Positions 1 through 64,000 of a DNA stretch of 64,000 nucleotides are shown piece after piece. The stretch is from IMG/VR virus record IMGVR_UViG_3300028558_000791, positions 62,001 to 126,000 of that record, one strand, 5' to 3'. The position numbers and the translations under genes are program-made. The notes under the pieces were generated by a model. The model was not told where the DNA came from, made no database searches, and saw only the letters and a list, made by a program, of their open reading frames with translations. Position 1 is the stretch's first letter, and every line of letters begins with the position of its first letter.

Positions 1-15
1 TTGAAAATCAACTGA

Positions 16-222
16 ATGCATCCTGAGATTAGGAAATTCTGGGAAGATGCTGGCCATGTTGTACATGGCCCTTCCATTATAGATACATATGAGATATACA
101 TTGGTCCTGGTCCAGCTAGACTAATTGAAACAATTGCTCACGGCAACAAGTACCGATTTAATAAACAATGGTATTCGGAAGAGGAAGCGCTAAGGATTAT
201 CAAGCTAAAAGCTTTTCTTTAA
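16..222 (+). CDS. Hypothetical protein with C-terminal LKAFL motif
   Basis: 68-aa ORF ending EEEALRIIKLKAFL. Confidence 0.7.
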   Translation: MHPEIRKFWEDAGHVVHGPSIIDTYEIYIGPGPARLIETIAHGNKYRFNKQWYSEEEALRIIKLKAFL

Positions 223-228
223 CCTATC

Positions 229-241
229 AATAGGTGGATAT
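229..241 (+). promoter_or_regulatory. Candidate phage promoter, AATA-N6-YAT class (first of about 11 copies)
   Basis: AATAggtggaTAT lies just upstream of tRNA-Cys; the same spacing recurs upstream of other tRNA clusters and genes. Confidence 0.45.
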
Positions 242-259
242 ATAAGATACGCTATTTAA

Positions 260-335
260 GTCGTCGTACCCAAATGGTTAAGGGACGGAGCTGCAACCTC
301 CGTATGTGTCCGTTCGAATCGGACCGACGACTCCA
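260..335 (+). tRNA. tRNA-Cys(GCA)
   Basis: Acceptor GTCGTCG/CGACGAC, loop CT-GCA-AC, TTCGAAT T-loop, U73, encoded CCA. Confidence 0.95.
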
Positions 336-344
336 TACCACTAA

Positions 345-434
345 GGAGATTTGCGTGAGTGGTTGAAACGGTCACCCTGGAAAGGTGAAGGGGTCGCAAG
401 GCTCCCATGGGTTCGAATCCCATAGTCTCCTCCA
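345..434 (+). tRNA. tRNA-Ser(GGA), U73 discriminator
   Basis: Cloverleaf with long variable arm, loop CT-GGA-AA, ends TCTCC-T-CCA. Confidence 0.93.
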
Positions 435-440
435 AAACAA

Positions 441-638
441 ATGTGCTATCTATGTTTACAAGACAATCCATTTAATATCCAGGATTTATCTAAAGAAAAG
501 ATAGATATTAAGAGGAATAGAGCTAAGTTAGTTAAAGAGCTATTAGAGTTTTATTATAAAGAAGTTGTTTGTGATGATGGTAAGTTGGAGATAATAAAAC
601 TAAAAGAAGAGCAGTATAAATTATCCCGAGAGATGTAA
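441..638 (+). CDS. Hypothetical protein
   Basis: 65-aa ORF exactly filling the gap between two tRNAs. Confidence 0.5.
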   Translation: MCYLCLQDNPFNIQDLSKEKIDIKRNRAKLVKELLEFYYKEVVCDDGKLEIIKLKEEQYKLSREM

Positions 639-643
639 TATAT

Positions 644-733
644 GGAAACTTGGCCGAGTGGTTTAAGGCGCTAGTCTTGAAAACTAGAGATCTCGAAAGG
701 GGTCCGGGGGTTCGAATCCCTCAGTTTCCGCCA
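644..733 (+). tRNA. tRNA-Ser(TGA)
   Basis: Cloverleaf, long variable arm, loop CT-TGA-AA, G73-CCA. Confidence 0.95.
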
Positions 734-755
734 GATTCATTATTGAAAGATTAGA

Positions 756-1676
756 ATGAATAAGATTGCAACATTAGTAGGATGTGCCATTGGAGATGCT
801 CTTGGCAATCCATTTGAGATGTGGAGTGTCCATGAGCCCAAGCTTAAAGAGTGGGATGGTCAGTTCAAAGCTGGCGGTACTTTCTGGGTAGGAGAGGCCG
901 GACAATATACCGATGATACCCTAATGAGCCTTGCTTTGTCATATTCTTTGCTTGAGAAGAGCGGATTCGATCAAGAGCACGTAGGTCTTCAGTACTTGGC
1001 TTGGATGGAGTCTGGTAACACTCGCGGTATTGGCGGGACTACTCACAGAGCTTTGACACGAATGAAGAACGGAGCATCCGCTCTTGAGAGTGGTGTTACC
1101 CATAACGATGGCAAGCCTGCCTCTGGTAATGGAACTGCTATGAGAGCCACACCAATTGGCCTCTGGTACCGTAAAGATATCGGCAAGTTGATTGAGGTTG
1201 CAATGGCGGACGCATCCATCACTCATAATTCATTTGAACCCAAGATGGGTTCTGTGGCGGTTGCACTAGGTACTGCATTGATTGCTAATGGTGCAACTGA
1301 CATGATTGAGGTCTTAGAAGAGGTAGCTGAGGTAATCTCTGAATCTATTGTCAAAGAGAAGTTAGTATTGGCCTTAACCCATCTAAAACTGGGTACCGAA
1401 CATTTTGAGGCCCTTGCGCAGATCGGCGTCAATGGCTATGTTCCAGAGACGGTTGGCGCGGCATTCTATTGTTTAGGGGCCAACGCAAACTATAGAGATA
1501 CTGTAGTGTTAGCTGTCAAGGCTGGCGGAGATACTGATACCACTGCGGCGATTGCTGGTGGCATGGCTGGTACTTTATACGGACTTGATGGTATTCCATT
1601 AGAATATAAGGATAAAGTAGAGAATTTCGAGTTATTGCAATCATTGACTGATGAACTTGTCAATAATGAGATATAA
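756..1676 (+). CDS. ADP-ribosylglycohydrolase (ARH3/DraG family), copy 1
   Basis: GCAIGDALG, YTDDT, GNGTAMR, GGDTDTTAAIAGGMAG metal-binding motifs. Confidence 0.92.
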   Translation: MNKIATLVGCAIGDALGNPFEMWSVHEPKLKEWDGQFKAGGTFWVGEAGQYTDDTLMSLALSYSLLEKSGFDQEHVGLQYLAWMESGNTRGIGGTTHRALTRMKNGASALESGVTHNDGKPASGNGTAMRATPIGLWYRKDIGKLIEVAMADASITHNSFEPKMGSVAVALGTALIANGATDMIEVLEEVAEVISESIVKEKLVLALTHLKLGTEHFEALAQIGVNGYVPETVGAAFYCLGANANYRDTVVLAVKAGGDTDTTAAIAGGMAGTLYGLDGIPLEYKDKVENFELLQSLTDELVNNEI

Positions 1677-1691
1677 TAGTTAGCATAACAC

Positions 1692-1781
1692 GGAGAGTTG
1701 TCCGAGTGGTCTATGGTGAGAGTTTGCTAAACTCTTGGGGTCGAAAGGCCCCCACAGGTTCGAATCCTGTACTCTCCGCCA
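1692..1781 (+). tRNA. tRNA-Ser(GCT)
   Basis: Cloverleaf, long variable arm, loop TT-GCT-AA, G73-CCA. Confidence 0.95.
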
Positions 1782-1792
1782 CACTGTGTTAA

Positions 1793-1883
1793 GGAATAGT
1801 GCGTGAGTCCGGCTGAAACGGTCTGTCTCGAAAACAGAAGCTCCTTATGGGAGCCAGGGGTTCAAATCCCTTCTATTCCTCCA
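1793..1883 (+). tRNA. tRNA-Ser(CGA), U73 discriminator
   Basis: Cloverleaf, long variable arm, loop CT-CGA-AA, ends ATTCC-T-CCA. Confidence 0.92.
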
Positions 1884-1890
1884 ACAATAC

Positions 1891-1961
1891 AGGGTCGAGT
1901 ATAGGATACAACGGAGCCTCCAAAACTCCGGAAGAGGGTTCAATTCCCTCCGGCCCTGCCA
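1891..1961 (+). tRNA. tRNA-Trp(CCA)
   Basis: Acceptor AGGGTCG/CGGCCCT, loop CT-CCA-AA, G73-CCA. Confidence 0.92.
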
Positions 1962-1984
1962 ACTATTATAGAATTGGTTATTAC

Positions 1985-2236
1985 ATGAAAAGGTGCGCTG
2001 CTATTCTTGAGAAGAATCAAGAAACTGGCAAGGAAGACTGGCGTTTCTATCACAGCCCTACCATTGGCGACATTCGCAGACTTCGGCAAAGGGGCGCTAT
2101 CATAATGCGCCAACTCGTTGAGCGTCACGGGAATGAAGTACATAAGCGTTGGGTAACTGACTCGGGAGTAGTAGTGGTTCATAGTACCGACTACTTATCC
2201 TATGAACAACAAAGGAGACTCAACGATGGATATTAA
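1985..2236 (+). CDS. Hypothetical protein
   Basis: 3' part of track ORF 1847..2236; start moved to the first ATG after tRNA-Trp. Confidence 0.55.
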   Translation: MKRCAAILEKNQETGKEDWRFYHSPTIGDIRRLRQRGAIIMRQLVERHGNEVHKRWVTDSGVVVVHSTDYLSYEQQRRLNDGY

Positions 2237-2774
2237 TGAAGGCATGGAGTATCTTAGAAATCTCTACAAGGACAAAGAGTGGTTTCATTCTGTTGGACTT
2301 GAAAAGTATGGACGTATCGTAGTATACATTCACCACTCGACTCATGAGACACTTCATGACATTCCAGACAGCGTAGCTAATAAGCAGGTGCTTGTGCACT
2401 TTGCCGGCAGTTTGTTTTTGGACAAAGACAAGTATGTCAATCGACCGGGGCCTACTACCTATCCTATGTTGGAGCTTGAAGGTGCAGCCCGCCGTGCTGA
2501 TGCTGATGGTGGGCCTGACGTTCCGGTTGATATGCTTGATGAAGCAGTTGGTGCCCAAGCAGAAGAGTTGAGCATGCGATATCTGGAGACTGAACTGTTT
2601 AGGCTTGAGAAGGCTTGTGGCAGCAATACTCTTCAAGATATCTTCTATGAGATTAAGGATGCACGGAACGCCGTGACTAATCTGTCAGCTCGTTATCCTG
2701 ATGTACGCAAGTCTCTTGAGAAACTGTATGAACAGTACGGCTTCGATGTCATCTACGAGAACTTGGATGGTTGA
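2226..2774 (+). CDS. Hypothetical protein
   Basis: ORF with GGAG SD upstream of ATG 2226, overlapping the previous stop. Confidence 0.75.
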   Translation: MDINEGMEYLRNLYKDKEWFHSVGLEKYGRIVVYIHHSTHETLHDIPDSVANKQVLVHFAGSLFLDKDKYVNRPGPTTYPMLELEGAARRADADGGPDVPVDMLDEAVGAQAEELSMRYLETELFRLEKACGSNTLQDIFYEIKDARNAVTNLSARYPDVRKSLEKLYEQYGFDVIYENLDG

Positions 2775-2775
2775 T

Positions 2776-2937
2776 ATGGCCGAGAATGAAGACGTTGAGA
2801 GAATGAAGAAGGCATTAGAGGATATCTATAAGAATGCTGATGAAGATATGCCAAACCATAATTCAGCAAGCATTCTGATGACACTACGATGGATTAAGAA
2901 ACTTGCTAAGCGAGGTCTTGGCGAGTCTGACGATTGA
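2776..2937 (+). CDS. Hypothetical protein
   Basis: ATG one base after the previous stop; helical, charged. Confidence 0.5.
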   Translation: MAENEDVERMKKALEDIYKNADEDMPNHNSASILMTLRWIKKLAKRGLGESDD

Positions 2938-2944
2938 GGTTATT

Positions 2945-3277
2945 ATGTCTAGCGGCAAGAAAGCAATTAGAAAGTATTTCCGTGACGCATGTTACAAGCG
3001 TGACGGCTTTCGTTGCGCTATGTGTAATATGAAATCTTCCAAGGACACGGCCGAGGAAGAACTTGACGCTCATCACATAACCGATAGAAACTTACTTCCA
3101 AATGGTGGGTATGTAAAAGAGAATGGAATCTCCCTGTGTCCAACCTGCCATGAGAAGGCAGAAGTCTACCATTCGACAGGTACAGCAGTGGAGGGATTTG
3201 CCCCGGACGATCTGTACAAGAAAATCAATTCTACTTATGAAAAGGCAGTTGAAGCTAGCAATAAATTGAGTTCCTGA
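2945..3277 (+). CDS. HNH endonuclease
   Basis: CAMC...LDAHHI...NGISLCPTCH zinc/HNH pattern. Confidence 0.8.
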   Translation: MSSGKKAIRKYFRDACYKRDGFRCAMCNMKSSKDTAEEELDAHHITDRNLLPNGGYVKENGISLCPTCHEKAEVYHSTGTAVEGFAPDDLYKKINSTYEKAVEASNKLSS

Positions 3278-3389
3278 TATATGCTATAATGGGTGCGTTC
3301 TTCTAATAAGTTCGCATTAGACAATAGCCTATAACCTTTAGGAGGTACTCGGTTCTTTGAAATTACTTTAACGCAATAACTTTTCATAA

Positions 3390-3761
3390 ATGGAGTTTAA
3401 AATGACTCTTAACGAATTTGAATCTCTCGCCGTAATTGAAACAACAACCTCAGAAGAGAAGGATGATGAATTCAGCATCCCTCTAGATATCTCAGATATC
3501 ATCAGCATTTGCAGAGATTTTAATAATCTCGGTTGGCAAATTCAGCAACAAGTAGAGAATATACTAGAAGTCGGTGTGGAAGAGTCTATTAAAAGCGGTA
3601 ATGTCAAGAAAGAATCGTTGCCTCAGGTCAAGCATTTCTTACGCAGCATTTGTAAAAACGCTTACTTCGGAGACGCAGTAAGTCAAGCACAAGATTGTAT
3701 TAGACTTATTCAAGACTATGAAGAGAAGTATCAACTGAGATACGCATCTAACTACAACTAA
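3390..3761 (+). CDS. Hypothetical protein
   Basis: 123-aa ORF. Confidence 0.7.
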   Translation: MEFKMTLNEFESLAVIETTTSEEKDDEFSIPLDISDIISICRDFNNLGWQIQQQVENILEVGVEESIKSGNVKKESLPQVKHFLRSICKNAYFGDAVSQAQDCIRLIQDYEEKYQLRYASNYN

Positions 3762-3771
3762 CACTTAACAT

Positions 3772-3793
3772 TCGGGGGCGTAACAGCCCCCGA
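3772..3793. other. Strong GC hairpin (terminator-like, no clear U-tract)
   Basis: TCGGGGGC-gtaaca-GCCCCCGA in the intergenic gap. Confidence 0.6.
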
Positions 3794-3806
3794 GTCATTT
3801 CTACCT

Positions 3807-4223
3807 ATGGACAACACGTTAGATAAAGAAGAGAACGCGAAGAACATTTATGTTATCCGACATAAGCTAGGTAATCTCAGACCATGTCTTGGTCGTGGTG
3901 ATCGTTGGGAATACAAAGTAGGTAACTTCAATGTCGTCATGTTTGCATATGACATTGGTGATGTCCCGCCCCAAACAGATTCCATTCTTCGTTTTGAAAA
4001 AGTTGACGTAATTCTGAATGAATTTACTAAAGATGGAACAGCATCCAGCGTCTCTCTAAGGGACGACCCGCGCCTCAAAAACTACGAACCCATTCGATAT
4101 AATGTAATTGAATCTCCGGGTGGTAGAATCAACTTAAGTAATGGAGATGGGATGCCCATCCTTCATGTGTGTGAGCTTATTCGTTATCTTCATCGCCTAT
4201 CTAATCTAACAGCATTCATGTAA
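3807..4223 (+). CDS. Hypothetical protein with C-terminal NLTAFM motif
   Basis: 138-aa ORF ending LHRLSNLTAFM. Confidence 0.75.
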   Translation: MDNTLDKEENAKNIYVIRHKLGNLRPCLGRGDRWEYKVGNFNVVMFAYDIGDVPPQTDSILRFEKVDVILNEFTKDGTASSVSLRDDPRLKNYEPIRYNVIESPGGRINLSNGDGMPILHVCELIRYLHRLSNLTAFM

Positions 4224-4234
4224 AGAGGTGTGTC

Positions 4235-4417
4235 ATGGAAAAGGAAGATTTGCTGGATCTCAAGGAACTCATTACAGAGTACGGGGCAAAGGAAGCATTG
4301 AAGGTTTTTCGTTTGGCATGTAGTGAAGTAGCCGACGATTACTCTGACCTGGGACTAAACGAACGTGCCCGAGAAGCGGCCGAGGTGGCTGACCTCTTGA
4401 GCAAGGTCTACATGTGA
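4235..4417 (+). CDS. Hypothetical protein
   Basis: 60-aa ORF with GAGG SD. Confidence 0.6.
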   Translation: MEKEDLLDLKELITEYGAKEALKVFRLACSEVADDYSDLGLNERAREAAEVADLLSKVYM

Positions 4418-4429
4418 TATAGTATTAGC

Positions 4430-4969
4430 ATGATTGCAATTCTCATCACAGCGTTTGTCGCTTTCTTCGCCTCTAGCCTTTTTGGTTATGTAGTCCATCG
4501 ATCACTCCATCAGAAATGGACTGGTCGTCTCAATCAGAAACATATGACGCATCATCTTATCCTGTATCCTCCGTCTAACTATCTGTCAGACAAGTACAGA
4601 CAGGCTGGTGTGGATAATACAGTTTTTACTTTCGCAATAGCAGCTATACCTTTGGTAGCAATCCCTCTCTTCTTAGGAGCCTTAGGGATTCTTTCATTAC
4701 CATCAGTTGTTACCGCTGTGATAGTAATGGGTCTCATGGGAGTTCTTCATGACCAACTTCATGATGCTTTCCATATCAAAAATCATTTTCTTAATCGAAT
4801 TCCGGGAGTTAGGAATATCTTTGCATACTGGAACCGACTGCACTATCTACATCACGTAGATATGCAGAAGAACTTCGGAATTTTCTTATTCCATTGGGAC
4901 CATGTATTCAAAACATATTGGAAGAACGATGGAAGAGAAGATATATACGTGCCGAACCGAAGAGATTAG
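4430..4969 (+). CDS. Membrane di-iron hydroxylase (fatty-acid hydroxylase/sterol desaturase/CrtZ superfamily)
   Basis: TM helices plus His boxes HRSLH, HMTHH, HDQLHDAFH, LHYLHH, and KNFGI. Confidence 0.8.
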   Translation: MIAILITAFVAFFASSLFGYVVHRSLHQKWTGRLNQKHMTHHLILYPPSNYLSDKYRQAGVDNTVFTFAIAAIPLVAIPLFLGALGILSLPSVVTAVIVMGLMGVLHDQLHDAFHIKNHFLNRIPGVRNIFAYWNRLHYLHHVDMQKNFGIFLFHWDHVFKTYWKNDGREDIYVPNRRD

Positions 4970-5165
4970 CGGCACAACCTACCGTTTCTATCTTTATCTA
5001 AAAGATGAAACTAAGTGGCGCTTAAGTGGAAGCTATCAATCAAGAGAAGAGGTTGATAGTTACGTGGAACGAATGATGAAAGCTCATCCTGAATATAGGA
5101 TTGAGATTACAGAACACCCTTGGACAAACAACGTCTGCATAGAATGTGGAAGAGAGGAGTATTAA
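4929..5165 (+). CDS. Hypothetical protein
   Basis: ORF ending in a CxxC (CIECG). Confidence 0.55.
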   Translation: MEEKIYTCRTEEISGTTYRFYLYLKDETKWRLSGSYQSREEVDSYVERMMKAHPEYRIEITEHPWTNNVCIECGREEY

Positions 5166-5252
5166 TATGTTAACAAATGTAATTTCAGATCGGATCATTT
5201 CCAATGATTCCGGCGTTGGCGTAGATACTCTACTCCACCTCAGCACCGTTAT

Positions 5253-5281
5253 TTGACAAGGCGCCATTAGCATAATAGTTT
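5253..5281 (+). promoter_or_regulatory. Sigma70-like promoter for fusA
   Basis: TTGACA-N17-TAGTTT. Confidence 0.6.
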
Positions 5282-5285
5282 AGCG

Positions 5286-5376
5286 AAGGATCGCCTCGTC
5301 TTTGGACGCATACCGTACTGGTATGCCATCCGTTTAGATTTGAATGGGCTAATCCTTTAGCTCAAAGGAAACTGTT
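5286..5376 (+). promoter_or_regulatory. Structured 5' leader of fusA, possible translational switch
   Basis: AAGGAT(5286-91)/ATCCTT(5352-57) closes three hairpins; the alternative CCTTT-agctc-AAAGG hairpin covers the SD. Confidence 0.5.
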
Positions 5377-7470
5377 ATGAAGCACGTTAGCATTGATAGA
5401 TATCGCAACATCGGGATTATGGCTCACATTGACGCGGGCAAAACCACTGTAAGCGAACGCATCTTGTTCTATGCCGGTCTCATCCATACAATGGGTGAAG
5501 TACACGATGGTGACACTGTTATGGATGATGATCCGCGTGAGAAGACTCGCGGCATCACTATCAACTCAGCCGCTACCACTTTGTACTGGAAAGGTTCGGA
5601 TAACTCCCAGCCCGACCATCGCATCAACTTAATTGACACTCCAGGTCACATTGACTTCACTGTCGAAGTGGAAAGGTCTCTCCGTGTTCTTGACGGCGCT
5701 GTCTGTGTATTAGACGGCTCCCAAGGCGTTGAGCCTCAGACTGAACAGGTATGGCGTCAAGCTGACCGCTACAACGTAGCTCGTATCTGTTTTGTCAACA
5801 AGATGGATAAGACTGGCGCTAACTTCAATATGTCCGTTGATTCTCTTCGTGAGAAGCTAGGAGTCAAGGTCGTTCCTATTCAACTCCCTTATGGAGAAGA
5901 GGAACAGTTCCATGGCATCATTGACCTTATCAACATGAGAGTCGTTAGGTTTGATGAATCTACCAAGGGTAAGTCATTTTCATTCATGACTATGGACTAC
6001 CTTCCCGATAGCTTGATGAGCCACGTTCATCGAGCCAGGGAGCGTATGCTTGAAGCCCTAGCTGATGTCAGCGACTCCATCATGGAGAAATTCTTAGACG
6101 GCAGACTCAATGATATCTCTATTGAAGAGATTCATGCGGCTCTCCGTAAAGGAACTATCTCTCGCACTCTCTTCCCAGTTCTTTGCGGCTCTGCCCTAAA
6201 GAACAAGGGAGTACAGATGCTCCTTGATGCGGTCTTGGCCTATCTACCATCTCCAGTTGACTTGCCTCCTGTGTCTGGAATCAATCCAGATAACAAAGAG
6301 CAAGTTACTCGTCGCTTGGTAGATGAGGAACCATTGTCTGCTTTGGCATTCAAAATCATTAGCGAAGACACTGGCAACCTAACCTTTATTCGAGTTTACT
6401 CGGGTGTCCTACGTTCTGGCTCTTATGTGTATAACATAAGTCGCGGACAGAAGGAACGCGTCTCCCGTCTTGTACTTATGCACGCAAGTGATAGGCAGAA
6501 GATTGAAGAGGCAAGGGCGGGTGACATTGTTGCCGCTATTGGCTTGAAGACTACATATACTGGTGACACGCTGTGTGATGAGAAGTCTCCTATCATCTTA
6601 GAGAAGATGGACTTCCCTGATCCAGTAGTCGAGCTTTCTATTGAGCCGAAGACCTCGGCTGACTATGATAAGCTAGCTGTTGCTTTACAGAAGATGTTGC
6701 TTGAAGACCCAAGCCTCAAGGCTTATACTGACCCAGATACCTCTCAGACTATTCTGAAGGGTATGGGTGAGCTTCACCTTGAGATTGTAGTTGATAAGCT
6801 TCGTACTGACCGTGGAGTTGGTGTAACGACTGGACAACCTCGTGTTTCCTATCGTGAGACCATTACCAAGGAAGGTCATGCGGACTATAAACACAAAGCC
6901 CAGAATGGTGGCAAAGGTGTCTATGGTCATGCTGTCATCAAGGTAAAGCCAGGTGCTAGAGGCTCAGGCTTCGTCTTCCATGACGAAGTAGTAGGCGGCA
7001 GAATCCCAAGAGAGTTTATTCCATCTGTGGAGAAAGGCATCAAGAATGCCCTTCAAAACGGAATCTACTCTGGCAATCCAACGGTTGACATCGAGGTTAC
7101 CCTCATAGATGGTAGCACTCATGCAGTCGATGGTTGCGCCTTTGGATTCGAACTAGCTGGTTCAAAAGCTATCCAAGAAGCTGTCAATGCTGCGGGTCCA
7201 ACTGTGTTGGAGCCAATCATGGCAGTGGAAGTGGTAGCGCCTGAGGAGTATATGGGTGATGTTATTGGTGTCTTGTCTGCCCGTGCAGGCCAGATTACTA
7301 ATACATTGAGTCGTGGTAATGCTAGAGTCGTACAGGCTAACGTGCCATTGAGAAGCCTTTTCGGGATCACTACTGACCTCCGAGGAAGGACTCAAGGTCG
7401 TGCTGTACCTAGTATGGTCTTCTCTCATTACGATACTTGTTCCTTGAAACCATCGGAGCTTGATAAGTGA
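5377..7470 (+). CDS. fusA: Elongation factor G
   Basis: AHIDAGKTT, RGITI, DTPGHIDF, NKMD, GSAL, MGELHLEI, YRETI, LEPIMAVEV; five-domain length (697 aa). Confidence 0.97.
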   Translation: MKHVSIDRYRNIGIMAHIDAGKTTVSERILFYAGLIHTMGEVHDGDTVMDDDPREKTRGITINSAATTLYWKGSDNSQPDHRINLIDTPGHIDFTVEVERSLRVLDGAVCVLDGSQGVEPQTEQVWRQADRYNVARICFVNKMDKTGANFNMSVDSLREKLGVKVVPIQLPYGEEEQFHGIIDLINMRVVRFDESTKGKSFSFMTMDYLPDSLMSHVHRARERMLEALADVSDSIMEKFLDGRLNDISIEEIHAALRKGTISRTLFPVLCGSALKNKGVQMLLDAVLAYLPSPVDLPPVSGINPDNKEQVTRRLVDEEPLSALAFKIISEDTGNLTFIRVYSGVLRSGSYVYNISRGQKERVSRLVLMHASDRQKIEEARAGDIVAAIGLKTTYTGDTLCDEKSPIILEKMDFPDPVVELSIEPKTSADYDKLAVALQKMLLEDPSLKAYTDPDTSQTILKGMGELHLEIVVDKLRTDRGVGVTTGQPRVSYRETITKEGHADYKHKAQNGGKGVYGHAVIKVKPGARGSGFVFHDEVVGGRIPREFIPSVEKGIKNALQNGIYSGNPTVDIEVTLIDGSTHAVDGCAFGFELAGSKAIQEAVNAAGPTVLEPIMAVEVVAPEEYMGDVIGVLSARAGQITNTLSRGNARVVQANVPLRSLFGITTDLRGRTQGRAVPSMVFSHYDTCSLKPSELDK

Positions 7471-7700
7471 GTGAGGAGAAGGAACTGAAGGGGAAATTCG
7501 TCAAAGTTGCTAAGGCCGATGGGTCTCAGGACTTTGACGAATCCTTTTGGGAAATATGGGACGGCGACTATTTACTATTCAAAAAGTCTGTCAAAGAACT
7601 TTGTAATGAGATTCGTTGGCTAGATTATGAAATGATTTTCTGTCCGGAGTTTGGTAAGTTGCTTTTGAAAAGAGCAAAGAAGTTGAAAGCGTTCTGGTAA
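7467..7700 (+). CDS. Hypothetical protein with C-terminal LKAFW motif
   Basis: GTG start overlapping the fusA stop; ends KRAKKLKAFW. Confidence 0.7.
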   Translation: MSEEKELKGKFVKVAKADGSQDFDESFWEIWDGDYLLFKKSVKELCNEIRWLDYEMIFCPEFGKLLLKRAKKLKAFW

Positions 7701-8458
7701 TGATTCTAATAACACAGCAAAGAGTTGGTCAGGCACACGGGGAAATCCTAGCTATGCAGATAGCGGCCAGGGAGATGGGTTGGGAAGTCCTCACCGCGCC
7801 CTCTGGCTGGCGTTTAGAGGACGATTTGATCAAGTCAGGCGTCAAGGGCGTACCCTATGGCTCCCAGACCTTCTGTGAGGTTATAGCGCAGCAGATGGGC
7901 TGGACTTTGAAGCAGAACAGTTTTGACTGGCTCTCTAAGCTTCACCCTGCCTATTTGAAGCGTCAAGTTGACTTTATGACCCTTGGCGAAGCCAAGAAGC
8001 TTAAGGAGACTAAGTTCATCAAGCCGGCGGATGATAAGGTCTTTCAGTGCGGAGTCTATACTCCTGGTACCCTTATCACGCCTGAGGTAGTCCCAGACGA
8101 TACTCCTACCCTTGTCTCAGAGGTAGTTGAATGGGACTTGGAGTATCGTACCTTTGTTGACAAGAGGGTAAGGACCTGGTCTAATTATATCTTTTTCGAT
8201 CATATTGCTGACCATAGGTTCTGGAATATGGTTCCGCTTGAAGAGGAGCGGTACCCTCATGACTTCGTAAATGATTTACTTCATGACATGGAGTATCATG
8301 ACATGGGCGACCTCATCACGGTCCCCAGCGTTATAGATGTTGGTAGAATCAAAGGAAAGGGTTGGGCCATTATTGAGACCAACCAAGCTTGGGCTTCTGG
8401 TCTTTATGGCTGTGGACCTATGCAAGTCCTAAAAGTATTGGAGCAAAGCTGTGTCTGA
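7700..8458 (+). CDS. ATP-grasp protein (R2K/DUF4343-like), copy 1
   Basis: KFIKPADDKVF, EYRTFV, VIDVG...WAIIETN...SGLYGC. Confidence 0.75.
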   Translation: MILITQQRVGQAHGEILAMQIAAREMGWEVLTAPSGWRLEDDLIKSGVKGVPYGSQTFCEVIAQQMGWTLKQNSFDWLSKLHPAYLKRQVDFMTLGEAKKLKETKFIKPADDKVFQCGVYTPGTLITPEVVPDDTPTLVSEVVEWDLEYRTFVDKRVRTWSNYIFFDHIADHRFWNMVPLEEERYPHDFVNDLLHDMEYHDMGDLITVPSVIDVGRIKGKGWAIIETNQAWASGLYGCGPMQVLKVLEQSCV

Positions 8459-8954
8459 TAGAGAAGATTTATCTGCTGAGTTGTTTACAGTAGTGTGTGA
8501 TGGTTGCCAGAATGTTTTCCCTGCGGAAGATGGGAAGTGCACTTGTGGCTTGTCTAAGGGTCAACTCAAACTTGACATCGATAAGATGTTGAATAGAGTC
8601 TATGATAGACATGCTCAAGGTAAAGAGGCTGGCGCAATTGATGTCATCTTCGATGTCTTCTGGCAACTACATAACAAGTGGGACATCATGAACGAAATCC
8701 TAACCAAGGCTGATGTCTCTAAACTAGACGGCAGCTTGTTGGTTGGCTTCATGGTTCAGACTTTCAAGTACATCAAGCAGGTCCCGGCCCATTTGGATTT
8801 CTGTGACAGGGCTGCTGCACGAATGAAAGATATGGGATACGATGATGAACGTATCCATGATTTGGTGGATAACTATCGTGAGACTGGAGATTACTGGGAA
8901 AGCATGAAGGCTTATGGCGCCCCCGAATGGTTAAGCGGTCCTAAGCCTGAATAA
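8451..8954 (+). CDS. Hypothetical protein
   Basis: 167-aa ORF with N-terminal CxxC...CxC. Confidence 0.7.
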   Translation: MSDREDLSAELFTVVCDGCQNVFPAEDGKCTCGLSKGQLKLDIDKMLNRVYDRHAQGKEAGAIDVIFDVFWQLHNKWDIMNEILTKADVSKLDGSLLVGFMVQTFKYIKQVPAHLDFCDRAAARMKDMGYDDERIHDLVDNYRETGDYWESMKAYGAPEWLSGPKPE

Positions 8955-8968
8955 TATCTCATCAGGTT

Positions 8969-9388
8969 ATGAGCAACCTACTAATTTTTCTTTGCATTCT
9001 ATTGTGGGGAATCAGCTCGTTCCTCAATAGATTATCTGTCGAGCGCATGCCTCCACTGTTGATGCAAGTCATAGTGGGATCAGTTTTCTTTTTCTATATT
9101 CCAGTAGCCCTAAAGCTAACTGGAGTAAACAATCCGCTCCACTACAAGTGGTCGTGGTACAGTGTTACCTTAACTACTATTGCAACACTATGTTCTATCT
9201 CGGCTAACATTTTACTATACACCAGTATAAAGGGCAGCAATACATCCGGATCATCTACTATGATGGTCTCTTTGTATCCAATAGTAACTTTTATATTATC
9301 CATCTTCATATTACATGAGCAGTTCTCAATGATGAAGATAATTGGCGTAATAGTAATGTTAGCTGGCGCTTACCTAATGACGAAGTAA
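8969..9388 (+). CDS. EamA/DMT-family small membrane transporter
   Basis: Four to five TM helices; LYPIVTFILSIFILHEQFS...IIGVIV pattern. Confidence 0.8.
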   Translation: MSNLLIFLCILLWGISSFLNRLSVERMPPLLMQVIVGSVFFFYIPVALKLTGVNNPLHYKWSWYSVTLTTIATLCSISANILLYTSIKGSNTSGSSTMMVSLYPIVTFILSIFILHEQFSMMKIIGVIVMLAGAYLMTK

Positions 9389-9700
9389 TTACTTCTTCTT
9401 TTTCTTAGCTGGCTTGCCGCCCATCTTGCGGTACACATCATAGACTACTGCCCAAGGTTCTTCGTAACCTTTCCAGTATTTCTTGACAGCTTTCTTGGCG
9501 CGTTTCCAAACCTTCTCATCTATTAGATTTACATCTTGGACTTGATTATTGTCTTGTTTAGAAAGTGATTTGATGAAAGAAGCCTCTTCTGGGCTAAAGT
9601 CCGAAGCCTTCTTATCAGCCGGTGCCTTGTCGGCATACTGCTGTTCAGCGATCTTAATTGTGAATTCTTCGGCTAATTCAGCCACTTTTTCAAAGCTCAT
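9389..9700 (-). CDS. Hypothetical protein, possibly virion-associated
   Basis: 103-aa reverse-strand ORF with SD (AAGGT), N-terminal ELAEEFTIKIA helix and basic tail. Confidence 0.7.
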   Translation of the reverse strand: MSFEKVAELAEEFTIKIAEQQYADKAPADKKASDFSPEEASFIKSLSKQDNNQVQDVNLIDEKVWKRAKKAVKKYWKGYEEPWAVVYDVYRKMGGKPAKKKKK

Positions 9701-9722
9701 ACCTTAATGTAAGGATATTAAT

Positions 9723-10352
9723 ATGATAGACAAGCCTGTAATTATTGGTTGCGATGAGGTTGGATATGGTTGCTTAGCCGGTCCCCTAGTTGTGGTCGGG
9801 GTCAGAGCACCTAAAGAATGGAAGCTGGAGGGCCTAAACGATTCCAAGAAATTGTCCGCCAAGAAGCGTGACGCCATGCTCCTCCCTCTGATGAAGCTGG
9901 CCCAGAGCAATGTAATAAGTTACCATCTAGCCGAACGAAGCTCTCAGGAGATTGATAAGGTAGGAGTGGCAGTTGCCCTGAAGGATGCTTATGTTGAATG
10001 TTTCAAGGCTTTGTATCAAGAAGATTGCCTGATAATTAGCGACGGAATCTTAAAATTTGACGGCCTGGGCGTCGATGACTATGATAAAGTTTCGGTGATC
10101 AAAGCTGACGCTAAGTTCCCGGCCGTAATGGCCGCTAGCATTATTGCTAAGACTTATCGTGATGATAAGATGCATAGATTACATCTTACATACCCTAACT
10201 ATGGTTGGGATTCTAATGTAGGGTATGGTTCCAAAGACCATCTGGCCGCCATTGAAAAGTATGGCCCCTGCCCACTTCATAGGTTCTCATATGCTCCAAT
10301 GAGGAATATGAAGATTGCTGACCCGCGACAGATGACATTTAAGGATTTCTAA
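9723..10352 (+). CDS. rnhB: Ribonuclease HII
   Basis: GCDEVGYGCLAGPLVV, LNDSKKLS, ISDG, KADAKFPAVMAASIIAKTYRD, YGWDSNVGYG. Confidence 0.95.
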   Translation: MIDKPVIIGCDEVGYGCLAGPLVVVGVRAPKEWKLEGLNDSKKLSAKKRDAMLLPLMKLAQSNVISYHLAERSSQEIDKVGVAVALKDAYVECFKALYQEDCLIISDGILKFDGLGVDDYDKVSVIKADAKFPAVMAASIIAKTYRDDKMHRLHLTYPNYGWDSNVGYGSKDHLAAIEKYGPCPLHRFSYAPMRNMKIADPRQMTFKDF

Positions 10353-10552
10353 TGGAACCGACTGATCAAAAGAAAGTTAGATTAATTTGTAACCAAGTTT
10401 CATTCCTAATGGAACATCAGGAAATTCTTCCAGATCTAAAAGAGTGCATTGCAAAGCTAAGCCCTGAGTCGGAAGGTAGTGAGTATCTGAAAGGCGCTCA
10501 GGACGCTTTGAATTATCTAATTGGATTTCTAGCAGCAAAGGGTAATCGATGA
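10352..10552 (+). CDS. Hypothetical protein
   Basis: Coupled ORF, 66 aa. Confidence 0.6.
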   Translation: MEPTDQKKVRLICNQVSFLMEHQEILPDLKECIAKLSPESEGSEYLKGAQDALNYLIGFLAAKGNR

Positions 10553-10821
10553 AAACGGATTTTGTAACCTTGATTAAATCTATACGCAAGGCGCTTAGAC
10601 CGGAATTCAAAAAGCTTGAATCATTGACTGGTGAGCAGCACTCAAATACTCTTGATATGATAGAGCGAGAGTCATTGAAAATGATTTTGGAAGCAGATTA
10701 TACAGAGACAGAGTTCTATGAAGAGTATCAAGAATACTTTATGGACTTCTCGTCTGACAATCCCGATGAATGGATTATCAAACGTGACCCGGAGAATGCT
10801 GAAATAATTTCAGGTAATTAA
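10549..10821 (+). CDS. Hypothetical protein
   Basis: Coupled ORF (ATGA overlap), 90 aa. Confidence 0.65.
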   Translation: MKTDFVTLIKSIRKALRPEFKKLESLTGEQHSNTLDMIERESLKMILEADYTETEFYEEYQEYFMDFSSDNPDEWIIKRDPENAEIISGN

Positions 10822-10854
10822 CTATCAATAATGTGTGATATATAGCACACATAT

Positions 10855-10930
10855 CGTGGTGTAGCAAATCGGCATATGCGACTGTTTCATACGCAGTATT
10901 AAGTGGGTTCGACTCCCACCTCCACGACCA
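10855..10930 (+). tRNA. tRNA-CAT (elongator Met or Ile2)
   Basis: Loop TT-CAT-AC, T-arm GTGGG-TTCGACT-CCCAC, A73-CCA; one acceptor-stem mismatch. Confidence 0.85.
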
Positions 10931-10932
10931 AA

Positions 10933-11328
10933 TCAATTCGTAGCAATTCCCGAACCTGGATCTCTACCAGTGAATGATAAGGTGGTTGTTCCTTGTGGAA
11001 CCTGAGGGAAGCTACTGATATGTTTCTCAAGATACTTCTTAATTTGTGCTGGTAACTTAGCGTAATTACCTGCAAATTGTGGAGGTTCAACTGATGGTGC
11101 TGACACGTCAACGTTCAAACCACCCAAGGTAGCCTCAGTAATGGTGACGTTGATATTTAAGTCAGCCTGATCTTTCTTGAGTTGAGATGGAAAATTCATG
11201 ATTCCATTAGCGCTGCTCTCGCCATAGCTGGCGGCATTCTGAATGATTTCTTGAAGATTCTGCGATTGAGCATACTTATTTTGAAATTTGTTTGCTAGTT
11301 TTAGAAGTAGGGCCTGAGACTTTTTCAT
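10933..11328 (-). CDS. Hypothetical protein, possibly virion-associated
   Basis: 131-aa reverse-strand ORF beginning MKKSQALLLKLANKFQNKYAQ. Confidence 0.75.
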   Translation of the reverse strand: MKKSQALLLKLANKFQNKYAQSQNLQEIIQNAASYGESSANGIMNFPSQLKKDQADLNINVTITEATLGGLNVDVSAPSVEPPQFAGNYAKLPAQIKKYLEKHISSFPQVPQGTTTLSFTGRDPGSGIATN

Positions 11329-11369
11329 ACAAGATATATGGCTTTAGTGGTATATAAGATACCGAAAAT

Positions 11370-11444
11370 GGTCGATTAACTCAGCGGTAGAGTGATGCCC
11401 TTACAAGGCGTAAGTCGGGGGTTCGAATCCCTCATCGACTACCA
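11370..11444 (+). tRNA. tRNA-Val(TAC), copy 1
   Basis: Cloverleaf, loop CT-TAC-AA, A73-CCA. Confidence 0.95.
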
Positions 11445-11517
11445 GATATGCGGGTTTTACCAAGGGCATAGCGTCCCGAGGCATCTCTTGGAAGGTGACT
11501 TAGTGTATTCCAAACAT

Positions 11518-11592
11518 TGGAGATTAGCTCAATGGTAGAGCGTCGGTTTTACACTCCGAAGACTTAGGGTTCGATCCCCTTATCTCCAACCA
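11518..11592 (+). tRNA. tRNA-Val(TAC), copy 2
   Basis: Acceptor TGGAGAT/ATCTCCA, loop TT-TAC-AC, U31-U39 mismatch, CCA. Confidence 0.88.
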
Positions 11593-11660
11593 TGTGTCCC
11601 TAACATATAGGGGATGACACCTATCACAGTGGTGTGGAATGCTGGGGAGTACAGCACCAT

Positions 11661-11734
11661 GGGCGGTTAACTCAATGGTAGAGTGCTAGCATGACTCGCT
11701 AGCTACAGGGGTTCGATTCCCTTACCGCCTACCA
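11661..11734 (+). tRNA. tRNA-Val(GAC), atypical anticodon loop
   Basis: Stem CTAGC/GCTAG, loop AT-GAC-TC (A32, U37), A73-CCA. Confidence 0.85.
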
Positions 11735-11735
11735 G

Positions 11736-11984
11736 ATGCGTAAGCTAAGCATATTTGATGATGGTGCGTTTGTCGCATCGGTCACTATGAACGGTACCAC
11801 GCCTTTGATCTTTGCTCGCACGAGTAGGTCTTGGAGTGAAACCAACATGCTAGTTCGTGACAGGTACACTCGTACTGTTAACGGCAAGTACATAGAAGTC
11901 AAAATGGATGATGCCGATTTCCTCCAGCATGTAGCTGAGCGAGCGCAGGGTTACAATTTCAGCACGGAGTTGATCAATGAGTAG
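11736..11984 (+). CDS. Hypothetical protein
   Basis: 82-aa ORF. Confidence 0.55.
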   Translation: MRKLSIFDDGAFVASVTMNGTTPLIFARTSRSWSETNMLVRDRYTRTVNGKYIEVKMDDADFLQHVAERAQGYNFSTELINE

Positions 11985-12195
11985 CGTTGAAAATTATGAC
12001 GGTCTCTGTGGTATAATTCCTGAGTTCGCTGACTCTAGTAACCAAATACGTTGTAATTATGAATTGGGACATTATGGTCCCTGTTCATTTAAGAAACTAA
12101 GAAATCATCGTAGAGGTTATGCTGGTTGTTTCAGAGCGCCAGACCCAGACCGTGGTTTCATTGATTCTGTTCTGTCGCATCAAGAAGACGAATAA
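11977..12195 (+). CDS. Hypothetical protein
   Basis: 72-aa ORF with GGAG SD and a C...C...H...C cluster. Confidence 0.6.
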   Translation: MSSVENYDGLCGIIPEFADSSNQIRCNYELGHYGPCSFKKLRNHRRGYAGCFRAPDPDRGFIDSVLSHQEDE

Positions 12196-12207
12196 TTGAG
12201 GAAAGAA

Positions 12208-12408
12208 ATGAAGAAGTTAATTGGCTTTGTATTAGCATTGGTAATTGGTATTATAGTTATCGCCCCTGTTCACGAAGCAGAGGCCCAGGTTGTTTACACT
12301 CGCAAATGTTGCGATGGTAATAATAACGTCCGTTGTGTCTTAGAAAATTGGACTCCGGTGGGCAACTCTTGCTTTTGTTATGGCCAAGGCTGGGGATACG
12401 CCTGCTAA
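12208..12408 (+). CDS. Small secreted cysteine-rich protein
   Basis: Signal peptide MKKLIGFVLALVIGIIVIAPVHEAEA, then a 40-aa mature part with six Cys. Confidence 0.7.
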   Translation: MKKLIGFVLALVIGIIVIAPVHEAEAQVVYTRKCCDGNNNVRCVLENWTPVGNSCFCYGQGWGYAC

Positions 12409-12425
12409 TTTTCTACGGAGAATAA

Positions 12426-12716
12426 ATGATTGATGAGAATAAATTCTGGGACTTGGTTCGCCAGTGGGAATACGATACAAGAAATACTTCCTCTGCTAAC
12501 CAAATCCTTGGCCATACATCTGTGGCCGGCATAATTCAGATGGGTCAAGAGATAATTCCACTCGCATTGAAAGCGATGAAAGAAAACTATCATTTCACTT
12601 TCATATTGCATAAGTTAACTGGAGAGTGGCCAGTCAAAGATGAACATAAAGGTAATGGTCCAAGGATCATTGAAGCTTGGCGGAAGTGGGCCAAGAAACA
12701 TGGATACCAAGTCTAA
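12426..12716 (+). CDS. Hypothetical protein
   Basis: 96-aa ORF with GGAG SD. Confidence 0.7.
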   Translation: MIDENKFWDLVRQWEYDTRNTSSANQILGHTSVAGIIQMGQEIIPLALKAMKENYHFTFILHKLTGEWPVKDEHKGNGPRIIEAWRKWAKKHGYQV

Positions 12717-12731
12717 GCTTGCTAAAAAGAA

Positions 12732-12758
12732 AAACGCCAGGTATTTAGCCTGGCGTTT
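12732..12758 (-). terminator. Intrinsic terminator between convergent genes
   Basis: AAACGCCAGG-tatttag-CCTGGCGTTT; the A-run upstream gives a U-tract on the minus strand. Confidence 0.75.
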
Positions 12759-12783
12759 CCATTTGATTCACTAAAAATTTAGA

Positions 12784-13689
12784 TTAGAGTTTTGTCCAAG
12801 TAGTACCGTTCCAAGACCAAGTGTGGTCGGAAGCGTAGTTGTCAACAGCGCTAATACCGCCGAACATAATTACGTTACCACTCTGGGAGTCCCAGCACAT
12901 CTGAGCGCCCTTACGGCCTGCTGGAGAGGTAGCTGGTGTAGCCTTAGTCCAAGTAGTTCCGTCATAGAGCCAAGTTTCTGGTAGGTTGTTGTATTCATTG
13001 ACACCACCGAATAGAACCCATTGTGCACGAGTTACGTCGTAAGCCATGCAAGCACCAGTTCTAACTGATGGGGAAGTTGCTGGAGCCTGGAGAGTCCAGG
13101 TAGTTCCGTCGAACTTCCAGGTATCATTCTTGCATTCACCGCTGCTGATGCTACCACCAAACAATACTGTGAAGGTTGGGCCGGCTGCCATTACGTGACC
13201 GACTCTGGCTGATGGGGAAGTTGCTGGAGCTAGTTGAGTCCAAGTCTGAACATAACCGTCCCACTTCCAAGTCTCATTTAGGTAGCCTTGGCCACCGTAA
13301 CCACCAAACATGGTGACATTGAGTGCAGTAGTAGTTGTACGACATGCTTCCGCGCCATAACGTCCAAATGGAGATGTAGTTGGAGATTTCTGGGTCCAAG
13401 TAGAACCGCTCCAAATCCAAGTATCCTTTAGGGCGCCTTGTAGGGCTGAGTCAGCTTGACCACCATAAACCATAACGCCATAACCATCATAGGCCATAAC
13501 TTGGTTAGTACGTCCTGGTAGTGGGCCAGCAGTTACTACTTGGGTCCAATCTGTGCCGTTCCAGGTCCAAGTTCCATTTTGGAAATTAGAAACACCTGGA
13601 TAGGCGCCAGAATCCAATAGAACTACTTCGCTAGAACCACGTTGGATCATGAAAGAATTTACGCAACGAAGTGGGGTGTGAGTTGTCAT
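12784..13689 (-). CDS. Kelch-repeat beta-propeller protein
   Basis: Repeated P-x-R...FGG...TW-x-(W/F/Y)DG-x-x-W units (APATSPSAR, APATSPSVR, TPATSPAGR). Confidence 0.88.
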   Translation of the reverse strand: MTTHTPLRCVNSFMIQRGSSEVVLLDSGAYPGVSNFQNGTWTWNGTDWTQVVTAGPLPGRTNQVMAYDGYGVMVYGGQADSALQGALKDTWIWSGSTWTQKSPTTSPFGRYGAEACRTTTTALNVTMFGGYGGQGYLNETWKWDGYVQTWTQLAPATSPSARVGHVMAAGPTFTVLFGGSISSGECKNDTWKFDGTTWTLQAPATSPSVRTGACMAYDVTRAQWVLFGGVNEYNNLPETWLYDGTTWTKATPATSPAGRKGAQMCWDSQSGNVIMFGGISAVDNYASDHTWSWNGTTWTKL

Positions 13690-13772
13690 TTTATCCTCTT
13701 TAAGTGAATCAAAACTTTAAAAGCTTATTTGTATGGCTTAAAAGTGATAGAATAATTATAAGGAATTTTTCG

Positions 13773-14045
13773 ATGCATTATCATATTTTCTGGGGTTTAA
13801 GGACAACAGAGGAGCCCTTTATCCTAAATTTTTCGGACAGGGATACGGCCATTGACAAGTTCATTGCGCTAGTTAAAGATGTAGAAGGTGATAGCGTCAA
13901 GGACGGTCCACCACCCTGGGACGAGCAAAAGATTGGCAATACTCTAGTCTTTAGAATTGTTAGCCCTTTGTACAAGTATCTACTTGTATACTGTAATAAT
14001 TCTTGTGATACTGAAGATGCTCCTTTTCCAATGAATGTTAATTGA
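13773..14045 (+). CDS. Hypothetical protein
   Basis: AAGGA SD before ATG 13773. Confidence 0.6.
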   Translation: MHYHIFWGLRTTEEPFILNFSDRDTAIDKFIALVKDVEGDSVKDGPPPWDEQKIGNTLVFRIVSPLYKYLLVYCNNSCDTEDAPFPMNVN

Positions 14046-14079
14046 TTTTGGGCATAAGGTGATATAATTATTACCGTAA

Positions 14080-14154
14080 GCGAATGTAACTCAATGGTAG
14101 AGTCTCTGCCTTCCAAGCAGATGGTTGAGGGTTCGAGCCCCTTCGTTCGCTCCA
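14080..14154 (+). tRNA. tRNA-Gly(TCC), copy 1
   Basis: Cloverleaf, loop CT-TCC-AA, U73-CCA. Confidence 0.95.
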
Positions 14155-14160
14155 AGCTCT

Positions 14161-14267
14161 GGTGCCTATAGAAACCTATTCGCCCCTAATTCGAGTCCAA
14201 AGGGCTGTGACATGGCCAGCCACGAATTAGGATAAGCAGTAAAGTCAATCTGTAGGAAATAAACACC
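14161..14267 (+). ncRNA. Candidate structured ncRNA A (long irregular hairpin with central bubble)
   Basis: Nested helices GGTG/CACC, CCTATAG/CTGTAGG, CCTAATTCG/CGAATTAGG, GGCTG/CAGCC; lies between two tRNAs with no ORF. Confidence 0.5.
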
Positions 14268-14276
14268 ACGCTATAA

Positions 14277-14351
14277 GCAGACTTAATTCAGTGGTAGAAT
14301 GATTCGTTGCCAACGAATATGTCACGGGTTCGAGCCCCGTAGTCTGCTCCA
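14277..14351 (+). tRNA. tRNA-Gly(GCC), copy 1
   Basis: Cloverleaf, loop TT-GCC-AA, U73-CCA. Confidence 0.95.
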
Positions 14352-14473
14352 AGACGAATGCCAGGTAGGATTACATGGATAAAGCGTCAGGAGTAATCCT
14401 GATTCGAGATGGTTCAAACCCATCAAACTTTCCCGTAAGGGATCGTAAAAAATCTTTCCAAATTTAGTCGTCT
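14352..14473 (+). ncRNA. Candidate structured ncRNA B (multi-branch, with T-arm mimic)
   Basis: AGACGA/TCGTCT closing stem, AGGATTAC/GTAATCCT, GATGG-TTCAAAC-CCATC, TCCC-GTAA-GGGA. Confidence 0.5.
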
Positions 14474-14477
14474 ATTT

Positions 14478-14551
14478 GCGGTTATCTTCTAATGGTAAGA
14501 ATACTGGTCGCCATCCAGAGAACGCCGGTTCGATTCCGGCTAACCGCTCCA
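14478..14551 (+). tRNA. tRNA-Gly(GCC), copy 2, C33
   Basis: Acceptor GCGGTTA/TAACCGC, loop TC-GCC-AT, U73-CCA. Confidence 0.82.
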
Positions 14552-14587
14552 CGATTCCCAATCTTTCATTTGAAAGCGTGACTTTAT

Positions 14588-14740
14588 ATGCGTTCACATC
14601 ATTATCTCTTTCTCTTTCTTCTCGTGGTAGTTGTAGGCTTCCTAACTCTTAGAGGATGTGTTCACTGTACCGGCAGAGTTCTCTCTGGCCCAACTCCTAC
14701 AAATACTATCTATGTTGTTCCAGGAGGACCAGCTAGGTAA
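14588..14740 (+). CDS. Small membrane protein (50 aa, not in the ORF track)
   Basis: MRSHHYLFLFLLVVVVGFLTLRGCVHC...; fills the gap between tRNAs. Confidence 0.45.
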   Translation: MRSHHYLFLFLLVVVVGFLTLRGCVHCTGRVLSGPTPTNTIYVVPGGPAR

Positions 14741-14760
14741 GTACAAAGCAGTTAAAATTA

Positions 14761-14844
14761 GCGGGCATCGCATAGCGGCGATTGCACTTGCCTTCCAAGC
14801 AAGACTCTGAAACAACGTGGGTTCGAGTCCCACTGCCCGCTCCA
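14761..14844 (+). tRNA. tRNA-Gly(TCC), copy 2, 13-nt variable region
   Basis: GCGGGCA/TGCCCGC, loop CT-TCC-AA, insert ACTCTGAAACAAC before the T-arm. Confidence 0.88.
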
Positions 14845-14848
14845 GATT

Positions 14849-15151
14849 ATGATTGACGCATGTAAGTTCTGCGAGCATAAGATTCCTGTACCTGACCTTG
14901 GTGATGACTGGTGGTGTCCCAAGTGCCAGAAGTATTCTGTTGTCTGTATGGATAACAGTATTGTGGAGTCAGAGACATTGCGCTCTGGTAATTTCTATAT
15001 TATATTCTTTCCAGCTTATAAGACTGCCAGCATTGCTTCCACCAAAGAGGCAGAGAAACAAATTCTAAAGTCTTTTGAAATGGATGAGTTTACCCACGAG
15101 CAAGCACTCTATTGGGCGAACAAACTAAAAACATACGTACTGTTTCAGTGA
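14849..15151 (+). CDS. Hypothetical Zn-ribbon protein with C-terminal KLKTYVLFQ
   Basis: CKFC...CPKC; helical tail. Confidence 0.7.
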   Translation: MIDACKFCEHKIPVPDLGDDWWCPKCQKYSVVCMDNSIVESETLRSGNFYIIFFPAYKTASIASTKEAEKQILKSFEMDEFTHEQALYWANKLKTYVLFQ

Positions 15152-15221
15152 GTCCATAGAAAAGTTATATGACGTAGATCGGGAAAAAGAACGCTACCAT
15201 TTTGTAAAAATGCGGAACGCC

Positions 15222-15249
15222 TTGACTCGCATTCTATACGATTTACATT
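15222..15249 (+). promoter_or_regulatory. Sigma70-like promoter for tsf
   Basis: TTGACT-N16-TACATT. Confidence 0.6.
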
Positions 15250-15269
15250 TGAACACAAGGATAAGTAAC

Positions 15270-16229
15270 ATGAGTAACACGGAGCTAATCAGAGAGCTAA
15301 GGGCATTAACTTCAGCCGGCATGAAGGATTGCAAGGATGCTCTCGAAGAGTCTAGTTGGGATTTGCAAAAGGCCGTTGACATTGTCAAGGCTAAGGGCCT
15401 CAATGTTGTCTCCGGTCGTTCAGGCAAAGTTGCTTCTGAAGGTGCCGTTACCGTTTGGCATTTTGCCGAAGGGGTAGCGATGGCCGAAGTCAATTGCCAA
15501 ACTGACTTCGTTGCTAACAGCCCCGACTTCAGGGGATTTGCACAGAATGTAGCTCACGATGTTGCCGACGCAGTTAGCAATGGTGAAGCATTTACTGTTG
15601 ATATGGTTGAGCAAGAGAGACAAGCTATTGTCTCTACAACGAAAGAAAATGTTGTAGTTCGCCGATGGTGGGTTGAGCAACCAGTTGCCCCAGGAACCGC
15701 AACGTATTCTTACGTTCACTCTAATGGCAAGATTGGCGTTCTAATTACTTTGCTTGCCCCATCTGCTGATGCGGCTAAGGATTCCGCTTTCCGTGAGCTT
15801 GGTGAAGACCTTGCCATGCAGATTGCTGCCATGAGTCCGTTGGCAGTCGATGCGGATCGTATTCCACAAGAAGAAAAAGTTCGTCAGAAGGCAATCTTTG
15901 AGATGCAACTCAAGGATGAGAACAAGCCAGAGAAGATGTGGGATAAGATTATGGAAGGTAAGTTCCGTAAGTGGAACACAGAAGTTTGTTTGCTGGAGCA
16001 GGAGTCAGTGGTTGTTCCTAAGACGACTGTAAGGCAAGTAGTGAAGAATGTCGGGACCAAGTTGGGCGGTGAGATTCAAGTTGTGAATTTCGTTCGTTGT
16101 CAAGTTGGTGAGGGCATTGAAAAGAAACAAGACAACCTCGCCGAGGAAGTCGCTAAACTGACGGGACAAGAAAATGGTCAGATGGATACTACAGTATTAC
16201 AAACCATGTCCGCAGTCAGAAATAAGTAA
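15270..16229 (+). CDS. tsf: Elongation factor Ts
   Basis: IRELRALTSAGMKDCKDAL, EVNCQTDFVA, SYVHSNGKIGV, LAMQIAAMSP, NFVRCQVGEGIEKK; AAGGA SD before ATG 15270. Confidence 0.96.
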   Translation: MSNTELIRELRALTSAGMKDCKDALEESSWDLQKAVDIVKAKGLNVVSGRSGKVASEGAVTVWHFAEGVAMAEVNCQTDFVANSPDFRGFAQNVAHDVADAVSNGEAFTVDMVEQERQAIVSTTKENVVVRRWWVEQPVAPGTATYSYVHSNGKIGVLITLLAPSADAAKDSAFRELGEDLAMQIAAMSPLAVDADRIPQEEKVRQKAIFEMQLKDENKPEKMWDKIMEGKFRKWNTEVCLLEQESVVVPKTTVRQVVKNVGTKLGGEIQVVNFVRCQVGEGIEKKQDNLAEEVAKLTGQENGQMDTTVLQTMSAVRNK

Positions 16230-16237
16230 GGTACAAG

Positions 16238-16528
16238 ATGACAAGTGATGTAGGACAATTGATTGACAAGCTAACGAATGCAGTATCCTTCAAGTTTAAG
16301 GATGATGCTACCTCTCCTAACGTAACCATTTCCAAGTTGCGCAAAGGTTACTACTGTTCTGTCGTTCGATACTCTAAGAGTGGCGCTGCACAAAAGAAGG
16401 TCGTAGTCTGTAAGGCTACTGCTGATTCTATGGAAGATGCAGTCAAAACAGTTGTTACTGAGTTTCTCAAGGTAGCTCAGCCTCAACTTGATCCTCTTCA
16501 AGAATTGAACAACCTAGCCAATCAATAA
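16238..16528 (+). CDS. Hypothetical protein
   Basis: 96-aa ORF. Confidence 0.7.
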   Translation: MTSDVGQLIDKLTNAVSFKFKDDATSPNVTISKLRKGYYCSVVRYSKSGAAQKKVVVCKATADSMEDAVKTVVTEFLKVAQPQLDPLQELNNLANQ

Positions 16529-16537
16529 GGGGGAATC

Positions 16538-16900
16538 ATGGATCGTAAGACCTTACTAAAAGAAATGAAGGAGACAATTGGAACGAGAGAACCAATTGTC
16601 TTTTTCGAAAAGATGGTTGATATGTTCAGTCTTCTTTTCGATCGTATCGAGAAACTAGAAAAAGATTTAGGCGAGACTCGCATGAATGCAGCTTTGGCTA
16701 TCCAGTGGGAACCGAAAGTTGCTCGCGCAATGATTACCGATGAAATCAGTATTCTTCGAGAAAATAAAGACACTTACGTTGAGGAAATCTCAAAGCTTAA
16801 GAAGGCTTTTATCGAGGATAAGGTTACGCAGAACTATAATGAATTCTGCCTCTTCTGGGAAGAGACGCTAGGATTCCATCCATTTTTGAGTTACGAATGA
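16538..16900 (+). CDS. Hypothetical protein
   Basis: 120-aa ORF, coiled-coil-like. Confidence 0.7.
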   Translation: MDRKTLLKEMKETIGTREPIVFFEKMVDMFSLLFDRIEKLEKDLGETRMNAALAIQWEPKVARAMITDEISILRENKDTYVEEISKLKKAFIEDKVTQNYNEFCLFWEETLGFHPFLSYE

Positions 16901-17163
16901 ACGCCAAAGAGATTTTTGACAAGCTTGTTGCAAGGGCTGGTGGCTTCTGGGCTAGCAGCTCTTTGCGCCGTAAACCAGTTGGCAAGCCCGGAGAACTAGT
17001 TGAAAGGCTGGCTCCCGAAGAACGAGAAGAGCTTCAAAACCTTACATCCAAAGATGTACAAGATGCAGACCGTAGTGTGCTATTGTACATGACAGGTATG
17101 TATCCTGAGTCTACCGTGACTGTTCACACTCATACTGTAAAGAAAGATGACGATGAATCTTGA
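16897..17163 (+). CDS. Hypothetical protein
   Basis: Coupled 88-aa ORF. Confidence 0.65.
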   Translation: MNAKEIFDKLVARAGGFWASSSLRRKPVGKPGELVERLAPEEREELQNLTSKDVQDADRSVLLYMTGMYPESTVTVHTHTVKKDDDES

Positions 17164-17425
17164 TGAATCAAAAAAGAAAGAAACTGTTAGGATTTCTAAA
17201 AAGGATCTCCTGAAGCTTCTTTCTGATAATGAGCATATGTCCAAACAAGTTACCGAACTTCAAACTCGAATGACTGAACTTGTAGAAGAGAATCGCAGAC
17301 TTAAACTGGAAGCTATTACTGGTCGACCTCCGGTGGCAGTTCTACCAGAATCAGATCCAATGCCATTCATTAGACCTGACATTTATTTTGATGGATCCAA
17401 TGGTTTAGATCGATACGGAAAATGA
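17147..17425 (+). CDS. Hypothetical coiled-coil protein
   Basis: Heptad pattern QVTELQTRMTELVEENRRLK. Confidence 0.65.
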   Translation: MTMNLDESKKKETVRISKKDLLKLLSDNEHMSKQVTELQTRMTELVEENRRLKLEAITGRPPVAVLPESDPMPFIRPDIYFDGSNGLDRYGK

Positions 17426-18183
17426 AACCTGATAACCCCATTATCGTTGCTCTTGATTTTTCTGATTTGCAAGAGGCGCGAAAGGTAGTGGAGCGCGTTC
17501 GTCCCCACATTGGAATGATTAAGATTGGATTAGAGCTGTTCACGGCTTATGGTCGTGAGGCTCTGGAGATGTCATCTGACTATCAGATTCCAGTCTTTCT
17601 AGACCTTAAACTGAATGATGTGCCAACCACGGTAAGTAAAACTACTTCCGTGGTTTGTGCTTTATTGGCTAAGCATCCTGGACCTCATATCCTAAGTGTC
17701 CACTGCAATGGTGGGCCAGAGATGGTTCGAGATGCTATGAAGACAGTAATGGGATCTAATGTTACCATTGCTGGAGTTACCGTACTGACGTCTCTAGACA
17801 CTCCATATTTTCGACGTATGGGATTTGGAAACAGTCAGCCAGGTACTCGTACAGTAGTTACTGCTGGTGTTGGGTATGATTGTATGAATGAGCGCCCAGT
17901 ATATGATACCAAAGGAGATAGGGTGTATGATGGACTGAAACAGTTCATCTGTGCTCCTAATCAAATTCCATTGATGAAGAAACATTTCGCAGATTCAATT
18001 CTGATTACTCCGGGTATCCGAGCTGACGGCGATGATACCAATGACCATGCTAGAACTAAGCCGGTAGGGTATGCCCTTAAGAACGGGGCGACTTGGGTTG
18101 TAGTTGGCAGGCCGATTACCAAAGCCACAGATCCACGTGATGCGGCTGTATGGTTCGAGCAACAAGCTAAAAAATACGCTTGA
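17422..18183 (+). CDS. pyrF: Orotidine-5'-phosphate decarboxylase
   Basis: IIVALD, KIGLELF, FLDLKLNDVPTTV (DxKxxD), GVTVLTSLD, TPGIR, VVGRPITKA. Confidence 0.93.
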   Translation: MKPDNPIIVALDFSDLQEARKVVERVRPHIGMIKIGLELFTAYGREALEMSSDYQIPVFLDLKLNDVPTTVSKTTSVVCALLAKHPGPHILSVHCNGGPEMVRDAMKTVMGSNVTIAGVTVLTSLDTPYFRRMGFGNSQPGTRTVVTAGVGYDCMNERPVYDTKGDRVYDGLKQFICAPNQIPLMKKHFADSILITPGIRADGDDTNDHARTKPVGYALKNGATWVVVGRPITKATDPRDAAVWFEQQAKKYA

Positions 18184-18235
18184 AAAAGATTGCAATAAGG
18201 CGCTGCATAGCGGGGTATATGTTAGGTGAAGCCAT

Positions 18236-18309
18236 TCAGGGCTCGTCTAACGGCAGGATCGAGGACTCCGAATCCTCTGATATTGGTTCGAATCCAATGC
18301 CCTGAACCA
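18236..18309 (+). tRNA. tRNA-Arg(CCG)
   Basis: TCAGGGC/GCCCTGA, loop CT-CCG-AA, A73-CCA. Confidence 0.9.
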
Positions 18310-18332
18310 CTTTTTCATTGAGAGATTTGTAA

Positions 18333-18737
18333 ATGAAGTCTATTGGTAAGCTGGTATATAACCCGCGAACCCACCTAGCCTCTTCGGAGCGCTGGTTGGT
18401 ATTGATGTGCGATGATGAAATCTCGCGCTACTATCGTCACTTGTTTACCAAGGACTATCCTTACCTAAATGGTGAGAAGACTGGTAAGCTGACTCGTCCT
18501 GTATGGGGAACCCACGTCTCGATCATTCGAGGTGAGTTCATTCCAAACTTCAAGCTATGGCGAGCCGACGAGAACAAGTTGGTTGAGTTTACCTATGAAG
18601 GTGGCGTTATAGACAATGGTGAATACTATTGGTTAAAGGTTACCTGTCCATATCTTCTAGATTTGCGGGAGAAGTATGGATTGACGCGTGAGCCTCGATT
18701 CGGATTGCACTTAACCATCGGGAGAACTACAGAATGA
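18333..18737 (+). CDS. 2H phosphoesterase-like protein
   Basis: Two Hx(S/T)h motifs: GTHVSII and GLHLTIG, about 65 aa apart. Confidence 0.65.
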   Translation: MKSIGKLVYNPRTHLASSERWLVLMCDDEISRYYRHLFTKDYPYLNGEKTGKLTRPVWGTHVSIIRGEFIPNFKLWRADENKLVEFTYEGGVIDNGEYYWLKVTCPYLLDLREKYGLTREPRFGLHLTIGRTTE

Positions 18738-18810
18738 AATATATTACCACTGAAATTATTGCTTTGGTCTTTTTGGTTCTTGCCGTTGGCTATCTTATTT
18801 GGAGGCGATA

Positions 18811-19173
18811 ATGAGTGCCACGTTCACAATCGAATGTTGGGGATGTAGGAGATCCGTTTCTCGTCCCTATACAGACTACGATGATTCGCAACAAAAACTT
18901 GAAGAACTAAAAGCTGAGGGCTGGTGCCGTCGAGCTTTTGGCCCAAAGGGAGCGCCACAAAATTGGGATGAAGGCCCTTGGTTCTGTAGTAAAGAATGTG
19001 CCTACAGCTCCTACAATGCTGTTCAAGCGGAAGAGTATTGGAGAGATGAGGACTTCAAGGATTACTGTCAAGAGGCAAATATCCCGCCAGCTCTATGGGG
19101 CGCTTTGTTTTTCATTGGCCTAATCATGTTCTGCACAATGTTAGGAGACTGTTTTCATGCTGGAATACAATGA
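18811..19173 (+). CDS. Hypothetical protein, Cys motifs and C-terminal TM
   Basis: CWGC, CSKEC, hydrophobic tail; GGAGG SD. Confidence 0.65.
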   Translation: MSATFTIECWGCRRSVSRPYTDYDDSQQKLEELKAEGWCRRAFGPKGAPQNWDEGPWFCSKECAYSSYNAVQAEEYWRDEDFKDYCQEANIPPALWGALFFIGLIMFCTMLGDCFHAGIQ

Positions 19174-19825
19174 ATTCTATCTAAACCTTATTCGTCACGG
19201 TCAAACACCAACCAATCTCGATGGTAATACTGTCGGTCAGACGGGCGAATCGCCCCTGACTGGAAAAGGTCGTGAACAAGCGCGTCTCTTAGGAGAAAGG
19301 TTAGCCTACAAAGACTTGGCAACTTTCGATAAGGTTTACTCATCTGACTATACTAGAGCACACGATACTGCTAAGATTGCCACCGGCAACAATCAGAACA
19401 TTATCTTAGCTCCTGAGCTAAGAGAATATAGTGCTGGTGACTGGACTGGTAGTAAACGTAACGAAGTTTACAATGTGCCGTCTTTATTAAAGATGGCTGC
19501 GATGACAAGCGGGTTCTTACCTCCCAACGGAGAATCGTTGCATATGGTAGAACGCCGAGCCTCTAAGTGGCTCGAAGACACCATCTTGTACAATAAACAA
19601 GTACAAGAAGAGGCCGATAGGCGACATGTTAAAAAGTTGCCGCCTCAGAACATCTATGTATTCTCTCATGGAATGACAATTAAATGTCTACTCCATTATA
19701 TTATGGGCTTTGATCAAAGTTTTACCTGGAAAGTTACAATAGAGAATACATCAATATCTAAACTCTACTTTGACCACAAGGGGTGGCGTCTTATCACCAT
19801 TAACGACCATGCGCATTTACTATAA
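19157..19825 (+). CDS. Histidine phosphatase (PGM family)
   Basis: LIRHGQT, SSDYTRAHDTA, ELREYSAGDWTG, VFSHG. Confidence 0.9.
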   Translation: MLEYNEFYLNLIRHGQTPTNLDGNTVGQTGESPLTGKGREQARLLGERLAYKDLATFDKVYSSDYTRAHDTAKIATGNNQNIILAPELREYSAGDWTGSKRNEVYNVPSLLKMAAMTSGFLPPNGESLHMVERRASKWLEDTILYNKQVQEEADRRHVKKLPPQNIYVFSHGMTIKCLLHYIMGFDQSFTWKVTIENTSISKLYFDHKGWRLITINDHAHLL

Positions 19826-19834
19826 GAGGTCATC

Positions 19835-20353
19835 ATGGGAGCCCAGGAAAGAAAACGACAAAAACGTATCAAAGAATACGTTATCAATCGCGATGGCATG
19901 CTTTGCTGCTACTGCGACAAGGTGCTGATACCCGAAACCATTACAATGGAACATATCGTTCCCGATAGCAAACGCGGCACATTCAATACTACCAATCTCA
20001 CTGTTTCATGTTCTGATTGTAATAATAGGAGAGGTAATAAACCTTTCTTTGATTATTGTAAACAGTTTCATTGGGACGATGATAAGATGGGGAAATATAA
20101 GAAATTGTATTTCAACAATCTAAGAATCAAAGTTTTGAATATTGCCAAAGAAGAATGTATGAAAGAAGATCAGGTGATGCCGCAAGCCATCATCAAACAT
20201 GCCTGTCAGATCCTCAAAATTAAAGGAATGGATTTTGCTGAGTACGAGCAGGCATATCAATTTGAGATCAAGTTCGATGAACTGTGCGACCGCAAAAAGA
20301 TTAAGTATTGTTTCGAACAATTGATAAGAATTATAGAAGCAGATAGTACATGA
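19835..20353 (+). CDS. HNH endonuclease domain protein
   Basis: CCYC...TMEHIVP...NLTVSCSDCN. Confidence 0.85.
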   Translation: MGAQERKRQKRIKEYVINRDGMLCCYCDKVLIPETITMEHIVPDSKRGTFNTTNLTVSCSDCNNRRGNKPFFDYCKQFHWDDDKMGKYKKLYFNNLRIKVLNIAKEECMKEDQVMPQAIIKHACQILKIKGMDFAEYEQAYQFEIKFDELCDRKKIKYCFEQLIRIIEADST

Positions 20354-20377
20354 TATATTCCATTCAAGGAGAATATC

Positions 20378-20665
20378 ATGAGCTTGCAACCACTGAGAGA
20401 TTTTATTGTCGTCGAGATTCCTAAGGCATCTGAAGAGAAGGTTGGTTTGATTTTCAAGCCTGCCACCGTAGAGCAGAAGATTGTTACTGGCAAGATTGTT
20501 GCCGCAGGTTCTGGCTATTTAACGGATGGTGGCACTATCGTACCTTTGGAAGTCAAGGCTGGCGATACCATCTTGTTTAGTAAACAGATGTCAGTTGAAG
20601 TATCTCATAATGGTGAGACTTTGTTTCTTCTTCGTGAAGAGCATGTCCTCAGCGTTGTTAGATAA
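20378..20665 (+). CDS. groS: Co-chaperonin GroES
   Basis: LQPLRDFIVV, GKIVAAGSG, PLEVKAGDTILFSK, LREEHVLSVV. Confidence 0.92.
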   Translation: MSLQPLRDFIVVEIPKASEEKVGLIFKPATVEQKIVTGKIVAAGSGYLTDGGTIVPLEVKAGDTILFSKQMSVEVSHNGETLFLLREEHVLSVVR

Positions 20666-20692
20666 TCTCAAACAATAAATCACTCATTCAAC

Positions 20693-20718
20693 AAGCCGCT
20701 CTTATGGGCGGCTTTTGT
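20693..20718 (+). terminator. Intrinsic terminator after groS
   Basis: AAGCCGCTC-ttat-GGGCGGCTT followed by TTGT. Confidence 0.65.
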
Positions 20719-20724
20719 ATTACT

Positions 20725-21378
20725 ATGGATATTAAGCATTGCCCTCGCTGTCAACACAGATTTTTACAATCACAATATTACATGACAAAAGAACATAACT
20801 ACGTAGACTGCGATCGTTGTGGCCATTGGCAAGACGAACGAAGGCGCAAAGAAGTCTGCTCGCAGTGTAACAACATGCGCAAAACTATCGACCCCAAAGA
20901 GATTTTGTGCAATCGTTGTGGTGGATACCAGCGCCCAATTGGCTCTCATAATGAGCAATATTCTCATGGACTAGAGGATGTTTCGGTAACTGGTGGATAC
21001 GACTCATATCACATTTTTGATATGACCACTTACAAGTTCTCTATTTGTGAGAAGTGTCTTCGAGAGATGTTCAACCAGTTTGCCATCAAGCCAGCAGTCA
21101 TAGATCGAATGGGCGATATTAATGGATCATCAGATCCCTGGGCACAAGATCAAGAATGGTATGAGTATAGAGTCTGGAAAGATAATGGCGGACATCATCA
21201 AGCCTATCTAAATAAAACATGTAATTTGAAAAAAGACTGCCCCAATAAAGCAGTGTATACTCGTCGTATCAACGGAGACTTTTCCGAAGATTGCAGTTGT
21301 GAAGAGCATAAAACAGAAGATGGCGGTTCATATAAAAACGTCAAATTCATTCCAAACATATTGAAACCATTCCTATGA
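20725..21378 (+). CDS. Hypothetical multi-Zn-ribbon protein
   Basis: Several CxxC pairs; ends ILKPFL. Confidence 0.7.
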   Translation: MDIKHCPRCQHRFLQSQYYMTKEHNYVDCDRCGHWQDERRRKEVCSQCNNMRKTIDPKEILCNRCGGYQRPIGSHNEQYSHGLEDVSVTGGYDSYHIFDMTTYKFSICEKCLREMFNQFAIKPAVIDRMGDINGSSDPWAQDQEWYEYRVWKDNGGHHQAYLNKTCNLKKDCPNKAVYTRRINGDFSEDCSCEEHKTEDGGSYKNVKFIPNILKPFL

Positions 21379-21992
21379 AATCATATCCCTCAATTACCAA
21401 AGAAGTAAGGCAAGACATTTACATCTATGCTTTCGATAAATTAGACGGATCTAATATCCGTGCTGAATGGAATAACAAGAAGGGTTTCTATAAGTTTGGT
21501 ACCCGCACTCAGTTGACGGATGAGAAGACAATGCCATTCGGTCGAGCCATTCCGTTGATTCGAGAAAAATACGAAGAGGACTTGACAGCAGTTTTTAAAG
21601 AACAAGGTTACAAGGACGCATTGTGCTTTTTCGAGTATTGGGGACCCAGCTCGTTTGCCGGGAACCATAATTTTGAAGAAAAAATGGATGTAACTCTAAT
21701 TGATGTCAATCCGTACAAAGAGGGTATATTAGTCCCTACCGAGTTCATCAAGCTGTTTGGTCATCTTGACCTACCAAAAATTTGCTATGAAGGACACGTT
21801 ACAACAGAGTTGTTTGATAAAGTAAAGCAGTCTACACTTAAGGGAATGACTTTCGAGGGTGTGGTTTGCAAAGGCGCCAATGATAAAGCAACAAAAATGC
21901 CGATTATGTTCAAAATCAAATCGAAGGCATGGTTAGAGAAGTTGCGAGAGTACTGTAAGGGCGATCAGAATTTGTTTGAAAGGTTATCATGA
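21375..21992 (+). CDS. ATP-dependent RNA ligase-like nucleotidyltransferase
   Basis: Motif I FDKLDGSNIR, III FFEYWG, IIIa LIDV, IV FEGVVCK, V FKIKS. Confidence 0.75.
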   Translation: MKSYPSITKEVRQDIYIYAFDKLDGSNIRAEWNNKKGFYKFGTRTQLTDEKTMPFGRAIPLIREKYEEDLTAVFKEQGYKDALCFFEYWGPSSFAGNHNFEEKMDVTLIDVNPYKEGILVPTEFIKLFGHLDLPKICYEGHVTTELFDKVKQSTLKGMTFEGVVCKGANDKATKMPIMFKIKSKAWLEKLREYCKGDQNLFERLS

Positions 21993-23176
21993 AAAAGAAC
22001 GATATGGATATGTGGAAGAGCGCAGAATTTGCGGCAATGTTTTCTCAGACTGAGTTGACTGCCCATTCTATTGGGTTGGCACCGCTGTTCAAGTCCTTGG
22101 TCAATAAGACCTCCGGTCACGTCTCTGAGTATACTCATGAGGGTACCATCAAGGATGTTGAGGAAGATACGGAGAATATCGCGGAGGTTCAGGCTCACGA
22201 TAAGAGGCTTCAGAAGTACGTGGAAGACAAAGGCGGTCGCCTTATCTACCGCGAGATCAGAGGAGTTGGTGACCAAACCATCTATCTATGGAAAGATGGT
22301 ATCTTGGACCTGACCGTCTCTGGTAGCTACGTTAGCGTACAGGTCATGTCCCATGACCAGAAGTTTGTCGAAGAGATTCGAGATTACTTCAAGCCGATGT
22401 GGTTGCCTGCCGAGAAGAAAGGTCATATCTATGCTATCGTTCGCCAGGGTATGCACCTTGGTTTGAACAGCATTGGTAATGCGGGCATTCCCTTGGTGGC
22501 TGATAACTACACCAAGAAAGTGCAAGATGATTACAGATTCGCCATCAACGATTTGAACTCTGAGAGTCCATCGGGGCGCATTGTAATTATGCGAGGTCCG
22601 GCTGGAACTGGTAAGACCCACTTGATCCGTGCCATGTTGTTGCAGGTTCCTGACGCCATGTTCGTCTTGATTTCCCCCGAAGTGGTTACCAACCTAGCTG
22701 GCCCAGAGCTATTGCCATTGTTGATGAACTACCGTGGTGGTTCCACTGGACCAATCGTGTTAGTTTTGGAAGATGCGGATCGTTGCTTGGTTACCCGAGC
22801 CGATGAGAACATGAGCCTAATTCAATCTCTTTTGAACTTGGGCGATGGTATCTTGGGTTCGTTGCTAGATATTCGTATCGTGGCCACAACCAATGCCGAT
22901 GAGTTGAAGATGGAGCCAGCCATCATGCGTCCAGGTCGTTTGTCCAAGATGTTGGATGTAAATCATGTGGATTTTGAGACGGCCACAAGTATCTTTACCA
23001 GGCTATTGCCAGGTCTAGCTATGCCAGAAGTTCTAAAGAAGAATAATCCACATAATCCGTTGAAGATGACATTGGCTGAGGTGTATTCCTTGGCCCGCCA
23101 GAATGGCTGGAAAGCCTCCCCTCGTAAAGTAGAGGAAGAGAACGAAGACGAAGATGAAGACGATTGGGATGAATAA
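21989..23176 (+). CDS. AAA+ ATPase (classical clade, BCS1-like core)
   Basis: GPAGTGKT, VLEDAD, VATTN, AIMRPGRL second region of homology. Confidence 0.88.
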   Translation: MKKNDMDMWKSAEFAAMFSQTELTAHSIGLAPLFKSLVNKTSGHVSEYTHEGTIKDVEEDTENIAEVQAHDKRLQKYVEDKGGRLIYREIRGVGDQTIYLWKDGILDLTVSGSYVSVQVMSHDQKFVEEIRDYFKPMWLPAEKKGHIYAIVRQGMHLGLNSIGNAGIPLVADNYTKKVQDDYRFAINDLNSESPSGRIVIMRGPAGTGKTHLIRAMLLQVPDAMFVLISPEVVTNLAGPELLPLLMNYRGGSTGPIVLVLEDADRCLVTRADENMSLIQSLLNLGDGILGSLLDIRIVATTNADELKMEPAIMRPGRLSKMLDVNHVDFETATSIFTRLLPGLAMPEVLKKNNPHNPLKMTLAEVYSLARQNGWKASPRKVEEENEDEDEDDWDE

Positions 23177-23224
23177 TTAGGCATAAGGGGACAATCCTAT
23201 TAGATAAGATTGTCAGGAGACTTT

Positions 23225-23467
23225 ATGCAATCAGGCGAACTAATCGTAACAGGAAAAGATAGGGCTACAATTCCACTAAACGGAATTCCTAGTGAGGTTA
23301 AGGTTCATTTCATACATGAACTTGATCTTACTCCTTGCAATCCACATCACAGAGACTGTTTAGAATACGAAGTCCACGTAAGTCATCATCATCACAGCAA
23401 GTTTGTGTTGTTGATTAGGTGGGAAGTATCTGGTGTCCGCGAGATTAAGTGGAAAGTTTCTTACTAA
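23225..23467 (+). CDS. His-rich small protein, paralog 1
   Basis: MQSGELIVTG...PCNPHH...HHHHS...WEVSGVREIKWKVSY. Confidence 0.75.
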   Translation: MQSGELIVTGKDRATIPLNGIPSEVKVHFIHELDLTPCNPHHRDCLEYEVHVSHHHHSKFVLLIRWEVSGVREIKWKVSY

Positions 23468-23476
23468 GGAGACTCT

Positions 23477-23764
23477 ATGCAAACTGGAACTTTAACTGTA
23501 ACTGGCGAAGGAAAGACCGAGCTACCACTACGTGGTTGGCCTCGTGAGGTAATCGTGTTTTTCAAACCAAGTCACGATCCAGTTCCTTGCGACCCACATC
23601 ACCATCACCACCATGATCATTTGTCTTTCAAAATTGAGCATGAGGATGAAGACCACAGAGATCACCATAGACCAGGTCATCATCATCATGAACGAAAGTA
23701 CTTCTTAGAAATCAAGTGGAAAGTATCTGGCGTTCGTGAAGTTGAATGGGTAGTCTTTTACTAA
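23477..23764 (+). CDS. His-rich small protein, paralog 2
   Basis: MQTGTLTVTG...PCDPHHHHHH...HHHHE...WKVSGVREVEWVVFY. Confidence 0.8.
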   Translation: MQTGTLTVTGEGKTELPLRGWPREVIVFFKPSHDPVPCDPHHHHHHDHLSFKIEHEDEDHRDHHRPGHHHHERKYFLEIKWKVSGVREVEWVVFY

Positions 23765-23773
23765 GGCATTGTA

Positions 23774-24739
23774 ATGAAAGTTCTTGTATACGGATGGTAT
23801 CATCAAGGCAACATCGGCGATGATCTATTTATGGATGCCTTCTGCTATTTGTTTCCCAATATTAGCTTTGAATTTACAGAGAAAATAACTGCTGACAAGC
23901 TCAAAGATATAGATGCCGTTTTCTTCGGAGGCGGCTCTTTTCTTTTAGATGCTCCTAACATTAGCAGTGACGCACTTCAGATTATGGCCACTAAGAAAGT
24001 GTTCTATCTAGGCGTAGGCATAGAGACTAACATCCATCCAACACATCAAGCGTTGCTATCTCATGCATCGTTGATTGCAACTCGTTCTTTAGAACAAGTA
24101 GAAAAAATAAAGTCATTCAATCATAACGTTAGATTTGTGCCTGATTTAGTGTATGCTTTGCAACCAAAAATAAAAGAAGCGACTCCGATTGATAAATCTG
24201 TGTTGGTTATGACTAACATATCGGTAGTTCCACATAATGCAGATCCACATTGGAAACATGCCGCTTGGGCATATTTCAAGTCAGAGTTCGGTCAATTTTT
24301 GGACTGGTTGGTAGATTCTGGTTACAAGCCACAATTATTTTCAATGTGTCAGGGAATTAATTTAGATGATAGTTGGGCCTCGGCTGAGCTGGTTAATTCT
24401 CTAAGTAAGAGAAGTCGCAATAGACTTATGATGGAAAAACCTACTGGTATTGAACAAGTATCAGAACTTATCTCCAGACATGAAATGCTTATTACCCAGC
24501 GATTTCATGGCATTGTTCTGGCCGAGATGACCAGGACGCCATACATAGCCATTCACCATCATGACAAGTTGAAGTTCAGTCAACCAAACGAAGGAACCTT
24601 CCTTTCCTACTATAATAGTTCCAAGTTGTCCTACATAAGTGCCTTTGAGAAAACAATAAAGATGAATTTCTCTGACACTCTGCCAATAGAATCAAATATC
24701 TTCAAGACTCTTGTTGAAGAGGTCGGGAGTCTTTTATGA
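23774..24739 (+). CDS. Polysaccharide pyruvyl transferase family protein
   Basis: GWYHQGNIGDD, FFGGGSFL, LGVGI, PDLV, RFHGIVLA. Confidence 0.85.
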   Translation: MKVLVYGWYHQGNIGDDLFMDAFCYLFPNISFEFTEKITADKLKDIDAVFFGGGSFLLDAPNISSDALQIMATKKVFYLGVGIETNIHPTHQALLSHASLIATRSLEQVEKIKSFNHNVRFVPDLVYALQPKIKEATPIDKSVLVMTNISVVPHNADPHWKHAAWAYFKSEFGQFLDWLVDSGYKPQLFSMCQGINLDDSWASAELVNSLSKRSRNRLMMEKPTGIEQVSELISRHEMLITQRFHGIVLAEMTRTPYIAIHHHDKLKFSQPNEGTFLSYYNSSKLSYISAFEKTIKMNFSDTLPIESNIFKTLVEEVGSLL

Positions 24740-24751
24740 TGGTTGGTATAA

Positions 24752-26032
24752 ATGGCACGCTATATCGGAGTGAAGAACAATCGCATCTGCGTAGTATCGG
24801 ACAATTTATTCAATAATGCCGGGCTGGATGTAATCGAAATCCCACCTGAGTTGTCCCATGTGTCTCCTGCCGATTTATTAACCACCTGCGTTGTTATCAA
24901 TGGAAAGATAAAATGCAAGTGTTCCAAGAAACCAACTAATGAAATACGATTAGCATTAGTAGGTAATTGGAAAATGAGATGTGGAATTGCCACATACTCA
25001 GAAAACCTTTGGCCAGAAGTCGCTAAACATGTTGGCGATTTTAAACTTTTCATAGAGAAGAATGATATTACAACTGGTGATGTACATCAGTTTGGAGATC
25101 AAACATTATCAGAGGACCAAGTTGTTGCCTGCTGGAAGCGTGGCGAATCTTTGCAGCCCCTGATTCAAGAACTCAAAGATTTTGATCCAGACATCATTTG
25201 GATTCAACATGAGTTTGGTTTGTGGCCTAACGCCAGTTACTGGTTGTCCATGATGAGCCAATTGGGCGACTATCGTGTCATTGTAACCATGCATTCTGTT
25301 TTCCATCACAAAGATAAAACAATTGTCGAAGCAGCTATGCCAGAAATTGTAACTCATTTGGAAGGTGGACGAGTTCTTCTCAAAGAAGAGAAGGGTCTCA
25401 GTTCTAAAGTATACGTCATCCCACACGGCTGCTACAAGTTCGACAACCAGCGTTTGTGGAATTTCTACAAGTCCGACAAAACGTTTATGCAGTTTGGCTT
25501 CGGCTTCCGCTACAAGGGCTGGGAGAATTCTATAAGAGCCACTGCGATTCTTAAAGAGAAGTATCCTGACGTTTTCTTCACCGGGCTGTTCTCCGAATCG
25601 CCATACGCCAAGCTTGACCACCAAATCTATTACAACGAACTAATGAGTTTGGTTAGTGAGTTGGGTATTCAAGAGAACGTTGCAATTATACGTGGCTATC
25701 AGTCTGATGAAGTGTTGGATAGTTTCTTGCGTACCAACCAAGCAACTATCTTCCCATACGTCTCCCATCCACAGCACGAAGTGTTCGGGGCATCTGGAGC
25801 TGCACGCATGGCAATGTCCAGAGGATTACCAGTAGTTACATCTTCCGTCAACCATTTCTCTGATTTACCAACTATGAAGGCTGATACTCCTGAAGATATT
25901 GCTGCTGCCCTAGAAATTCTTTTCACAGTACCAAGTGCTAGAGAAAAGCAATTGCAATCTCAAATGGCCTATCTCAATGAAAACACTTGGGAAAATATCG
26001 GTTTACGTTACGCCCAGATATTCGGCGAATGA
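24752..26032 (+). CDS. GT-B glycosyltransferase (GT4-like) with N-terminal extension
   Basis: CGIATYS, WIQHEFG, VTMH, VIPHG, FGFGFRYKGWE, ASGAARMAMSRGLPVVTS. Confidence 0.85.
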   Translation: MARYIGVKNNRICVVSDNLFNNAGLDVIEIPPELSHVSPADLLTTCVVINGKIKCKCSKKPTNEIRLALVGNWKMRCGIATYSENLWPEVAKHVGDFKLFIEKNDITTGDVHQFGDQTLSEDQVVACWKRGESLQPLIQELKDFDPDIIWIQHEFGLWPNASYWLSMMSQLGDYRVIVTMHSVFHHKDKTIVEAAMPEIVTHLEGGRVLLKEEKGLSSKVYVIPHGCYKFDNQRLWNFYKSDKTFMQFGFGFRYKGWENSIRATAILKEKYPDVFFTGLFSESPYAKLDHQIYYNELMSLVSELGIQENVAIIRGYQSDEVLDSFLRTNQATIFPYVSHPQHEVFGASGAARMAMSRGLPVVTSSVNHFSDLPTMKADTPEDIAAALEILFTVPSAREKQLQSQMAYLNENTWENIGLRYAQIFGE

Positions 26033-26074
26033 AATTAACGATAAAAAACGATATGATCTATGAAATTAACGATA
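26029..26074 (+). repeat. 15-bp direct repeat with 31-bp period
   Basis: ATGAAATTAACGATA at 26029-26043 and 26060-26074, with a partial AACGATA between. Confidence 0.8.
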
Positions 26075-26111
26075 TATAGGTGATTGACATCAATTAACCC
26101 GAGGAGAAAGC

Positions 26112-27077
26112 ATGTCAAACCCTAATTACACCTTAGAAATTATCAGCCACCACCCTAAATTCAATAACAAATCGTTGCGCAAATACTATGTGGATGGAAT
26201 TGAAACAGTAGGAGCTTGGGGCGATGAGCCCTTTGAGATCCGTTTCAAGAACAACACCTGGCAAAAAGTTCAGGTAAAGATCACACTCGATGGAACTGAT
26301 GTTCTAACTGGTAAGCCAGGTGACACTCAGGTCTCCAAAGACATGTGGGTCGTCAATGGTTACGGAACCCTATCACTCAAGGCTTGGCCAGAAACTAACA
26401 ATGGCGGAGCCGCTTTCGTTTTTACCGGCGCTGAAAAGAGCGTTGCAGTTCATACTCATGGAGACTTATCTAGCCGTGGTATCATCGCTGCCGCTGTCTT
26501 CACTGAAGGCCATGTAGAGCCAATTACATATGCACCAGCAGTATATCACCATCATCACTATGATAACATCAGACGTTGTAAGGGAATGGGTGGAGGATAC
26601 TACGGCGGTGGTACCATTATTGGTGGAGGAATCACTTATACTGCTGGCAACACTGGCAGCCTCGGCGGAACTCTGTCTTCCAATACAATCAGCCTAAATA
26701 ATGCTAGCGCGTCCTCAGCCTCTGCTAATTACTTTAGTGATGCAAGAGAGATTAGTGATAGTGATGGATTAAGTGAGGGAGCAGCTTCGTTTGACACTCT
26801 AGTATCAGTAGGTGCTGGAGAGCATGTTGATCAGAAGATCAGTTATGTAACCGGGCTAATCAAGCCTCTCTTTACTGAGACTGTTAGGGTCAAGTATCTA
26901 TGGTGGGATGATTTGACTGCCAAGCTACGTACTGAGACTCATGCTAGACCACAGCCTTCTGGATTTCCAGGTGACGATGAACGAAAGAACATTGACCTGA
27001 AATGTACTCCAAGAGTTGGAGGGAAGCAAGGATCATTTCGTCGAGTAGAACAACCACAAGTGTTTGATCGATTCTAA
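26112..27077 (+). CDS. Uncharacterised protein with beta-rich N-terminal domain and Gly/Ser-rich linker
   Basis: FEIRFKN...ITLDGTDVLTG...GIIAAAVFTE; low-complexity middle; GAGGAG SD. Confidence 0.8.
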   Translation: MSNPNYTLEIISHHPKFNNKSLRKYYVDGIETVGAWGDEPFEIRFKNNTWQKVQVKITLDGTDVLTGKPGDTQVSKDMWVVNGYGTLSLKAWPETNNGGAAFVFTGAEKSVAVHTHGDLSSRGIIAAAVFTEGHVEPITYAPAVYHHHHYDNIRRCKGMGGGYYGGGTIIGGGITYTAGNTGSLGGTLSSNTISLNNASASSASANYFSDAREISDSDGLSEGAASFDTLVSVGAGEHVDQKISYVTGLIKPLFTETVRVKYLWWDDLTAKLRTETHARPQPSGFPGDDERKNIDLKCTPRVGGKQGSFRRVEQPQVFDRF

Positions 27078-27125
27078 TCGACACGGAGATAGAAAGTTAT
27101 TTCTATCTCATTTTATGGGAGCGTC

Positions 27126-27153
27126 TTGACAGCGCATTCGTAGAAATTATGTT
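27126..27153 (+). promoter_or_regulatory. Sigma70-like promoter
   Basis: TTGACA-N16-TATGTT. Confidence 0.55.
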
Positions 27154-27172
27154 AGGGGCACGAGGTAGAACT

Positions 27173-27310
27173 ATGCTTTTTATGTGGTGCTTACTAATTG
27201 CTGTGAATGGTTATTTTGCATATGCTAACCGTAAAAATTGGTTTGCTATTGTAAGTATTGCCTGCTGTGTTTGGTCAATTTTTCAAGCCGTTCAGTGCCT
27301 GAAAAACTGA
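27173..27310 (+). CDS. Small two-TM membrane protein (45 aa, not in the ORF track)
   Basis: MLFMWCLLIAVNGYFAYANRKNWFAIVSIACCVWSIFQAVQCLKN; GAGG SD. Confidence 0.45.
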   Translation: MLFMWCLLIAVNGYFAYANRKNWFAIVSIACCVWSIFQAVQCLKN

Positions 27311-27335
27311 TAGGCATAACGATATATATGTTTAT

Positions 27336-27382
27336 GAACCCAGTGAGGGTTCTTGACAATTAGATACACGGAGAGTGTTATT
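27336..27382 (+). promoter_or_regulatory. Two-hairpin leader element, copy 1 (before nadM-Nudix)
   Basis: GAACCC-AGTGA-GGGTTC ... ACAC-GGAGA-GTGT, then ATG. Confidence 0.65.
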
Positions 27383-28390
27383 ATGGAACAATATCAGTAT
27401 TGCGTCGTTGTTGGGCGTTTCGAGCCATTTCATCTTGCACATCATGAGCTTATTCGAGAAGCTCTGAGTTTGGCAAAGACTGCATTAGTCATTATTGGGA
27501 GCGCCCACAAGGCCCGCACCATTCAAAATCCTTGGACCGCTGTTGAGCGAGAAGCAATGATTGTTGCCGCCCTCACAGAAGAGGAAAGGGCACGAGTCAA
27601 ATTCTTCCATGTTCGCGACTACTTCTACACCAACAACCGTTGGTTGAGTGAAGTTCAGCAGCTTATTGCTGAGGCAACTGATGGAATTGAAGATGACCAG
27701 ATTTGCAACATTGGTGAGCCTGTAAACGACTTCTACTTCCCTCAGTGGAAGTATTTCAAGATGCGCAACCTAGATAGGATGCCGCATGCAACGAAGGTTC
27801 GTGATTTGTATTTCACTCACGATGCTGCATATAAGACCCATCTGGACGCTCCAGTTGCGGAAATCTTAGAAAACTTCAAAACGACTCTTGCCTTCAAGAC
27901 TTTGAAGGATGAGTATGATCATATCCGAAACTACCGCTCTTCCTGGGATGGTGCTCCCTTTCCTCCAACTTTTGTTACGATTGACTGCATTGTTATCAAG
28001 AGTGGTCACGTATTGACGGTCCGTCGAAAAGGTAGTCCTGGTCGAGGTTTGATTGCTCTTCCTGGCGGATTCTTGAACCAAAAGGAAACAATCCTTGAAG
28101 GAGCCCTTCGAGAGTTAAAGGAAGAGACTGGTATCAAGGTTTCCAAAGAGGAGCTTGAGAAGTCTATTATTGAGCAGAAAGTGTTCGACTACCCAGAGCG
28201 CTCTCTACGAGGCCGCACAATTACACATGCCTTCCTAATCAATCTAGGTCAAGGCCCACTTCCTGTCGTCAAAGGAATGGATGATGCCGACAAGGCATGG
28301 TGGATGTCACTAAGTGATTTGGCAACTAGGGAATCGGAATTCTTCGAAGACCACTTCCACATCATCACACACTTCATCAACAAATTCTAA
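27383..28390 (+). CDS. nadM: Bifunctional NMN adenylyltransferase / ADP-ribose pyrophosphatase (NadM-Nudix, NatV-like)
   Basis: VVGRFEPFHLAH, GSAH...NPWT, Nudix box ALPGGFLNQKETILEGALRELKEETG. Confidence 0.93.
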   Translation: MEQYQYCVVVGRFEPFHLAHHELIREALSLAKTALVIIGSAHKARTIQNPWTAVEREAMIVAALTEEERARVKFFHVRDYFYTNNRWLSEVQQLIAEATDGIEDDQICNIGEPVNDFYFPQWKYFKMRNLDRMPHATKVRDLYFTHDAAYKTHLDAPVAEILENFKTTLAFKTLKDEYDHIRNYRSSWDGAPFPPTFVTIDCIVIKSGHVLTVRRKGSPGRGLIALPGGFLNQKETILEGALRELKEETGIKVSKEELEKSIIEQKVFDYPERSLRGRTITHAFLINLGQGPLPVVKGMDDADKAWWMSLSDLATRESEFFEDHFHIITHFINKF

Positions 28391-28393
28391 GAA

Positions 28394-28437
28394 AAGTTCC
28401 CAGTGAGGGGATTTCAAATTAATACGGAGAGTATATC
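28394..28437 (+). promoter_or_regulatory. Two-hairpin leader element, copy 2 (before NAMPT)
   Basis: AAGTTCCC-AGTGA-GGGGATTT ... ATAC-GGAGA-GTAT, then ATG. Confidence 0.65.
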
Positions 28438-29841
28438 ATGAATTACGAAGCAGAGAATTTTCTCATCGATACGGATAGTTACAAGGCCAGCCATTACCTT
28501 CAATATCCTGAAGGAACAACGAGTATGTTTAGCTACATCGAATCTCGTGGTGGTGATTACAAGAAGACGGTGTTCTTCGGCCTACAATACTACGTCAAGA
28601 AGTACCTTACTCACAGAGTGACTGTGGAAGAGGTTGAAGAGGCCAAGGAGTTCTTCGAAGCACACGGAGAGCCATTCAACTACGAAGGTTGGATGTATAT
28701 CGCTAAGGAACTTGGTGGTAAGTTGCCGGTTCGTATTCGAGCCGTTCCCGAGGGTAGCGTTGTTCCTACTCACAATATCTTAGTCAGTATCGAATCTACT
28801 GATCCCAAAGTCTTTTGGGTGGTATCCTGGATCGAAACAATGCTACTTAGGGTCTGGTATCCTATCAACGTTGCAACCAGGAGTCACAAAATTAGACAGA
28901 TCATCTCAGAAGCCTTGAGAATCTCGGCAGATGATCCGCAGGCAGAAATCAATTTCAAGCTGCACGATTTCGGAAGCAGAGGCGTTTCGTCTCAGGAATC
29001 GGCAATGATTGGTGGAGCCGCTCATTTGGTTAACTTCATGGGTTCCGATACTGTCGTTGGTGTGCGATGCGCCAACAAATTCTACAACTCTAAGATGGCT
29101 GGTTTCAGTATCCCTGCCATGGAGCACAGCTCAGTTACCTCTTGGGGCAGAGAGCACGAAGCTGATGCCTACCGCAACATGCTTCAGAAGACTGGAAAAC
29201 CGGGCGGATTAGTTGCTTGTGTAAGCGACTCTTACGATCTGTGGAATGCCTGTTCTAACCTGTGGGGCAAAGAACTGAAGGATGAAGTGATCAAGTCGGG
29301 AGCTACTGTAGTTATCCGTCCTGACTCTGGAGATCCTTCCAGTGTTGTCCTCCGCACTGCACAATTGCTTGAAGAAAAGTTTGGAGTTACTGTCAATAGC
29401 AAAGGCTTCAAGGTTCTCAACAATGTACGCATTATCCAGGGAGACGGTATCAATGAAGACTCAATTCAAGAGATCCTTAACAATTTGCTGGATCATACTT
29501 ACAGCGCCAGCAATATTGCTTTTGGTATGGGCGGCGCTCTGCTACAGCAACATAATCGCGATACACTGAAGTTCGCCATGAAGTGTAGCCACATCTATCG
29601 TACGGTAGATGGTAAGGAAGTTTCAGTGGATGTCTTCAAGGATCCTGTTACTGACCACGGTAAAGTTAGTAAGGCTGGCCGTTTGGATTTGATTCGTGAC
29701 ATGTCTGGCAATTGGTCCACTGTCACTCTTGGAGACAAAGATCATCACCTGTTGACGGTGATGGATCTTGTCTATGAGAATGGTGAGGTTCTCAAGGAAT
29801 ATACGTTTGACGAAATTAGAAACCGTGCGAAGGGAGTGTAA
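28438..29841 (+). CDS. nadV: Nicotinamide phosphoribosyltransferase (NAMPT)
   Basis: DTDSYKASH, LHDFGSRG, IPAMEHS, VSDSYD, IRPDSGD, IIQGDG, FGMGGALLQ. Confidence 0.95.
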   Translation: MNYEAENFLIDTDSYKASHYLQYPEGTTSMFSYIESRGGDYKKTVFFGLQYYVKKYLTHRVTVEEVEEAKEFFEAHGEPFNYEGWMYIAKELGGKLPVRIRAVPEGSVVPTHNILVSIESTDPKVFWVVSWIETMLLRVWYPINVATRSHKIRQIISEALRISADDPQAEINFKLHDFGSRGVSSQESAMIGGAAHLVNFMGSDTVVGVRCANKFYNSKMAGFSIPAMEHSSVTSWGREHEADAYRNMLQKTGKPGGLVACVSDSYDLWNACSNLWGKELKDEVIKSGATVVIRPDSGDPSSVVLRTAQLLEEKFGVTVNSKGFKVLNNVRIIQGDGINEDSIQEILNNLLDHTYSASNIAFGMGGALLQQHNRDTLKFAMKCSHIYRTVDGKEVSVDVFKDPVTDHGKVSKAGRLDLIRDMSGNWSTVTLGDKDHHLLTVMDLVYENGEVLKEYTFDEIRNRAKGV

Positions 29842-29842
29842 C

Positions 29843-30742
29843 ATGATTAAAGACTATCTAAAAACTGCAATTCATATCGAAACTTGGATCAAAAATTACG
29901 CTGCCAAAGCAGGTGTTTCTACATTAGTTCTGGGCCTTTCTGGCGGAATTGACTCTGCTGTCTGTGCCTTACTCATCAAACGAACTGGAATTCCTTTGGT
30001 GTGTGTTAACATGCCATGTCATAGTTCCTCTTCTGCTTATGACCGTGCTAAGGCATTTGCTGATGAGAATGACATTAAGCTGATGAAGGTTGATTTGTCA
30101 GCGGCCCATGCAGTCATTGCTGATCAACTAACTGTCCAGGCACCATTTGATTGGCAAAGCAAAGGTTCTGCTGGCGGACTTCGTTCTTGCCTCAGAGCAC
30201 CAACTCTATCCTATGTTGCTCATGCCACCAACGGAATCATCGTTGGTACTGGCAATCGTAGTGAAGACCGTATCACCCGTTACTTTCAGAAGTTTGGTGA
30301 TGGTTGCGTAGACTTCTCACCAATTGCTGACTTGTGGAAGTCGGAAGTGTATGCCCTGTTCAAGTTCCTTGCTGAGGAAAACAATGGTGTCATGGGTCCT
30401 GGTGCACAGGCTATCTATGATGCTAAGCCAAGTGCTGACCTTTGGGGAGCTGATTCTGGTCAAGAAGATGAGAAAGAGCTTGGCATCTCCTATGATGAGA
30501 TTGAGTGGGCTGATCGTGAAGATGTTGACTCACAAGGTGAAGGTGCTTGGGGTCAGCCTATGCCAGGAATTATCTTCCTAGATTCTCACCCCGAGGAACA
30601 TGAACGTTGGGGCTCCTATACTCCACGTCAGCAAGAAGTCATTAAGACCCTTCATCGTATGGAGAAGACCTCTCGTCATAAGGCTAATCCAGCTATGCCA
30701 GTCTGTAATGTGCATGACCCTAAACTTGAACTTTGCGAGTAA
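29843..30742 (+). CDS. nadE: NH3-dependent NAD synthetase
   Basis: LVLGLSGGIDSAV, GTGNRSE, YFQKFGDG, PIADLWKSEV, PSADLW. Confidence 0.9.
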   Translation: MIKDYLKTAIHIETWIKNYAAKAGVSTLVLGLSGGIDSAVCALLIKRTGIPLVCVNMPCHSSSSAYDRAKAFADENDIKLMKVDLSAAHAVIADQLTVQAPFDWQSKGSAGGLRSCLRAPTLSYVAHATNGIIVGTGNRSEDRITRYFQKFGDGCVDFSPIADLWKSEVYALFKFLAEENNGVMGPGAQAIYDAKPSADLWGADSGQEDEKELGISYDEIEWADREDVDSQGEGAWGQPMPGIIFLDSHPEEHERWGSYTPRQQEVIKTLHRMEKTSRHKANPAMPVCNVHDPKLELCE

Positions 30743-30745
30743 ACC

Positions 30746-31021
30746 ATGAAAGTTCTTAAAAGACCCAATACCGAATGGTCGATGAAACATACCTGTACTC
30801 ATTGTACTGCCGAATTGGAAGTGGAGAAAAGTGATGTGAAATTCACTAGTCATCCCGGCGACTTCCGAGATCCGGGATATGAAACCTGGTCAGCCACTTG
30901 TCCGGTTTGCTCCAATACTTTCAATATCAAGGAATCGACGCTTCCAAAGATTGTTCAAATTGAAATCAAAAAGCGCCAACCTGATAATGGGCCGTATGGT
31001 GGTGGATATTACGATCGCTAA
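30746..31021 (+). CDS. Zn-ribbon protein, paralog 1
   Basis: MKVL...CTHC...GDFRDPGY...CPVC...LPKIVQ. Confidence 0.75.
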   Translation: MKVLKRPNTEWSMKHTCTHCTAELEVEKSDVKFTSHPGDFRDPGYETWSATCPVCSNTFNIKESTLPKIVQIEIKKRQPDNGPYGGGYYDR

Positions 31022-31056
31022 ACACCTAATATTTTCCTATCCTTATTAGGTGCAAA

Positions 31057-31413
31057 ATGAAAATAAGTGACAAATTGTATGGAAAATACGCTTCTAGGTC
31101 TCCGCTTTTACCACCAGAAGGTGAAGAAGTATTAGTTTCCATTCCAAAACACAATAAATTTCCATCTATTGCCGACCTTACTCCAGAGGAAATGGAGCAG
31201 TGGGAAAAGTTTGTTGAGAACAAGAAGATTGAAAAAGAGCTTGCAAAAGATTTGGACCTCACTAAAAAAATGGTTGATATTGGTAAAGAAGATAAACTTG
31301 AAAAAGAGCTTGGCACTTTACCGGCCGTACCATCTAAAAAGCAAGGCGATTTGTCACCTGATTCTTTGTTGAAGAAATGTAGTCAGTATTACGATTTGTG
31401 TACCAAGTTCTAA
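31057..31413 (+). CDS. Hypothetical protein
   Basis: 118-aa ORF downstream of an AATA-N6-TAT motif at 31028. Confidence 0.65.
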   Translation: MKISDKLYGKYASRSPLLPPEGEEVLVSIPKHNKFPSIADLTPEEMEQWEKFVENKKIEKELAKDLDLTKKMVDIGKEDKLEKELGTLPAVPSKKQGDLSPDSLLKKCSQYYDLCTKF

Positions 31414-31425
31414 GTCAGAGGTAAT

Positions 31426-31677
31426 ATGAAAGTCCTCCAATATAGTATTGATCCTAAAGTGTGGACCCATGCAATCACTTGTGATTGGTGTAAGTCTCAA
31501 ATTGAAATCAGTGCCGATGATTTGTCTCACGAAGGTGAGAGAGGCGATTATGTGGATCCGGGCTGGGACCGTTATACATGTGATTGTGGCGCTTGTGGTC
31601 ATGAGATAGAAGTTCCTGAGAAGCAGCTTCCTAACATCATTCAATCCTACGCAAGGAAACGAAAAAAGAAACGATGA
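31426..31677 (+). CDS. Zn-ribbon protein, paralog 2
   Basis: MKVL...CDWC...GDYVDPGW...CGAC...LPNIIQ. Confidence 0.75.
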   Translation: MKVLQYSIDPKVWTHAITCDWCKSQIEISADDLSHEGERGDYVDPGWDRYTCDCGACGHEIEVPEKQLPNIIQSYARKRKKKR

Positions 31678-32240
31678 TCTATGCTGTAAGTTTCAAGCAT
31701 ACCATCCCCGAAGGTTCTTTATCTATGGACGTTACCTCCAGGTCTAATACCTGGGGAAGGCACTTCAGTCCATTCAATCTAGGGCCAGTGGACCTGTATG
31801 ATGGATATGTGGCCAAGAACATTGAGAATGCTTTTCAGTTCTCTAGGGTTTATCCCGAGTACTCTACTGTGGACGGTGTACCGTCGGAACACTATTGGGA
31901 GTGGGCAAAGATTGGTTGGGCCGAATCTAAGCCTATCAAATATCCTATGGGTGTTTGGAATAAGCATTTGTATCATTGGTGGGATGGTAAGAAGCTAGGA
32001 ATGTTAGAAGCTCAGAATCAAATATTCTTACCATTGTATAAGAAGGCCGTCATCAAAACCCCAGCCTTTGAGAAGCTAAAGTATTTTTACGAAAACTCAA
32101 AGCAAGACATTTACCTGATCGATTTCGAAGGTTATAATCATCGATACCTGGAAAAAACCTGGGATCAGGTGATCAGCGATCCTGATAGACCTGTAGGCCA
32201 AGCTTTTGCTCTTTGTATGATATTAGAGGGATTTCTATGA
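31674..32240 (+). CDS. Hypothetical protein, possibly NADAR-related
   Basis: FSPFNLGP...NIENAFQFSRVY resembles the NADAR E-x-x-(Y/F)-Q-x-x-K core. Confidence 0.7.
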   Translation: MIYAVSFKHTIPEGSLSMDVTSRSNTWGRHFSPFNLGPVDLYDGYVAKNIENAFQFSRVYPEYSTVDGVPSEHYWEWAKIGWAESKPIKYPMGVWNKHLYHWWDGKKLGMLEAQNQIFLPLYKKAVIKTPAFEKLKYFYENSKQDIYLIDFEGYNHRYLEKTWDQVISDPDRPVGQAFALCMILEGFL

Positions 32241-32539
32241 AAAAGAATACGACTTGGCATGAACAGCTTGATGAGATTGTAATTGACAATATCTTCGGGC
32301 ATAACCTTGAGTGGGATGTCAAAGATGTTCGCAAGTACATTCTCAAACTAGAAGAGTTGGGCGCCTGGGAAATCAAAATTCTAGATTTGGATAGTTTACA
32401 GTTCACTTTGCCCGTTGGAGAATCACAGGTTACTTTGTTGATCTGGATTCTCACGGGCGGAGGTTCTCATGGTAGGATGCCGTCTTCGGTTAATCATAAC
32501 AAGAAGAAAAGAACCCTGCGATTGAATTTCGATTGGTAA
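32237..32539 (+). CDS. Hypothetical protein
   Basis: Coupled ORF. Confidence 0.65.
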   Translation: MKKNTTWHEQLDEIVIDNIFGHNLEWDVKDVRKYILKLEELGAWEIKILDLDSLQFTLPVGESQVTLLIWILTGGGSHGRMPSSVNHNKKKRTLRLNFDW

Positions 32540-32540
32540 T

Positions 32541-32813
32541 ATGATAAGTATTGACGAAGAGATTCAAAGAATAATTCACTTCTTGAGCCAAGGAATCGAT
32601 TATACGCTCACTATAGGGATTCTTAGTATTACCCCGATCTGTTCAGATGAGGCTTGCTGGGTGGTGAGTTGGCAAGAACAGATTGATGATACTATTCTAG
32701 AATGCCAGAAGGATTTTATATCCTTGTTCGATGCTGCACAGTATTTTGTCGAGAAAAGACGCTATATGTGCATTGGATCTGATTTTGATACATTGGAGAA
32801 TGATAATGAGTAG
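32541..32813 (+). CDS. Hypothetical protein
   Basis: 90-aa ORF. Confidence 0.65.
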   Translation: MISIDEEIQRIIHFLSQGIDYTLTIGILSITPICSDEACWVVSWQEQIDDTILECQKDFISLFDAAQYFVEKRRYMCIGSDFDTLENDNE

Positions 32814-33723
32814 CGTATTACTTGGTACTGCAATTGGTGATGCCTTGGGTGTTCCATTTGAAACTAAACTTGCTAACTATGAGTTGTTGGTTGCTTGGGA
32901 TGGTGAAACCTATTTAGGTAGCGAGCATCACGGCCTCAAACCTGGACAATACTCTGATGATACTCAGATGAGTCTGATGGTTGCCGAATCTCTTATCGAG
33001 AACCATGGATTCAATCCCGATGACTTAGCCGAACGCTATGTTGAATGGATTACATCTGGCAGGGCTAGAGGTTATGGTAAAACAACCCTATTAGCCATTC
33101 AAAATTTGGTCAATGGTAAACACTGGAGCGAATCTGGTATTGCTGGTTCCTATGGAAATGGAACCGCTATGCGAGCTGCTCCATTTGGAGTTTACTTCCG
33201 CAATGATTTACAGTCCCTAATCAGTATTTGTAAGATGGATAGTTCTATCACCCACGCTTCTGATGAGGCTGAAGCCGGTTCTATTGCTATTGGGTATGCA
33301 GCAGCCTATGCGGTCAATGGCGAGAAGGAAGGGTTACTAGATGAATTGTGGCGAATTCTGCCGGACAGCAAGGTAAAAAGTATCATTTACAGCCTTGACT
33401 CCTTGATTGATTCGCCTTACATTACACCGGAACAAGCGCTCCGTGTGATTGGAACTAAGGCAGATGTTCGACAGACTGCTCCAGCCGCATTGTATTGTTT
33501 CCTAAAGTTTGAGACCTATGCAGAGGCAATACAAGCCGCCATTAGAGCTGGTGGAGATACAGATACCACGGCTGCCATTGTAGGAGCTTTGTTTGCTGCC
33601 AGAGATGGTACGTTGAATATCTCTGATGCTTGGATTAGTGGTGTAGAGGAATCTAGTAGGCTCATGGAGCTAGATAGTCAACTTTACAACCGATCAAACG
33701 ATTCGTTTCTGAAAAGAGGATAA
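32806..33723 (+). CDS. ADP-ribosylglycohydrolase (ARH3/DraG family), copy 2
   Basis: GTAIGDALG, YSDDTQM, GNGTAMRAAP, GGDTDTTAAIVGAL. Confidence 0.92.
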   Translation: MSSVLLGTAIGDALGVPFETKLANYELLVAWDGETYLGSEHHGLKPGQYSDDTQMSLMVAESLIENHGFNPDDLAERYVEWITSGRARGYGKTTLLAIQNLVNGKHWSESGIAGSYGNGTAMRAAPFGVYFRNDLQSLISICKMDSSITHASDEAEAGSIAIGYAAAYAVNGEKEGLLDELWRILPDSKVKSIIYSLDSLIDSPYITPEQALRVIGTKADVRQTAPAALYCFLKFETYAEAIQAAIRAGGDTDTTAAIVGALFAARDGTLNISDAWISGVEESSRLMELDSQLYNRSNDSFLKRG

Positions 33724-33725
33724 TC

Positions 33726-34814
33726 ATGGGTTGTTGGAATGAAACTTGTGGCATTACTCAAATGCCAATCGAAGGTGGCGATAAGGTACGAATGTTCCTT
33801 ATCGTGGAAGCCGAGCATTGGGATGAGGGTGGAGCGCTCTATCACTCAACTGACTTATGGAAGCCATTTGGTTTGCCACTCAAGGGCACTTATGACGAGT
33901 ATGGTAGAATCGAAGACATCGAAGAAGATGCTCTCTCTGATTTACTTCTCGCCTCCCTCAAAGAGATTATTGTAGAAGTCCCCAATAGAATGGGCGATAT
34001 TTTCAAGCGTGAAGAATTGACTTGGGAAACCGCCATTGATTTCTTGACTGACGAAGGCTTGCGGGTTACTGACCCCAATCACATCAGTTTTATTGGCAAG
34101 AAATTGGATGAATTACTTGCGGAGATGAAGGTAAAGTTTCCGGATTTGCCAGCCAATGGTTGGTCTTCGGAAAGATCCGATCTCTCTAAGCAGCAAAAGA
34201 AAGCTGTCAAAGAAGATCCGAACATTGTTCGTATGTATCATATGATGGTACATGAAGACGTCTATCAGGCTTTGGTCAATTACAAAGTGCCTTCTACTCG
34301 TTTTAGCTCTTGGACTGACGGCAATCTCCGAGCAGAGATGGAAGCTGGCGCCAAAGAATACATTGCTCAAGTTCGAACTGATTTGGCCTCACTCACTGGA
34401 TTATCAGAGGTTGATGCCCTAGATAGCAAATTCCGCAAATCTATGCGTCGTTATGAAACGAGAAATCGTTTTGTTTCTGCTACCAATCATCTGACTGGTA
34501 ACTATGGTTCTGGAGAATATCTGCGCAAGTATCTTGATTTCGTAGAAAAAAGAATTGCTGATGGCGCATCTGATGATGATGCACAAATCAAGATTCTAAC
34601 AGATCAATTCATTGATTTTGTTTGTTTCAACCAGGCAATGACTCTATTGCGTAAGATGTGGTTACCACAATCTGGTAAGGGCGGTCAAGACCGCGAGTAT
34701 GTGTTACACAAGTATCTTGGTCAAGTCATCACCGACTTCTCTGATAAAAAGATGAAGGCTTGGGATGAGCAGATGGCCGAGTATGAGGAGAAAGATGCCG
34801 AAGAAAGTAAGTAA
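33726..34814 (+). CDS. Hypothetical protein
   Basis: 362-aa ORF starting MGCWNETCGITQMPI. Confidence 0.8.
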   Translation: MGCWNETCGITQMPIEGGDKVRMFLIVEAEHWDEGGALYHSTDLWKPFGLPLKGTYDEYGRIEDIEEDALSDLLLASLKEIIVEVPNRMGDIFKREELTWETAIDFLTDEGLRVTDPNHISFIGKKLDELLAEMKVKFPDLPANGWSSERSDLSKQQKKAVKEDPNIVRMYHMMVHEDVYQALVNYKVPSTRFSSWTDGNLRAEMEAGAKEYIAQVRTDLASLTGLSEVDALDSKFRKSMRRYETRNRFVSATNHLTGNYGSGEYLRKYLDFVEKRIADGASDDDAQIKILTDQFIDFVCFNQAMTLLRKMWLPQSGKGGQDREYVLHKYLGQVITDFSDKKMKAWDEQMAEYEEKDAEESK

Positions 34815-36288
34815 GTTTCCTCCTAAGAAACCAGACAACTCTCATCTGCGCATTGCCGCACCCAAGAGAAACTGGTCTAAGTTTCAGAAAGATATCTTCC
34901 GAGATATCAACGGTGGAGCTGGCCATACAGTTGTCATTGCCCGAGCTGGGTCTGGAAAGACTTCTACCATTGTCGAAGGTTTCAAGTACCTACCCAAAGG
35001 TAAGAAGACTTTAATGGTGGCTTTCAACAAGTCCATTGCCGAAGAACTAAAACAACGCGCACCATCTTATGTAGACGTAATGACCCTGCACTCTCTGGGC
35101 TTCCGAGCTATCAAGCAGAGTTTTGGGCCTGATGTCGTTCTAGATAACAATAAAACTCATACACTTATCTCCACCTTAATTGGGGATGATAGGGATATGT
35201 GGGAAGTCAATCAGAGCATTGCTAAGTGCGTTTCGCTTTGCAAGGGTTTCTTGTTCGATACTCCAGCTAAGATTGGGGATTTGATTGATAAGTTTGGAAT
35301 CGAGATATTCGATTACTCCCGTGAGAAGTTTACGGAACTGGTCATCAAAACTCTAGGTCTCTGCAAAGCTAAGAAGAATGTTATTGATTTTGATGACATG
35401 ATTTGGTTTCCTTTCGTTTATCGTTTGAATGTCGGTAAATTTGACGTTGTCTTTGTTGACGAAGCTCAAGATTTGAATGCCGCTCAAATGGCAATGGTTC
35501 TTTCCGCCAATAAAATGGACGGCCGTATCATTGCAGTAGGCGATCCAGCTCAGAGCATTTATCAGTTCCGAGGAGCTGATAGTGAGGCAATTCCAAACTT
35601 TATCACCAAACTCAGTGCCAAGTCGCTGCCTTTGTCGGTCACCTACCGTTGCCCGACCAAGATCGTAGCCCTAGCGAAGGAAATTGTACCTGACATTGAG
35701 GCGGCCGAGAACGCCCCAGAAGGTACAGTGGAGGAGGTGCCGGCAGAACAAATTCTTAAATTGGTTAGGGCGGGGGATTTCGTACTCTCCAGGACCAATG
35801 CGCCCCTTATCAAACACTGTATGGCATTGCTGCGTGCAGGTATTCCAGCTAATATCCAAGGAAGAGATGTTGGGTCCAATCTACAATATTTTATCAAAAA
35901 GTCTAAAGCGAAGACTATTGTTCAATTTACAGAATATGTGAATACCTGGAGAGAACAAGAGGTAAAGAGATTGTTGGGAGAAAAGAAAGATCCAATCGCA
36001 ACGGTAGATAAAGCGGAATGCTTGTTAAACCTCTGTGAAGGTACCCTTACAATTAAGGACCTAAAAGAGACAATAGAGAAGCTTTTCAATGATACTGATG
36101 ATCATGCTAAGGTTATTTTTTCAACAACACATAAGGCCAAAGGTCTGGAACGCGATCGTGTCTTTGTTCTCGTCAACACCTACCGATACGGACCAGGAGT
36201 CGAAGGAGAAGAGGCCAACCTCTGGTATGTGGCGGTAACTCGTAGTAAATCTGAGTTGTATCTGGTAAAGAAACATTTGAAGCAATAA
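34795..36288 (+). CDS. SF1 UvrD/Rep-like helicase
   Basis: ARAGSGKT, VDEAQD, GDPAQSIYQFRGA, TYRCP, STTHKAKGLE, YVAVTR; GAGGAG SD before ATG 34795. Confidence 0.93.
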   Translation: MPKKVSKFPPKKPDNSHLRIAAPKRNWSKFQKDIFRDINGGAGHTVVIARAGSGKTSTIVEGFKYLPKGKKTLMVAFNKSIAEELKQRAPSYVDVMTLHSLGFRAIKQSFGPDVVLDNNKTHTLISTLIGDDRDMWEVNQSIAKCVSLCKGFLFDTPAKIGDLIDKFGIEIFDYSREKFTELVIKTLGLCKAKKNVIDFDDMIWFPFVYRLNVGKFDVVFVDEAQDLNAAQMAMVLSANKMDGRIIAVGDPAQSIYQFRGADSEAIPNFITKLSAKSLPLSVTYRCPTKIVALAKEIVPDIEAAENAPEGTVEEVPAEQILKLVRAGDFVLSRTNAPLIKHCMALLRAGIPANIQGRDVGSNLQYFIKKSKAKTIVQFTEYVNTWREQEVKRLLGEKKDPIATVDKAECLLNLCEGTLTIKDLKETIEKLFNDTDDHAKVIFSTTHKAKGLERDRVFVLVNTYRYGPGVEGEEANLWYVAVTRSKSELYLVKKHLKQ

Positions 36289-36305
36289 TCTCGTATTTAG
36301 CTGAG

Positions 36306-37553
36306 ATGACTCGCTATAAAATGGTTGCCAGGGATTTCAACTCTAATCCCACACAATATCGTACTTGGGTAGTTCAGGACCAACCTGATTTTGATGGCTA
36401 TTACTATGCTGGCTATAAATCAGGACCAAATGACTTTACCGAGGTTAGTGCTTATGCCATCAATGATGGGTACGCTATCGTAGACTTCAATCTACCAGAC
36501 CCTACTTCATGGGTAGCTACTACTGATCATTTGGGTTGGGACTATCCAATTCGTAAGGTTATGCCATTCCCCGTAGAAGATGCTGCCCTAGCAGTTCTCG
36601 ACGGTTACATCTATACATTCGGGGGCAAAATTACCGATAAGATTTTCCGTGCTTCAGTAGAGAATCCTGCTGACTGGTTTGATACTGGCGCTAGATTACC
36701 TAATACTCTATATGGTGCAGCTATGGCAATTGTCGATGGCTACATCTATCTATTTGGCGGAAACACTGGAACTAATTTTGGACTTGGAACGGTAGATAAT
36801 ATCTACTCCGCCCCAGTTAGTAATCCGCTTTTTTGGACTGATCATGGTCCTGGATTGCTCCCCCGCAAAATAGACTATTCGGGAATCGGTATGGACGGAT
36901 ATAATCTGTACATATTTGGTGGTAGAGAAACTAACATTGCTTCCGATATCATCTTTACGGCCTCAACATCTAATCCATTGGTATGGACTGATACTGGCGC
37001 TAAACTACCTTACAAGGTTTATGGTGCCATATTTGCAGAAGTCAATAATAATTGGATGTTATTTGGAGGGCAGCTTACTCCAGATACCCCAACTAATACC
37101 ATTATCTCTGCGCCAGTTGGTTCTCCACTCGTTTGGCATCTAACTGGTTTATTACCATGGTCATGTTCTTTTGGACAGTTTGTCAATATCGGTGGTGATG
37201 GTTATATCTTTGGACCGATGAGCGGAGTAACAACTACTTTTACTTCTATTTTGAGATGTAATCTGACGGACCCAAATGCTTGGGTAGATACTCAGAGAAT
37301 TATACGTGGCGTCATATCTCATTCACAGTCAGCAATTGTGGCTGATAGGGTATGGTTATTTGGCGGTAGCGGGCTGACTGCTATTTTTGCTTGTAATCAG
37401 GTTTTGAAGTATGTACCTTCATATCCTAAAGCTGCTAACTATGGAAACATAACTCGTACAGTTGTTCCTAATACAGACAACATAAACAGTCCGTACCAGG
37501 CATTATGTATACCGTGGTGGCGAACTGATTATCCATTCCACAATCGACCGTAA
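36306..37553 (+). CDS. Kelch-like beta-propeller protein
   Basis: Repeated (I/L)Y-x-FGG ... W-x-DTGA-x-LP units. Confidence 0.82.
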   Translation: MTRYKMVARDFNSNPTQYRTWVVQDQPDFDGYYYAGYKSGPNDFTEVSAYAINDGYAIVDFNLPDPTSWVATTDHLGWDYPIRKVMPFPVEDAALAVLDGYIYTFGGKITDKIFRASVENPADWFDTGARLPNTLYGAAMAIVDGYIYLFGGNTGTNFGLGTVDNIYSAPVSNPLFWTDHGPGLLPRKIDYSGIGMDGYNLYIFGGRETNIASDIIFTASTSNPLVWTDTGAKLPYKVYGAIFAEVNNNWMLFGGQLTPDTPTNTIISAPVGSPLVWHLTGLLPWSCSFGQFVNIGGDGYIFGPMSGVTTTFTSILRCNLTDPNAWVDTQRIIRGVISHSQSAIVADRVWLFGGSGLTAIFACNQVLKYVPSYPKAANYGNITRTVVPNTDNINSPYQALCIPWWRTDYPFHNRP

Positions 37554-37572
37554 TTTAATAAATACGGCGGGC

Positions 37573-37600
37573 TTGACTGCCCGCTTACAATGATTAGGTT
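37573..37600 (+). promoter_or_regulatory. Sigma70-like promoter
   Basis: TTGACT-N16-TAGGTT. Confidence 0.6.
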
Positions 37601-37607
37601 TTGCAGT

Positions 37608-38111
37608 ATGAAAGACCACGACTCAGCGGAAGCCCGAGAAGAAAGGGCTACGCAAGAAGACCCTATTGTTATGTACTTAATTGTTCATGAGTCATTGAAC
37701 ATGAGTATTGGTAAGACGGCTGCCCAAGCGGCACATGCGTCCCAAATGCTTACTCTTAAGTACTTTGAAATGAAGGAGCTATCTGCTTCTATTCAAAGAC
37801 AGATGCAACCTTTACTAAATGCTCCGCCTGAAGGGGATCATATGGAAAGATTAAAGACGGCTTATGCTTCAATGGCTAAACCAATTTCTATTATGGGTGA
37901 GTGGTTGAATTCTTCTTTCCGTAAAGTAGTTCTCAGGGCCTCTGACAAAGAGTGGGCTAAACTCAAGGAAGAGTTTAAGGATTCTATGGTAATGGTTGTA
38001 GATGCTGGTCTAACGGAGATTGCATCTGGTAGTGAGACGGTTATTGGTCTATGGCCAGTTCGTAAGAGTCAAGTTTCTAAAACTGTAAAACGTTTGCAGG
38101 TATTAAAATGA
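37608..38111 (+). CDS. pth2: Peptidyl-tRNA hydrolase, Pth2 type
   Basis: MSIGKTAAQAAHAS, RKVVLRA, VVDAGLTEIASGSETVIGLWP. Confidence 0.9.
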   Translation: MKDHDSAEAREERATQEDPIVMYLIVHESLNMSIGKTAAQAAHASQMLTLKYFEMKELSASIQRQMQPLLNAPPEGDHMERLKTAYASMAKPISIMGEWLNSSFRKVVLRASDKEWAKLKEEFKDSMVMVVDAGLTEIASGSETVIGLWPVRKSQVSKTVKRLQVLK

Positions 38112-38683
38112 GACCAGTTCAAAAAATTACCATCAACAAAGATTCTGATTTCTGGAAGTCAATTCAAAAATCTGCCGAATTAGATGCAGAAGAAGCTGCC
38201 ACAAAAGCCGCAGCCCGAGCCAGAAAAGAAACATTAGAACGAGCTGAGAAGCTCGCTGCTGAAAAGCAAGCCTACTTGGATTCCATTCGTCACTATGACA
38301 AATTAGAATTCAAGAATGAAAAGATACGAGAACAAATTCAAGAGTGTATTGCTCTTCGTGCTGATTACAGTAAATTATCAAGTGATCAATGGCAAAAACA
38401 AGAAGAGCTTCGTAAAAAATTACAGGCTCAGTGCTCTCATGATATGGTCATTGAAATGAGAACTTCCTATCGTGATGATTACGATAGTTGGCATGATGGT
38501 CATTACGAACGTAAGTGTATAGAATGTTTCTTAGTAGAGCAAAGCGATAGTCTGCCTGGTCAGCGTGGTTATGATTTCTCTAGAGATAAGTACAAAAAAT
38601 TAGAGAAGTCGCAAGTTGTTTTATTGCGTAAAACGGTTGATGGTAAAGAATACGAATTGGAGTTTGAAGATCTCAAATGGTAG
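38108..38683 (+). CDS. Hypothetical protein (coiled coil plus CxH...CxxC)
   Basis: 191-aa coupled ORF. Confidence 0.75.
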   Translation: MRPVQKITINKDSDFWKSIQKSAELDAEEAATKAAARARKETLERAEKLAAEKQAYLDSIRHYDKLEFKNEKIREQIQECIALRADYSKLSSDQWQKQEELRKKLQAQCSHDMVIEMRTSYRDDYDSWHDGHYERKCIECFLVEQSDSLPGQRGYDFSRDKYKKLEKSQVVLLRKTVDGKEYELEFEDLKW

Positions 38684-39054
38684 GATTAGTGGTCAAGAAT
38701 ACTCAAAGCCGCGGGCTAGGTGTTTTTGCCACTGAACGTATCGAGAAGGGCGACCTAATCGAATGTTGTAGGGTTATCATTGTACCCCGCGCAGAAATCA
38801 TGATTGGTAACACTAGTTCTGTCATGAGGCATTATGTTGTTGATTGGGATAACAAACTAGCTATCCCAACCGGCTATGGCTGCTATTACAATCATTCTTA
38901 TCAGCCCAATGCCATTCATCACAAGCACCTCGATTTGAACGAGATTCATTTTCATGCCTTGGTAGATATCCTACCGTTTGAAGAAATCACGTTTAATTAT
39001 GGCGGGTATCCGACCTGTAATGAACCTCTATGGTTCGAAGTCAAGCAGTCATGA
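38677..39054 (+). CDS. SET-domain lysine methyltransferase
   Basis: RGLGVFATERIEKG, YYNHSYQPNA, ALVDILPFEEITFNYG. Confidence 0.88.
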   Translation: MVGLVVKNTQSRGLGVFATERIEKGDLIECCRVIIVPRAEIMIGNTSSVMRHYVVDWDNKLAIPTGYGCYYNHSYQPNAIHHKHLDLNEIHFHALVDILPFEEITFNYGGYPTCNEPLWFEVKQS

Positions 39055-39704
39055 AACAACCCTTCATTATCAAAGAAGTACGACCTCGCATTTTTCTATT
39101 TGAGTTCAGTAATCATTACGATATGTGTATGCATTTCTTGCGCTATCAAGAATTCTACGAATCACCTTCTCCTAAGTTTAGGGGTAAGAGTTTTCGTATT
39201 CTAGATTTCATGAAGTGGTACACTTTCAAATATGGAAACGGTTCTTTCACTTATCCAAATGATTGGAATGGGTTTAATATACCTGGTGATACTATTAACA
39301 AAGTTTGTCAATTGGGCCTGCCCGATCAAAATCCCTATGATAAAGAGATGTTGTTGGCCTGGAACAAATGCAATAGTAAAGCTAATGGAGAGCCATTTTA
39401 CATTATCGGGGTAGTCCGTGGTAACAAAGCCTTGAACCATGAGATTGCTCACGGGTTATTCTACCTAAATAAGGAATACAAAAAAGAAACTGTGAGGCTG
39501 GTTAAAGAACTGCCGACCTCTATTAGAAAAACCATCAATGATGGTTTAAAGAAGCTTGGATATACTCCAAAGGTCTACGTTGACGAAACGCAAGCCTATA
39601 TGTCTACTGGTTTGTCAGAGGCTTTTGGTAAGGTAGATCAATGGAAAGGTGAGCGTGCCGATTTTGAGGCGTGCTTTAAAAAGTTTTCAAGGAAAGTAAA
39701 ATGA
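39051..39704 (+). CDS. Hypothetical protein with HExxH (possible zincin)
   Basis: LNHEIAHGLFY ... DETQAY. Confidence 0.65.
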   Translation: MKQPFIIKEVRPRIFLFEFSNHYDMCMHFLRYQEFYESPSPKFRGKSFRILDFMKWYTFKYGNGSFTYPNDWNGFNIPGDTINKVCQLGLPDQNPYDKEMLLAWNKCNSKANGEPFYIIGVVRGNKALNHEIAHGLFYLNKEYKKETVRLVKELPTSIRKTINDGLKKLGYTPKVYVDETQAYMSTGLSEAFGKVDQWKGERADFEACFKKFSRKVK

Positions 39705-40594
39705 GTAACGATAGCCTTGGCGATAGGATGAAGTCCTATGAAGATGTTTTTAGACTTCATTTGCCGATTAGAATGCCGGTCATCATGCGTATTGACGGCA
39801 AAGCGTTTCATTCTTATGTAAAAGGTAAGGGTGTAGATGGAAAAGAAGTCGATAAGCCTTTTGATAAGGGACTGTTTGATTGTATGAACGATACTGCCAT
39901 TGCACTTTGTAAAGAAGTGCAAGGTTGTCGTTTGGCTTATGTCCAATCTGACGAGATTTCTCTTCTGTTAACTAACTACAGCACAGTAGATACTCAATCC
40001 TGGTTTGATAACAACCTTCTAAAAATGGTTAGCATCTCTGCATCTGTAGCTTCTGTTACTTTTACCGAGAACTCTTACAAGATTTGGGGAATAGATTACT
40101 CCAACGAGGATCCTTTCTATCTCACCAAGCCAGCTCATTTTGATAGTCGAGCTTTTGTAATGCCAAAGGAAGATGTAACAAACTATTTCTTGTGGCGTCA
40201 GCAGGATGCTACTCGAAACTCTGTGCAGATGCTGGCTCGTTCCCTGTATTCCCACAAGGAATTGGAAAACAAGAACAACTCAGAGCTTCAAGAGATGTGT
40301 TTCCAAAAAGGTGCCAACTGGAATGACGTTCCTACTGCTCAGAAACGTGGTCGTTGTATTGTTAAAAAGGTTACTCAACATACCGCCTTCAACCCTAAGA
40401 CAAAAGAATATGTCAAATCTGAGCGTAGTGCCTGGGTAGTTGATGACGAAATCCCTATTTTCTCTGTGGATAGAGAGTACGTTGATCGATTTGTTTACCC
40501 TGAAAGAGAGAATGATTATGTCCCAGGAAAAGGTAGAGTGTATAACGTCTCTTATGGACATCCCGGTATTAGGACTTTAGGTGAAGGCGACTAA
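39701..40594 (+). CDS. thg1: Thg1-like 3'-5' nucleotidyltransferase (tRNA-His guanylyltransferase family)
   Basis: GDRMKSYE, MRIDGKAFH, YVQSDEISL, FDSRAF, YFLWRQQDATRNS. Confidence 0.93.
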   Translation: MSNDSLGDRMKSYEDVFRLHLPIRMPVIMRIDGKAFHSYVKGKGVDGKEVDKPFDKGLFDCMNDTAIALCKEVQGCRLAYVQSDEISLLLTNYSTVDTQSWFDNNLLKMVSISASVASVTFTENSYKIWGIDYSNEDPFYLTKPAHFDSRAFVMPKEDVTNYFLWRQQDATRNSVQMLARSLYSHKELENKNNSELQEMCFQKGANWNDVPTAQKRGRCIVKKVTQHTAFNPKTKEYVKSERSAWVVDDEIPIFSVDREYVDRFVYPERENDYVPGKGRVYNVSYGHPGIRTLGEGD

Positions 40595-40922
40595 GGCTCA
40601 AGTCCGAAAAGAGCGCAAACGGAAACGCCATCAGCAGAAAAAGATTAACACCAAACTCAAAAAGAGATTATTTGGTCATCTGTTCATGGCGCCTTGCTGC
40701 TACTGTAGGCAAGTCTTTTTGTTTACAGAGCTAACGGTGGAACATATCACTCCACTTTGTCTAGGCGGGACAAACGAGCCAAGCAATATTGCATTGGCTT
40801 GCGGGCCGTGCAATCATGAGCGTGGGCGTGAAGCCTGGACTCATAAGCAACAAATCAATAAGAAAACCTATGAACAATATCACACGCAGCATCGAAGCAA
40901 AAATTGGGAAAGGGCTGTATAA
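40581..40922 (+). CDS. HNH endonuclease
   Basis: CCYC...TVEHITP...NIALACGPCN. Confidence 0.8.
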   Translation: MKATKAQVRKERKRKRHQQKKINTKLKKRLFGHLFMAPCCYCRQVFLFTELTVEHITPLCLGGTNEPSNIALACGPCNHERGREAWTHKQQINKKTYEQYHTQHRSKNWERAV

Positions 40923-41937
40923 AAAGTCTGACCATCCCCTATCTACTGTTAAAGATATGGTGTTCGAATATTTCGATGACCTTGCTCGCATCGAAATTGA
41001 TAATCCCTATGTTCCTATTGAATACAACTTCGATAGACTACGTGTCCCTACTGATCATCCATCTAGGCGTATGACCGATACCTTCTACAAGGATGAGAAG
41101 ACTTGCCTTCGTACCCATATGACTTGCTATCTTTATCCACTGGGTAAGTCAGAGACTGGGCATAGCAAGCTCAAGTACATTACCTGTGGCGATGTGTATA
41201 GAAAAGATGCTATTGATTCATCTCACTATCCCGTCTTTCATCAAATGGATGCCTTCTGTATGGTACCGGATGGAGTGGATGTCAAGAAAGATTTAAGAGA
41301 TCGTCTTAGTGGTTTGGTAAAACACCTATTCGGAAACAATGTTGATCATCAATTCTTAGAAGATTCTGATTATGAGGAAGTATATTTCCCTTTCACGGTT
41401 GATTCTCTAGAGGTTAGTGTATCTATACCAGATGAAAATGGCAAAATGAGACAGCTAGAGATTCTAGGGGCGGGAACTGTACACCCAGATATCATGAGCG
41501 ATCTTGGTTTACCGGGCAAAAAGGCTTGGGCATTCGGTGTTGGTTTGGAAAGACTAGCTATGGTGATGTTTGGTATCCCTGATATCAGGCTATTCTGGAG
41601 TACCGATAAGAGATTCGTTGACCAATTCACTCAAGGTAAGGTAACGAAGTTCAAGCCGTTCTCGAAATACGAGTCCTGCTATAAGGACATTTCATTTTAT
41701 ACAAGCCTTAAGTTCTCGTACAATGACCTTTGCTCTATTGCTAGGGATGAGGACGAGTATAACCTGATCGAATCTATTATATTGATTGACGAGTTCCAAA
41801 GCAAAGGGAGAACGTCTCAGTGTTATAGAATTACATACCGATCCATGGACGGTACTTTAAGAAATTCTGATGTGAATAAGATTCAGAAGTCTATTCGCGA
41901 TAGAATCACCAAAGAACTAGAGGTAGAAGTCAGATGA
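40870..41937 (+). CDS. pheS: Phenylalanyl-tRNA synthetase, monomeric mitochondrial type (alpha catalytic core fused to FDX anticodon-binding domain)
   Basis: NFDRLRVPTDHPSR, LRTHMT, GDVYRKDAIDSSHYPVFHQMD, YFPFT, WAFGVGLERLAM, PDIRLFWS, then KDISF...SQCYRITYRSMDGTL. Confidence 0.92.
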   Translation: MNNITRSIEAKIGKGLYKKSDHPLSTVKDMVFEYFDDLARIEIDNPYVPIEYNFDRLRVPTDHPSRRMTDTFYKDEKTCLRTHMTCYLYPLGKSETGHSKLKYITCGDVYRKDAIDSSHYPVFHQMDAFCMVPDGVDVKKDLRDRLSGLVKHLFGNNVDHQFLEDSDYEEVYFPFTVDSLEVSVSIPDENGKMRQLEILGAGTVHPDIMSDLGLPGKKAWAFGVGLERLAMVMFGIPDIRLFWSTDKRFVDQFTQGKVTKFKPFSKYESCYKDISFYTSLKFSYNDLCSIARDEDEYNLIESIILIDEFQSKGRTSQCYRITYRSMDGTLRNSDVNKIQKSIRDRITKELEVEVR

Positions 41938-42401
41938 AAACAGTCTATATCTTATTTGGCGAGATGGGTTGTGGGAAGACTTACTGCGGTTCTCGATATG
42001 CTGAGCGCCACGGATTCAAGTTTTTCGACGGTGATAGTGTAATCACTCCCAGAATGCTAGAGAGGGTATCGAAGTTTAGTTCTATTAGTGAAGATATTCT
42101 GGAAGAGTACATGGATGTTTTAGCGGACTCTATTGCAGACCAAATGGTAAGTAATGATCACCTTGTTGTTTCACAGGCCCTCTATCGAAATAAAGATAGA
42201 GAGTCTTTAAAGCTTTTTCTTGAATGCTTAGGTTATCGGGTTAGGATGTGGTGGGTGCAGGTTCCAATTTGGCGGAACTTCCAAAACTTGCTAACCCGAA
42301 AAAATGGTTGGAAGTGGGCCGCTTATTGGCTTCTCAATAAGGCATTCTTTCAGAAACCCACTCATGACCATCATATATTCTATAACATATATTCAGGGTG
42401 A
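41934..42401 (+). CDS. P-loop kinase (shikimate/gluconate kinase or Pnk-like)
   Basis: GEMGCGKT, FFDGDS. Confidence 0.7.
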   Translation: MKTVYILFGEMGCGKTYCGSRYAERHGFKFFDGDSVITPRMLERVSKFSSISEDILEEYMDVLADSIADQMVSNDHLVVSQALYRNKDRESLKLFLECLGYRVRMWWVQVPIWRNFQNLLTRKNGWKWAAYWLLNKAFFQKPTHDHHIFYNIYSG

Positions 42402-43039
42402 GCGTCATGGAGAACAAGGAAACCTTCCAAGCCAGAATTAGACCGTACTTTAGTCCATCAGATCAGTTGGACGTCAAGCTGGCATATTGCCTAGCCAAGT
42501 TTGGGCATCGAGCCCAGGTTAGGAAAGAGTTGATGGAAGGTAAACCAACCCGTTATTTCGAGCATGTTAGACGAGTGGCCCTTGTTCTAATGGATGAGAT
42601 GAAGATTATCGACCGTGATATGGTCATCACGGCCCTACTTCATGACTCAATAGAGGATACTGTTGACCTGACACCAGAGCTTCTAGAGCACTGCTTTGGT
42701 TCAGATGTCGTTACTATGGTTAAGGTGCTTAGTAAAGTTCCAAAAGAAGGATACATTGAGAGGTTAAACAATTGCCATAACTGGAAAGTGTTAGCAATCA
42801 AGGCTTGCGATAGGTTGGATAACCTTCGTTCCTTGATGATACCAGGAACCAGTTTGGAATTTCAAAAGAAACAAATCAAAGAAACTAAAGAAAAGTATTT
42901 CCCTATATTCGACAAGCTAGTCAGTACTCTATGCCCTCAGGAACATGTTGAAAACGTTACCAAGGTCAGAGACGAAATCAGAAGATTAATTGAGCGATAT
43001 AGTACCATTATCGAACTTCAGGAAGGAAAAACTGCATGA
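42398..43039 (+). CDS. Stand-alone RelA/SpoT-type HD hydrolase (SAH/Mesh1-like)
   Basis: YFEHVRRVA, ALLHDSIEDT, IKACDRLDNLRS. Confidence 0.87.
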   Translation: MSVMENKETFQARIRPYFSPSDQLDVKLAYCLAKFGHRAQVRKELMEGKPTRYFEHVRRVALVLMDEMKIIDRDMVITALLHDSIEDTVDLTPELLEHCFGSDVVTMVKVLSKVPKEGYIERLNNCHNWKVLAIKACDRLDNLRSLMIPGTSLEFQKKQIKETKEKYFPIFDKLVSTLCPQEHVENVTKVRDEIRRLIERYSTIIELQEGKTA

Positions 43040-43629
43040 CTTGTATTGTTGGCTTAGTACACGGTGGTGATGTATACATTGGTGGAGATAGTGCCGGTAT
43101 AGCTGGCCTCTCTGTTTCAATTAGGGCAGATGAAAAGGTATTTGGTAATGGTCCATTCATTATGGGGTTTACAACCTCTTTTCGTATGGGTCAATTACTG
43201 AGATATAAGTTTTCACCTCCTGCACAAACTGTCCACCAGGACGATATGGAGTATATGGTAACTAGTTTCATTGATGCTGTTCGCCAGTGTTTCGCTGGTA
43301 ACGGTTTCGGGGATAAGGATGCCTCTGTCGGAGGTAATTTTCTCGTAGGATACAAGGGCAAGTTATACAACATTGAATCCGATCACCAAGTAGGTGTTCC
43401 TAAGCTAGCATACGATGCAGTTGGATGCGGAACCGACCTGGCCCTTGGCGCTATGTTTGCCACCGAAGGATTGAGCCCAGAGCAAAGAATCAATGCAGCC
43501 TTGTCTGCTGCCAGCAATTTCAGTGCTGGAGTTGCTCCTCCATTCACCATTCTCAGACTCGAAGGCGATGCTAAGACTGTAAAAGCTAAGCCAAAACCAA
43601 AGAGAAAAGTTAAAAGAGCCACAAAGTAA
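43036..43629 (+). CDS. Ntn-hydrolase, HslV/proteasome-beta-like peptidase
   Basis: Thr after Met1 (MTCIVG), GGDSA, KVF, AVGCGTDLALGAM. Confidence 0.72.
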   Translation: MTCIVGLVHGGDVYIGGDSAGIAGLSVSIRADEKVFGNGPFIMGFTTSFRMGQLLRYKFSPPAQTVHQDDMEYMVTSFIDAVRQCFAGNGFGDKDASVGGNFLVGYKGKLYNIESDHQVGVPKLAYDAVGCGTDLALGAMFATEGLSPEQRINAALSAASNFSAGVAPPFTILRLEGDAKTVKAKPKPKRKVKRATK

Positions 43630-43644
43630 TAAATTGTCGCGCCC

Positions 43645-43672
43645 TTGACATGCCACGCTCAAGCCTTACGTT
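43645..43672 (+). promoter_or_regulatory. Sigma70-like promoter for ligA
   Basis: TTGACA-N16-TACGTT. Confidence 0.6.
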
Positions 43673-43742
43673 GTGGGGAGGCCGACGGGAGTGGTGTGTC
43701 CTGGGCGTGCCTTTTTAACTAGAGCGCACTTACCCAACCTAA

Positions 43743-45628
<1,886 letters not shown>

Positions 45629-45629
<1 letters not shown>

Positions 45630-45973
45630 TGGATTTTATCAATAGCGACAGGACGCTCAAAGTTGGCGATCTAGTCTTTTCTAATTATCATAAAGGCGAT
45701 TTACTATTTAAGGTAACTAAAATCGAACGAAGGTTTCTTGTTAAAGATGATCTTCGTTATGGTGCTTATAAAGATGGTAAGGTTGGGGACGAATATGATC
45801 CTCTAACTACCATTGAATCGGTTGCCAATTTAGGATTTAGAGTAGATAGAAGTAAGAAGTTTCGTAAGACTACTAAAGTTTTAGATGCCTCTTATCTAGT
45901 CAAAGCTAATCCAGATTTGGTAAATGAACAAATCAAAGTACTTCAAACTATTCTTTTGGATTTTTGGCCATGA
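45629..45973 (+). CDS. Hypothetical protein (SH3/KOW-like start)
   Basis: LKVGDLV; coupled to ligA. Confidence 0.7.
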
Positions 45974-46296
45974 ATTATATTAAGTTTCCAATCTATACAA
46001 AGTTTATGTTTTACCACCCATATGGTGGTGAAGGTAAGTCATATAACTTCTCTTCTAAGCTAGATAAGATTGGTTCTGAGTGGGATGTTTCGATTAAGAA
46101 CGGAACTGGTATTGAGATTGTCTCTGATATCGATCCGGTAACACTTGACCACCCTAAATATGGAATCATCTCACTTGTCAAGATTAAAGCTGATGTATCT
46201 ACTGATTATCATACTATAATCAAAGAATTTTGGGTTCCGGTTGATTGCATTATTGAGACATCAAAGCATGAGAGACAAATACCTGTGGTTCACTGA
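45970..46296 (+). CDS. Hypothetical protein
   Basis: Coupled ORF. Confidence 0.6.
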   Translation: MNYIKFPIYTKFMFYHPYGGEGKSYNFSSKLDKIGSEWDVSIKNGTGIEIVSDIDPVTLDHPKYGIISLVKIKADVSTDYHTIIKEFWVPVDCIIETSKHERQIPVVH

Positions 46297-47074
46297 TACC
46301 CATTTGGATAAAGTTGGCCCCTTCAGGATGTTTAAATTCATTCGACATCTCCTTAAAGAGAATCCGAAAGGCATCTTTCTTACCGGAGACATATCAAATG
46401 GTTGGGCGACGGCCTGGCATTTGCGCTTGATTGCCACTTTTGTTAAGTGTCCAATCTACTTTGTGCTCGGAAATCATGATTATCACTTCTCTTCCGTTGA
46501 TAAAACTCATAAAAAGATAAGAGAACTATGTAAAGAGTTCCCCAATCTTATATGGATGACAGATGCGGGCGTAGTTCATCTCAGTGATGAGGTCTGTCTT
46601 ATCGGCACAGAGGGGTGGTATGACGCTGATAATGGCAAACCAAAGTATCTTCAGTTCACTTTAGACTGGATGTTGACGGAAGATTTCCGAAAACTTCCTG
46701 ATATGGAAGCTAGAATTGAGCATTGGCGACAGATAGCAGACCAAAGCGCTCACGATATTGTGGATAAATTAGAAAAAGCTATTGAACAAGGATACAAAAC
46801 CATCTATATCTTGACACACTTCCCTCCTTGGAGGGAGGCGACTCGTGATGTTGGCACCTTTATGGAACAGTTTTGGCTCCCATACAATGTTAATTTGCGT
46901 TTAGGTAAAGCAATTAAGCATGCTATGCAGGAACATAAGAAGAAACATGTTACTGTATTGGCTGGTCATACTCATACAGACTGCTGGATTCATGTAACTC
47001 GCAACGTAGATTGCAAAGTTAGTAAGGCGAAATACTATGGAGAACTCCGAAACGAAGAGCACATCTTTATCTGA
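46268..47074 (+). CDS. Calcineurin-like metallophosphoesterase, copy 1
   Basis: TDTHL, TGDIS, LGNHDY, THFPP, AGHTH. Confidence 0.88.
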   Translation: MRDKYLWFTDTHLDKVGPFRMFKFIRHLLKENPKGIFLTGDISNGWATAWHLRLIATFVKCPIYFVLGNHDYHFSSVDKTHKKIRELCKEFPNLIWMTDAGVVHLSDEVCLIGTEGWYDADNGKPKYLQFTLDWMLTEDFRKLPDMEARIEHWRQIADQSAHDIVDKLEKAIEQGYKTIYILTHFPPWREATRDVGTFMEQFWLPYNVNLRLGKAIKHAMQEHKKKHVTVLAGHTHTDCWIHVTRNVDCKVSKAKYYGELRNEEHIFI

Positions 47075-47267
47075 AGGCGATTGTGACTGTAATATGCCAG
47101 ATTGCTTAGTATGTTTCTTGCGATATGTAAAAGATGTCGAAGATGCAGGTTATGCGGACAAAGAATTGTATTGGGAAGGAATTGAATTAGAATCTCGATT
47201 GGCTGTAGAGGAGCATGCAGAGAAAAACATTCCTGATGAAATCTATAACTTGAAAGATTCTTGGTAA
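47037..47267 (+). CDS. Hypothetical protein (start uncertain)
   Basis: CDCNMPDCLVC; ends IYNLKDSW. Confidence 0.5.
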   Translation: MENSETKSTSLSEGDCDCNMPDCLVCFLRYVKDVEDAGYADKELYWEGIELESRLAVEEHAEKNIPDEIYNLKDSW

Positions 47268-47674
47268 TGGATTACGAAGATTTATTTGATAATGGAATAG
47301 ATGGAGAACCATTCGATGGTCCAGGCGATGATTGCTATGAAGAATATTATCGAGAGTCCTTTGACGTTGTCAATGCAAACGGATTAGAGATTCAAGGTTG
47401 GCCAACATACGGTAACTATACAATCATTACCAGCCTATTCCATGTTTATTATTGGCCTGGCGCTAATATATTAGAAATCCACAGCAAAGATCCTAATGCT
47501 AGTTGTGCCGGACCCAACGATCGTTTACTGTTAACGCTTAAAAATCACGATCTATATTTCTTTGGTGAGAAAACATCATTGGATGATGATGGTAAATGGA
47601 ATGTAGATTGGTATACTGGCGAGCAGATCGATCAAAAGATTCAACGGTATCTTAATCTGAAGGCGTTTTTATGA
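47261..47674 (+). CDS. Hypothetical protein with C-terminal NLKAFL
   Basis: 137-aa ORF ending IQRYLNLKAFL. Confidence 0.75.
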   Translation: MVMDYEDLFDNGIDGEPFDGPGDDCYEEYYRESFDVVNANGLEIQGWPTYGNYTIITSLFHVYYWPGANILEIHSKDPNASCAGPNDRLLLTLKNHDLYFFGEKTSLDDDGKWNVDWYTGEQIDQKIQRYLNLKAFL

Positions 47675-48075
47675 TAGAAGATATTGAATTTAATGATTTG
47701 AATGATGCTTATGAAGATCATATGTATGGCGATGAGCTATACGTTTATCATTGGCCAGCAAAACCTGGCTGGGAACCACACGTACTTCATGTCTGGGACT
47801 GGTGGGATGTTGGTCGTGTTCCATTAATCTGTATTGAATATAAACATTTGGGTAAAGAATTTCGGCTTCGTCTCTTTTTCGAAGGTGAAGCTTATCATAA
47901 AATCATTGGATATAGGTTAGATGTTGATAGTACAACATTATTTAATGTTGAAAATGTCAGTATGACAATGGATGACTTCTTCGTACGATCTTCAGACGGA
48001 ACTTTCATCAAAGGAACTGAAGAGAAGTGTGTCAAACTAATTAATCGGTACTGGAATTTGAAAGCGTTTCTGTGA
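47671..48075 (+). CDS. Hypothetical protein with C-terminal NLKAFL
   Basis: 134-aa ORF ending INRYWNLKAFL. Confidence 0.75.
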   Translation: MIEDIEFNDLNDAYEDHMYGDELYVYHWPAKPGWEPHVLHVWDWWDVGRVPLICIEYKHLGKEFRLRLFFEGEAYHKIIGYRLDVDSTTLFNVENVSMTMDDFFVRSSDGTFIKGTEEKCVKLINRYWNLKAFL

Positions 48076-48311
48076 TGTTAAAGATAATTACCAACCACAA
48101 TAAGCAGGATATCACATACACCTATACTCTGGGGCAAACATTTCCAGATATTCAGGGTAAGTTATTGCAATTAGAGCTTAGTGGTAAAGAATTAGCTAGA
48201 CTCGTCCAGGAGAAAGAGATTCCTATCTGCGCTATCGATAACTCTCAGCTTATTTGGCACGGTAAGAGTGCCGGTTCGGTTCTAAAAATGTTACGAGAGA
48301 TTCTATGCTAG
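48072..48311 (+). CDS. Hypothetical protein
   Basis: Coupled ORF. Confidence 0.6.
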   Translation: MMLKIITNHNKQDITYTYTLGQTFPDIQGKLLQLELSGKELARLVQEKEIPICAIDNSQLIWHGKSAGSVLKMLREILC

Positions 48312-48613
48312 AAACAATTATTACACTGTTGGCAATCTATGGGCTTGCTTTTCTGGTTAAGGAAAGTGCCGGACCATTTGATATTATGGATAAGACCCGT
48401 TCATTCCTTATGAGGAATAAGTATACAGGAGTCTTCTTCTTCAAATTGTTAGATTGTTATTTTTGTGTAGGTTGCCATTGTGGGTGGATTGTTTATCTAT
48501 TGAGCCACAAATCTTATAGTTGGCAATTTTTTACATTGTGGACGCTTGCGGGCGGCGTCATCAGCCTTATGATGAGTAGTGCGCTAGCGAGGCTGCACTC
48601 TTCGGTTAGCTAA
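48305..48613 (+). CDS. Small membrane protein (DUF1360-like)
   Basis: Three TM segments, LLDCYFC motif. Confidence 0.65.
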   Translation: MLETIITLLAIYGLAFLVKESAGPFDIMDKTRSFLMRNKYTGVFFFKLLDCYFCVGCHCGWIVYLLSHKSYSWQFFTLWTLAGGVISLMMSSALARLHSSVS

Positions 48614-48633
48614 TACTTTTTATGCATTAGTAG

Positions 48634-48840
48634 GTGAAATATCTACTTTTGATGCTATTTCTATTGACTGGATGTGTCAAGTTTACTGGACCCGTCCCTT
48701 GGAAACAGCCAGATAAAACAACTATAGTTTGTACTGGTGACACGTGTTGTTATCCGTCTTCGCCGAGAACTATGGAGTGTCTTTCTAGTCAGCCATTTAA
48801 TGGGACTGTAATTATCTATATTAAAGTTCTCGAAAAGTAA
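48634..48840 (+). CDS. Small Cys-rich lipoprotein
   Basis: Lipobox LLTGC; CTGDTCC. Confidence 0.6.
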   Translation: MKYLLLMLFLLTGCVKFTGPVPWKQPDKTTIVCTGDTCCYPSSPRTMECLSSQPFNGTVIIYIKVLEK

Positions 48841-48879
48841 TTTGTCGAGAAAAAGTTTGCTTTTCATCATTTACAACTG

Positions 48880-48950
48880 AGTTCGAAAGAACTTCCGATA
48901 ATTTATCAAACTGACTAAAAATAGTCATCCGAACTACGATAAGAGGAAAT
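48880..48950 (+). promoter_or_regulatory. Structured leader or operator upstream of the PARP gene
   Basis: AGTTC-GAAA-GAACT; perfect palindrome TGACTA-AAAA-TAGTCA; CGAACT able to pair with AGTTCG. Confidence 0.45.
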
Positions 48951-50447
48951 ATGAGTCTGCCTGTCATTAAGGACCAGTCCGTCATTGATAACATCAAAGT
49001 TGTGGAATCCGTCAAGCGATGGACACTTAACTTTACCGACATTGTCAATAACAACAATAAGTTTTACAACCTGGAAGTTGTTAAGTCATCTGACGACAAA
49101 TTCTATCTGTACACCGTTTACGGTCGAGTTGGTGCCGGTGGCGCCAAAGAGTACAGGTCAGCATCTTCTCTCAACGAAGCAGAGAAGGAAGCCGAAGGCA
49201 TCATCAAGTCCAAGAACAAGAAGGGCTATGTTGAAGTCAAGCTTGCTAAAGCTGACATCGGTTCCGAGCTTGGTAAGGCCAAGGTCGATACCTCTGTGAC
49301 CCTTGAGTCTTTGAAGAAGGCTGGCGTGAAGGTTACAGAAGAGCCTCAAGCTGCCAGCAAACTGCATGTTGAAGTGCAAGACCTTGTTCGCACTTGGTTC
49401 GGCGTTACTCAAGAGTTCCTTGAGTTGAACCTTGACACCAAGAAGTGCCCACTCGGCCAGTTGTCTCTCGATCAAATCGACAAGGCCAAGCAGATTCTTG
49501 AAGAGGCTCGTAATATCGTTCATGCTAAGAAGCCTGACAAGGATGAGTTGAACAAGTTGACGAGTTCCTATTACTCCAACATTCCTCACGTTCTTGGTTC
49601 TCGAATCAATGCGGATTTGCTTCGTTTTGATGATGACCCCAAGATTGACAAAGCGTTTGATATTCTTGACGTCTTTGCTGACGCCAAGAACGTTCAGGCC
49701 GTTATTTCCAAGAAGAGCGCGGTTGATTCGCAATATGCGACTCTGAATGCTGGTTTGGAATACGTTGATCCAAAGGATCCGACCTTCAAGTGGCTTGAGG
49801 CAATGGTTCTTGAAACCCGCGCCAGCAACCACACCGGCTTGGGCAAGCTGAAGATTCATAAGGTCTTCAAGCTGGCTCGTAACAATGAAGACAAATACTT
49901 CATGGAGACAGCCGAAAAGATTGCTAAGGAATGCGGTAAGTTTGTTCCTTCTCCGGTCTATTCTAATTTGGTCAAGAGGCGCCCTGATCTCTCCAAGGAG
50001 ATGCAGGAGCTTTACCAGAGGGCTAACATTCTCCCTGGTTGGCACGGTACTCGCCGTGCAAACATGATTGGTATCACTACCAAGGGACTTTTGATTCGTC
50101 CTTCTGGAGTTATCCATGCGGGTTCTATGTATGGTGACGGTATTTACTGGGCCGTTCATAGTACTAAGTCCATCAATTACTGTGACGTCCGTGGTTCTCA
50201 CTGGGCTCAGGGTAATAACAAGACCGCGTATCTCTTCTTAGGAGACGTGGCTTTTGGTAACCAGGAGATGGCTGGTGGTTCTCGTATGTATACCAAGAAG
50301 AACATCGCGCCTAACCATTCTGTGTGGGCAAAGTCCGGTGGTAACTCTGGATTGTACAATGACGAACTGATTACCTACACCGCTTCTGGTGCGGGTCAGC
50401 AGCACGCCCTTCGCTACATTATCGAATTTGAGACGCAAGCCAAATGA
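48951..50447 (+). CDS. PARP-family ADP-ribosyltransferase (WGR + helical regulatory + catalytic domains)
   Basis: NKFYNLEV...YGRVG; PLGQLSLDQI...YYSNIPH; WHGTRRAN...GSMYGDGIYWA...KSINYC...YNDELITY (H-Y-E). Confidence 0.93.
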   Translation: MSLPVIKDQSVIDNIKVVESVKRWTLNFTDIVNNNNKFYNLEVVKSSDDKFYLYTVYGRVGAGGAKEYRSASSLNEAEKEAEGIIKSKNKKGYVEVKLAKADIGSELGKAKVDTSVTLESLKKAGVKVTEEPQAASKLHVEVQDLVRTWFGVTQEFLELNLDTKKCPLGQLSLDQIDKAKQILEEARNIVHAKKPDKDELNKLTSSYYSNIPHVLGSRINADLLRFDDDPKIDKAFDILDVFADAKNVQAVISKKSAVDSQYATLNAGLEYVDPKDPTFKWLEAMVLETRASNHTGLGKLKIHKVFKLARNNEDKYFMETAEKIAKECGKFVPSPVYSNLVKRRPDLSKEMQELYQRANILPGWHGTRRANMIGITTKGLLIRPSGVIHAGSMYGDGIYWAVHSTKSINYCDVRGSHWAQGNNKTAYLFLGDVAFGNQEMAGGSRMYTKKNIAPNHSVWAKSGGNSGLYNDELITYTASGAGQQHALRYIIEFETQAK

Positions 50448-50908
50448 ACATTTTCGTTTTAGACACTGACGTAAAACGGGCCGCTCAGGCGCATGTTGAC
50501 AAGCATTGTGTCAAAATGGTTCTTGAAACTACGCAACTACTTAATAACGCGCTTATTACTGGGTCCTCAAATTATGACCCAGTATATAAGCAGACGCATA
50601 AAAATCATCCTTGTAGTATTTGGGCTGCGGAATCTATTGATAATTTCAATTGGCTAACCAATCTTGGCTTGGCCCTTTGTGAGGAGTATACGTTTCGCTA
50701 CTCAAAGATTCATAAGTGTCAGCCAATTATTCAACGGTTCTCATCACTAGCTAACGATTTACCTAAAATTGGTTTGACACCATTTCAACTTTGTATGCCA
50801 GACCAATATAAAGTTGATGATGCTGTTGAATCTTATCGGAACTACTATCGTGGCGATAAAGCCTACATTGCAAAATGGTCTAAACGTAATCAACCAAGCT
50901 GGTGGTAA
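50444..50908 (+). CDS. Pyrimidine-dimer DNA glycosylase-like protein
   Basis: MNIFVLD...DKHCVKMVLE..QLL...THKNHPCSIW; ATGA overlap with PARP. Confidence 0.8.
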   Translation: MNIFVLDTDVKRAAQAHVDKHCVKMVLETTQLLNNALITGSSNYDPVYKQTHKNHPCSIWAAESIDNFNWLTNLGLALCEEYTFRYSKIHKCQPIIQRFSSLANDLPKIGLTPFQLCMPDQYKVDDAVESYRNYYRGDKAYIAKWSKRNQPSWW

Positions 50909-50909
50909 A

Positions 50910-51065
50910 ATGTTTTATGTTGTATATGAAGTGAACGGTTTTGATGGTGTTCAAAAGGCAGGCCCATATTCGCAGGCTGATGTTCAATATCAGCGGGATG
51001 ATATCGCAGGCTTCGAAGGCGTGGTGAACGTCAAGGTTGTTCCTGCTGAGGAAATGGACGAATGA
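50910..51065 (+). CDS. Small hypothetical protein
   Basis: 51-aa ORF bridging the operon. Confidence 0.55.
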   Translation: MFYVVYEVNGFDGVQKAGPYSQADVQYQRDDIAGFEGVVNVKVVPAEEMDE

Positions 51066-52330
51066 AAATCGGATTGCTAACCTTTCCGCGACTGACCAAC
51101 ACTTTTTCAGTTGGTCGGCCGACACTGCTGGCCCAAAAGCTTGAGCCATCTGTGTTGTACCTCTCCCCTTCTCAAGGGGAGTTGGTTTTTCTAGAGGACA
51201 ACAAACCTCGCGCTGATATTGATCTCTATCTTTGCTCAGTGTATACTCGTGGTTACAATGAGTTTGTTCGTTTCTCCCAAGAGGTTGGACGAGATAAAAT
51301 CATTGCTGGCGGCTATCATCCCACGGCTGAACCGTCCGATACCTTCAAACACGCTCATAAAGTGGTTGTGGGTTACTGCGACAACATCGATCAAATCTTG
51401 GATGAGAAACCCGGAATCCATCGTGGTTCCTTTGGGTTCACTCGTATGCGCCGGGACTTGATTGATATGACTACTATGAAGCAAGTCTACCCAGACATCT
51501 ATCCTCATGATATCTCTGGGTCTATGGTTTCCTCTGTTGGGTGTCCATATGATTGTGACTTCTGTTCCACTCCACAAATGTCTGGGCGTAAGATGCGCAC
51601 TGCCACTTTGGATTACGTAGCAGAAGAGATTGATGATCTTGTTAAGCGTGGAGCTACTACCGTTTTCATTCGAGATGAAAGTTTTGCCACTCATCCGCTA
51701 GTGAAAGAAGTCGCCCCACTTTTCAAAGACAAGTTCAAAGTTCTTTACTCATTTGGAACCAGCGGGGTATATGCTAAGCATCCAGAGATTCTCGCGACTC
51801 TCAAAGATAGCGGATGGCACTCTCTCAACATCGGCCTGGAAGATGTTGGTGTCAAATACAAGAAGAACATCAACATCAAGCTTGGTGTAGAGAACATTCA
51901 TCGTAATGGTTTGCAACACGTGATGTCATTCATTGTCAATGACGATGGCAAGACTGAAGATGAAGCCCGCGCTAATTACAAAGCTTTGTATGAAGCGTTT
52001 GTGGACTTGAAACCATTACAAGTATGTGCTAACTTTCTAATGCCTTTCCCCGGCACTAAGCTATGGGAAGGTTACAAGAGCCGTGTAACTACTGCGGATT
52101 TCGATCGTTTCGATTCCAAAACCCCAGTCTTTACTCATGGCGCTTTTGGTGAGTGGCACAAACGAATGTTAGTGTCAGTTCAGCTTAAGTATTACTTGAG
52201 CGAAATCTACAACAAGCAGGTGCGTCCATTTGATTGTGGCGATCTACTTCATCTTAGGATGAATGAGTTGGCCAAAGAATTCAATTTGGATGATGTGTCT
52301 TGGGATCAATTGTTGGAGCTGAAGGTATGA
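51062..52330 (+). CDS. Radical SAM protein with N-terminal B12-binding-like domain
   Basis: IIAGGYHPT; SSVGCPYDCDFC (CxxxCxxC); FIRDESF; PFPGTKLW. Confidence 0.88.
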   Translation: MKIGLLTFPRLTNTFSVGRPTLLAQKLEPSVLYLSPSQGELVFLEDNKPRADIDLYLCSVYTRGYNEFVRFSQEVGRDKIIAGGYHPTAEPSDTFKHAHKVVVGYCDNIDQILDEKPGIHRGSFGFTRMRRDLIDMTTMKQVYPDIYPHDISGSMVSSVGCPYDCDFCSTPQMSGRKMRTATLDYVAEEIDDLVKRGATTVFIRDESFATHPLVKEVAPLFKDKFKVLYSFGTSGVYAKHPEILATLKDSGWHSLNIGLEDVGVKYKKNINIKLGVENIHRNGLQHVMSFIVNDDGKTEDEARANYKALYEAFVDLKPLQVCANFLMPFPGTKLWEGYKSRVTTADFDRFDSKTPVFTHGAFGEWHKRMLVSVQLKYYLSEIYNKQVRPFDCGDLLHLRMNELAKEFNLDDVSWDQLLELKV

Positions 52331-52806
52331 TTGAGATTGTAACTGGAGATTTGTTCGAAGCAACAGAGAAATATCTTTGTCATCAGTGCAACTGCGTAAC
52401 CAATAAGGCCGCGCATCTAGCCGCTGATATGTTCGAGAAGTTCCCTCACTCCGACATCTATACTCCACGTACTGAGCCAGACCAGCCTGGTCATATTATT
52501 ATTCGTGGTGATGGCAAGGCCGAACGTTATGTGGTTGCAATGCTTGGTCAATATTACCCAGGTCGCTCCAAGTACCCCAAATCAACTTTAGACGGCCTCC
52601 CGATTCGCGAGAAATACTTTTACCGCTGCCTGCTCCGCCTGGCTCAAGTGCCCGACCTGGAAAGTGTAGCATTCCCCTGGCGCGTTGGCTGCGGCGCTGC
52701 TGGTGGGGACTGGGAACATTACCTTGGAACCATCACCAATTTCGCTCAATACGTTGGGGAGAAGGGTGTTAAAGTTCGCATTTACCGCCGTGATGGAGAC
52801 GAATAA
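52327..52806 (+). CDS. Macrodomain ADP-ribose hydrolase (TARG1/DarG/Poa1-like)
   Basis: IVTGDLF, HQCNC, MLGQYYPG, AFPWRVGCGAAGGDWE. Confidence 0.88.
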   Translation: MIEIVTGDLFEATEKYLCHQCNCVTNKAAHLAADMFEKFPHSDIYTPRTEPDQPGHIIIRGDGKAERYVVAMLGQYYPGRSKYPKSTLDGLPIREKYFYRCLLRLAQVPDLESVAFPWRVGCGAAGGDWEHYLGTITNFAQYVGEKGVKVRIYRRDGDE

Positions 52807-53006
52807 TGTCTGATGATAAGAAGTCCTATTTGGACTATGATTTTGCAACGTTTAAAGAACAGATGGAAGAAGCTACTGCTATTCTGAAGAAGATGAACGA
52901 AGCTGCTAACTATATGCGTTGGCAGTATGAAATGGATGAAACCATGAAAGAGTTTGAGAAAGAAGTTCAGGATGCAAGTGGATGGCTGTCAAGCTGGTGC
53001 GGGTGA
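52806..53006 (+). CDS. Hypothetical protein
   Basis: 66-aa helical ORF. Confidence 0.55.
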   Translation: MSDDKKSYLDYDFATFKEQMEEATAILKKMNEAANYMRWQYEMDETMKEFEKEVQDASGWLSSWCG

Positions 53007-53010
53007 AACA

Positions 53011-53442
53011 ATGGCAATCAAATTCTATAAAGTAAAAGAGCCTTACGGCTTCTGTAGCAACTATTACAAAAGCCGATTCTTCGTCTTTGGCCGCTGGTGG
53101 AACTGGAGTGAAGCTCCGTACCAGGCAGCCAAGACTAGCGTTCAGTCTGAGATTGATGCAATTCATCAAGCTACCAAGGCCAATGATACTCGTCTTTTAG
53201 GGCAGAAAGTAACCATGCGTCCCGATTGGGATGAGATGAAGTACTCTGTTATGAAAGAAGTTTGCATGGCCAAGTTTCTTCAGCATCCAGATTTGCGAAA
53301 GCAACTTATCGCTTCTGGCGATGAAGAGTTGATTGAAGACTCTCCAGTTGACTATTACTGGGGTTGTGGGGCCGATGGTTCCGGTAAGAACATGCTCGGT
53401 AAATTGCTCATGGAACTTCGAGAGGAGTTGAAAGGTGAGTAA
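53011..53442 (+). CDS. NADAR (YbiA/DUF1768) hydrolase
   Basis: YGFCSNYY, EAPYQAAK, RPDWD, AKFLQHPDLR, LIEDSP.DYYWG, GKNMLGKLLMELR. Confidence 0.93.
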   Translation: MAIKFYKVKEPYGFCSNYYKSRFFVFGRWWNWSEAPYQAAKTSVQSEIDAIHQATKANDTRLLGQKVTMRPDWDEMKYSVMKEVCMAKFLQHPDLRKQLIASGDEELIEDSPVDYYWGCGADGSGKNMLGKLLMELREELKGE

Positions 53443-53770
53443 GAAAGAACTAGTAATCTGGTTTAACCAGAATGGTGATATGACAGATCAGGGCGGGTAT
53501 AGTCCCCAGAATACTTATGGTTTCAAATCTGAAATTGCAAAAGATTTCGATGATCAAATGGAGTATGAAAACCTCTATGAGTTTCGTAAGAGGTCTGGCC
53601 GAGTCTATTTTAAATCGACAACGACGGGTCGACAATACACCATGTACCTTGACGATTTCAATAATATCATAAAAGAAAAACGATTTAATAACAATCGAAT
53701 CCAAGGAACTTTTCATTTCATAAAGAGAAGTTCTGGCCAAGCTATTCAATTAATTCCGGAGAAACCATGA
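53435..53770 (+). CDS. Hypothetical protein, paralog 1
   Basis: YFKS..TGRQY.MYL.DF...I.G.F.FIK. Confidence 0.72.
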   Translation: MSKKELVIWFNQNGDMTDQGGYSPQNTYGFKSEIAKDFDDQMEYENLYEFRKRSGRVYFKSTTTGRQYTMYLDDFNNIIKEKRFNNNRIQGTFHFIKRSSGQAIQLIPEKP

Positions 53771-54096
53771 AAGCTAAAGGTGTTTTCAAAGTTGCTTTTG
53801 ACAGTACAACTGGAGATTTGCTACATCGGTTGTATGGCTGGCAAATCAATCAAGGTAACTTCAAAGAAGAAGACAACCACGTCTTTTCTGATAAATTGGA
53901 ATACCATGATTATGGCGGCTCCCACATTTTCTTCAAGTCATTAGTAACTGGTAGGAAATACCATATGTTCCTCTCTGATTTTCATACCATGATGAAAGCC
54001 AAGAAGATGCAAGATAACATCATCGAAGGCGAATTCACTTTTTGCAAAAAGGGGCGAGTGCAGGGATTCAAAATGATTCTCCCCAAAGCACCATAA
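53767..54096 (+). CDS. Hypothetical protein, paralog 2
   Basis: FFKS..TGRKY.MFL.DF...I.G.F.FCK. Confidence 0.72.
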   Translation: MKAKGVFKVAFDSTTGDLLHRLYGWQINQGNFKEEDNHVFSDKLEYHDYGGSHIFFKSLVTGRKYHMFLSDFHTMMKAKKMQDNIIEGEFTFCKKGRVQGFKMILPKAP

Positions 54097-54110
54097 TTTT
54101 TACGCCGCCC

Positions 54111-54138
54111 TTGACTCTAATTTTTCAAAATATAGGTT
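54111..54138 (+). promoter_or_regulatory. Sigma70-like promoter
   Basis: TTGACT-N16-TAGGTT. Confidence 0.6.
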
Positions 54139-54145
54139 ACTTGAG

Positions 54146-54643
54146 ATGCCAGCTTATGACAAAGATTCGCCGGAGTATAAGTTCGAGAAGAAAACCAAGT
54201 TGAAGCTTGGTAAGTTACTCAAAGGCGGTAATGGTAAAATCTACAGCCTCAAAGATTATCCTAAGCGGGTAGTCAAGATTGATGATACTCTTGATGCTGA
54301 TGATCGTCAGCTTGTAATGAGAATCATTAGGAATCTAAAGAAGTCTAGGAATTCTGTAGTAGTCAAGATTCACAAAGCGGGTATTATCCGTGGCGGGTAT
54401 CACTACTATGTGATGGATAAACTTAAGCCTCTGAAAGATAAGTGGAATACTGGTGATCGACTCAGCCAGTATATTTTGGGACAGGCAGTCCCGAATTTTG
54501 AGTCACCTAAAGTAAAGTCTTTTGTTAAAGGAGTGATTGCTCTCAACAACCGTTATTACTATGCCGATTTGCATGGCGGTAACATTATGTTGACTGAAGA
54601 TAAGTCACTCAAGCTCGTGGATTTAGAATCATTTACCTACTAA
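54146..54643 (+). CDS. Minimal protein-kinase-like (PKL/APH fold) protein
   Basis: GGNGKIY, VVKI, YYVMDKL, YADLHGGNIM, LKLVDLE. Confidence 0.75.
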   Translation: MPAYDKDSPEYKFEKKTKLKLGKLLKGGNGKIYSLKDYPKRVVKIDDTLDADDRQLVMRIIRNLKKSRNSVVVKIHKAGIIRGGYHYYVMDKLKPLKDKWNTGDRLSQYILGQAVPNFESPKVKSFVKGVIALNNRYYYADLHGGNIMLTEDKSLKLVDLESFTY

Positions 54644-54655
54644 GGAGAAATAGCA

Positions 54656-55162
54656 ATGTCTAATTTGGAAGATACAGTTCGTTCGGTTGTGCAAGATTTC
54701 ATCAGTCGTGAAGTTCTCTTTACGGCGTTGGATGTCAGTAATGCAGTCAAAACTGCTGCGCCTCATGTCAGGCACCGTGAAGTGAGAGATGTGGTTCGTG
54801 CCATGTTCTCTTCGGATATTGAGACCCAGGGTTGGGCTCGTACTCCTATTTCCGTTACCTTGGGTGATGGTACTACGGCAGAAGCTTTGCTGTACCATCC
54901 TCTAACTGACTCCTGGGATTTGGATAACAAGTACAGCGTTCAACAGCGCGTGACCACTTCTGCTCGTCCAGTTTCTGTTGCACAGGCTGCTGCCAGTGTT
55001 ACTTCAACGGTTACTCTCCCAGCTTCTTTGCCAGTTCCTGTGGTTGCGGCTCCATTACCGACTGTAACGCCGGCCGTGGTTCCTACCGCTCCATTGCCAA
55101 CTGCTCGTAGCCTTTGGGACCAGATGTTCCAAGTTCAACCATCTTTGTTCCCTCGTAAGTAA
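54656..55162 (+). CDS. Hypothetical protein with Ala/Pro/Val/Thr-rich linker
   Basis: 168-aa ORF, AAGGAG SD. Confidence 0.75.
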   Translation: MSNLEDTVRSVVQDFISREVLFTALDVSNAVKTAAPHVRHREVRDVVRAMFSSDIETQGWARTPISVTLGDGTTAEALLYHPLTDSWDLDNKYSVQQRVTTSARPVSVAQAAASVTSTVTLPASLPVPVVAAPLPTVTPAVVPTAPLPTARSLWDQMFQVQPSLFPRK

Positions 55163-55178
55163 TTACTAAGGACAAGTT

Positions 55179-55979
55179 ATGCAACGAAACATAATTCTGT
55201 ATCGCGGTTCGGATTTTGAAAAAGAGGAATTAGATTCAGCGCTTCAAGTATTTGAATGCACTGATCGAAGGCCGGAAATCCAAGCTGGCGATCTTGTTAT
55301 CGGAAGATATTCACTTTGGCCGTTCTATGTGGATCAAGCTAAAGACATTGAGTATGTTGGCGCCAAGCTGATTAACAATTATCAGCAGTACCGTTACATT
55401 GCCGATTTGCAGAATTATGTAATGGACCTTCGAGAACTGACTCCTCGGACCTGGAGAGACATCACGGATCTGCCAGATAAGGGTCAGTTCATCTTGAAGG
55501 GTGAGACTAACTCTCGTAAATCCAATTGGAAACGAGATATGTTCGCACCCGACAAGAAGACAGCAATTGAGATTTATGCTCGCCTGATGGATGATAGTCT
55601 AATCGGGCAGCAAAACATTTATATTCGCCGGTACGAACCAATGGTTACGTACATGGAAGGTATCAATGGAATTCCAATTACTAAAGAGTTTAGATTCTTT
55701 GTCGCCTATGGACAGATTCTAAGTGGAGGTTATTACTGGCAAAACTATGTAGATGAGTTGCCAGAAGTCCCCAACCCAGATGAAGTTCCTCGTGAATTCT
55801 TGAATGAAGTTATTGTGCGAGTGGGCAATCAATCCAATTTCTATACCATTGACGTGGGACAATCCATCTCTGGCAAATGGTTTGTAGTTGAACTGAATGA
55901 AGGACAGCAATCAGGGTTATCCTGTAACGATCCTTTTACTATGTACAAAAATCTAGACAAGGCCATTAGAAGCCAATGA
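55179..55979 (+). CDS. ATP-grasp protein (R2K/DUF4343-like), copy 2
   Basis: FILKGETNSRK, EFRFFV, TIDVG...WFVVELNEGQQSGL. Confidence 0.75.
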   Translation: MQRNIILYRGSDFEKEELDSALQVFECTDRRPEIQAGDLVIGRYSLWPFYVDQAKDIEYVGAKLINNYQQYRYIADLQNYVMDLRELTPRTWRDITDLPDKGQFILKGETNSRKSNWKRDMFAPDKKTAIEIYARLMDDSLIGQQNIYIRRYEPMVTYMEGINGIPITKEFRFFVAYGQILSGGYYWQNYVDELPEVPNPDEVPREFLNEVIVRVGNQSNFYTIDVGQSISGKWFVVELNEGQQSGLSCNDPFTMYKNLDKAIRSQ

Positions 55980-56602
55980 AAGAGTTCAACTCTATTCAAG
56001 AGCTGTGGGATTACTGCGCGTACTGTCCCATTTGTACACGGAATTGTCGAGAGGTAATTGTCTCAGTAGGGCCAGATAAAGTTTTTATTCTAGTGTCCTC
56101 TGAAAAGAAAGACAACAATCTATTTATGCAATGTACCTACAAGAATAAGCGCTCTATCTATACGGTTGAATATAATCTCAACTGTACTGATAATACATTT
56201 CGTGTAGAAGTACCTAACGTAGTAGAATTGCCGCTTGGTGAAACTGCCAAGCCCGAAAAGATTAAAGAAGCCTATTTCTTCTTCTTTGTTGAAGGTATGT
56301 GTAATCAGTGCAATTGCGCTACAGCACATAGTTTAGACTTGGAGCTAGATATAGTGGATAGACGGATTTCTAACATCGGACTAGAGCGTGAGAGTTTTTA
56401 TCTTTTTGAAGGTAAAGACAAATTTCACGTGACTCCCATTCATGACCGAAACGTCATGTTGGTGAGCCGCTGCTATGTCGACGATGAGCAACTTGGCTTC
56501 TCCGAAAGTGATAAAACAATCGAGTTGCCTTTAGTAAAACTTGATCTTTCTGATCAGGAAAAAGTCACTAATAAAATTAAGACTCTAATTCTATTTAGTT
56601 GA
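55976..56602 (+). CDS. Hypothetical protein with C-terminal KIKTLILFS
   Basis: CPIC...CNQC; helical tail. Confidence 0.75.
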   Translation: MKEFNSIQELWDYCAYCPICTRNCREVIVSVGPDKVFILVSSEKKDNNLFMQCTYKNKRSIYTVEYNLNCTDNTFRVEVPNVVELPLGETAKPEKIKEAYFFFFVEGMCNQCNCATAHSLDLELDIVDRRISNIGLERESFYLFEGKDKFHVTPIHDRNVMLVSRCYVDDEQLGFSESDKTIELPLVKLDLSDQEKVTNKIKTLILFS

Positions 56603-56611
56603 GGGTATCCC

Positions 56612-56815
56612 ATGTCCACTTTCAGAGAAGCCAGCCAAGTCCGTCTTGTATTGAAAATGAAACTATCCATGTATGCATGGTATAGCTCCAGTACTGTCGT
56701 CGCAGTTGACGATGGCTTTGGCGTAATTATTGGCGTCAAACATATGGACAATGGCATCCGCAAACTGGTTCCGCCGGTTGTAGATGGCGTATCAGTGAAA
56801 GCGGAAGTAGAATGA
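56612..56815 (+). CDS. Hypothetical protein
   Basis: 67-aa ORF. Confidence 0.6.
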   Translation: MSTFREASQVRLVLKMKLSMYAWYSSSTVVAVDDGFGVIIGVKHMDNGIRKLVPPVVDGVSVKAEVE

Positions 56816-57525
56816 AAATCAAACGAATCTCAGATCAAACTGCTAGGAATTTCAAAATGCGACTTTGTCATGTGTCAGATACTCACGGTAGATTCCCTCG
56901 TCTCTATGGACGATACGATGCCGTTATCCACACTGGCGATCTGTTTCCTAACAGCCATCATGTGTTTTCTGGGAACAAGAATCAAGAGATGGCATTCCAA
57001 CTCAAGTGGCTTCGTGAGAGTGCGGAAGAGATCAAGTCTTGGCTTCAGGGCCATCCCTTGCTCTATGTTCCTGGCAATCATGACTTCTTGCACTCCAGTC
57101 TAATGGAGTTCGAGTTGCGCCAGATTGGTTTGGAAGCATTCGATCTGACGGATAAGACGCTCAACTTTCGAGGGGTAAACTTCTATGGTTTCCCTTACGT
57201 ACCAGAAATCAATGGTATGTGGAACTATGAGCGCCGGCTCCCGGAGATGCAGAAGGAAGTCGACAAGATGGTTGAAATTGTCAACAAAGAATATGTCGAC
57301 GTTTTGGCTTGCCATGCTCCACCCTATAAAATGCTTGACCTCACGATGGGTAATGAGGTTGTAGGTTGTCAGGTAATGTCTACGGCTCTAGATTACAAAA
57401 TCAGCAGAGATATGATGCCTTCTTATTTCTTGTGCGGTCACATCCATGAAGCAAATGGAATGTCTGTGCGTAATGGGATGATGGTTAGCAACGCTGCTAC
57501 CACGCGTCATATCATCGAGGTCTAA
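56812..57525 (+). CDS. Calcineurin-like metallophosphoesterase, copy 2
   Basis: VSDTHG, HTGDL, PGNHD, CHAPP, CGHIHE. Confidence 0.88.
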   Translation: MKIKRISDQTARNFKMRLCHVSDTHGRFPRLYGRYDAVIHTGDLFPNSHHVFSGNKNQEMAFQLKWLRESAEEIKSWLQGHPLLYVPGNHDFLHSSLMEFELRQIGLEAFDLTDKTLNFRGVNFYGFPYVPEINGMWNYERRLPEMQKEVDKMVEIVNKEYVDVLACHAPPYKMLDLTMGNEVVGCQVMSTALDYKISRDMMPSYFLCGHIHEANGMSVRNGMMVSNAATTRHIIEV

Positions 57526-57526
57526 T

Positions 57527-57997
57527 ATGAAAGTCAAACCGAAAGAAGTATTAGTGAATCTCCCAGTGGCTCTATTGTTCGATGAGCCCTGGGAGATTGC
57601 CTCCTTTGCCGCTAACATCAATGCTATCCTTCATGGTAAGGTTAGATTGAAGGCTGAGGATTTGGGCGTACTCGGCGGAAGGTATGTAGGATTGTTTTAC
57701 CTACAGCGTAACGGAGAATCCCAACAGATTCATGATGAGTTCATGCGACTCATTGAAGAAGAGGAAGTTAGCGAGCACGACCATTCTTTTGTCCCTGGCC
57801 CCACTTCTGAGCCTGAGGAAGAATGGATTGATGATGCTCATCCAAGAGATGAAGATAATTATGCTCATGGTCTTTGCAAAGATTGTGACGAATACTCTAT
57901 GCTTCATATCAAAGGAGAGGATCATTGTCGCTGCGGAGGCGAAATGGTCAATGGCGTATGTAAGCTCTTAGGAAAGATTAGAAAGACCAATGCGTAA
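57527..57997 (+). CDS. Hypothetical protein
   Basis: 156-aa ORF, C-terminal Cys cluster. Confidence 0.65.
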   Translation: MKVKPKEVLVNLPVALLFDEPWEIASFAANINAILHGKVRLKAEDLGVLGGRYVGLFYLQRNGESQQIHDEFMRLIEEEEVSEHDHSFVPGPTSEPEEEWIDDAHPRDEDNYAHGLCKDCDEYSMLHIKGEDHCRCGGEMVNGVCKLLGKIRKTNA

Positions 57998-58496
57998 ACA
58001 TCAAGTAAGATTCTATAGCCCAGGAACCCTATTCTCTGAATCGTCAGCCCATGATATCGATAGCTGGGATATTCCTAAAGCAGTCGAGATGGCCGAGAAG
58101 ATTTTGGAAAGATATAATGCGAAACCTTATGGTTTTGTGTTTGAAACTTTTTTGGTGGCTGACGATGTGCCAGATGGAGAAGGTGGAACTCTTCGAGTCG
58201 AATCTAAACGAGTGGCTCAATCTGGAGTCCATTTCCTTGGTGGTAGGTTGGAGACTTATGATGAAGTAGTTGCTCGTAATGACGAGAAGGAAAGTATTCT
58301 TCGAAGCAATATGCGAGGCAATGAACAATGGATTGTGTGCATCAACACTAATAGCTGGCGTACTACCATGCCTTTTGATGAGAAAGATTGCATTGTGGAT
58401 GCTAGGGGATTTGTTACCGAACGAGGTGACCTTCCTAAATATGTAGCCTATCGAGCAGAACAGCTTGCCAAGCGTAAGGCTGAGTTAGGTTACTAA
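57990..58496 (+). CDS. Hypothetical protein
   Basis: 168-aa ORF. Confidence 0.7.
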   Translation: MRKHQVRFYSPGTLFSESSAHDIDSWDIPKAVEMAEKILERYNAKPYGFVFETFLVADDVPDGEGGTLRVESKRVAQSGVHFLGGRLETYDEVVARNDEKESILRSNMRGNEQWIVCINTNSWRTTMPFDEKDCIVDARGFVTERGDLPKYVAYRAEQLAKRKAELGY

Positions 58497-58963
58497 TGAT
58501 AGTGGCATTCACAGGTCATAGGCCCGACAAACTCGGTGGGTACAAGCTTCCCAATGACACTTACATTCGAGTTTGTCAAAAGATTGATACTGCTCTCAAA
58601 GAACTCAAACCAAAGAAGATAATCACTGGTATGGCTTTAGGGGTAGACCAGTGGGCAGCTATGATAGCCCATAAGCTCGGTATTCCCTTCCTAGCGGCGA
58701 TTCCGTTTGAAGGACAGGAGAATGCGTGGCCAGAAGCTAGTAGACGCACCTACCACCTTTTACGCAAGCTAGCGGCCGAAGAAGTCATTGTCAGTCAGGG
58801 TGGGTACTCGGCTGACAAGATGCAGGTTCGCAATATCTGGATGGTCGATAACTGTACTAACCTCATCGCAGTATGGGATGGTACTAAGGGCGGTACAGGT
58901 AATTGTGTAGAATATGCTAAGTCGGTGAATAGGGAAATTTATTACATTGACCCGCGAGCTTGA
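58496..58963 (+). CDS. SLOG-family protein (YspA/DUF1273-like)
   Basis: AFTGHRP, ITGMALGVDQWAA, AIPF, RNIWMVD, LIAVWDG..GGT.NCV.YA. Confidence 0.88.
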   Translation: MIVAFTGHRPDKLGGYKLPNDTYIRVCQKIDTALKELKPKKIITGMALGVDQWAAMIAHKLGIPFLAAIPFEGQENAWPEASRRTYHLLRKLAAEEVIVSQGGYSADKMQVRNIWMVDNCTNLIAVWDGTKGGTGNCVEYAKSVNREIYYIDPRA

Positions 58964-58988
58964 CATGCTAATTCCTAAGCATTAAGCT
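58960..58988 (+). promoter_or_regulatory. Sigma70-like promoter
   Basis: TTGACA-N17-TAAGCT. Confidence 0.5.
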
Positions 58989-59135
58989 TATGGATGAACT
59001 CGTCGTACAGTCTTTAGTTGGTCTTGGCCAATTTTTCATGATATGCTGCGCAGTTGGCAGCATTTGGTTAGTCTATTGGTTCATCAAACAATTCTTTAAA
59101 GACGAGTAATAACTCGGTATATACGATACCACATT

Positions 59136-59221
59136 GCCGATGTGGCGGAATGGCAGACGCGGAAGTTTCAAAAACTTCTGTCCGCAAGGACGTGTGGGTT
59201 CGAGTCCCTCCTTCGGCACCA
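59136..59221 (+). tRNA. tRNA-Leu(CAA)
   Basis: Long variable arm, loop TT-CAA-AA, A73-CCA. Confidence 0.95.
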
Positions 59222-59251
59222 GCATTTTCAATTCAACCTTTCAAGTAAGTC

Positions 59252-59713
59252 ATGAATATTAAGAATCTGTTGACCTTAACGGTTCGTACTGTAGACTTTA
59301 ACTTAGTTGCTAAGCAACCAGAACTTCTGGTTCAGCTAAGAAAATTGACGCTCTCTCCATATTCCGGCTTGAACTATGAACTCAATCGGATGCTGGAAGA
59401 TGTAAAGACACGAGAAGTCAGATGTCAAGTGCTTTTGGCCTATCGTTTTCGTAAACTAGTAGGCTGGGCCATCTTATCGAAAGAAACTACCCAATACAAT
59501 TTTTCTCGGTCTTTTGATGGTTTCAAGGCTGAGAATGGTATGATGTTTCAAGTTTTCGTGGATCCGACTTATCGAAGGCAAGGAATTGCTTCTGAAATAT
59601 ATAAGAAGGCTCAACATCTGGCAAATAATGAACTTCTTCATGTTTGTCCATGGGATGAAAGAAGTACAAATTTCTACGCCCGACATACGACAACAGCTAC
59701 TAAATGGCTGTGA
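59252..59713 (+). CDS. GNAT acetyltransferase
   Basis: VFVDPTYRRQGIASEIY acetyl-CoA loop; STNFY. Confidence 0.8.
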   Translation: MNIKNLLTLTVRTVDFNLVAKQPELLVQLRKLTLSPYSGLNYELNRMLEDVKTREVRCQVLLAYRFRKLVGWAILSKETTQYNFSRSFDGFKAENGMMFQVFVDPTYRRQGIASEIYKKAQHLANNELLHVCPWDERSTNFYARHTTTATKWL

Positions 59714-59746
59714 AATCTAGCAATAAGGCGATATATAAAACACAAC

Positions 59747-59830
59747 GCTACCATGGTGGAATGGCAGACACAGCAGTCTTAGAAGCTGCCGCCGCAAGGC
59801 GTGGGGGTTCGAGTCCCTCTGGTAGCACCA
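59747..59830 (+). tRNA. tRNA-Leu(TAG)
   Basis: Long variable arm, loop CT-TAG-AA, A73-CCA. Confidence 0.95.
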
Positions 59831-59831
59831 A

Positions 59832-60047
59832 ATGGAACATGATTGGCAAGTTGAACTAGTTGAATACTATGATATGGATTCAGACTGGGTATGTCAAAAA
59901 TGTCAAGTTAGAATGCACAGAGAGTTTCCTCGTAAAGAGGGTGGCGGTTACAGAGACACCAGAGAAACTTTAACTGAATTCAAAATTAGACTTGAATCTC
60001 CATGGGAAGCTTGGAGAAAGATTCCTAAAGAATGTTCCAGTAAGTAA
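59832..60047 (+). CDS. Hypothetical protein
   Basis: 71-aa ORF between tRNAs, CQKC. Confidence 0.55.
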   Translation: MEHDWQVELVEYYDMDSDWVCQKCQVRMHREFPRKEGGGYRDTRETLTEFKIRLESPWEAWRKIPKECSSK

Positions 60048-60049
60048 AT

Positions 60050-60126
60050 GCTCAGGTGACGGAATTGGCATACGTACGAGTCTCAGAAACTCGGTTTTGA
60101 GGGTTCGACCCCCTTCTTGAGCACCA
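60050..60126 (+). tRNA. tRNA-Leu(CAG) lacking the long variable arm
   Basis: Leu-type D-loop, loop CT-CAG-AA, 5-nt variable loop GTTTT, A73-CCA. Confidence 0.88.
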
Positions 60127-60130
60127 AATT

Positions 60131-60217
60131 GTCATCGTGGTGGAATGGTATACACACTAGTCTGAGAAGCTAGGGCTCGTAAGGGCCGTGAGGGTTCGAG
60201 TCCCTCCGATGACACCA
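60131..60217 (+). tRNA. tRNA-Leu(GAG)
   Basis: Long variable arm, loop CT-GAG-AA, A73-CCA. Confidence 0.95.
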
Positions 60218-60229
60218 ATTGAGAGGGAA

Positions 60230-61006
60230 TCAACCACCCCAAGTTTTTGGAGCTTCATAAGGGTTAGGTGGCAACTGCTCTGATTCTTTTTCTCTTGTTA
60301 CTTGATAAACGTTAGCATTATCATCATAAGGAATGGCTTGTTTGGCTTTGTATTGAGGTTCTCTTTTGAGATTTTCAAAAGCAAGTTCATTGCTAACGCC
60401 AGGCTGCCTAATACTTTTCTTGTAAATGTCAAGCGCCGCTTGAGTTTGTCTTCCTAACTTACCATCAGGGTTTACTCCGAGCATAGTCTGGAAGACAGGA
60501 TCAATTTTAGGACCAGTCCAACCCTGTGGTTTGGCGGGAGTCTTTGGAGAGACCATTGTTTGAGTTGGAAGATTAATGACATTTGATTGAGGCTGGGAGT
60601 TCCAGTTAATAGGAACTGGGCCCTGTCGATTATCTGTTCCAAACATCTTTTGTTGGCCAGCTTGAACAATTTCAGAATACTGCTCTTGAGAAATCTGGTT
60701 TCCCATATAATCAGTGTGAGCTTGCTGCAAATAACCGCCAACATACTCTTTGACTTTGTCAGGAGTTAGGGTGGCAGTATTGACAGCATTAATGCTTTGA
60801 ATACGACTCTGTGTTGATACCTTAGAGCTTTCAATATCTTCTGGTCTGACTTGTCCGACAGCAAATTTGTTTAATAAAGCATCATAATACTTGGAGCCCA
60901 GCTTTTTCTTTTCTTTTTTAGCGGTCTTGACGGCCAAAGCCCTGGTGGCTAAATTCTCGTAATCAGCGGCCATCTTCATCAATTCTTTTAGGGAGTAGGA
61001 CATCAA
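60230..61006 (-). CDS. Hypothetical protein with a peptidoglycan-binding-like segment
   Basis: FQTMLGVNPDGKLGRQTQAAL resembles PG_binding_1; N-terminal LMKMAADYENLA helix. Confidence 0.75.
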   Translation of the reverse strand: MMSYSLKELMKMAADYENLATRALAVKTAKKEKKKLGSKYYDALLNKFAVGQVRPEDIESSKVSTQSRIQSINAVNTATLTPDKVKEYVGGYLQQAHTDYMGNQISQEQYSEIVQAGQQKMFGTDNRQGPVPINWNSQPQSNVINLPTQTMVSPKTPAKPQGWTGPKIDPVFQTMLGVNPDGKLGRQTQAALDIYKKSIRQPGVSNELAFENLKREPQYKAKQAIPYDDNANVYQVTREKESEQLPPNPYEAPKTWGG

Positions 61007-61069
61007 AACCTCTTTTGCGTACGATATATAAGAGTATACTAATAATTAGGCAAGATTATTACCACATAT

Positions 61070-61145
61070 GGTTTGCGTTGTCATTTGGCAATGATAGGTG
61101 TCTGTGAAACATCAAAAGCGGGTTCGATTCCCGTCGCTCACCCCA
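61070..61145 (+). tRNA. tRNA-His(GTG), copy 1 (divergent)
   Basis: Encoded G-1:C73, loop CT-GTG-AA, two acceptor-stem mismatches. Confidence 0.75.
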
Positions 61146-61157
61146 TACCATTTTTAT

Positions 61158-61232
61158 GGTGACTGTAGTTCAATGGTAGAACGCTAGCTTGTGGCGCTAG
61201 CTACGCGGGTTCGATTCCCGTCAGTCACCCCA
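61158..61232 (+). tRNA. tRNA-His(GTG), copy 2
   Basis: Encoded G-1:C73, loop TT-GTG-GC, CCA. Confidence 0.93.
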
Positions 61233-61236
61233 AAAT

Positions 61237-61311
61237 GGGCCGTTCGTCTACTGGCTAGGACACTTGGCTTTCACCCAGGAAAAACGGGATCGATACCCGT
61301 ACGGCTCACCA
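61237..61311 (+). tRNA. tRNA-Glu(TTC)
   Basis: Loop CT-TTC-AC, T-loop ATCGATA, CCA. Confidence 0.9.
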
Positions 61312-61488
61312 ATGAAAAAGATAGTTAGTTTAGCGTTTCTTTTTTTAATTGCAGCATCTTGCAATCCTAATCCTGCGAATTATCATGTACCGCAGGGCTA
61401 TCAGACCTGCCGAACAATTGCGGACTGTCCTCGTGGCACCTACTGTGGTTTTGTAGAAATTGATAGTTATGCTGTTTGCCGCAGATGA
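61312..61488 (+). CDS. Small Cys-rich lipoprotein
   Basis: Lipobox IAASC; CRTIADCPRGTYC...C module. Confidence 0.6.
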   Translation: MKKIVSLAFLFLIAASCNPNPANYHVPQGYQTCRTIADCPRGTYCGFVEIDSYAVCRR

Positions 61489-61521
61489 ATCTGGCAATAA
61501 GCTGATATAATAGATACGACT

Positions 61522-61597
61522 GGCCCATTCGTCTAATGGTTTAGGACGGCAGCCTCTCACGTTGCTAATACGGGTTCGAATCCCGTATGGGTCACCA
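61522..61597 (+). tRNA. tRNA-Glu(CTC)
   Basis: Loop CT-CTC-AC, CCA. Confidence 0.93.
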
Positions 61598-61610
61598 AGT
61601 AAGTATTCAT

Positions 61611-61687
61611 GTCTCTGTAACTCAACTGGATAGAGTGGCAGTCTTCTAAACTGCAAGTTGGGGGTTCGAGTCCCTCCAGAGATGCCA
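61611..61687 (+). tRNA. tRNA-Arg(TCT)
   Basis: Loop CT-TCT-AA, G73-CCA. Confidence 0.95.
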
Positions 61688-61700
61688 AGTAAGATAACAT

Positions 61701-61777
61701 GTGCCTGTAGCTCAGTTGGATAGAGCGTCGGTCTACGAAACCGAAGGTCGAAGGTTCGAATCCCTCCAGGCATGCCA
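61701..61777 (+). tRNA. tRNA-Arg(ACG)
   Basis: Loop CT-ACG-AA, G73-CCA. Confidence 0.95.
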
Positions 61778-61782
61778 AGTAC

Positions 61783-61857
61783 GTCTCCATAGTGAAACGG
61801 ATATCACGATTGTCTTCGAAACAATCAGTACAGGTTCGATTCCTGTTGGAGATGCCA
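61783..61857 (+). tRNA. tRNA-Arg(TCG)
   Basis: Loop CT-TCG-AA, G73-CCA. Confidence 0.93.
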
Positions 61858-61858
61858 A

Positions 61859-61880
61859 AGCGCCGAAAGGCGCTATTTTT
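61859..61880 (+). terminator. Intrinsic terminator after the Arg tRNA cluster
   Basis: AGCGCC-GAAA-GGCGCT-ATTTTT. Confidence 0.8.
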
Positions 61881-61899
61881 GTTTCTGGAATATAATAAA

Positions 61900-62304
61900 A
61901 TGGAACTTCATGATATTTGCGATGGCTGTAGTAGACATCCCGCCGTTTGCATATGCAGTGTGTCCGTTGGACCAGATGGCGTATCGGCATCTCGACCTCA
62001 GCCTGCTGCAATGGCTGATAAGCTCAGAATCATTGCTAGTGATGCTCGTATTAAAGAACACCAAACAATGTCTCAAAGCTTAACTGAACAAGTTAGATTC
62101 AAGGCTTTTGCAGCCGCTAAACAAGGAAAAGTATCTCTTCATATCTGGTGTGGCAGCCAAAACATCTCAAAAGAAGCTGCCGAGATGGTCGCTCGTGAAT
62201 TGGAACGAGACGGTTTCAAATGTACCATCAGCCATGAAATTACAGCCCATTATTCAAATACGGACTGTGATTCTGAAGACCTTTTATTTGTTAGTTGGGA
62301 ATGA
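61900..62304 (+). CDS. Hypothetical protein
   Basis: ORF from ATG 61900, N-terminal CDGC...CICS. Confidence 0.65.
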   Translation: MELHDICDGCSRHPAVCICSVSVGPDGVSASRPQPAAMADKLRIIASDARIKEHQTMSQSLTEQVRFKAFAAAKQGKVSLHIWCGSQNISKEAAEMVARELERDGFKCTISHEITAHYSNTDCDSEDLLFVSWE

Positions 62305-62307
62305 ATC

Positions 62308-63270
62308 ATGAAAATCCTGTCAGGCATACAGCCGTCAGGAACAATTCACATCGGAAACTATTTTGGAATGATCAAGCCACTGCTTGGTTTCCAAGACAAG
62401 GGAGAAGTGTTTTGTTTCTTGGCGGATTACCATTCAATGACCTCATTGTTTGATGCAAAAGAACGTAAAGCAAATTCTATCGAAGCGGCCACTACTCTTT
62501 TAGCTTGTGGTCTAGACCCCCTGAAGACAACCTTCTTCAAACAGTCAGACGTACCACAAGTAACTGAACTGGCCTGGATGCTGTCCACCGTAACTCCTAT
62601 GGGATTACTAGAACGCTGTCATAGCTACAAAGATAAGACATCCAAAGGTATCTCGGCTAATCATGGGCTATTTGCTTATCCCGTATTGATGGCAGCAGAT
62701 ATTCTCATCTACCAATCTAATCTTGTACCAGTTGGTAAAGATCAGATGCAGCACCTAGAAGTTGCCCGCGACATTGCTGTCAAGTTCAATACTGCTTATG
62801 GAGATGTATTTACCCTGCCAGAACCATTCATTCAACAGCAAGTTGCTATTGTTCCGGGAACTGATGGCGGTAAGATGTCCAAAAGCCACGGCAATACACT
62901 TGAAGTGTTTGGAGATGAGAAGCTTCTCAAAAAGAAGATAATGTCCATCACAATGGATAGTAGGTCTCCAACTGAGCCTAAACCTGACGCTAGCCAGAAT
63001 ACAGCTATTCAGTTGCTGAAATTGGTAGCTCCCGAAGATATTGCTTCTGATACAGAGACAAAGCTTAGGGAAGGTCAGCTTGGCTATGGTACGCTCAAGG
63101 GAATCCTGTTTGAGCATTGTACTAACTACTTTGCCAAACCACGTGAGTTGTACAACGATTTGAAGAATAACCAAGACTATGTTGAGGCTATTCTCGAAGA
63201 TGGGGCTGCTCGTGCAGCTTGTACAGCTCAATATACGATGAAGAACGTAAGGAAGGCTGTTGGTCTATGA
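62308..63270 (+). CDS. trpS: Tryptophanyl-tRNA synthetase
   Basis: SGIQPSG.IHIGNY (HIGH), YPVLMAADIL, PVGKDQMQHLE, KMSKS. Confidence 0.96.
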   Translation: MKILSGIQPSGTIHIGNYFGMIKPLLGFQDKGEVFCFLADYHSMTSLFDAKERKANSIEAATTLLACGLDPLKTTFFKQSDVPQVTELAWMLSTVTPMGLLERCHSYKDKTSKGISANHGLFAYPVLMAADILIYQSNLVPVGKDQMQHLEVARDIAVKFNTAYGDVFTLPEPFIQQQVAIVPGTDGGKMSKSHGNTLEVFGDEKLLKKKIMSITMDSRSPTEPKPDASQNTAIQLLKLVAPEDIASDTETKLREGQLGYGTLKGILFEHCTNYFAKPRELYNDLKNNQDYVEAILEDGAARAACTAQYTMKNVRKAVGL

Positions 63271-63461
63271 AGACTAAAGAATGGCTTCTAAATCGTAAAA
63301 GAGATTTGGAAGAAGAGCTTGAGGGTTACGACGAGCTAATAGAAGAGCTGAAAGAAGTTGAAAAAGCTCTTGCTGCTTTGGAACCCAAAAAGAAAAAGAC
63401 CGAGTGTAATGGATGCGCAAGTGGTTGTGATATCTGTCGCACTGGCCCTTACTACCGATGA
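63267..63461 (+). CDS. Hypothetical protein (coiled coil plus CxxC..CxxC)
   Basis: Coupled ORF. Confidence 0.6.
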   Translation: MKTKEWLLNRKRDLEEELEGYDELIEELKEVEKALAALEPKKKKTECNGCASGCDICRTGPYYR

Positions 63462-63688
63462 AGGATATCATGTCAGATCAGGACGATGAAGATTTGAGGT
63501 TGCGTGATAAACTGGCAGCGGCTGCCCTTCCAGCTCTCATTCAGAGGTATAACGATAAAGTTGATAGTAAATGGATTGTAGATGGTGAGGTAACAGAACG
63601 ATTTGGTTATGATGCAGATCAGATAGCTATCTTGGCGTATAAGATAGCTGATGCGATGCGTAAAGCTAGATTACAAGCTTTTACTTGA
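63458..63688 (+). CDS. Hypothetical protein with C-terminal RLQAFT
   Basis: LRDKLAAAALPAL...IAILAYKIADAM. Confidence 0.7.
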   Translation: MKDIMSDQDDEDLRLRDKLAAAALPALIQRYNDKVDSKWIVDGEVTERFGYDADQIAILAYKIADAMRKARLQAFT

Positions 63689-63696
63689 GAAAAACA

Positions 63697-64000
63697 ATGA
63701 AAACATTTGAAGACTTGGAACAACGTGGTCTAATTAAACAGACAACTAACACAGAGAAGTTACGTGAACTACTCAACTCAAATGTTCCAGTCACGTTTTA
63801 CATTGGGTTCGATCCGACCGCTGACAGTTTGCATGTAGGACATCTACTGCAAATTGTTACGGCCAAACGTTTAGCTGATGCGGGCCATCGCCCCATCATG
63901 CTAATCGGCGGGGCTACCGCATTGATCGGTGATCCCACCGGGAAGTCTGAAATGCGCAAGATGCTTTCTCACTCTGACATTAGAGTGAATGGTGAAGCTA
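63697..64000 (+). CDS. tyrS: Tyrosyl-tRNA synthetase (5' part; runs off the window; not in the ORF track)
   Basis: Manual translation: LEQRGLI...FYIGFDPTADSLHVGHL...LIGGATALIGDPTGKSEMR. Confidence 0.93.
   Translation, partial: MKTFEDLEQRGLIKQTTNTEKLRELLNSNVPVTFYIGFDPTADSLHVGHLLQIVTAKRLADAGHRPIMLIGGATALIGDPTGKSEMRKMLSHSDIRVNGEA

What the first reader, a model, noticed from the sequence alone, without database searches (positions are those of the whole stretch)
27383..30742. NAD reconstitution operon extended with NadE
Seen: NadM-Nudix, NAMPT and NadE are adjacent and co-oriented. Established: NAMPT plus NMNAT is the phage NAD salvage route (Vibrio phage KVP40 NadV/NatV; NARP2) that can offset NAD-depleting defences such as Thoeris, DSR and SIR2 systems. 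The Nudix domain recycles ADP-ribose to ribose-5-phosphate. Inference: the added NadE provides a second, deamidated entry route (NaAD to NAD, or NaMN to NMN as in Francisella), so the phage could rebuild NAD from both nicotinamide and nicotinate pools. This would supply its own NAD consumers (LigA, PARP).
Basis: partly seen in the sequence, partly recalled or inferred. Interest (0 to 1): 0.6.

Follow-up and report, generated by a model that had tools for sequence, protein, structure and literature searches.

The report
Huge-phage NAD salvage operon with NadE
A 480-kb uncultured phage carries the known two-enzyme NAD-rebuilding pair (NAMPT plus NadM-Nudix) followed directly by an NAD synthetase (NadE). 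Together with a NadD-like enzyme elsewhere in the genome, this lets the phage finish NAD synthesis from both amidated and deamidated precursors, an interesting variant of a theme already described in jumbo phages.

Summary
nadM-Nudix (27383-28390), NAMPT (28438-29841) and a single-domain NH3-type NadE (29843-30742) are co-oriented, with gaps of 47 nt and 1 nt. A conserved promoter-like element and a 5' hairpin lie upstream. The same order is kept in five related huge-phage contigs (NadE identity 63-82%). More distant relatives (41-61%) carry NadE away from NAMPT/NadM or without them.

NadE keeps every catalytic motif of its family. Its nearest solved relative, by sequence and by fold, is the Francisella NMN synthetase, but the margin is small. 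Substrate preference (NaAD or NaMN) cannot be read from sequence.

The genome has no PncA, PncB or Prs, so the phage cannot enter from nicotinate on its own. About 66 kb upstream of the operon, outside the window, it encodes a NadD-like NaMN adenylyltransferase fused to a CinA/PncC-like domain whose Ser/Lys dyad is replaced by Thr/Gln. That enzyme is the likely NadE partner, giving NaMN to NaAD to NAD.

NadE is already known in jumbo phages (Bacillus phage G, Phosso, "NAD-jumbo phages"). In cyanophages the homologue sits beside UDP-glucose dehydrogenase. I found direct fusion of NadE to a NARP2-type pair only in this clade. Verdict: a new variant of a known kind. Co-expression and anti-defence function were not tested.

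The parts
27311..27328 (+). Conserved promoter-like element TAGGCATAACGATATATA, 55 nt upstream of the nadM start codon
   Evidence: It is invariant in five related contigs whose surrounding intergenic DNA has diverged. It occurs once in the window, where 0.14 matches are expected. Related GGCATA-N-GTGATATA motifs occur three more times on the + strand of the genome, two of them clearly in front of tRNA genes, against 0.65 expected in shuffles. That it acts as a promoter is inferred.
27336..27352 (+). 5' leader hairpin (stem GAACCC/GGGTTC, loop AGTGA) between the promoter-like element and the ribosome-binding site
   Evidence: RNAalifold on five relatives keeps the stem, with both-sided changes at two of its six pairs. 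No Rfam family matches it. Its function is unknown.
27383..28390 (+). [quoted passage not shown]
   Evidence: PF01467 plus PF00293. NF003791 at E 3e-119. GRFEPFHLAH motif and a full Nudix box.
28438..29841 (+). NAMPT / NadV nicotinamide phosphoribosyltransferase (467 aa)
   Evidence: PF18127 NAMPT_N at 2e-32 plus PF04095 at 2.5e-57. NF006629 at 639 bits, above its 405 cut-off. It is the only NAPRTase-family gene in the genome.
29843..30742 (+). nadE: single-domain NH3-dependent NAD synthetase family protein (299 aa), in a clade seen only on phage-like contigs
   Evidence: PF02540 and TIGR00552. Catalytic residues are invariant across 27 homologues. The best PDB match by sequence profile and by fold is 3FIU. 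No cellular species representative carries a relative with the family motifs.
30746..31021 (+). Small zinc-ribbon protein (91 aa) starting 3 nt after the nadE stop; a paralogue lies at 31426-31677
   Evidence: phrog_2834 at 2.6e-9, and 2.8e-5 for the paralogue. Weak Zn-ribbon Pfam hits. A gene of similar size follows nadE in L002, L097 and L098. Its role is unknown.
31674..32240 (+). DUF6939 protein (188 aa), kept downstream of nadE in relatives
   Evidence: PF22075 at 5.5e-5, below its cut-off. DUF6939 is called at the same position in L097, L098 and L099. L002 has a NADAR protein there instead, with no detectable sequence similarity to this one.
32731..33723 (+). ADP-ribosylglycohydrolase (330 aa)
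   Evidence: PF03747 at 5e-70. It is kept downstream of the operon in L002, L097, L098 and L099.
43755..45629 (+). NAD-dependent DNA ligase LigA (624 aa): consumes NAD and releases NMN
   Evidence: PF01653, PF03120, BRCT and HhH domains. Also present in relatives G001 and G002.
48951..50447 (+). PARP-domain protein (498 aa): a putative NAD consumer
   Evidence: PF00644 at 2e-20 at genome 111785-112336, which is window 49785-50336. phrog_23333.

Best explanation
The three genes form one transcription unit of a huge phage. The unit joins the NARP2-type amidated salvage route to the last enzyme of the deamidated route.

Amidated route: nicotinamide is converted to NMN by NAMPT and then to NAD by NadM. 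The Nudix half of NadM turns ADP-ribose into AMP and ribose-5-phosphate.

Deamidated route: NadE most likely acts as a conventional ammonia-dependent NAD synthetase on NaAD. The NaAD would be made from host-derived NaMN by the phage's own NadD-like enzyme (the CinA-like/NadD fusion at genome 22781-23896). A bifunctional NadM or host NadD could also make it.

Net effect (inferred): pyridine nucleotide that the host deamidates is still pulled back to NAD during infection. Host PncA acts on nicotinamide, and host PncC acts on NMN made by NAMPT or released by LigA. This keeps LigA, PARP and general metabolism supplied, and it blunts NAD-depleting defences.

Shown: gene identity, intact motifs, spacing, conserved order, the upstream element, and the genome-wide gene inventory. 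Inferred: co-transcription, the NaAD substrate, the origin of NaMN, and the anti-defence benefit.
For: - Gene identities and spacing.
- NadE catalytic residues are invariant in 27 homologues: S33-G-G-x-D37-S38, E141 in GTGNRSED, D153/D157 in FGDGCVD, K166, the (S/T)-A-D199-L motif and the C-terminal R278-H279-K280.
- The AlphaFold model has pLDDT 85.9, and all its top fold hits are NadE enzymes.
- The order nadM-NAMPT-nadE, followed by DUF6939 or NADAR and then ARH, is kept in L002, G001/L012, L097, L098 and L099 at 63-82% NadE identity. The nadM upstream element is invariant in the four of these aligned; L098 was not included.
- A NadD-like domain is present in the same genome. It carries the GxxNPPHEGH, PPHK and ISSTELR motifs. 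The eight best PDB sequence hits are all NadD, and Foldseek finds NadD for the C-terminal half and CinA/PncC for the N-terminal half.
- The fusion is conserved in 381 homologues, many on contigs of hundreds of kb. It co-occurs with NadE in G000 and G001. It also appears to co-occur on the 491,629-bp and 490,849-bp contigs, judged by matching contig lengths.
- The genome has no PncA, PncB, Prs or PnuC.
- NadM enzymes can be bifunctional for NMN and NaMN and work with a conventional NAD synthetase in Acinetobacter (PMC3376133).
- Phage clusters that combine NadE with NaMN-forming and adenylylating enzymes already exist: phage G pncB-nadD-nadE and the Phosso cluster (PMC11662467).
Against:
- Promoter-like and terminator-like consensus hits in the region are no more frequent than in shuffled sequence.
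- The nearest solved homologue is the Francisella NMN synthetase, not a NaAD-specific enzyme.
- One complete relative, G002, has NadE, NadM and NAMPT but no NadD-like gene. The NadD partnership is therefore not universal.
- NadE scores below the full-length equivalog cut-offs: NF010587 at 134 bits against 255.
- The closest homologues in cultured phages sit in sugar-modification clusters rather than NAD clusters.
- The host is unknown, so its PncA, PncB, PncC and NadD status is unknown.
Confidence: 0.55

Rival explanations
1. Francisella-type route: NadE is an NMN synthetase that amidates NaMN to NMN, and NadM then adenylylates the NMN. Both NAMPT and NadE would then feed the same NMN pool upstream of NadM, with no need for any NadD.
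For: 3FIU (Francisella NMN synthetase) is the best PDB match by single sequence (78 bits), by family profile (110.7 bits, against 99.9 and 94.6 for the next two and 65 for B. subtilis) and by fold (E 1e-14, target TM-score 0.85). NadE lies in one operon with NadM. The complete relative G002 has NadE, NadM and NAMPT but no NadD-like gene. PMC3376133 states that replacement of NadD by NadM in Francisella goes with NMN-synthetase specialisation of NadE.
Against: The margins over ordinary short-form NAD synthetases (P. horikoshii, C. jejuni, H. pylori) are small. The same paper reports that the archaeal M. jannaschii NadE is NaAD-specific. This genome does encode a NadD-like enzyme. At the two positions I could map, the phage enzyme has Ala23 and His127, where FtNadE has Tyr27 and Gln133 and the Bacillus enzyme has Thr and Gly. 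It therefore resembles neither (alignment; the role of these positions is my recollection of Sorci et al. 2009, which is not in the held library).
Confidence: 0.2
2. The NadE-like protein is not an NAD enzyme here. It would be a PP-loop amidotransferase acting on another carboxylate, such as a sugar acid or pyruvylated glycan. Its place next to NAMPT would be inherited gene order, with the nadM-NAMPT cassette inserted between a glycan-modification cluster and nadE.
For: In Pelagibacter phage HTVC008M and cyanophage S-SCSM2R the NadE homologue (33-37% identical, closer than any characterised NadE) sits immediately upstream of an annotated UDP-glucose dehydrogenase. In S-SSM7 and P-TIM68 an unannotated gene of the same size holds that position. 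In all four the pair lies inside glycosyltransferase, epimerase or methyltransferase clusters, and none has NAMPT. The 59%-identical homologue in L100 lies among glycosyltransferases, a methyltransferase and an epimerase. In the window, a polysaccharide pyruvyl transferase and a GT1 glycosyltransferase lie 1.3-3.6 kb upstream of nadM, and relatives keep glycosyltransferase genes at that position.
Against: All NadE-family invariants are retained, including the YFxKxGDGxxD block and the C-terminal HK motif. From memory, these contact the pyridine nucleotide in classical enzymes. This genome has no UDP-glucose dehydrogenase. There is a 1-nt gap to NAMPT, and the order is conserved across 63-100% identity. 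Every structural neighbour is a NAD or NMN synthetase. The cyanophage pairing could equally reflect the NAD demand of the dehydrogenase.
Confidence: 0.12
3. The genes are functional NAD enzymes, but the cluster is a general metabolic booster for a very large, slow-replicating phage with its own LigA, PARP and translation genes. It would not be an anti-defence device, and NadE would simply raise total flux.
For: Jumbo phages commonly carry one or more complete NAD pathways together with NAD consumers (PMC11662467). NARP2 overproduces NAD even without a defence system. LigA, PARP and ARH are encoded nearby.
Against: It does not exclude the best explanation, since the same enzymes would serve both ends. 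NARP2 has been shown experimentally to overcome Thoeris, DSR and SIR2-HerA.
Confidence: 0.13

Closest known systems
NARP2 (Vibrio phage KVP40 NadV/Nampt plus NatV/Nmnat-Nudix; Osterman et al., bioRxiv 10.1101/2024.02.11.579819)
   Same: Adjacent NAMPT and a bifunctional NMNAT-Nudix with intact nucleotidyltransferase and Nudix motifs, and the same chemistry: nicotinamide plus PRPP gives NMN, then NAD.
   Different: NARP2 is defined as two genes, and that paper does not mention NadE or any deamidated intermediate. Here NadE follows NAMPT with a 1-nt gap. The gene order is nadM first. The operon lies in a 480-kb phage that also has a NadD-like enzyme.
Preiss-Handler clusters of jumbo phages (Bacillus phage G gp277 pncB / gp281 nadD / gp283 nadE; 'Kuafu_71' pncB-nadD-nadE, PMC11662467; Sinorhizobium phage Phosso NadE-NAPRTase-MutT-NMNAT)
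   Same: A phage-encoded NadE clustered with other NAD-synthesis genes in genomes of 470-500 kb.
   Different: Those clusters contain a nicotinate phosphoribosyltransferase. This genome has none. It pairs NadE with NAMPT and NadM, and its NadD-like gene lies about 66 kb from the operon, fused to a CinA-like domain.
Francisella tularensis NadE* (NMN synthetase, PDB 3FIU) with NadM
   Same: A short single-domain NadE that co-occurs with NadM. It is the best sequence and fold match.
   Different: Only about 25% identical. The phage enzyme has a C-terminal insertion of about 40 residues and its own invariant Cys/His positions. The mapped specificity positions differ. A NadD-like gene is present, whereas Francisella lacks NadD.
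Bacterial pyridine nucleotide cycle PncC-NadD-NadE (recycling of NMN released by LigA)
   Same: The phage has LigA, a CinA/PncC-fold domain, a NadD-like domain and NadE.
   Different: The phage CinA-like domain has Thr19 and Gln51 in place of the catalytic Ser and Lys. The corresponding S31A and K63A mutants of AtCinA are inactive (PMC5384747). It keeps the phosphate-binding Ser and Tyr. It may therefore bind the mononucleotide rather than deamidate it.
NadE homologues of cyanophages and pelagiphage (S-SSM7, S-SCSM2R, P-TIM68, HTVC008M)
   Same: They are the closest homologues among cultured phages (33-37% identity) and share the same family invariants.
   Different: They lie next to UDP-glucose dehydrogenase (annotated in two of the four) in glycan clusters, and those genomes have no NAMPT. 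They also lack most of the C-terminal insertion.

Membership tests
NH3-dependent NAD synthetase (NadE, PF02540 / TIGR00552) | PP-loop ATP-pyrophosphatase motif SGGxDS | tested here: met
   S33-G-G-I-D37-S38 is invariant in 27 homologues and aligns to the P-loop of 3FIU and other NadE structures.
NH3-dependent NAD synthetase (NadE, PF02540 / TIGR00552) | Conserved catalytic and substrate block (GTxxxxE, xFxKxGDGxxD, K, xADL, C-terminal HK) | tested here: met
   E141, K150, D153, D157, K166, D199, H279 and K280 are invariant in A1. E141, K150, D153, D157, K166, H279 and K280 are also shared with E. coli NadE in A5.
NH3-dependent NAD synthetase (NadE, PF02540 / TIGR00552) | Score above curated family cut-offs | tested here: inconclusive
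   TIGR00552 (domain equivalog) scores 138.7 bits against a 63.65 cut-off, which is met. The full-length equivalogs NF010587 (134 against 255) and NF001979 (80 against 250) are not met.
NH3-dependent NAD synthetase (NadE, PF02540 / TIGR00552) | Single synthetase domain without a nitrilase-type glutaminase domain | tested here: met
   The protein is 299 aa with only PF02540-type matches. The model is a single NadE fold.
NH3-dependent NAD synthetase (NadE, PF02540 / TIGR00552) | Amidation of NaAD to NAD | not testable with these tools
   This needs an enzyme assay.
NMN synthetase (Francisella NadE*) | Genome context: NadM present and NadD absent | tested here: not met
   NadM is present, but a NadD-like domain is also encoded at G000:C1:22781-23896. 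The host's complement is unknown.
NMN synthetase (Francisella NadE*) | Residues that fill the AMP pocket of NaAD (Tyr27, Gln133, Arg236 of FtNadE; recalled from Sorci 2009, paper not held) | tested here: inconclusive
   The profile alignment to 3FIU puts Ala23 at Tyr27 and His127 (Asn in distant members) at Gln133. Arg236 could not be mapped.
NARP2 (Nampt + Nmnat) | Phage genome encodes a KVP40-type Nampt together with an Nmnat | tested here: met
   NAMPT_N plus NAPRTase, with an adjacent NMNAT-Nudix.
NARP2 (Nampt + Nmnat) | Restores NAD and overcomes NAD-depleting defence systems | not testable with these tools
   This needs infection assays.
Phage Preiss-Handler cluster (pncB-nadD-nadE) | Nicotinate phosphoribosyltransferase encoded by the phage | tested here: not met
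   The only NAPRTase-family gene in 480 kb is the NAMPT. There is no isochorismatase-type nicotinamidase either.
NMN deamidase PncC (for the N-terminal domain of the NadD-like fusion) | CinA/PncC fold | tested here: met
   Foldseek hits 6MR3, 2A9S, 5VU3, 6L19, 5V01, 5KOL and 5KVK, with target TM-scores of 0.38-0.57 (0.52-0.57 for all but 6MR3). PF02464 scores 1.5e-4, below its cut-off.
NMN deamidase PncC (for the N-terminal domain of the NadD-like fusion) | Ser/Lys catalytic dyad (S29/K61 in E. coli, S31/K63 in AtCinA) | tested here: not met
   hhalign to E. coli PncC aligns invariant Thr19 and Gln51 at these positions, while the phosphate binders Ser36 and Tyr46 are kept (the hhalign probability is only 41%). 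The S31A and K63A mutants are inactive (PMC5384747).
NaMN adenylyltransferase NadD (for the C-terminal domain of the fusion) | GxFxPxHxGH, PPHK and ISSTxxR motifs, and the NadD fold | tested here: met
   GAYNPPHEGH, PPHK and ISSTELR are conserved in 25 homologues. The eight best PDB profile hits are NadD. Foldseek finds 3DV2, 1KAQ and 5DEO. The curated NadD cut-offs are not reached.

The most novel reading that the evidence does not exclude
This huge-phage clade may carry a self-contained four-activity NAD reconstitution system that goes beyond NARP2. NAMPT and NadM-Nudix would rebuild NAD from nicotinamide. A phage-specific NadE and a CinA-like/NadD fusion would recapture whatever the host deamidates: NMN turned into NaMN by PncC, and nicotinamide turned into nicotinate by PncA. 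The CinA-like domain has lost the Ser/Lys dyad and may act as a mononucleotide-capturing module. NAD restoration would then be robust against host deamidases. Alternatively, NadE may act as an NMN synthetase, giving the first Francisella-type route in a virus.
Probability: 0.25. Interest if true: 0.65.

Novelty: new variant of a known kind. Interest (0 to 1): 0.45.

Why it matters
NAD depletion is a common end-point of bacterial antiphage defence. The three named phage counter-pathways (NARP1, NARP2, NARP3) all work with amidated intermediates.

A phage-encoded NadE welded to a NARP2-type pair, backed by a phage NadD-like enzyme, suggests that some phages also secure the deamidated branch. That would matter in hosts whose PncA or PncC quickly deamidate nicotinamide or NMN.

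It also yields three testable reagents:
- a phage-specific NadE clade whose substrate preference is undecided;
- a conserved CinA-like/NadD fusion with an altered active site;
- a conserved leader element upstream of the operon.

Against this, NAD-synthesis clusters that include nadE are already described in jumbo phages, so the conceptual step is modest.

Tried and rejected
- Megablast of the operon against 50,697 phage records found nothing. The clade is absent from the reference phage collection.
- The IMG/VR scans gave only five related loci. It was of no use for the synteny survey.
- The genome-contig scan found no cellular relative with the family motifs. I therefore built no tree with named organisms, and the host remains unknown.
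- Whole-record searches of the ENA and JGI contigs behind L002, L004 and L006 were not possible because those records are not held. Co-occurrence of NadE and the fusion there rests only on matching contig lengths.
No read mapping was done, so co-expression is untested.
- Sorci et al. 2009 (PMC2651253) is not held, and no held paper names the FtNadE specificity mutants. The specificity-residue argument therefore rests on memory and is marked as such.
- Sigma-70 promoter and intrinsic-terminator scans were no better than shuffled sequence. The TTGACA at 27353 is too close to the start codon to serve as a promoter.
- Rfam found no family in the nadM leader.
- The exact 18-nt upstream element is not a repeated genome-wide motif: it has one exact copy in the genome.
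- The window's DUF6939 protein shows no detectable similarity to the NADAR protein at the same position in L002. I do not call it NADAR.
- I considered whether the phage might carry PncA, PncB, Prs or PnuC elsewhere in the genome, and UDP-glucose dehydrogenase as a partner for the amidotransferase rival. All were searched for and none was found.
- The costly exhaustive protein search and complex prediction were not used, because no claim here depends on them.

Full report
**What is there.** The window is bases 62001-126000 of a 480,838-bp IMG/VR virus record. IMG/VR flags it as a provirus, and CheckV rates it 100% complete. It is a huge phage. The window alone holds 25 tRNA genes, an EF-G, a PheRS-like protein, Thg1 and LigA.

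- nadM-Nudix, 27383-28390. It has CTP_transf_like and NUDIX domains and matches NF003791 at E 3e-119. The GRFEPFHLAH motif and a full Nudix box are present.
- NAMPT, 28438-29841. It has NAMPT_N and NAPRTase domains and scores 639 bits on NF006629.
- nadE, 29843-30742. It matches PF02540 at 9e-38 and TIGR00552 at 139 bits against a cut-off of 64. It has no glutaminase domain.

The gaps are 47 nt and 1 nt. The nadE ATG follows the NAMPT TAA and an AAGGGAG ribosome-binding site.

**Operon evidence.** Generic sigma-70 and terminator scans are uninformative here. However, aligning the region upstream of nadM from the window and four relatives shows an invariant 18-nt element, TAGGCATAACGATATATA (27311-27328), within otherwise diverged DNA. 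It is followed by a hairpin (27336-27352) whose stem is kept through both-sided changes.

The 18-mer is unique in the window and has one exact copy in the genome. Related GGCATA-N-GTGATATA motifs occur three more times on the + strand, two of them clearly in front of tRNA genes. I therefore read the element as a promoter-like site. No Rfam family matches the leader. Co-transcription of the three genes is thus likely but inferred.

**Conservation.** NadE has a large family of 53-89% identical homologues, many on contigs of 100-500 kb. No cellular species representative carries a relative with the family's signature motifs.

| Locus | NadE identity | Context |
|---|---|---|
| L002 | 82% | nadM-NAMPT-nadE kept |
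| G001/L012 | 77% | kept |
| L097 | 72% | kept |
| L098 | 70% | kept |
| L099 | 63% | kept |
| G002/L004 | 61% | nadE about 25 kb from an adjacent nadM-NAMPT pair |
| L100 | 59% | nadE among glycosyltransferases |
| L006 | 57% | nadE beside a helicase |
| G004 | 45% | NAMPT about 11 kb away |
| G005 (424 kb, complete) | 41% | no NAMPT, NadM or LigA |

In the loci that keep the order, small ORFs are sometimes inserted between the genes. DUF6939 or NADAR and an ADP-ribosylglycohydrolase lie downstream. The junction of nadE with the NARP2-type pair is therefore a feature of one sub-clade. NadE itself is distributed more widely in this group of phages.

**What NadE is.** All residues that define the family are invariant across 27 homologues, and most are shared with E. 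coli NadE. The AlphaFold model has pLDDT 85.9 and finds only NAD or NMN synthetases.

By single sequence, by family profile and by fold, the top solved relative is 3FIU, the Francisella NMN synthetase. It is followed closely by the short-form enzymes of C. jejuni, P. horikoshii and H. pylori. The archaeal M. jannaschii NadE was shown to be NaAD-specific (PMC3376133), so this placement does not settle the substrate.

At the two FtNadE positions that I recall as specificity determinants, the phage enzyme has Ala23 and His127. These resemble neither Francisella (Tyr, Gln) nor Bacillus (Thr, Gly). This uses the alignment, and the source paper is not held.

**Genome-wide inventory changes the picture.**
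- The 480-kb genome has no nicotinamidase, no second phosphoribosyltransferase, no PRPP synthetase and no PnuC. The phage cannot itself convert nicotinate to NaMN.
- It does encode a 371-aa protein at G000:C1:22781-23896, outside the window and about 66 kb upstream of the operon.
- The C-terminal half of that protein is NadD-like. It carries GAYNPPHEGH, PPHK and ISSTELR motifs. The eight best PDB profile hits are all NadD, and Foldseek finds 3DV2, 1KAQ and 5DEO.
- The N-terminal half has the CinA/PncC fold.
- Aligned to E. coli PncC, the catalytic Ser29 and Lys61 are replaced by invariant Thr19 and Gln51, while the phosphate-binding Ser and Tyr are kept. The corresponding AtCinA mutants S31A and K63A are inactive (PMC5384747).
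- The fusion has 381 homologues, many on contigs of hundreds of kb. It sits in a conserved Nudix-x-x-fusion neighbourhood and matches no PHROG family.
- It co-occurs with NadE in G000 and G001, but not in G002.

**Mechanism proposed.**
- NAMPT and NadM rebuild NAD from nicotinamide, which is the NARP2 chemistry.
- The Nudix half of NadM cleaves ADP-ribose.
- NadE completes the deamidated branch. It most probably acts on NaAD made from host NaMN by the phage NadD-like enzyme. A bifunctional NadM, as in Acinetobacter, or host NadD could also supply NaAD.

The benefit I infer is recapture of pyridine nucleotide that host PncA or PncC deamidate. That includes NMN made by NAMPT or released by the phage LigA.

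The main rival is a Francisella-type NaMN-to-NMN step feeding NadM. A second rival arises from an unexpected finding. In HTVC008M and S-SCSM2R the closest cultured-phage NadE homologues sit next to an annotated UDP-glucose dehydrogenase; in S-SSM7 and P-TIM68 an unannotated gene of the same size holds that place. All four lie inside glycan clusters, without NAMPT. A sugar-acid amidotransferase role is therefore conceivable for part of the wider family. For this gene the rival is weakened by the absence of a dehydrogenase in the genome, the retained NadE invariants and the tight link to NAMPT.

**Comparison with what is known.**
- NARP2 is defined as Nampt plus Nmnat, and NadE is not mentioned.
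- NARP3 is PnuC plus NadR.
- NadE in jumbo phages is not new. Bacillus phage G has pncB-nadD-nadE. Sinorhizobium phage Phosso has a NadE-NAPRTase-MutT-NMNAT cluster. A 2024 survey describes "NAD-jumbo phages" with Preiss-Handler clusters, some with two pathways (PMC11662467).
- Among seven reference phage records with a NadE homologue, only LR756502 also has NAMPT, and it lies 320 kb away.

The direct nadM-NAMPT-nadE operon, the phage-specific NadE clade and the CinA-like/NadD fusion are therefore a new variant of a known kind, not a new category.

**Verdict.** Novelty and interest are moderate. The substrate of NadE, co-expression and any anti-defence benefit remain to be tested.

Noticed in passing
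G000:C1:22781-23896 (outside the window, about 38 kb before its start; locus L008:1782-2897): A 371-aa fusion of a CinA/PncC-fold domain and a NadD-like adenylyltransferase. Invariant Thr19/Gln51 replace the Ser/Lys catalytic dyad. It has 381 homologues, many on contigs of hundreds of kb, and matches no PHROG family. A stand-alone Nudix gene lies two to four genes upstream, also in relatives L110 and L111.
   Followed up: partly
window 27311-27352: A conserved 18-nt promoter-like element and a leader hairpin with both-sided stem changes lie upstream of nadM. No Rfam family matches. Related GGCATA-N-GTGATATA motifs occur three more times on the genome's + strand, two of them clearly in front of tRNA genes.
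   Followed up: partly
L102-L105 (Pelagibacter phage HTVC008M; cyanophages S-SCSM2R, S-SSM7, P-TIM68): In these four marine phages the 'NAD synthetase' gene is followed directly by a gene of about 380 aa, annotated as UDP-glucose dehydrogenase in HTVC008M and S-SCSM2R. The pair lies inside glycosyltransferase, epimerase or methyltransferase clusters. This hints at a sugar-acid amidation role, or at local NAD supply for the dehydrogenase.
   Followed up: partly
window 29843-30742 (NadE residues C59, H60, H89, C155, H279, C288): The phage NadE clade has its own invariant Cys/His positions (an MPCHSS motif, GDGC, and a C-terminal PxC) and a C-terminal insertion of about 40 residues that is absent from cellular NadE. 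A metal site is possible, but I did not examine the geometry.
   Followed up: no
window 30746-31021 and 31426-31677: Two small paralogous zinc-ribbon proteins (phrog_2834) lie just downstream of nadE. A gene of similar size follows nadE in several relatives.
   Followed up: no
window 23774-27077: A polysaccharide pyruvyl transferase, a GT1/GT4 glycosyltransferase and an unannotated 321-aa protein lie directly upstream of the NAD operon. Relatives keep glycosyltransferase genes at the same position.
   Followed up: no
window 1-18400 and 59100-61900; 5377-7470; 39701-41937: The window has 25 tRNA genes in clusters, an EF-G, a Thg1-like tRNA-His guanylyltransferase and a PheRS-like protein. This is the large translation-related gene load typical of huge phages.
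   Followed up: no
G000:C1:40808-41416 (outside the window): The phage encodes a phosphopantetheine adenylyltransferase (CoaD; TIGR01510 at 185 bits). This suggests that coenzyme A synthesis is also supplemented.
   Followed up: no
whole record G000: IMG/VR labels the 480,838-bp record a provirus, while the NadE cluster's longest contig is 498,445 bp. Relatives are free-standing contigs of 490-503 kb, and one relative has direct terminal repeats. The provirus call may therefore be a trimming artefact.
   Followed up: no
window 36306-37553: A Kelch-repeat beta-propeller protein (415 aa) follows a UvrD-type helicase. The same pair occurs in relative L002.
   Followed up: no

Follow-up and report, generated by a model that had tools for sequence, protein, structure and literature searches.

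The window, a stretch of 64,000 nucleotides from one phage genome, encodes a 498-aa protein that, by its domains and catalytic triad, is a predicted intact poly(ADP-ribose) polymerase (PARP) of bacterial/phage type. Judged from gene order, its partners across lineages are a LigA paralogue and a winged-helix-like protein, not the glycosylase or the supposed "erasers" that follow it. We give about an even chance to break-activated ADP-ribosylation coupled to nick sealing, fed by phage NAD+ salvage, as its role.

The PARP protein and its relatives

48951..50447, + strand, PARP, 498 aa (Pfam, PDB phmmer, alignments, AF2, Foldseek, trees)

Pfam recognizes a WGR domain at residues 25-97 (1.4e-17), PARP_reg at 136-260 (3.1e-19) and a PARP catalytic domain at 279-462 (1.9e-19). 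The layout is WGR 25-97, helical regulatory domain (HD) 136-260 and ART 279-498, and the catalytic residues are His365, Tyr399, Tyr410 and Glu472. The first-pass annotation had described a WGR, HD and ART protein with an H-Y-E triad, and Pfam, PDB phmmer and Foldseek all bear this out. In phmmer comparison with human PARP1/PARP2 chains (E down to 5.5e-28), WHG, GSMYG-GIYWA and STKS-INY align with WHGS, GYMFGKGIYFA and SKSANY of PARP1. The phage PARP holds equivalents of PARP1 His862, Gly863, Met890, Tyr896, Lys903, Ser904, Tyr907 and Glu988, among which Met890 and Lys903 had been correctly read at the outset. The AlphaFold2 model (pLDDT 86) superposes on WGR-HD-ART of PARP1/PARP2 (Foldseek E 1e-27, TM 0.6-0.73), the overall fold common to PARP1 and human PARP2/PARP3. 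A three-helix insert of ~40 residues (about 313-357) precedes the WHG strand, and the acceptor loop is short.

In an alignment of 34 sequences with 26-94% identity, His365, Tyr399, Tyr410, Lys406/Ser407 and Glu472 show little or no variation. The YNDE motif had been taken as a one-residue shift of YNE, but it follows the prokaryotic consensus x-N-[D/N]-E and involves no indel. Asn470 fills the Tyr986 column, and the Tyr of YNDE varies (Y/V/I/Q even in close relatives); we therefore reject it as a displaced Tyr986. In the C-terminal alignment, every prokaryotic PARP sampled has x-N-[D/N]-E at this site, and the acceptor loop of eukaryotic PARPs, ~27 residues long, is missing from each. Relative to human PARPs, the phage enzyme is without this loop, has Asn in place of Tyr986 and carries the extra helical insert.

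More than 500 PARP homologues were found, with 71-94% identity among the 120 matches listed, some of them on 440-496 kb contigs. Hundreds of clade members carry full-length, frame-intact homologues at about 70-94% identity, and PARP is a core gene of this phage clade of roughly 0.45-0.5 Mb. The phage itself is a half-megabase phage of soil, from rhizosphere metagenomes.

The protein had been called eukaryote-style. WGR-HD-ART is, however, the standard architecture among bacterial PARPs (PMC4245714, PMC5966428, PMC8120803), and among cellular organisms Kofleriaceae bacteria have the closest PARPs, with 45-47% identity, compared with about 21-24% to human PARP1/2 in the Foldseek comparison. In a careful tree with bacterial and eukaryotic PARPs, the phage PARP falls inside a prokaryote/phage subfamily marked by the ~40-residue helical insert, and eukaryotic PARPs form a branch of their own in a polytomy. 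The phage PARP thus appears to have no specific affinity to eukaryotic PARPs. The bacterial WGR-HD-ART PARPs of Herpetosiphon aurantiacus and Clostridioides difficile (CD160) are DNA-dependent and produce PAR (PMC4245714, PMC5966428). They likewise have three domains, no Zn fingers or BRCT and an H-Y-E triad, but belong outside the insert-bearing subfamily. In common with most bacterial PARPs, the phage PARP has Y-G-R, not W-G-R, at its WGR motif (PMC5966428), and the regulatory-domain leucines conserved in bacterial PARPs are kept (Leu183, Leu239). A bacterial-type PARG in the same genome is a further shared feature. Unlike the bacterial WGR PARPs, this one is phage-encoded, and its linked genes encode a LigA paralogue and a winged-helix-like protein instead of an adjoining PARG.

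PARPs/PARTs of jumbo phages have already been noted in surveys (PMC7824862, PMC9503650, PMC11662467, PMC4245714), and the phage PARP, its activity being predicted, adds to this kind of gene in big phages. PARPs of cultured phages (Xanthomonas phage XacN1 BBA65562.1, Klebsiella phage 05F01, Stenotrophomonas phages CM1/RAS14, Cellulophaga phages phi4:1 and phi17:2) likewise have a short acceptor loop and N-[D/N]-E, but identity is <=28% near full length and <=37% over C-terminal fragments. The XacN1 PARP lies in another tree clade, and no annotated ligase, macrodomain or NADAR occurs in the 6 kb around its gene.

Conserved partners of the PARP gene

43755..45629, + strand, NAD+-dependent DNA ligase of divergent LigA type (Pfam, synteny, identity to Kofleriaceae copy)
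46241..47074, + strand, calcineurin-like metallophosphoesterase (Pfam, NCBIfam TIGR03729, synteny)
48305..48613, + strand, 102-aa protein (tblastn, Atlas)
54656..55162, + strand, 168-aa winged-helix-like protein (synteny and homologues in relatives, Kofleriaceae)

The ligase has a KxDG motif, OB fold, Zn finger, HhH and BRCT. It is single-copy, and the phage genome yielded no other DNA ligase, ATP-dependent ones included. LigA lies upstream of PARP in every relative whose contig extends far enough, followed by the metallophosphoesterase, a possible end-processing enzyme. The 102-aa protein, whose Atlas neighbours are exclusively viral, is encoded shortly upstream of PARP in 10 of 10 relatives (tblastn). 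The 168-aa protein has a winged-helix-like domain at the N-terminus (~1-95) and then a Pro/Val/Ala-rich tail, and is found downstream of PARP in each relative with sufficient reach. Wherever a relative has sufficient flank, down to 50% PARP identity, the genes run LigA, 102-aa protein, PARP, winged-helix-like protein.

In Kofleriaceae (three MAG chromosomes), a divergent ligA is head-to-head with the PARP gene, and directly after PARP comes a gene homologous to that of the 54656-55162 protein. These genomes have a normal LigA scoring 271-280 bits and a PARP-linked copy scoring 155-160 bits, and the PARP-linked copy is therefore a second, specialised paralogue. The phage ligase scores 151 bits and is 47% identical to this copy, and by these measures is of the same type. 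No such ligase neighbour was found beside myxobacterial PARPs of other types. Inside a single collinear phage clade, shared gene order is inherited and a weak sign of function. Kofleriaceae are the sole independent comparison and may reflect one block transfer, and the phage ligase may be a plain replicative ligase that by chance lies 3 kb from PARP.

Downstream genes and ADP-ribose hydrolases

50444..50908, + strand, Pyr_excise-family (DenV-like) protein, 154 aa (Pfam, phrog_624, Atlas, synteny)
50910..51065, + strand, 51-aa ORF (sequence, tblastn)
51062..52330, + strand, B12-binding-domain/radical SAM protein, 422 aa (Pfam, NCBIfam, PDB, synteny)
52327..52806, + strand, macrodomain, 159 aa (alignment, AF2, Foldseek, profile vs PDB)
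52806..53006, + strand, 66-aa ORF between macrodomain and NADAR
53011..53442, + strand, NADAR of YbiA subfamily, 143 aa (Pfam, TIGR02464, YbiA match)

The start of the glycosylase-like gene overlaps the PARP stop in ATGA, an overlap reported earlier and read directly from the DNA. The 51-aa ORF, overlooked in the first reading, starts two bases past the Pyr_excise gene, and its stop forms ATGA with the radical-SAM start. The radical-SAM stop and macrodomain start also share ATGA, which places the macrodomain start at 52327, not 52300. The macrodomain stop and the 66-aa ORF start form TAATG, and the likeliest NADAR start is ATG 53011 (143 aa, matching relatives), not TTG 52954. The tight series of radical SAM, macrodomain and NADAR genes after PARP is thereby confirmed in both families and junctions. 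Overlaps or gaps of <=4 bases throughout 48951-53442 are compatible with a single transcript from PARP to NADAR. However, the packing is not specific to the PARP genes, because all genes of the region, which is collinear across the clade, lie close together on a single strand.

The Pyr_excise match is marginal (26.5 bits against a Pfam cut-off of 23) and is backed by phrog_624 (5e-56) and ESM Atlas neighbours; no match was obtained among solved structures. The radical-SAM protein has Radical_SAM (3e-14) and B12-binding-type NCBIfam matches. The Pyr_excise-family gene adjoins PARP in 4 of 10 relatives and lies elsewhere in one, and a counterpart of the radical-SAM gene is present in 1 of 10, on a 6.4-kb contig; both are accessory insertions, variable among relatives. 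The 51-aa ORF has tblastn matches at the corresponding region of four relatives, and the 66-aa ORF is found in the closest relative only.

The macrodomain protein has no Macro match in Pfam. Its identity is confirmed by fold (AF2, Foldseek) and by profile search against solved structures, with best matches to BT1257 (3e-5), DarG (0.003) and SCO6735 (0.014). Invariant Gln75 and Asn22 correspond to Gln85 and Asn27 of SCO6735, and there is no conserved catalytic Lys. The description as TARG1/DarG-like stands for the macro fold and the ALC1-like class, but the protein is of SCO6735 type, with Gln replacing the catalytic Lys of TARG1/DarG (PMC9411070). On these residues we assign it to the SCO6735/BT1257 subclass, although sequence identity to both is very low and a Gln occupies the position of SCO6735 Val25. 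SCO6735 strips DarT-made thymidine-ADP-ribose off DNA (PMC9411070), and SCO6735-type macrodomains also act on protein-linked mono-ADP-ribose (PMC9411070, PMC5087735).

NADAR is recognized by Pfam (6e-34), TIGR02464 (117.8 bits) and E. coli YbiA 2b3w (1.9e-22). Like the anti-DarT1 factors AdfN of T4, Bas32 and Bas60 it stands alone at ~140 residues without the DarG1 N-terminal extension, but it is closest to YbiA and has Glu at the aligned position where AdfN has His. Tested NADARs act on base-linked ADP-ribose of nucleic acids only, and phage NADARs, specific for the guanine adduct, are necessary and sufficient against DarTG1 (PMC11825919, PMC11125620). E. coli K-12 YbiA failed to neutralise DarT1 in cells, and in one study YbiA-type NADARs were unprotective against DarT1 in vivo (PMC11125620). 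By family, the most likely role of the macrodomain and NADAR proteins is to strip ADP-ribose from DNA bases, thymine-linked for the former and guanine-linked for the latter. Most likely, the pair would shield phage DNA from host DarT-like toxins, not erase the PARP product. Because the macrodomain lies downstream of PARP in 8 of 9 relatives and NADAR in 7 of 9, including one with 50% PARP identity, they may still be tied to the PARP product, for example ADP-ribosylated DNA. Relative L005 keeps PARP with neither gene nearby, and both are absent from the Kofleriaceae PARP neighbourhood.

Other ADP-ribose and NAD+ genes are located further away:

G000:C1:37908-38753, outside the window and 73 kb upstream, bacterial-type PARG (T. 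curvata match, GGG..QEE)
756..1676, + strand, ADP-ribosylglycohydrolase (ARH family), copy 1
32731..33723, + strand, ADP-ribosylglycohydrolase (ARH family), copy 2
27353..30742, + strand, NAD+ supply genes (Pfam), comprising the next three
27353-28390, + strand, cytidylyltransferase-like + Nudix fusion (Pfam)
28438-29841, + strand, nicotinamide phosphoribosyltransferase (Pfam)
29768-30742, + strand, NAD synthase (Pfam)

The phage genome is rich in NAD+/ADP-ribose genes, and the window also encodes translation factors. The two ARH proteins are present as the first-pass annotation had stated. The phage PARG has the GGG..QEE signature and aligns with that of T. curvata at 6e-53. Its homologues lie on contigs of length 490849 and 480146, sizes identical to those of PARP-bearing contigs; five fragmentary relatives, one of them a 359-kb contig, yielded no PARG. 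PARG occurs in 3 of 3 Kofleriaceae genomes and in 1 of 14 control genomes. From this match, the PAR eraser of the phage is likely the bacterial-type PARG. The proposed self-contained write/erase circuit is not supported in that form: its radical-SAM and glycosylase-like members are variable. PARG lies outside the window, and LigA and the winged-helix-like protein had been missed in the first-pass annotation.

Function of the PARP in the phage

Starting from the observed domains, catalytic residues, conserved gene order and PARG, ARH and NAD genes, homology would supply the remaining steps of break-activated ADP-ribosylation coupled to sealing. WGR would bind phage DNA at nicks or breaks, during replication or under attack, and release the helical autoinhibitory domain. 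ART would then use NAD+, drawn presumably from the phage's own salvage genes, to place ADP-ribose on PARP itself and nearby partners. The product is probably polymer, although with Asn at the Tyr986 position and the eukaryotic acceptor loop missing it may instead be mono-ADP-ribose. The mark may coordinate end cleaning and sealing by the metallophosphoesterase and the upstream LigA-type ligase, with the winged-helix-like protein and its disordered tail as candidate acceptor or adaptor, and PARG and the two ARH enzymes would remove it. Eukaryotic PARP1-XRCC1-DNA ligase III single-strand-break repair offers a functional analogy only. There too, a break-sensing-type PARP is coupled with a BRCT-bearing ligase, here genetically and with a possible end-processing phosphoesterase, but the phage ligase is NAD+-dependent LigA, not ATP-dependent, and there is no XRCC1 homologue. 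PAR-dependent ligase recruitment in the phage, by this likeness, would be pure inference.

It is unlikely that PARP, glycosylase, radical-SAM, macrodomain and NADAR genes form one operon in which PARP writes at breaks and macrodomain and NADAR erase. The tight junctions and the recurrence of macrodomain and NADAR downstream of PARP fit such an operon, and protein-linked mono-ADP-ribose is within the range of SCO6735-type enzymes. Against it stand the clade-wide packing, the inconstant radical-SAM and glycosylase-like genes, the PARPs of L005 and Kofleriaceae without either hydrolase nearby, the restriction of tested NADARs to base-linked nucleic-acid adducts and a true PARG elsewhere in the genome. 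The Alt/Mod enzymes of T4 modify RNA polymerase and translation factors. By likeness to these modifiers of host proteins, the phage PARP could be an offensive effector that ADP-ribosylates host proteins or drains host NAD+ for takeover, which we regard as quite improbable. Jumbo-phage surveys propose that PARPs act on host proteins like other phage ARTs (PMC7824862), the phage has NAD+ re-synthesis genes, and the translation factors of the window are possible ART targets or replacements. However, the phage PARP keeps its WGR and autoinhibitory helical domains, both conserved, which implies nucleic-acid-gated activity. PARP lies among DNA-metabolism genes, beside ligase, in phage and bacteria, and in other phages it adjoins an SNF2 helicase or is near DNA polymerase. 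The subfamily is also chromosomal in free-living bacteria, where host takeover would make no sense.

Human PARP1-3 are able to ADP-ribosylate DNA terminal phosphates in vitro. The phage PARP might similarly modify DNA (either its bases or the terminal phosphates of breaks or genome ends) as a cap or mark, with macrodomain and NADAR reversing the adducts, but the probability of this is low. N1-adenosine PARylation of DNA appears in the reference list of PMC11125620, both hydrolase families have tested members acting on DNA adducts (PMC9411070, PMC11125620), and both genes are near PARP in most relatives. On the other side, tested NADARs are base-specific (guanine/cytosine) and SCO6735 acts on thymine, phosphate-linked ADP-ribose is not a known substrate, and the Kofleriaceae module lacks both hydrolases. 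That PARP is a recent passenger or decaying gene without a phage role would agree with the patchy distribution and frequent horizontal transfer of PARPs (PMC4245714) and with the presence of the subfamily in 1 of 301 Myxococcota genomes sampled. This reading has a very small probability and is effectively refuted by PARP conservation: hundreds of clade members keep frame-intact, full-length homologues with invariant catalytic residues, at a conserved genome position.

Domain organization and catalytic residues of the phage PARP

The 498-aa protein encoded at 48951–50447 (+) contains a WGR domain (Pfam, residues 25–97, 1.4e-17), a PARP_reg domain (136–260, 3.1e-19) and a PARP catalytic domain (279–462, 1.9e-19). 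All three matches are far above the Pfam cut-offs, and WGR and PARP_reg lie N-terminal to the ART. phmmer aligns the protein to chains of human PARP1 and PARP2, with E-values as low as 5.5e-28. Residues His365, Met393, Tyr399, Lys406, Ser407 and Tyr410 align on His862, Met890, Tyr896, Lys903, Ser904 and Tyr907 of PARP1; the equivalents of Met890 and Lys903 that the first-pass annotation had suggested are thus present in the phmmer alignment. The last 40–60 residues were left unaligned by Pfam and phmmer and were therefore aligned directly. The resulting H-Y-E triad, His365/Tyr399/Glu472 for PARP1 His862/Tyr896/Glu988, is invariant or nearly so (Glu472 nearly invariant) in the 34 sequences of our broad PARP alignment, which span 26–94% identity. 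The AlphaFold2 model built from these 34 homologues (mean pLDDT 86) superposes on the WGR-HD-ART portion of DNA-bound PARP1 and PARP2 with Foldseek E ~1e-27 and TM 0.6–0.73. Pfam, phmmer against the PDB, alignment and fold match all bear out the WGR-HD-ART protein with an H-Y-E triad that had been read from the sequence. A 347-aa GTG-started ORF at 49158–50201 (−) lies antisense to most of the PARP gene and is probably a by-product of coding-strand composition.

The acceptor region was compared in a focused C-terminal alignment with sequences from Kofleriaceae, Armatimonadota, Chloroflexota, Nitrospinota, an archaeal MAG, viral contigs and Xanthomonas phage XacN1. In all the prokaryotic and phage PARPs of this sample, a short loop precedes an x-N-[D/N]-E motif. 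Sequences of eukaryotic type, identified by their zf-PARP, PADR1 or BRCT domains, contain ~27 additional loop residues and read Y-[N/D]-E. The phage PARP is without the ~27-residue acceptor loop and carries Asn470 in the Tyr986 column, as do 10/10 other prokaryotic and phage sequences. The tyrosine of YNDE had been taken for a Tyr986 shifted by one residue (YNDE versus YNE). Its column is variable (Y, V, I or Q), close relatives included, and we reject the displacement from both the 34-sequence and the C-terminal alignments. The loop and motif neither prove nor exclude polymer synthesis. Bacterial PARPs of WGR-HD-ART architecture make PAR (PMC4245714, PMC5966428).

Between the first ART strand and the WHG strand the phage PARP has ~40 extra residues (roughly 313–357) compared with PARP1 and most bacterial PARPs, and AlphaFold2 models this insert with confidence as three helices. 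In a careful ML tree the insert-bearing sequences form one 18-row prokaryote/phage group (support 94/82), made up of this phage clade, additional phage contigs, three Kofleriaceae bacteria and one more clade. Eukaryotic PARPs of the PARP1/2 type form their own clade (100/100), which branches separately from a polytomy that also includes other prokaryotic groups. A quick tree had put eukaryotic PARPs in the group of the phage clade (SH-aLRT 92), a grouping that is lost in the careful tree. The nearest cellular relatives are those of Kofleriaceae, at 45–47% identity; human PARPs are ~21–24% identical in fold alignments. With no eukaryotic acceptor loop and no grouping with eukaryotic PARPs, the description "eukaryote-style" is true only insofar as bacterial PARPs generally have the PARP2/3 architecture, as was already known by 2014 (PMC4245714).

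More than 500 proteins match the PARP query, and the 120 listed are 71–94% identical, some on contigs of 440–496 kb, so the PARP is a conserved gene of the whole giant-phage clade. With the 4.5-kb region as query, megablast finds no match among GenBank phages, and tblastn against phages finds only distant PARPs (≤28% identity near full length, up to 37% over C-terminal fragments). Among cultured phages, PARPs are annotated in XacN1, Klebsiella 05F01, Stenotrophomonas CM1/RAS14 and Cellulophaga phi4:1/phi17:2; that of XacN1 is the example cited by a jumbo-phage survey (PMC7824862), and PARP-like ARTs are among the commonest viral ARTs (PMC9503650). Genomes were scanned for PARP relatives with a narrower PARP alignment, the broad one being too diverse. 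In another phage lineage, with a PARP 41% identical by tblastn, a 683-aa SNF2-family helicase lies directly 3′ of the PARP gene (loci L034, 6001–9562, and L035, 1014–4575), which recalls PAR-dependent SNF2 remodellers such as ALC1.

Gene neighborhood and the macrodomain–NADAR pair

All genes considered here are on the + strand, tightly packed and open in the standard bacterial code.

Genes of the PARP region (window positions)
43755–45629, +, divergent LigA-type ligase
46241–47074, +, metallophosphoesterase
48305–48613, +, 102-aa protein
48951–50447, +, PARP
50444–50908, +, Pyr_excise-like protein
50910–51065, +, small ORF
51062–52330, +, radical-SAM protein
52327–52806, +, macrodomain
52806–53006, +, small ORF
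53011–53442, +, NADAR
54656–55162, +, 168-aa winged-helix-like protein

Stops and starts overlap along 48951–53442, compatible with a single transcript. The tight junctions described in the first-pass annotation are confirmed in the DNA apart from three points: the macrodomain start lies at ATG 52327, that of the NADAR most probably at ATG 53011, and two small ORFs had been overlooked, the first of which has tblastn matches in four relatives. Scans for consensus promoters and terminators stay near the shuffled background (31 versus 25.6 expected; 18 versus 11.2) and are silent on transcription units.

We compared ten relatives, nine of them clade members with PARPs 70–90% identical (loci L003/4, L005–L011 and L018) and one at 50% (L036). 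The 102-aa protein is found shortly upstream of the PARP in 10/10 relatives. The LigA-type ligase lies upstream in every relative with a contig reaching that far, followed in most by the metallophosphoesterase, and the 168-aa protein lies downstream in every relative that reaches it, L005 included. Inside 48951–53442 the gene order is not conserved. Only the macrodomain (8/9 relatives) and the intact NADAR (7/9) often recur; L007 has a NADAR fragment, and both genes are missing together in L005. The Pyr_excise-like gene adjoins the PARP in 4/10 relatives and lies elsewhere in one, and the radical-SAM gene is found in 1/10 (L018). The closest relative with flanks (L006, 90%) has PARP, a small ORF, macrodomain, a 66-aa ORF and NADAR. 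Since this order lacks both the Pyr_excise-like and radical-SAM genes, we regard these two as insertions in a variable slot. Collinearity extends over the entire region in the clade, and the genes at 55976–57997 are kept too; such inherited within-clade synteny is weak evidence of function.

The pyrimidine-dimer glycosylase assignment of the gene that overlaps the PARP stands as family membership by profile, marginally (PF03013, 26.5 bits against a cut-off of 23; Atlas neighbors also carry Pyr_excise). The protein has no solved-structure match at E up to 1, so its function can be given only as "Pyr_excise-like".

Several elements are of note in this region. Locus L018 (JBFWUT010000077.1, 6.4 kb, from a "Candidatus Berkiella" MAG) carries the 102-aa gene, PARP (72%), Pyr_excise-like (67%) and radical-SAM (83%) genes, and almost certainly belongs to a phage and was binned with a bacterium. 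In L005 (13610–16095), the sole relative without macrodomain and NADAR, the stretch 3′ of the PARP is broken up by LAGLIDADG homing-endonuclease genes. In L036 (9473–11019) an IS200/IS605 element with a Y1 transposase and a TnpB/Cas12f-like gene closely follows the winged-helix-like gene. An R2K-clade ATP-grasp gene (PF14243, formerly DUF4343) is found at 55179–55979, 4.7 kb downstream of the PARP, and in three relatives as well. A DUF4343 gene (L033, 3377–4192) also lies 1.8 kb upstream of the XacN1 PARP, which belongs to an unrelated clade; this may be coincidence or a recurrent association. A second calcineurin-like metallophosphoesterase, at 56812–57525, 6 kb downstream of the PARP, is kept in most relatives.

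The macrodomain is missed by the Pfam Macro model and is recognized by fold and profile searches. Nearly all top Foldseek matches of its AlphaFold2 model (23 homologues, pLDDT 77) are macrodomains or macrodomain-scaffold designs, and they include TARG1 (2lgr) and DarG (5m3i, 5m31). The family profile finds BT1257 (3e-5), then DarG (0.003), then SCO6735 (0.014). Gln75 and Asn22 are invariant in the 23 members and align to the GQ and CN motifs of SCO6735 (Gln85, Asn27) and BT1257. Gln75 occupies the column of the catalytic lysine of TARG1 (Lys84) and DarG (Lys80), and the nearby Lys85 is variable. The label "TARG1/DarG-like" is thus right for the fold class and wrong for the catalytic type, which is that of the glutamine-bearing SCO6735/BT1257 subclass. 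In SCO6735, Gln85 replaces the catalytic lysine of TARG1/DarG and is essential; the enzyme strips DNA of the thymidine-linked ADP-ribose that DarT adds, and rescues cells from this toxin (PMC9411070).

The NADAR gene, likewise proposed at first pass, is confirmed above both cut-offs (PF08719, 118 bits against 35.1; TIGR02464, 117.8 against 73.7) and matches E. coli YbiA (2b3w) at 1.9e-22. By sequence it is assigned to the YbiA subfamily. The last NADAR strand carries Glu in YbiA, Asp in the DarT1-linked type and His in the T4 type (PMC11125620); in the sequence alignment a Glu of the phage protein falls on a Glu of YbiA in the C-terminal strand region, which may be the residue meant. NADARs tested to date take ADP-ribose off guanine (and cytosine) of nucleic acids, not off thymine, and phage NADARs of three unrelated groups are necessary and/or sufficient against DarTG1 defence (PMC11825919, PMC11125620). 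With a putative thymine-adduct enzyme adjacent to a putative guanine-adduct enzyme, the pair would most simply protect the DNA of the phage from host toxins like DarT2 and DarT1, and we rank this role above that of dedicated erasers of the PARP product. A DarT family search of the phage genome gives no match; it gives none in the controls either and is uninformative.

Association with a divergent ligase, PARG and NAD+ supply

Three Kofleriaceae (Myxococcota) MAGs carry the PARP homologue on high-GC chromosomal contigs, amid ordinary bacterial genes, with an ECF-type sigma factor, a glutathione-synthetase-like protein and SPFH proteins in its surroundings. The PARP gene stands head-to-head with a LigA gene whose product shares 47% identity with the phage ligase, and the next gene after the PARP encodes a protein that, over its first 80 residues, is 45% identical to the phage 168-aa protein. 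Each Kofleriaceae genome has two LigA genes, a canonical one scoring 271–280 bits with the adenylation-domain model and the divergent, PARP-adjoining one scoring 155–160 bits. The phage ligase scores 151 bits and has the KxDG motif, a four-Cys cluster, HhH and BRCT. It is the sole DNA ligase in the phage genome, where a search for an ATP-dependent ligase found none. The insert-type PARP is found in 1/301 sampled Myxococcota genomes. Six Myxococcota PARP loci of other types (five in four other genomes, one a second copy in the genome with the insert-type PARP) have no ligase neighbor, and one of them adjoins PARG. At this locus (L040, 166–2883, in myxobacterial genome G228) a PARP of another subfamily is head-to-head with a microbial PARG 41% identical to that of the phage, so that PARP–PARG pairing exists in other Myxococcota and the insert-type PARP pairs with a ligase instead.

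The Kofleriaceae arrangement indicates that the ligase paralogue, PARP and winged-helix-like protein are a block common to giant phages and a few myxobacteria. The trio may be a functional module or a single block transferred in either direction. No Pfam family matches the 168-aa protein; in its Atlas model there is a weak resemblance to winged-helix regulators (TM ≤0.53), and its winged-helix identity is a lead only.

Outside the window the phage encodes a putative PAR eraser.

37908–38753 of the record contig (G000:C1), bacterial-type PARG, 281 aa (PF10021, 1.5e-43)

It matches the Thermomonospora curvata PARG (3sig) at 6e-53, and its translation holds GGGFLSGALAQEE, the GGG-X6-8-QEE signature of PARG_cat_microb. 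Homologues (59–89% identity) are on 490849- and 480146-base contigs, the same sizes as PARP-bearing contigs, and further ones are on 478738- and 101991-base contigs, the same sizes as macrodomain-bearing contigs. PARG was not found in five fragmentary relatives, four 28–58% complete and one 83%; it is common, not universal, in the phage clade. All three Kofleriaceae genomes have PARG, compared with 1/14 control genomes. As judged from sequence, this co-occurrence is the best indirect argument for a polymer, and PARG is likely the real PAR eraser of the phage. The surrounding PARG cluster (locus L017, G000:C1:34206–41416) holds a nucleoside deoxyribosyltransferase-Nudix fusion, Ro60/TROVE-vWA, dCMP/cytidine deaminase, a GIY-YIG nuclease and a cytidylyltransferase; the Ro60 homologue may be of interest for RNA quality control.

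Two ARH genes are inside the window, and NAD+ genes are found there as well.

27353–30742, +, cytidylyltransferase-Nudix fusion, nicotinamide phosphoribosyltransferase and NAD synthase

Another cytidylyltransferase and the deoxyribosyltransferase-Nudix fusion lie near PARG. "NAD-jumbo phages" that combine PARP and an NAD-dependent ligase with NAD+ synthesis have been described (PMC11662467).

Proposed role and genome setting

The observed domains, residues, gene order, conservation and partner genes suggest, at about even chance, a break-activated ADP-ribosyltransferase that is linked to the ligase and phosphoesterase, fed by phage NAD+ and reset by PARG and the ARHs. The PARP, probably a polymerase, would be activated by a nick or break and would mark damaged or replicating phage DNA, working with the dedicated LigA-type ligase and the phosphoesterase. 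Phage NAD+ synthesis would supply the reaction; PARG and the ARHs would reset it.

The first-pass annotation proposed a write/erase operon, in which macrodomain and NADAR erase the PARP product. The two genes do often recur downstream of the PARP, and their relatives act on thymidine- and guanine-linked ADP-ribose; we consider this reading unlikely. A bolder extension of the preferred reading takes the LigA paralogue, insert-type PARP and winged-helix-like protein for an undescribed prokaryotic break-repair module, in which PAR at a nick recruits or activates the BRCT-bearing NAD+-dependent ligase, as a counterpart of PARP1–XRCC1–ligase III. The phage would then provide every part of the cycle: NAD+ synthesis, the writer, the erasers (PARG and ARHs) and separate shields against ADP-ribosylation of DNA. 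The shared block in Kofleriaceae is consistent with this extension and also with a single transfer; we hold the extension to be rather unlikely, somewhat more so than the operon. The PARP could also be an effector of host takeover, which we think improbable. Modification of DNA ends or bases by the PARP, reversed by macrodomain and NADAR, would suit the nucleic-acid substrates of the tested NADARs; it appears slightly more improbable again. A functionless passenger is very improbable for a protein with a nearly invariant triad.

PARPs in bacteria and large phages, phage macrodomains, NADARs and phage NAD+ systems are already published. The insert-type subfamily may be new, as may its association, in phages and myxobacteria alike, with a LigA paralogue and a winged-helix-like protein, a link drawn from one cross-lineage comparison; we found no description of this link in the searched literature. 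The annotation of the PARP is well supported, and the gene is of a known kind in an interesting neighborhood, not a new class of system. We found no experimental characterisation of any phage PARP in the searched literature; with its complete predicted PAR cycle, this genome is therefore a good experimental candidate. PARP, bacterial-type PARG, two ARHs, SCO6735-type macrodomain, YbiA-type NADAR, NAD+ salvage and a dedicated NAD+-dependent ligase form a compact testable set. If the ligase link is true, ADP-ribose break signalling would be coupled to nick sealing outside eukaryotes. If macrodomain and NADAR neutralise DarT2- and DarT1-type DNA modification, they would be a two-pronged counter-defence, and anti-DarT NADARs would gain a macrodomain partner.

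The record is 480,838 bases long and rated complete, with the window covering bases 62001–126000, and two rhizosphere metagenome runs contain near-identical DNA. The gene content of the window is that of a "huge phage". A UvrD helicase is encoded, and the translation gene set is unusually rich for one 64-kb window, with both elongation factors full-length.

5377–7470, EF-G
15210–16229, EF-Ts
39701–40594, Thg1-like tRNA-His guanylyltransferase
40789–41937, PheRS-alpha-like protein
62308–63270, class-I Trp/Tyr-tRNA synthetase

IMG/VR labels the 480,838-base record "provirus", and in the collection the PARG lies on a 498,445-base contig; ~17.6 kb was apparently trimmed from the record as host-like.
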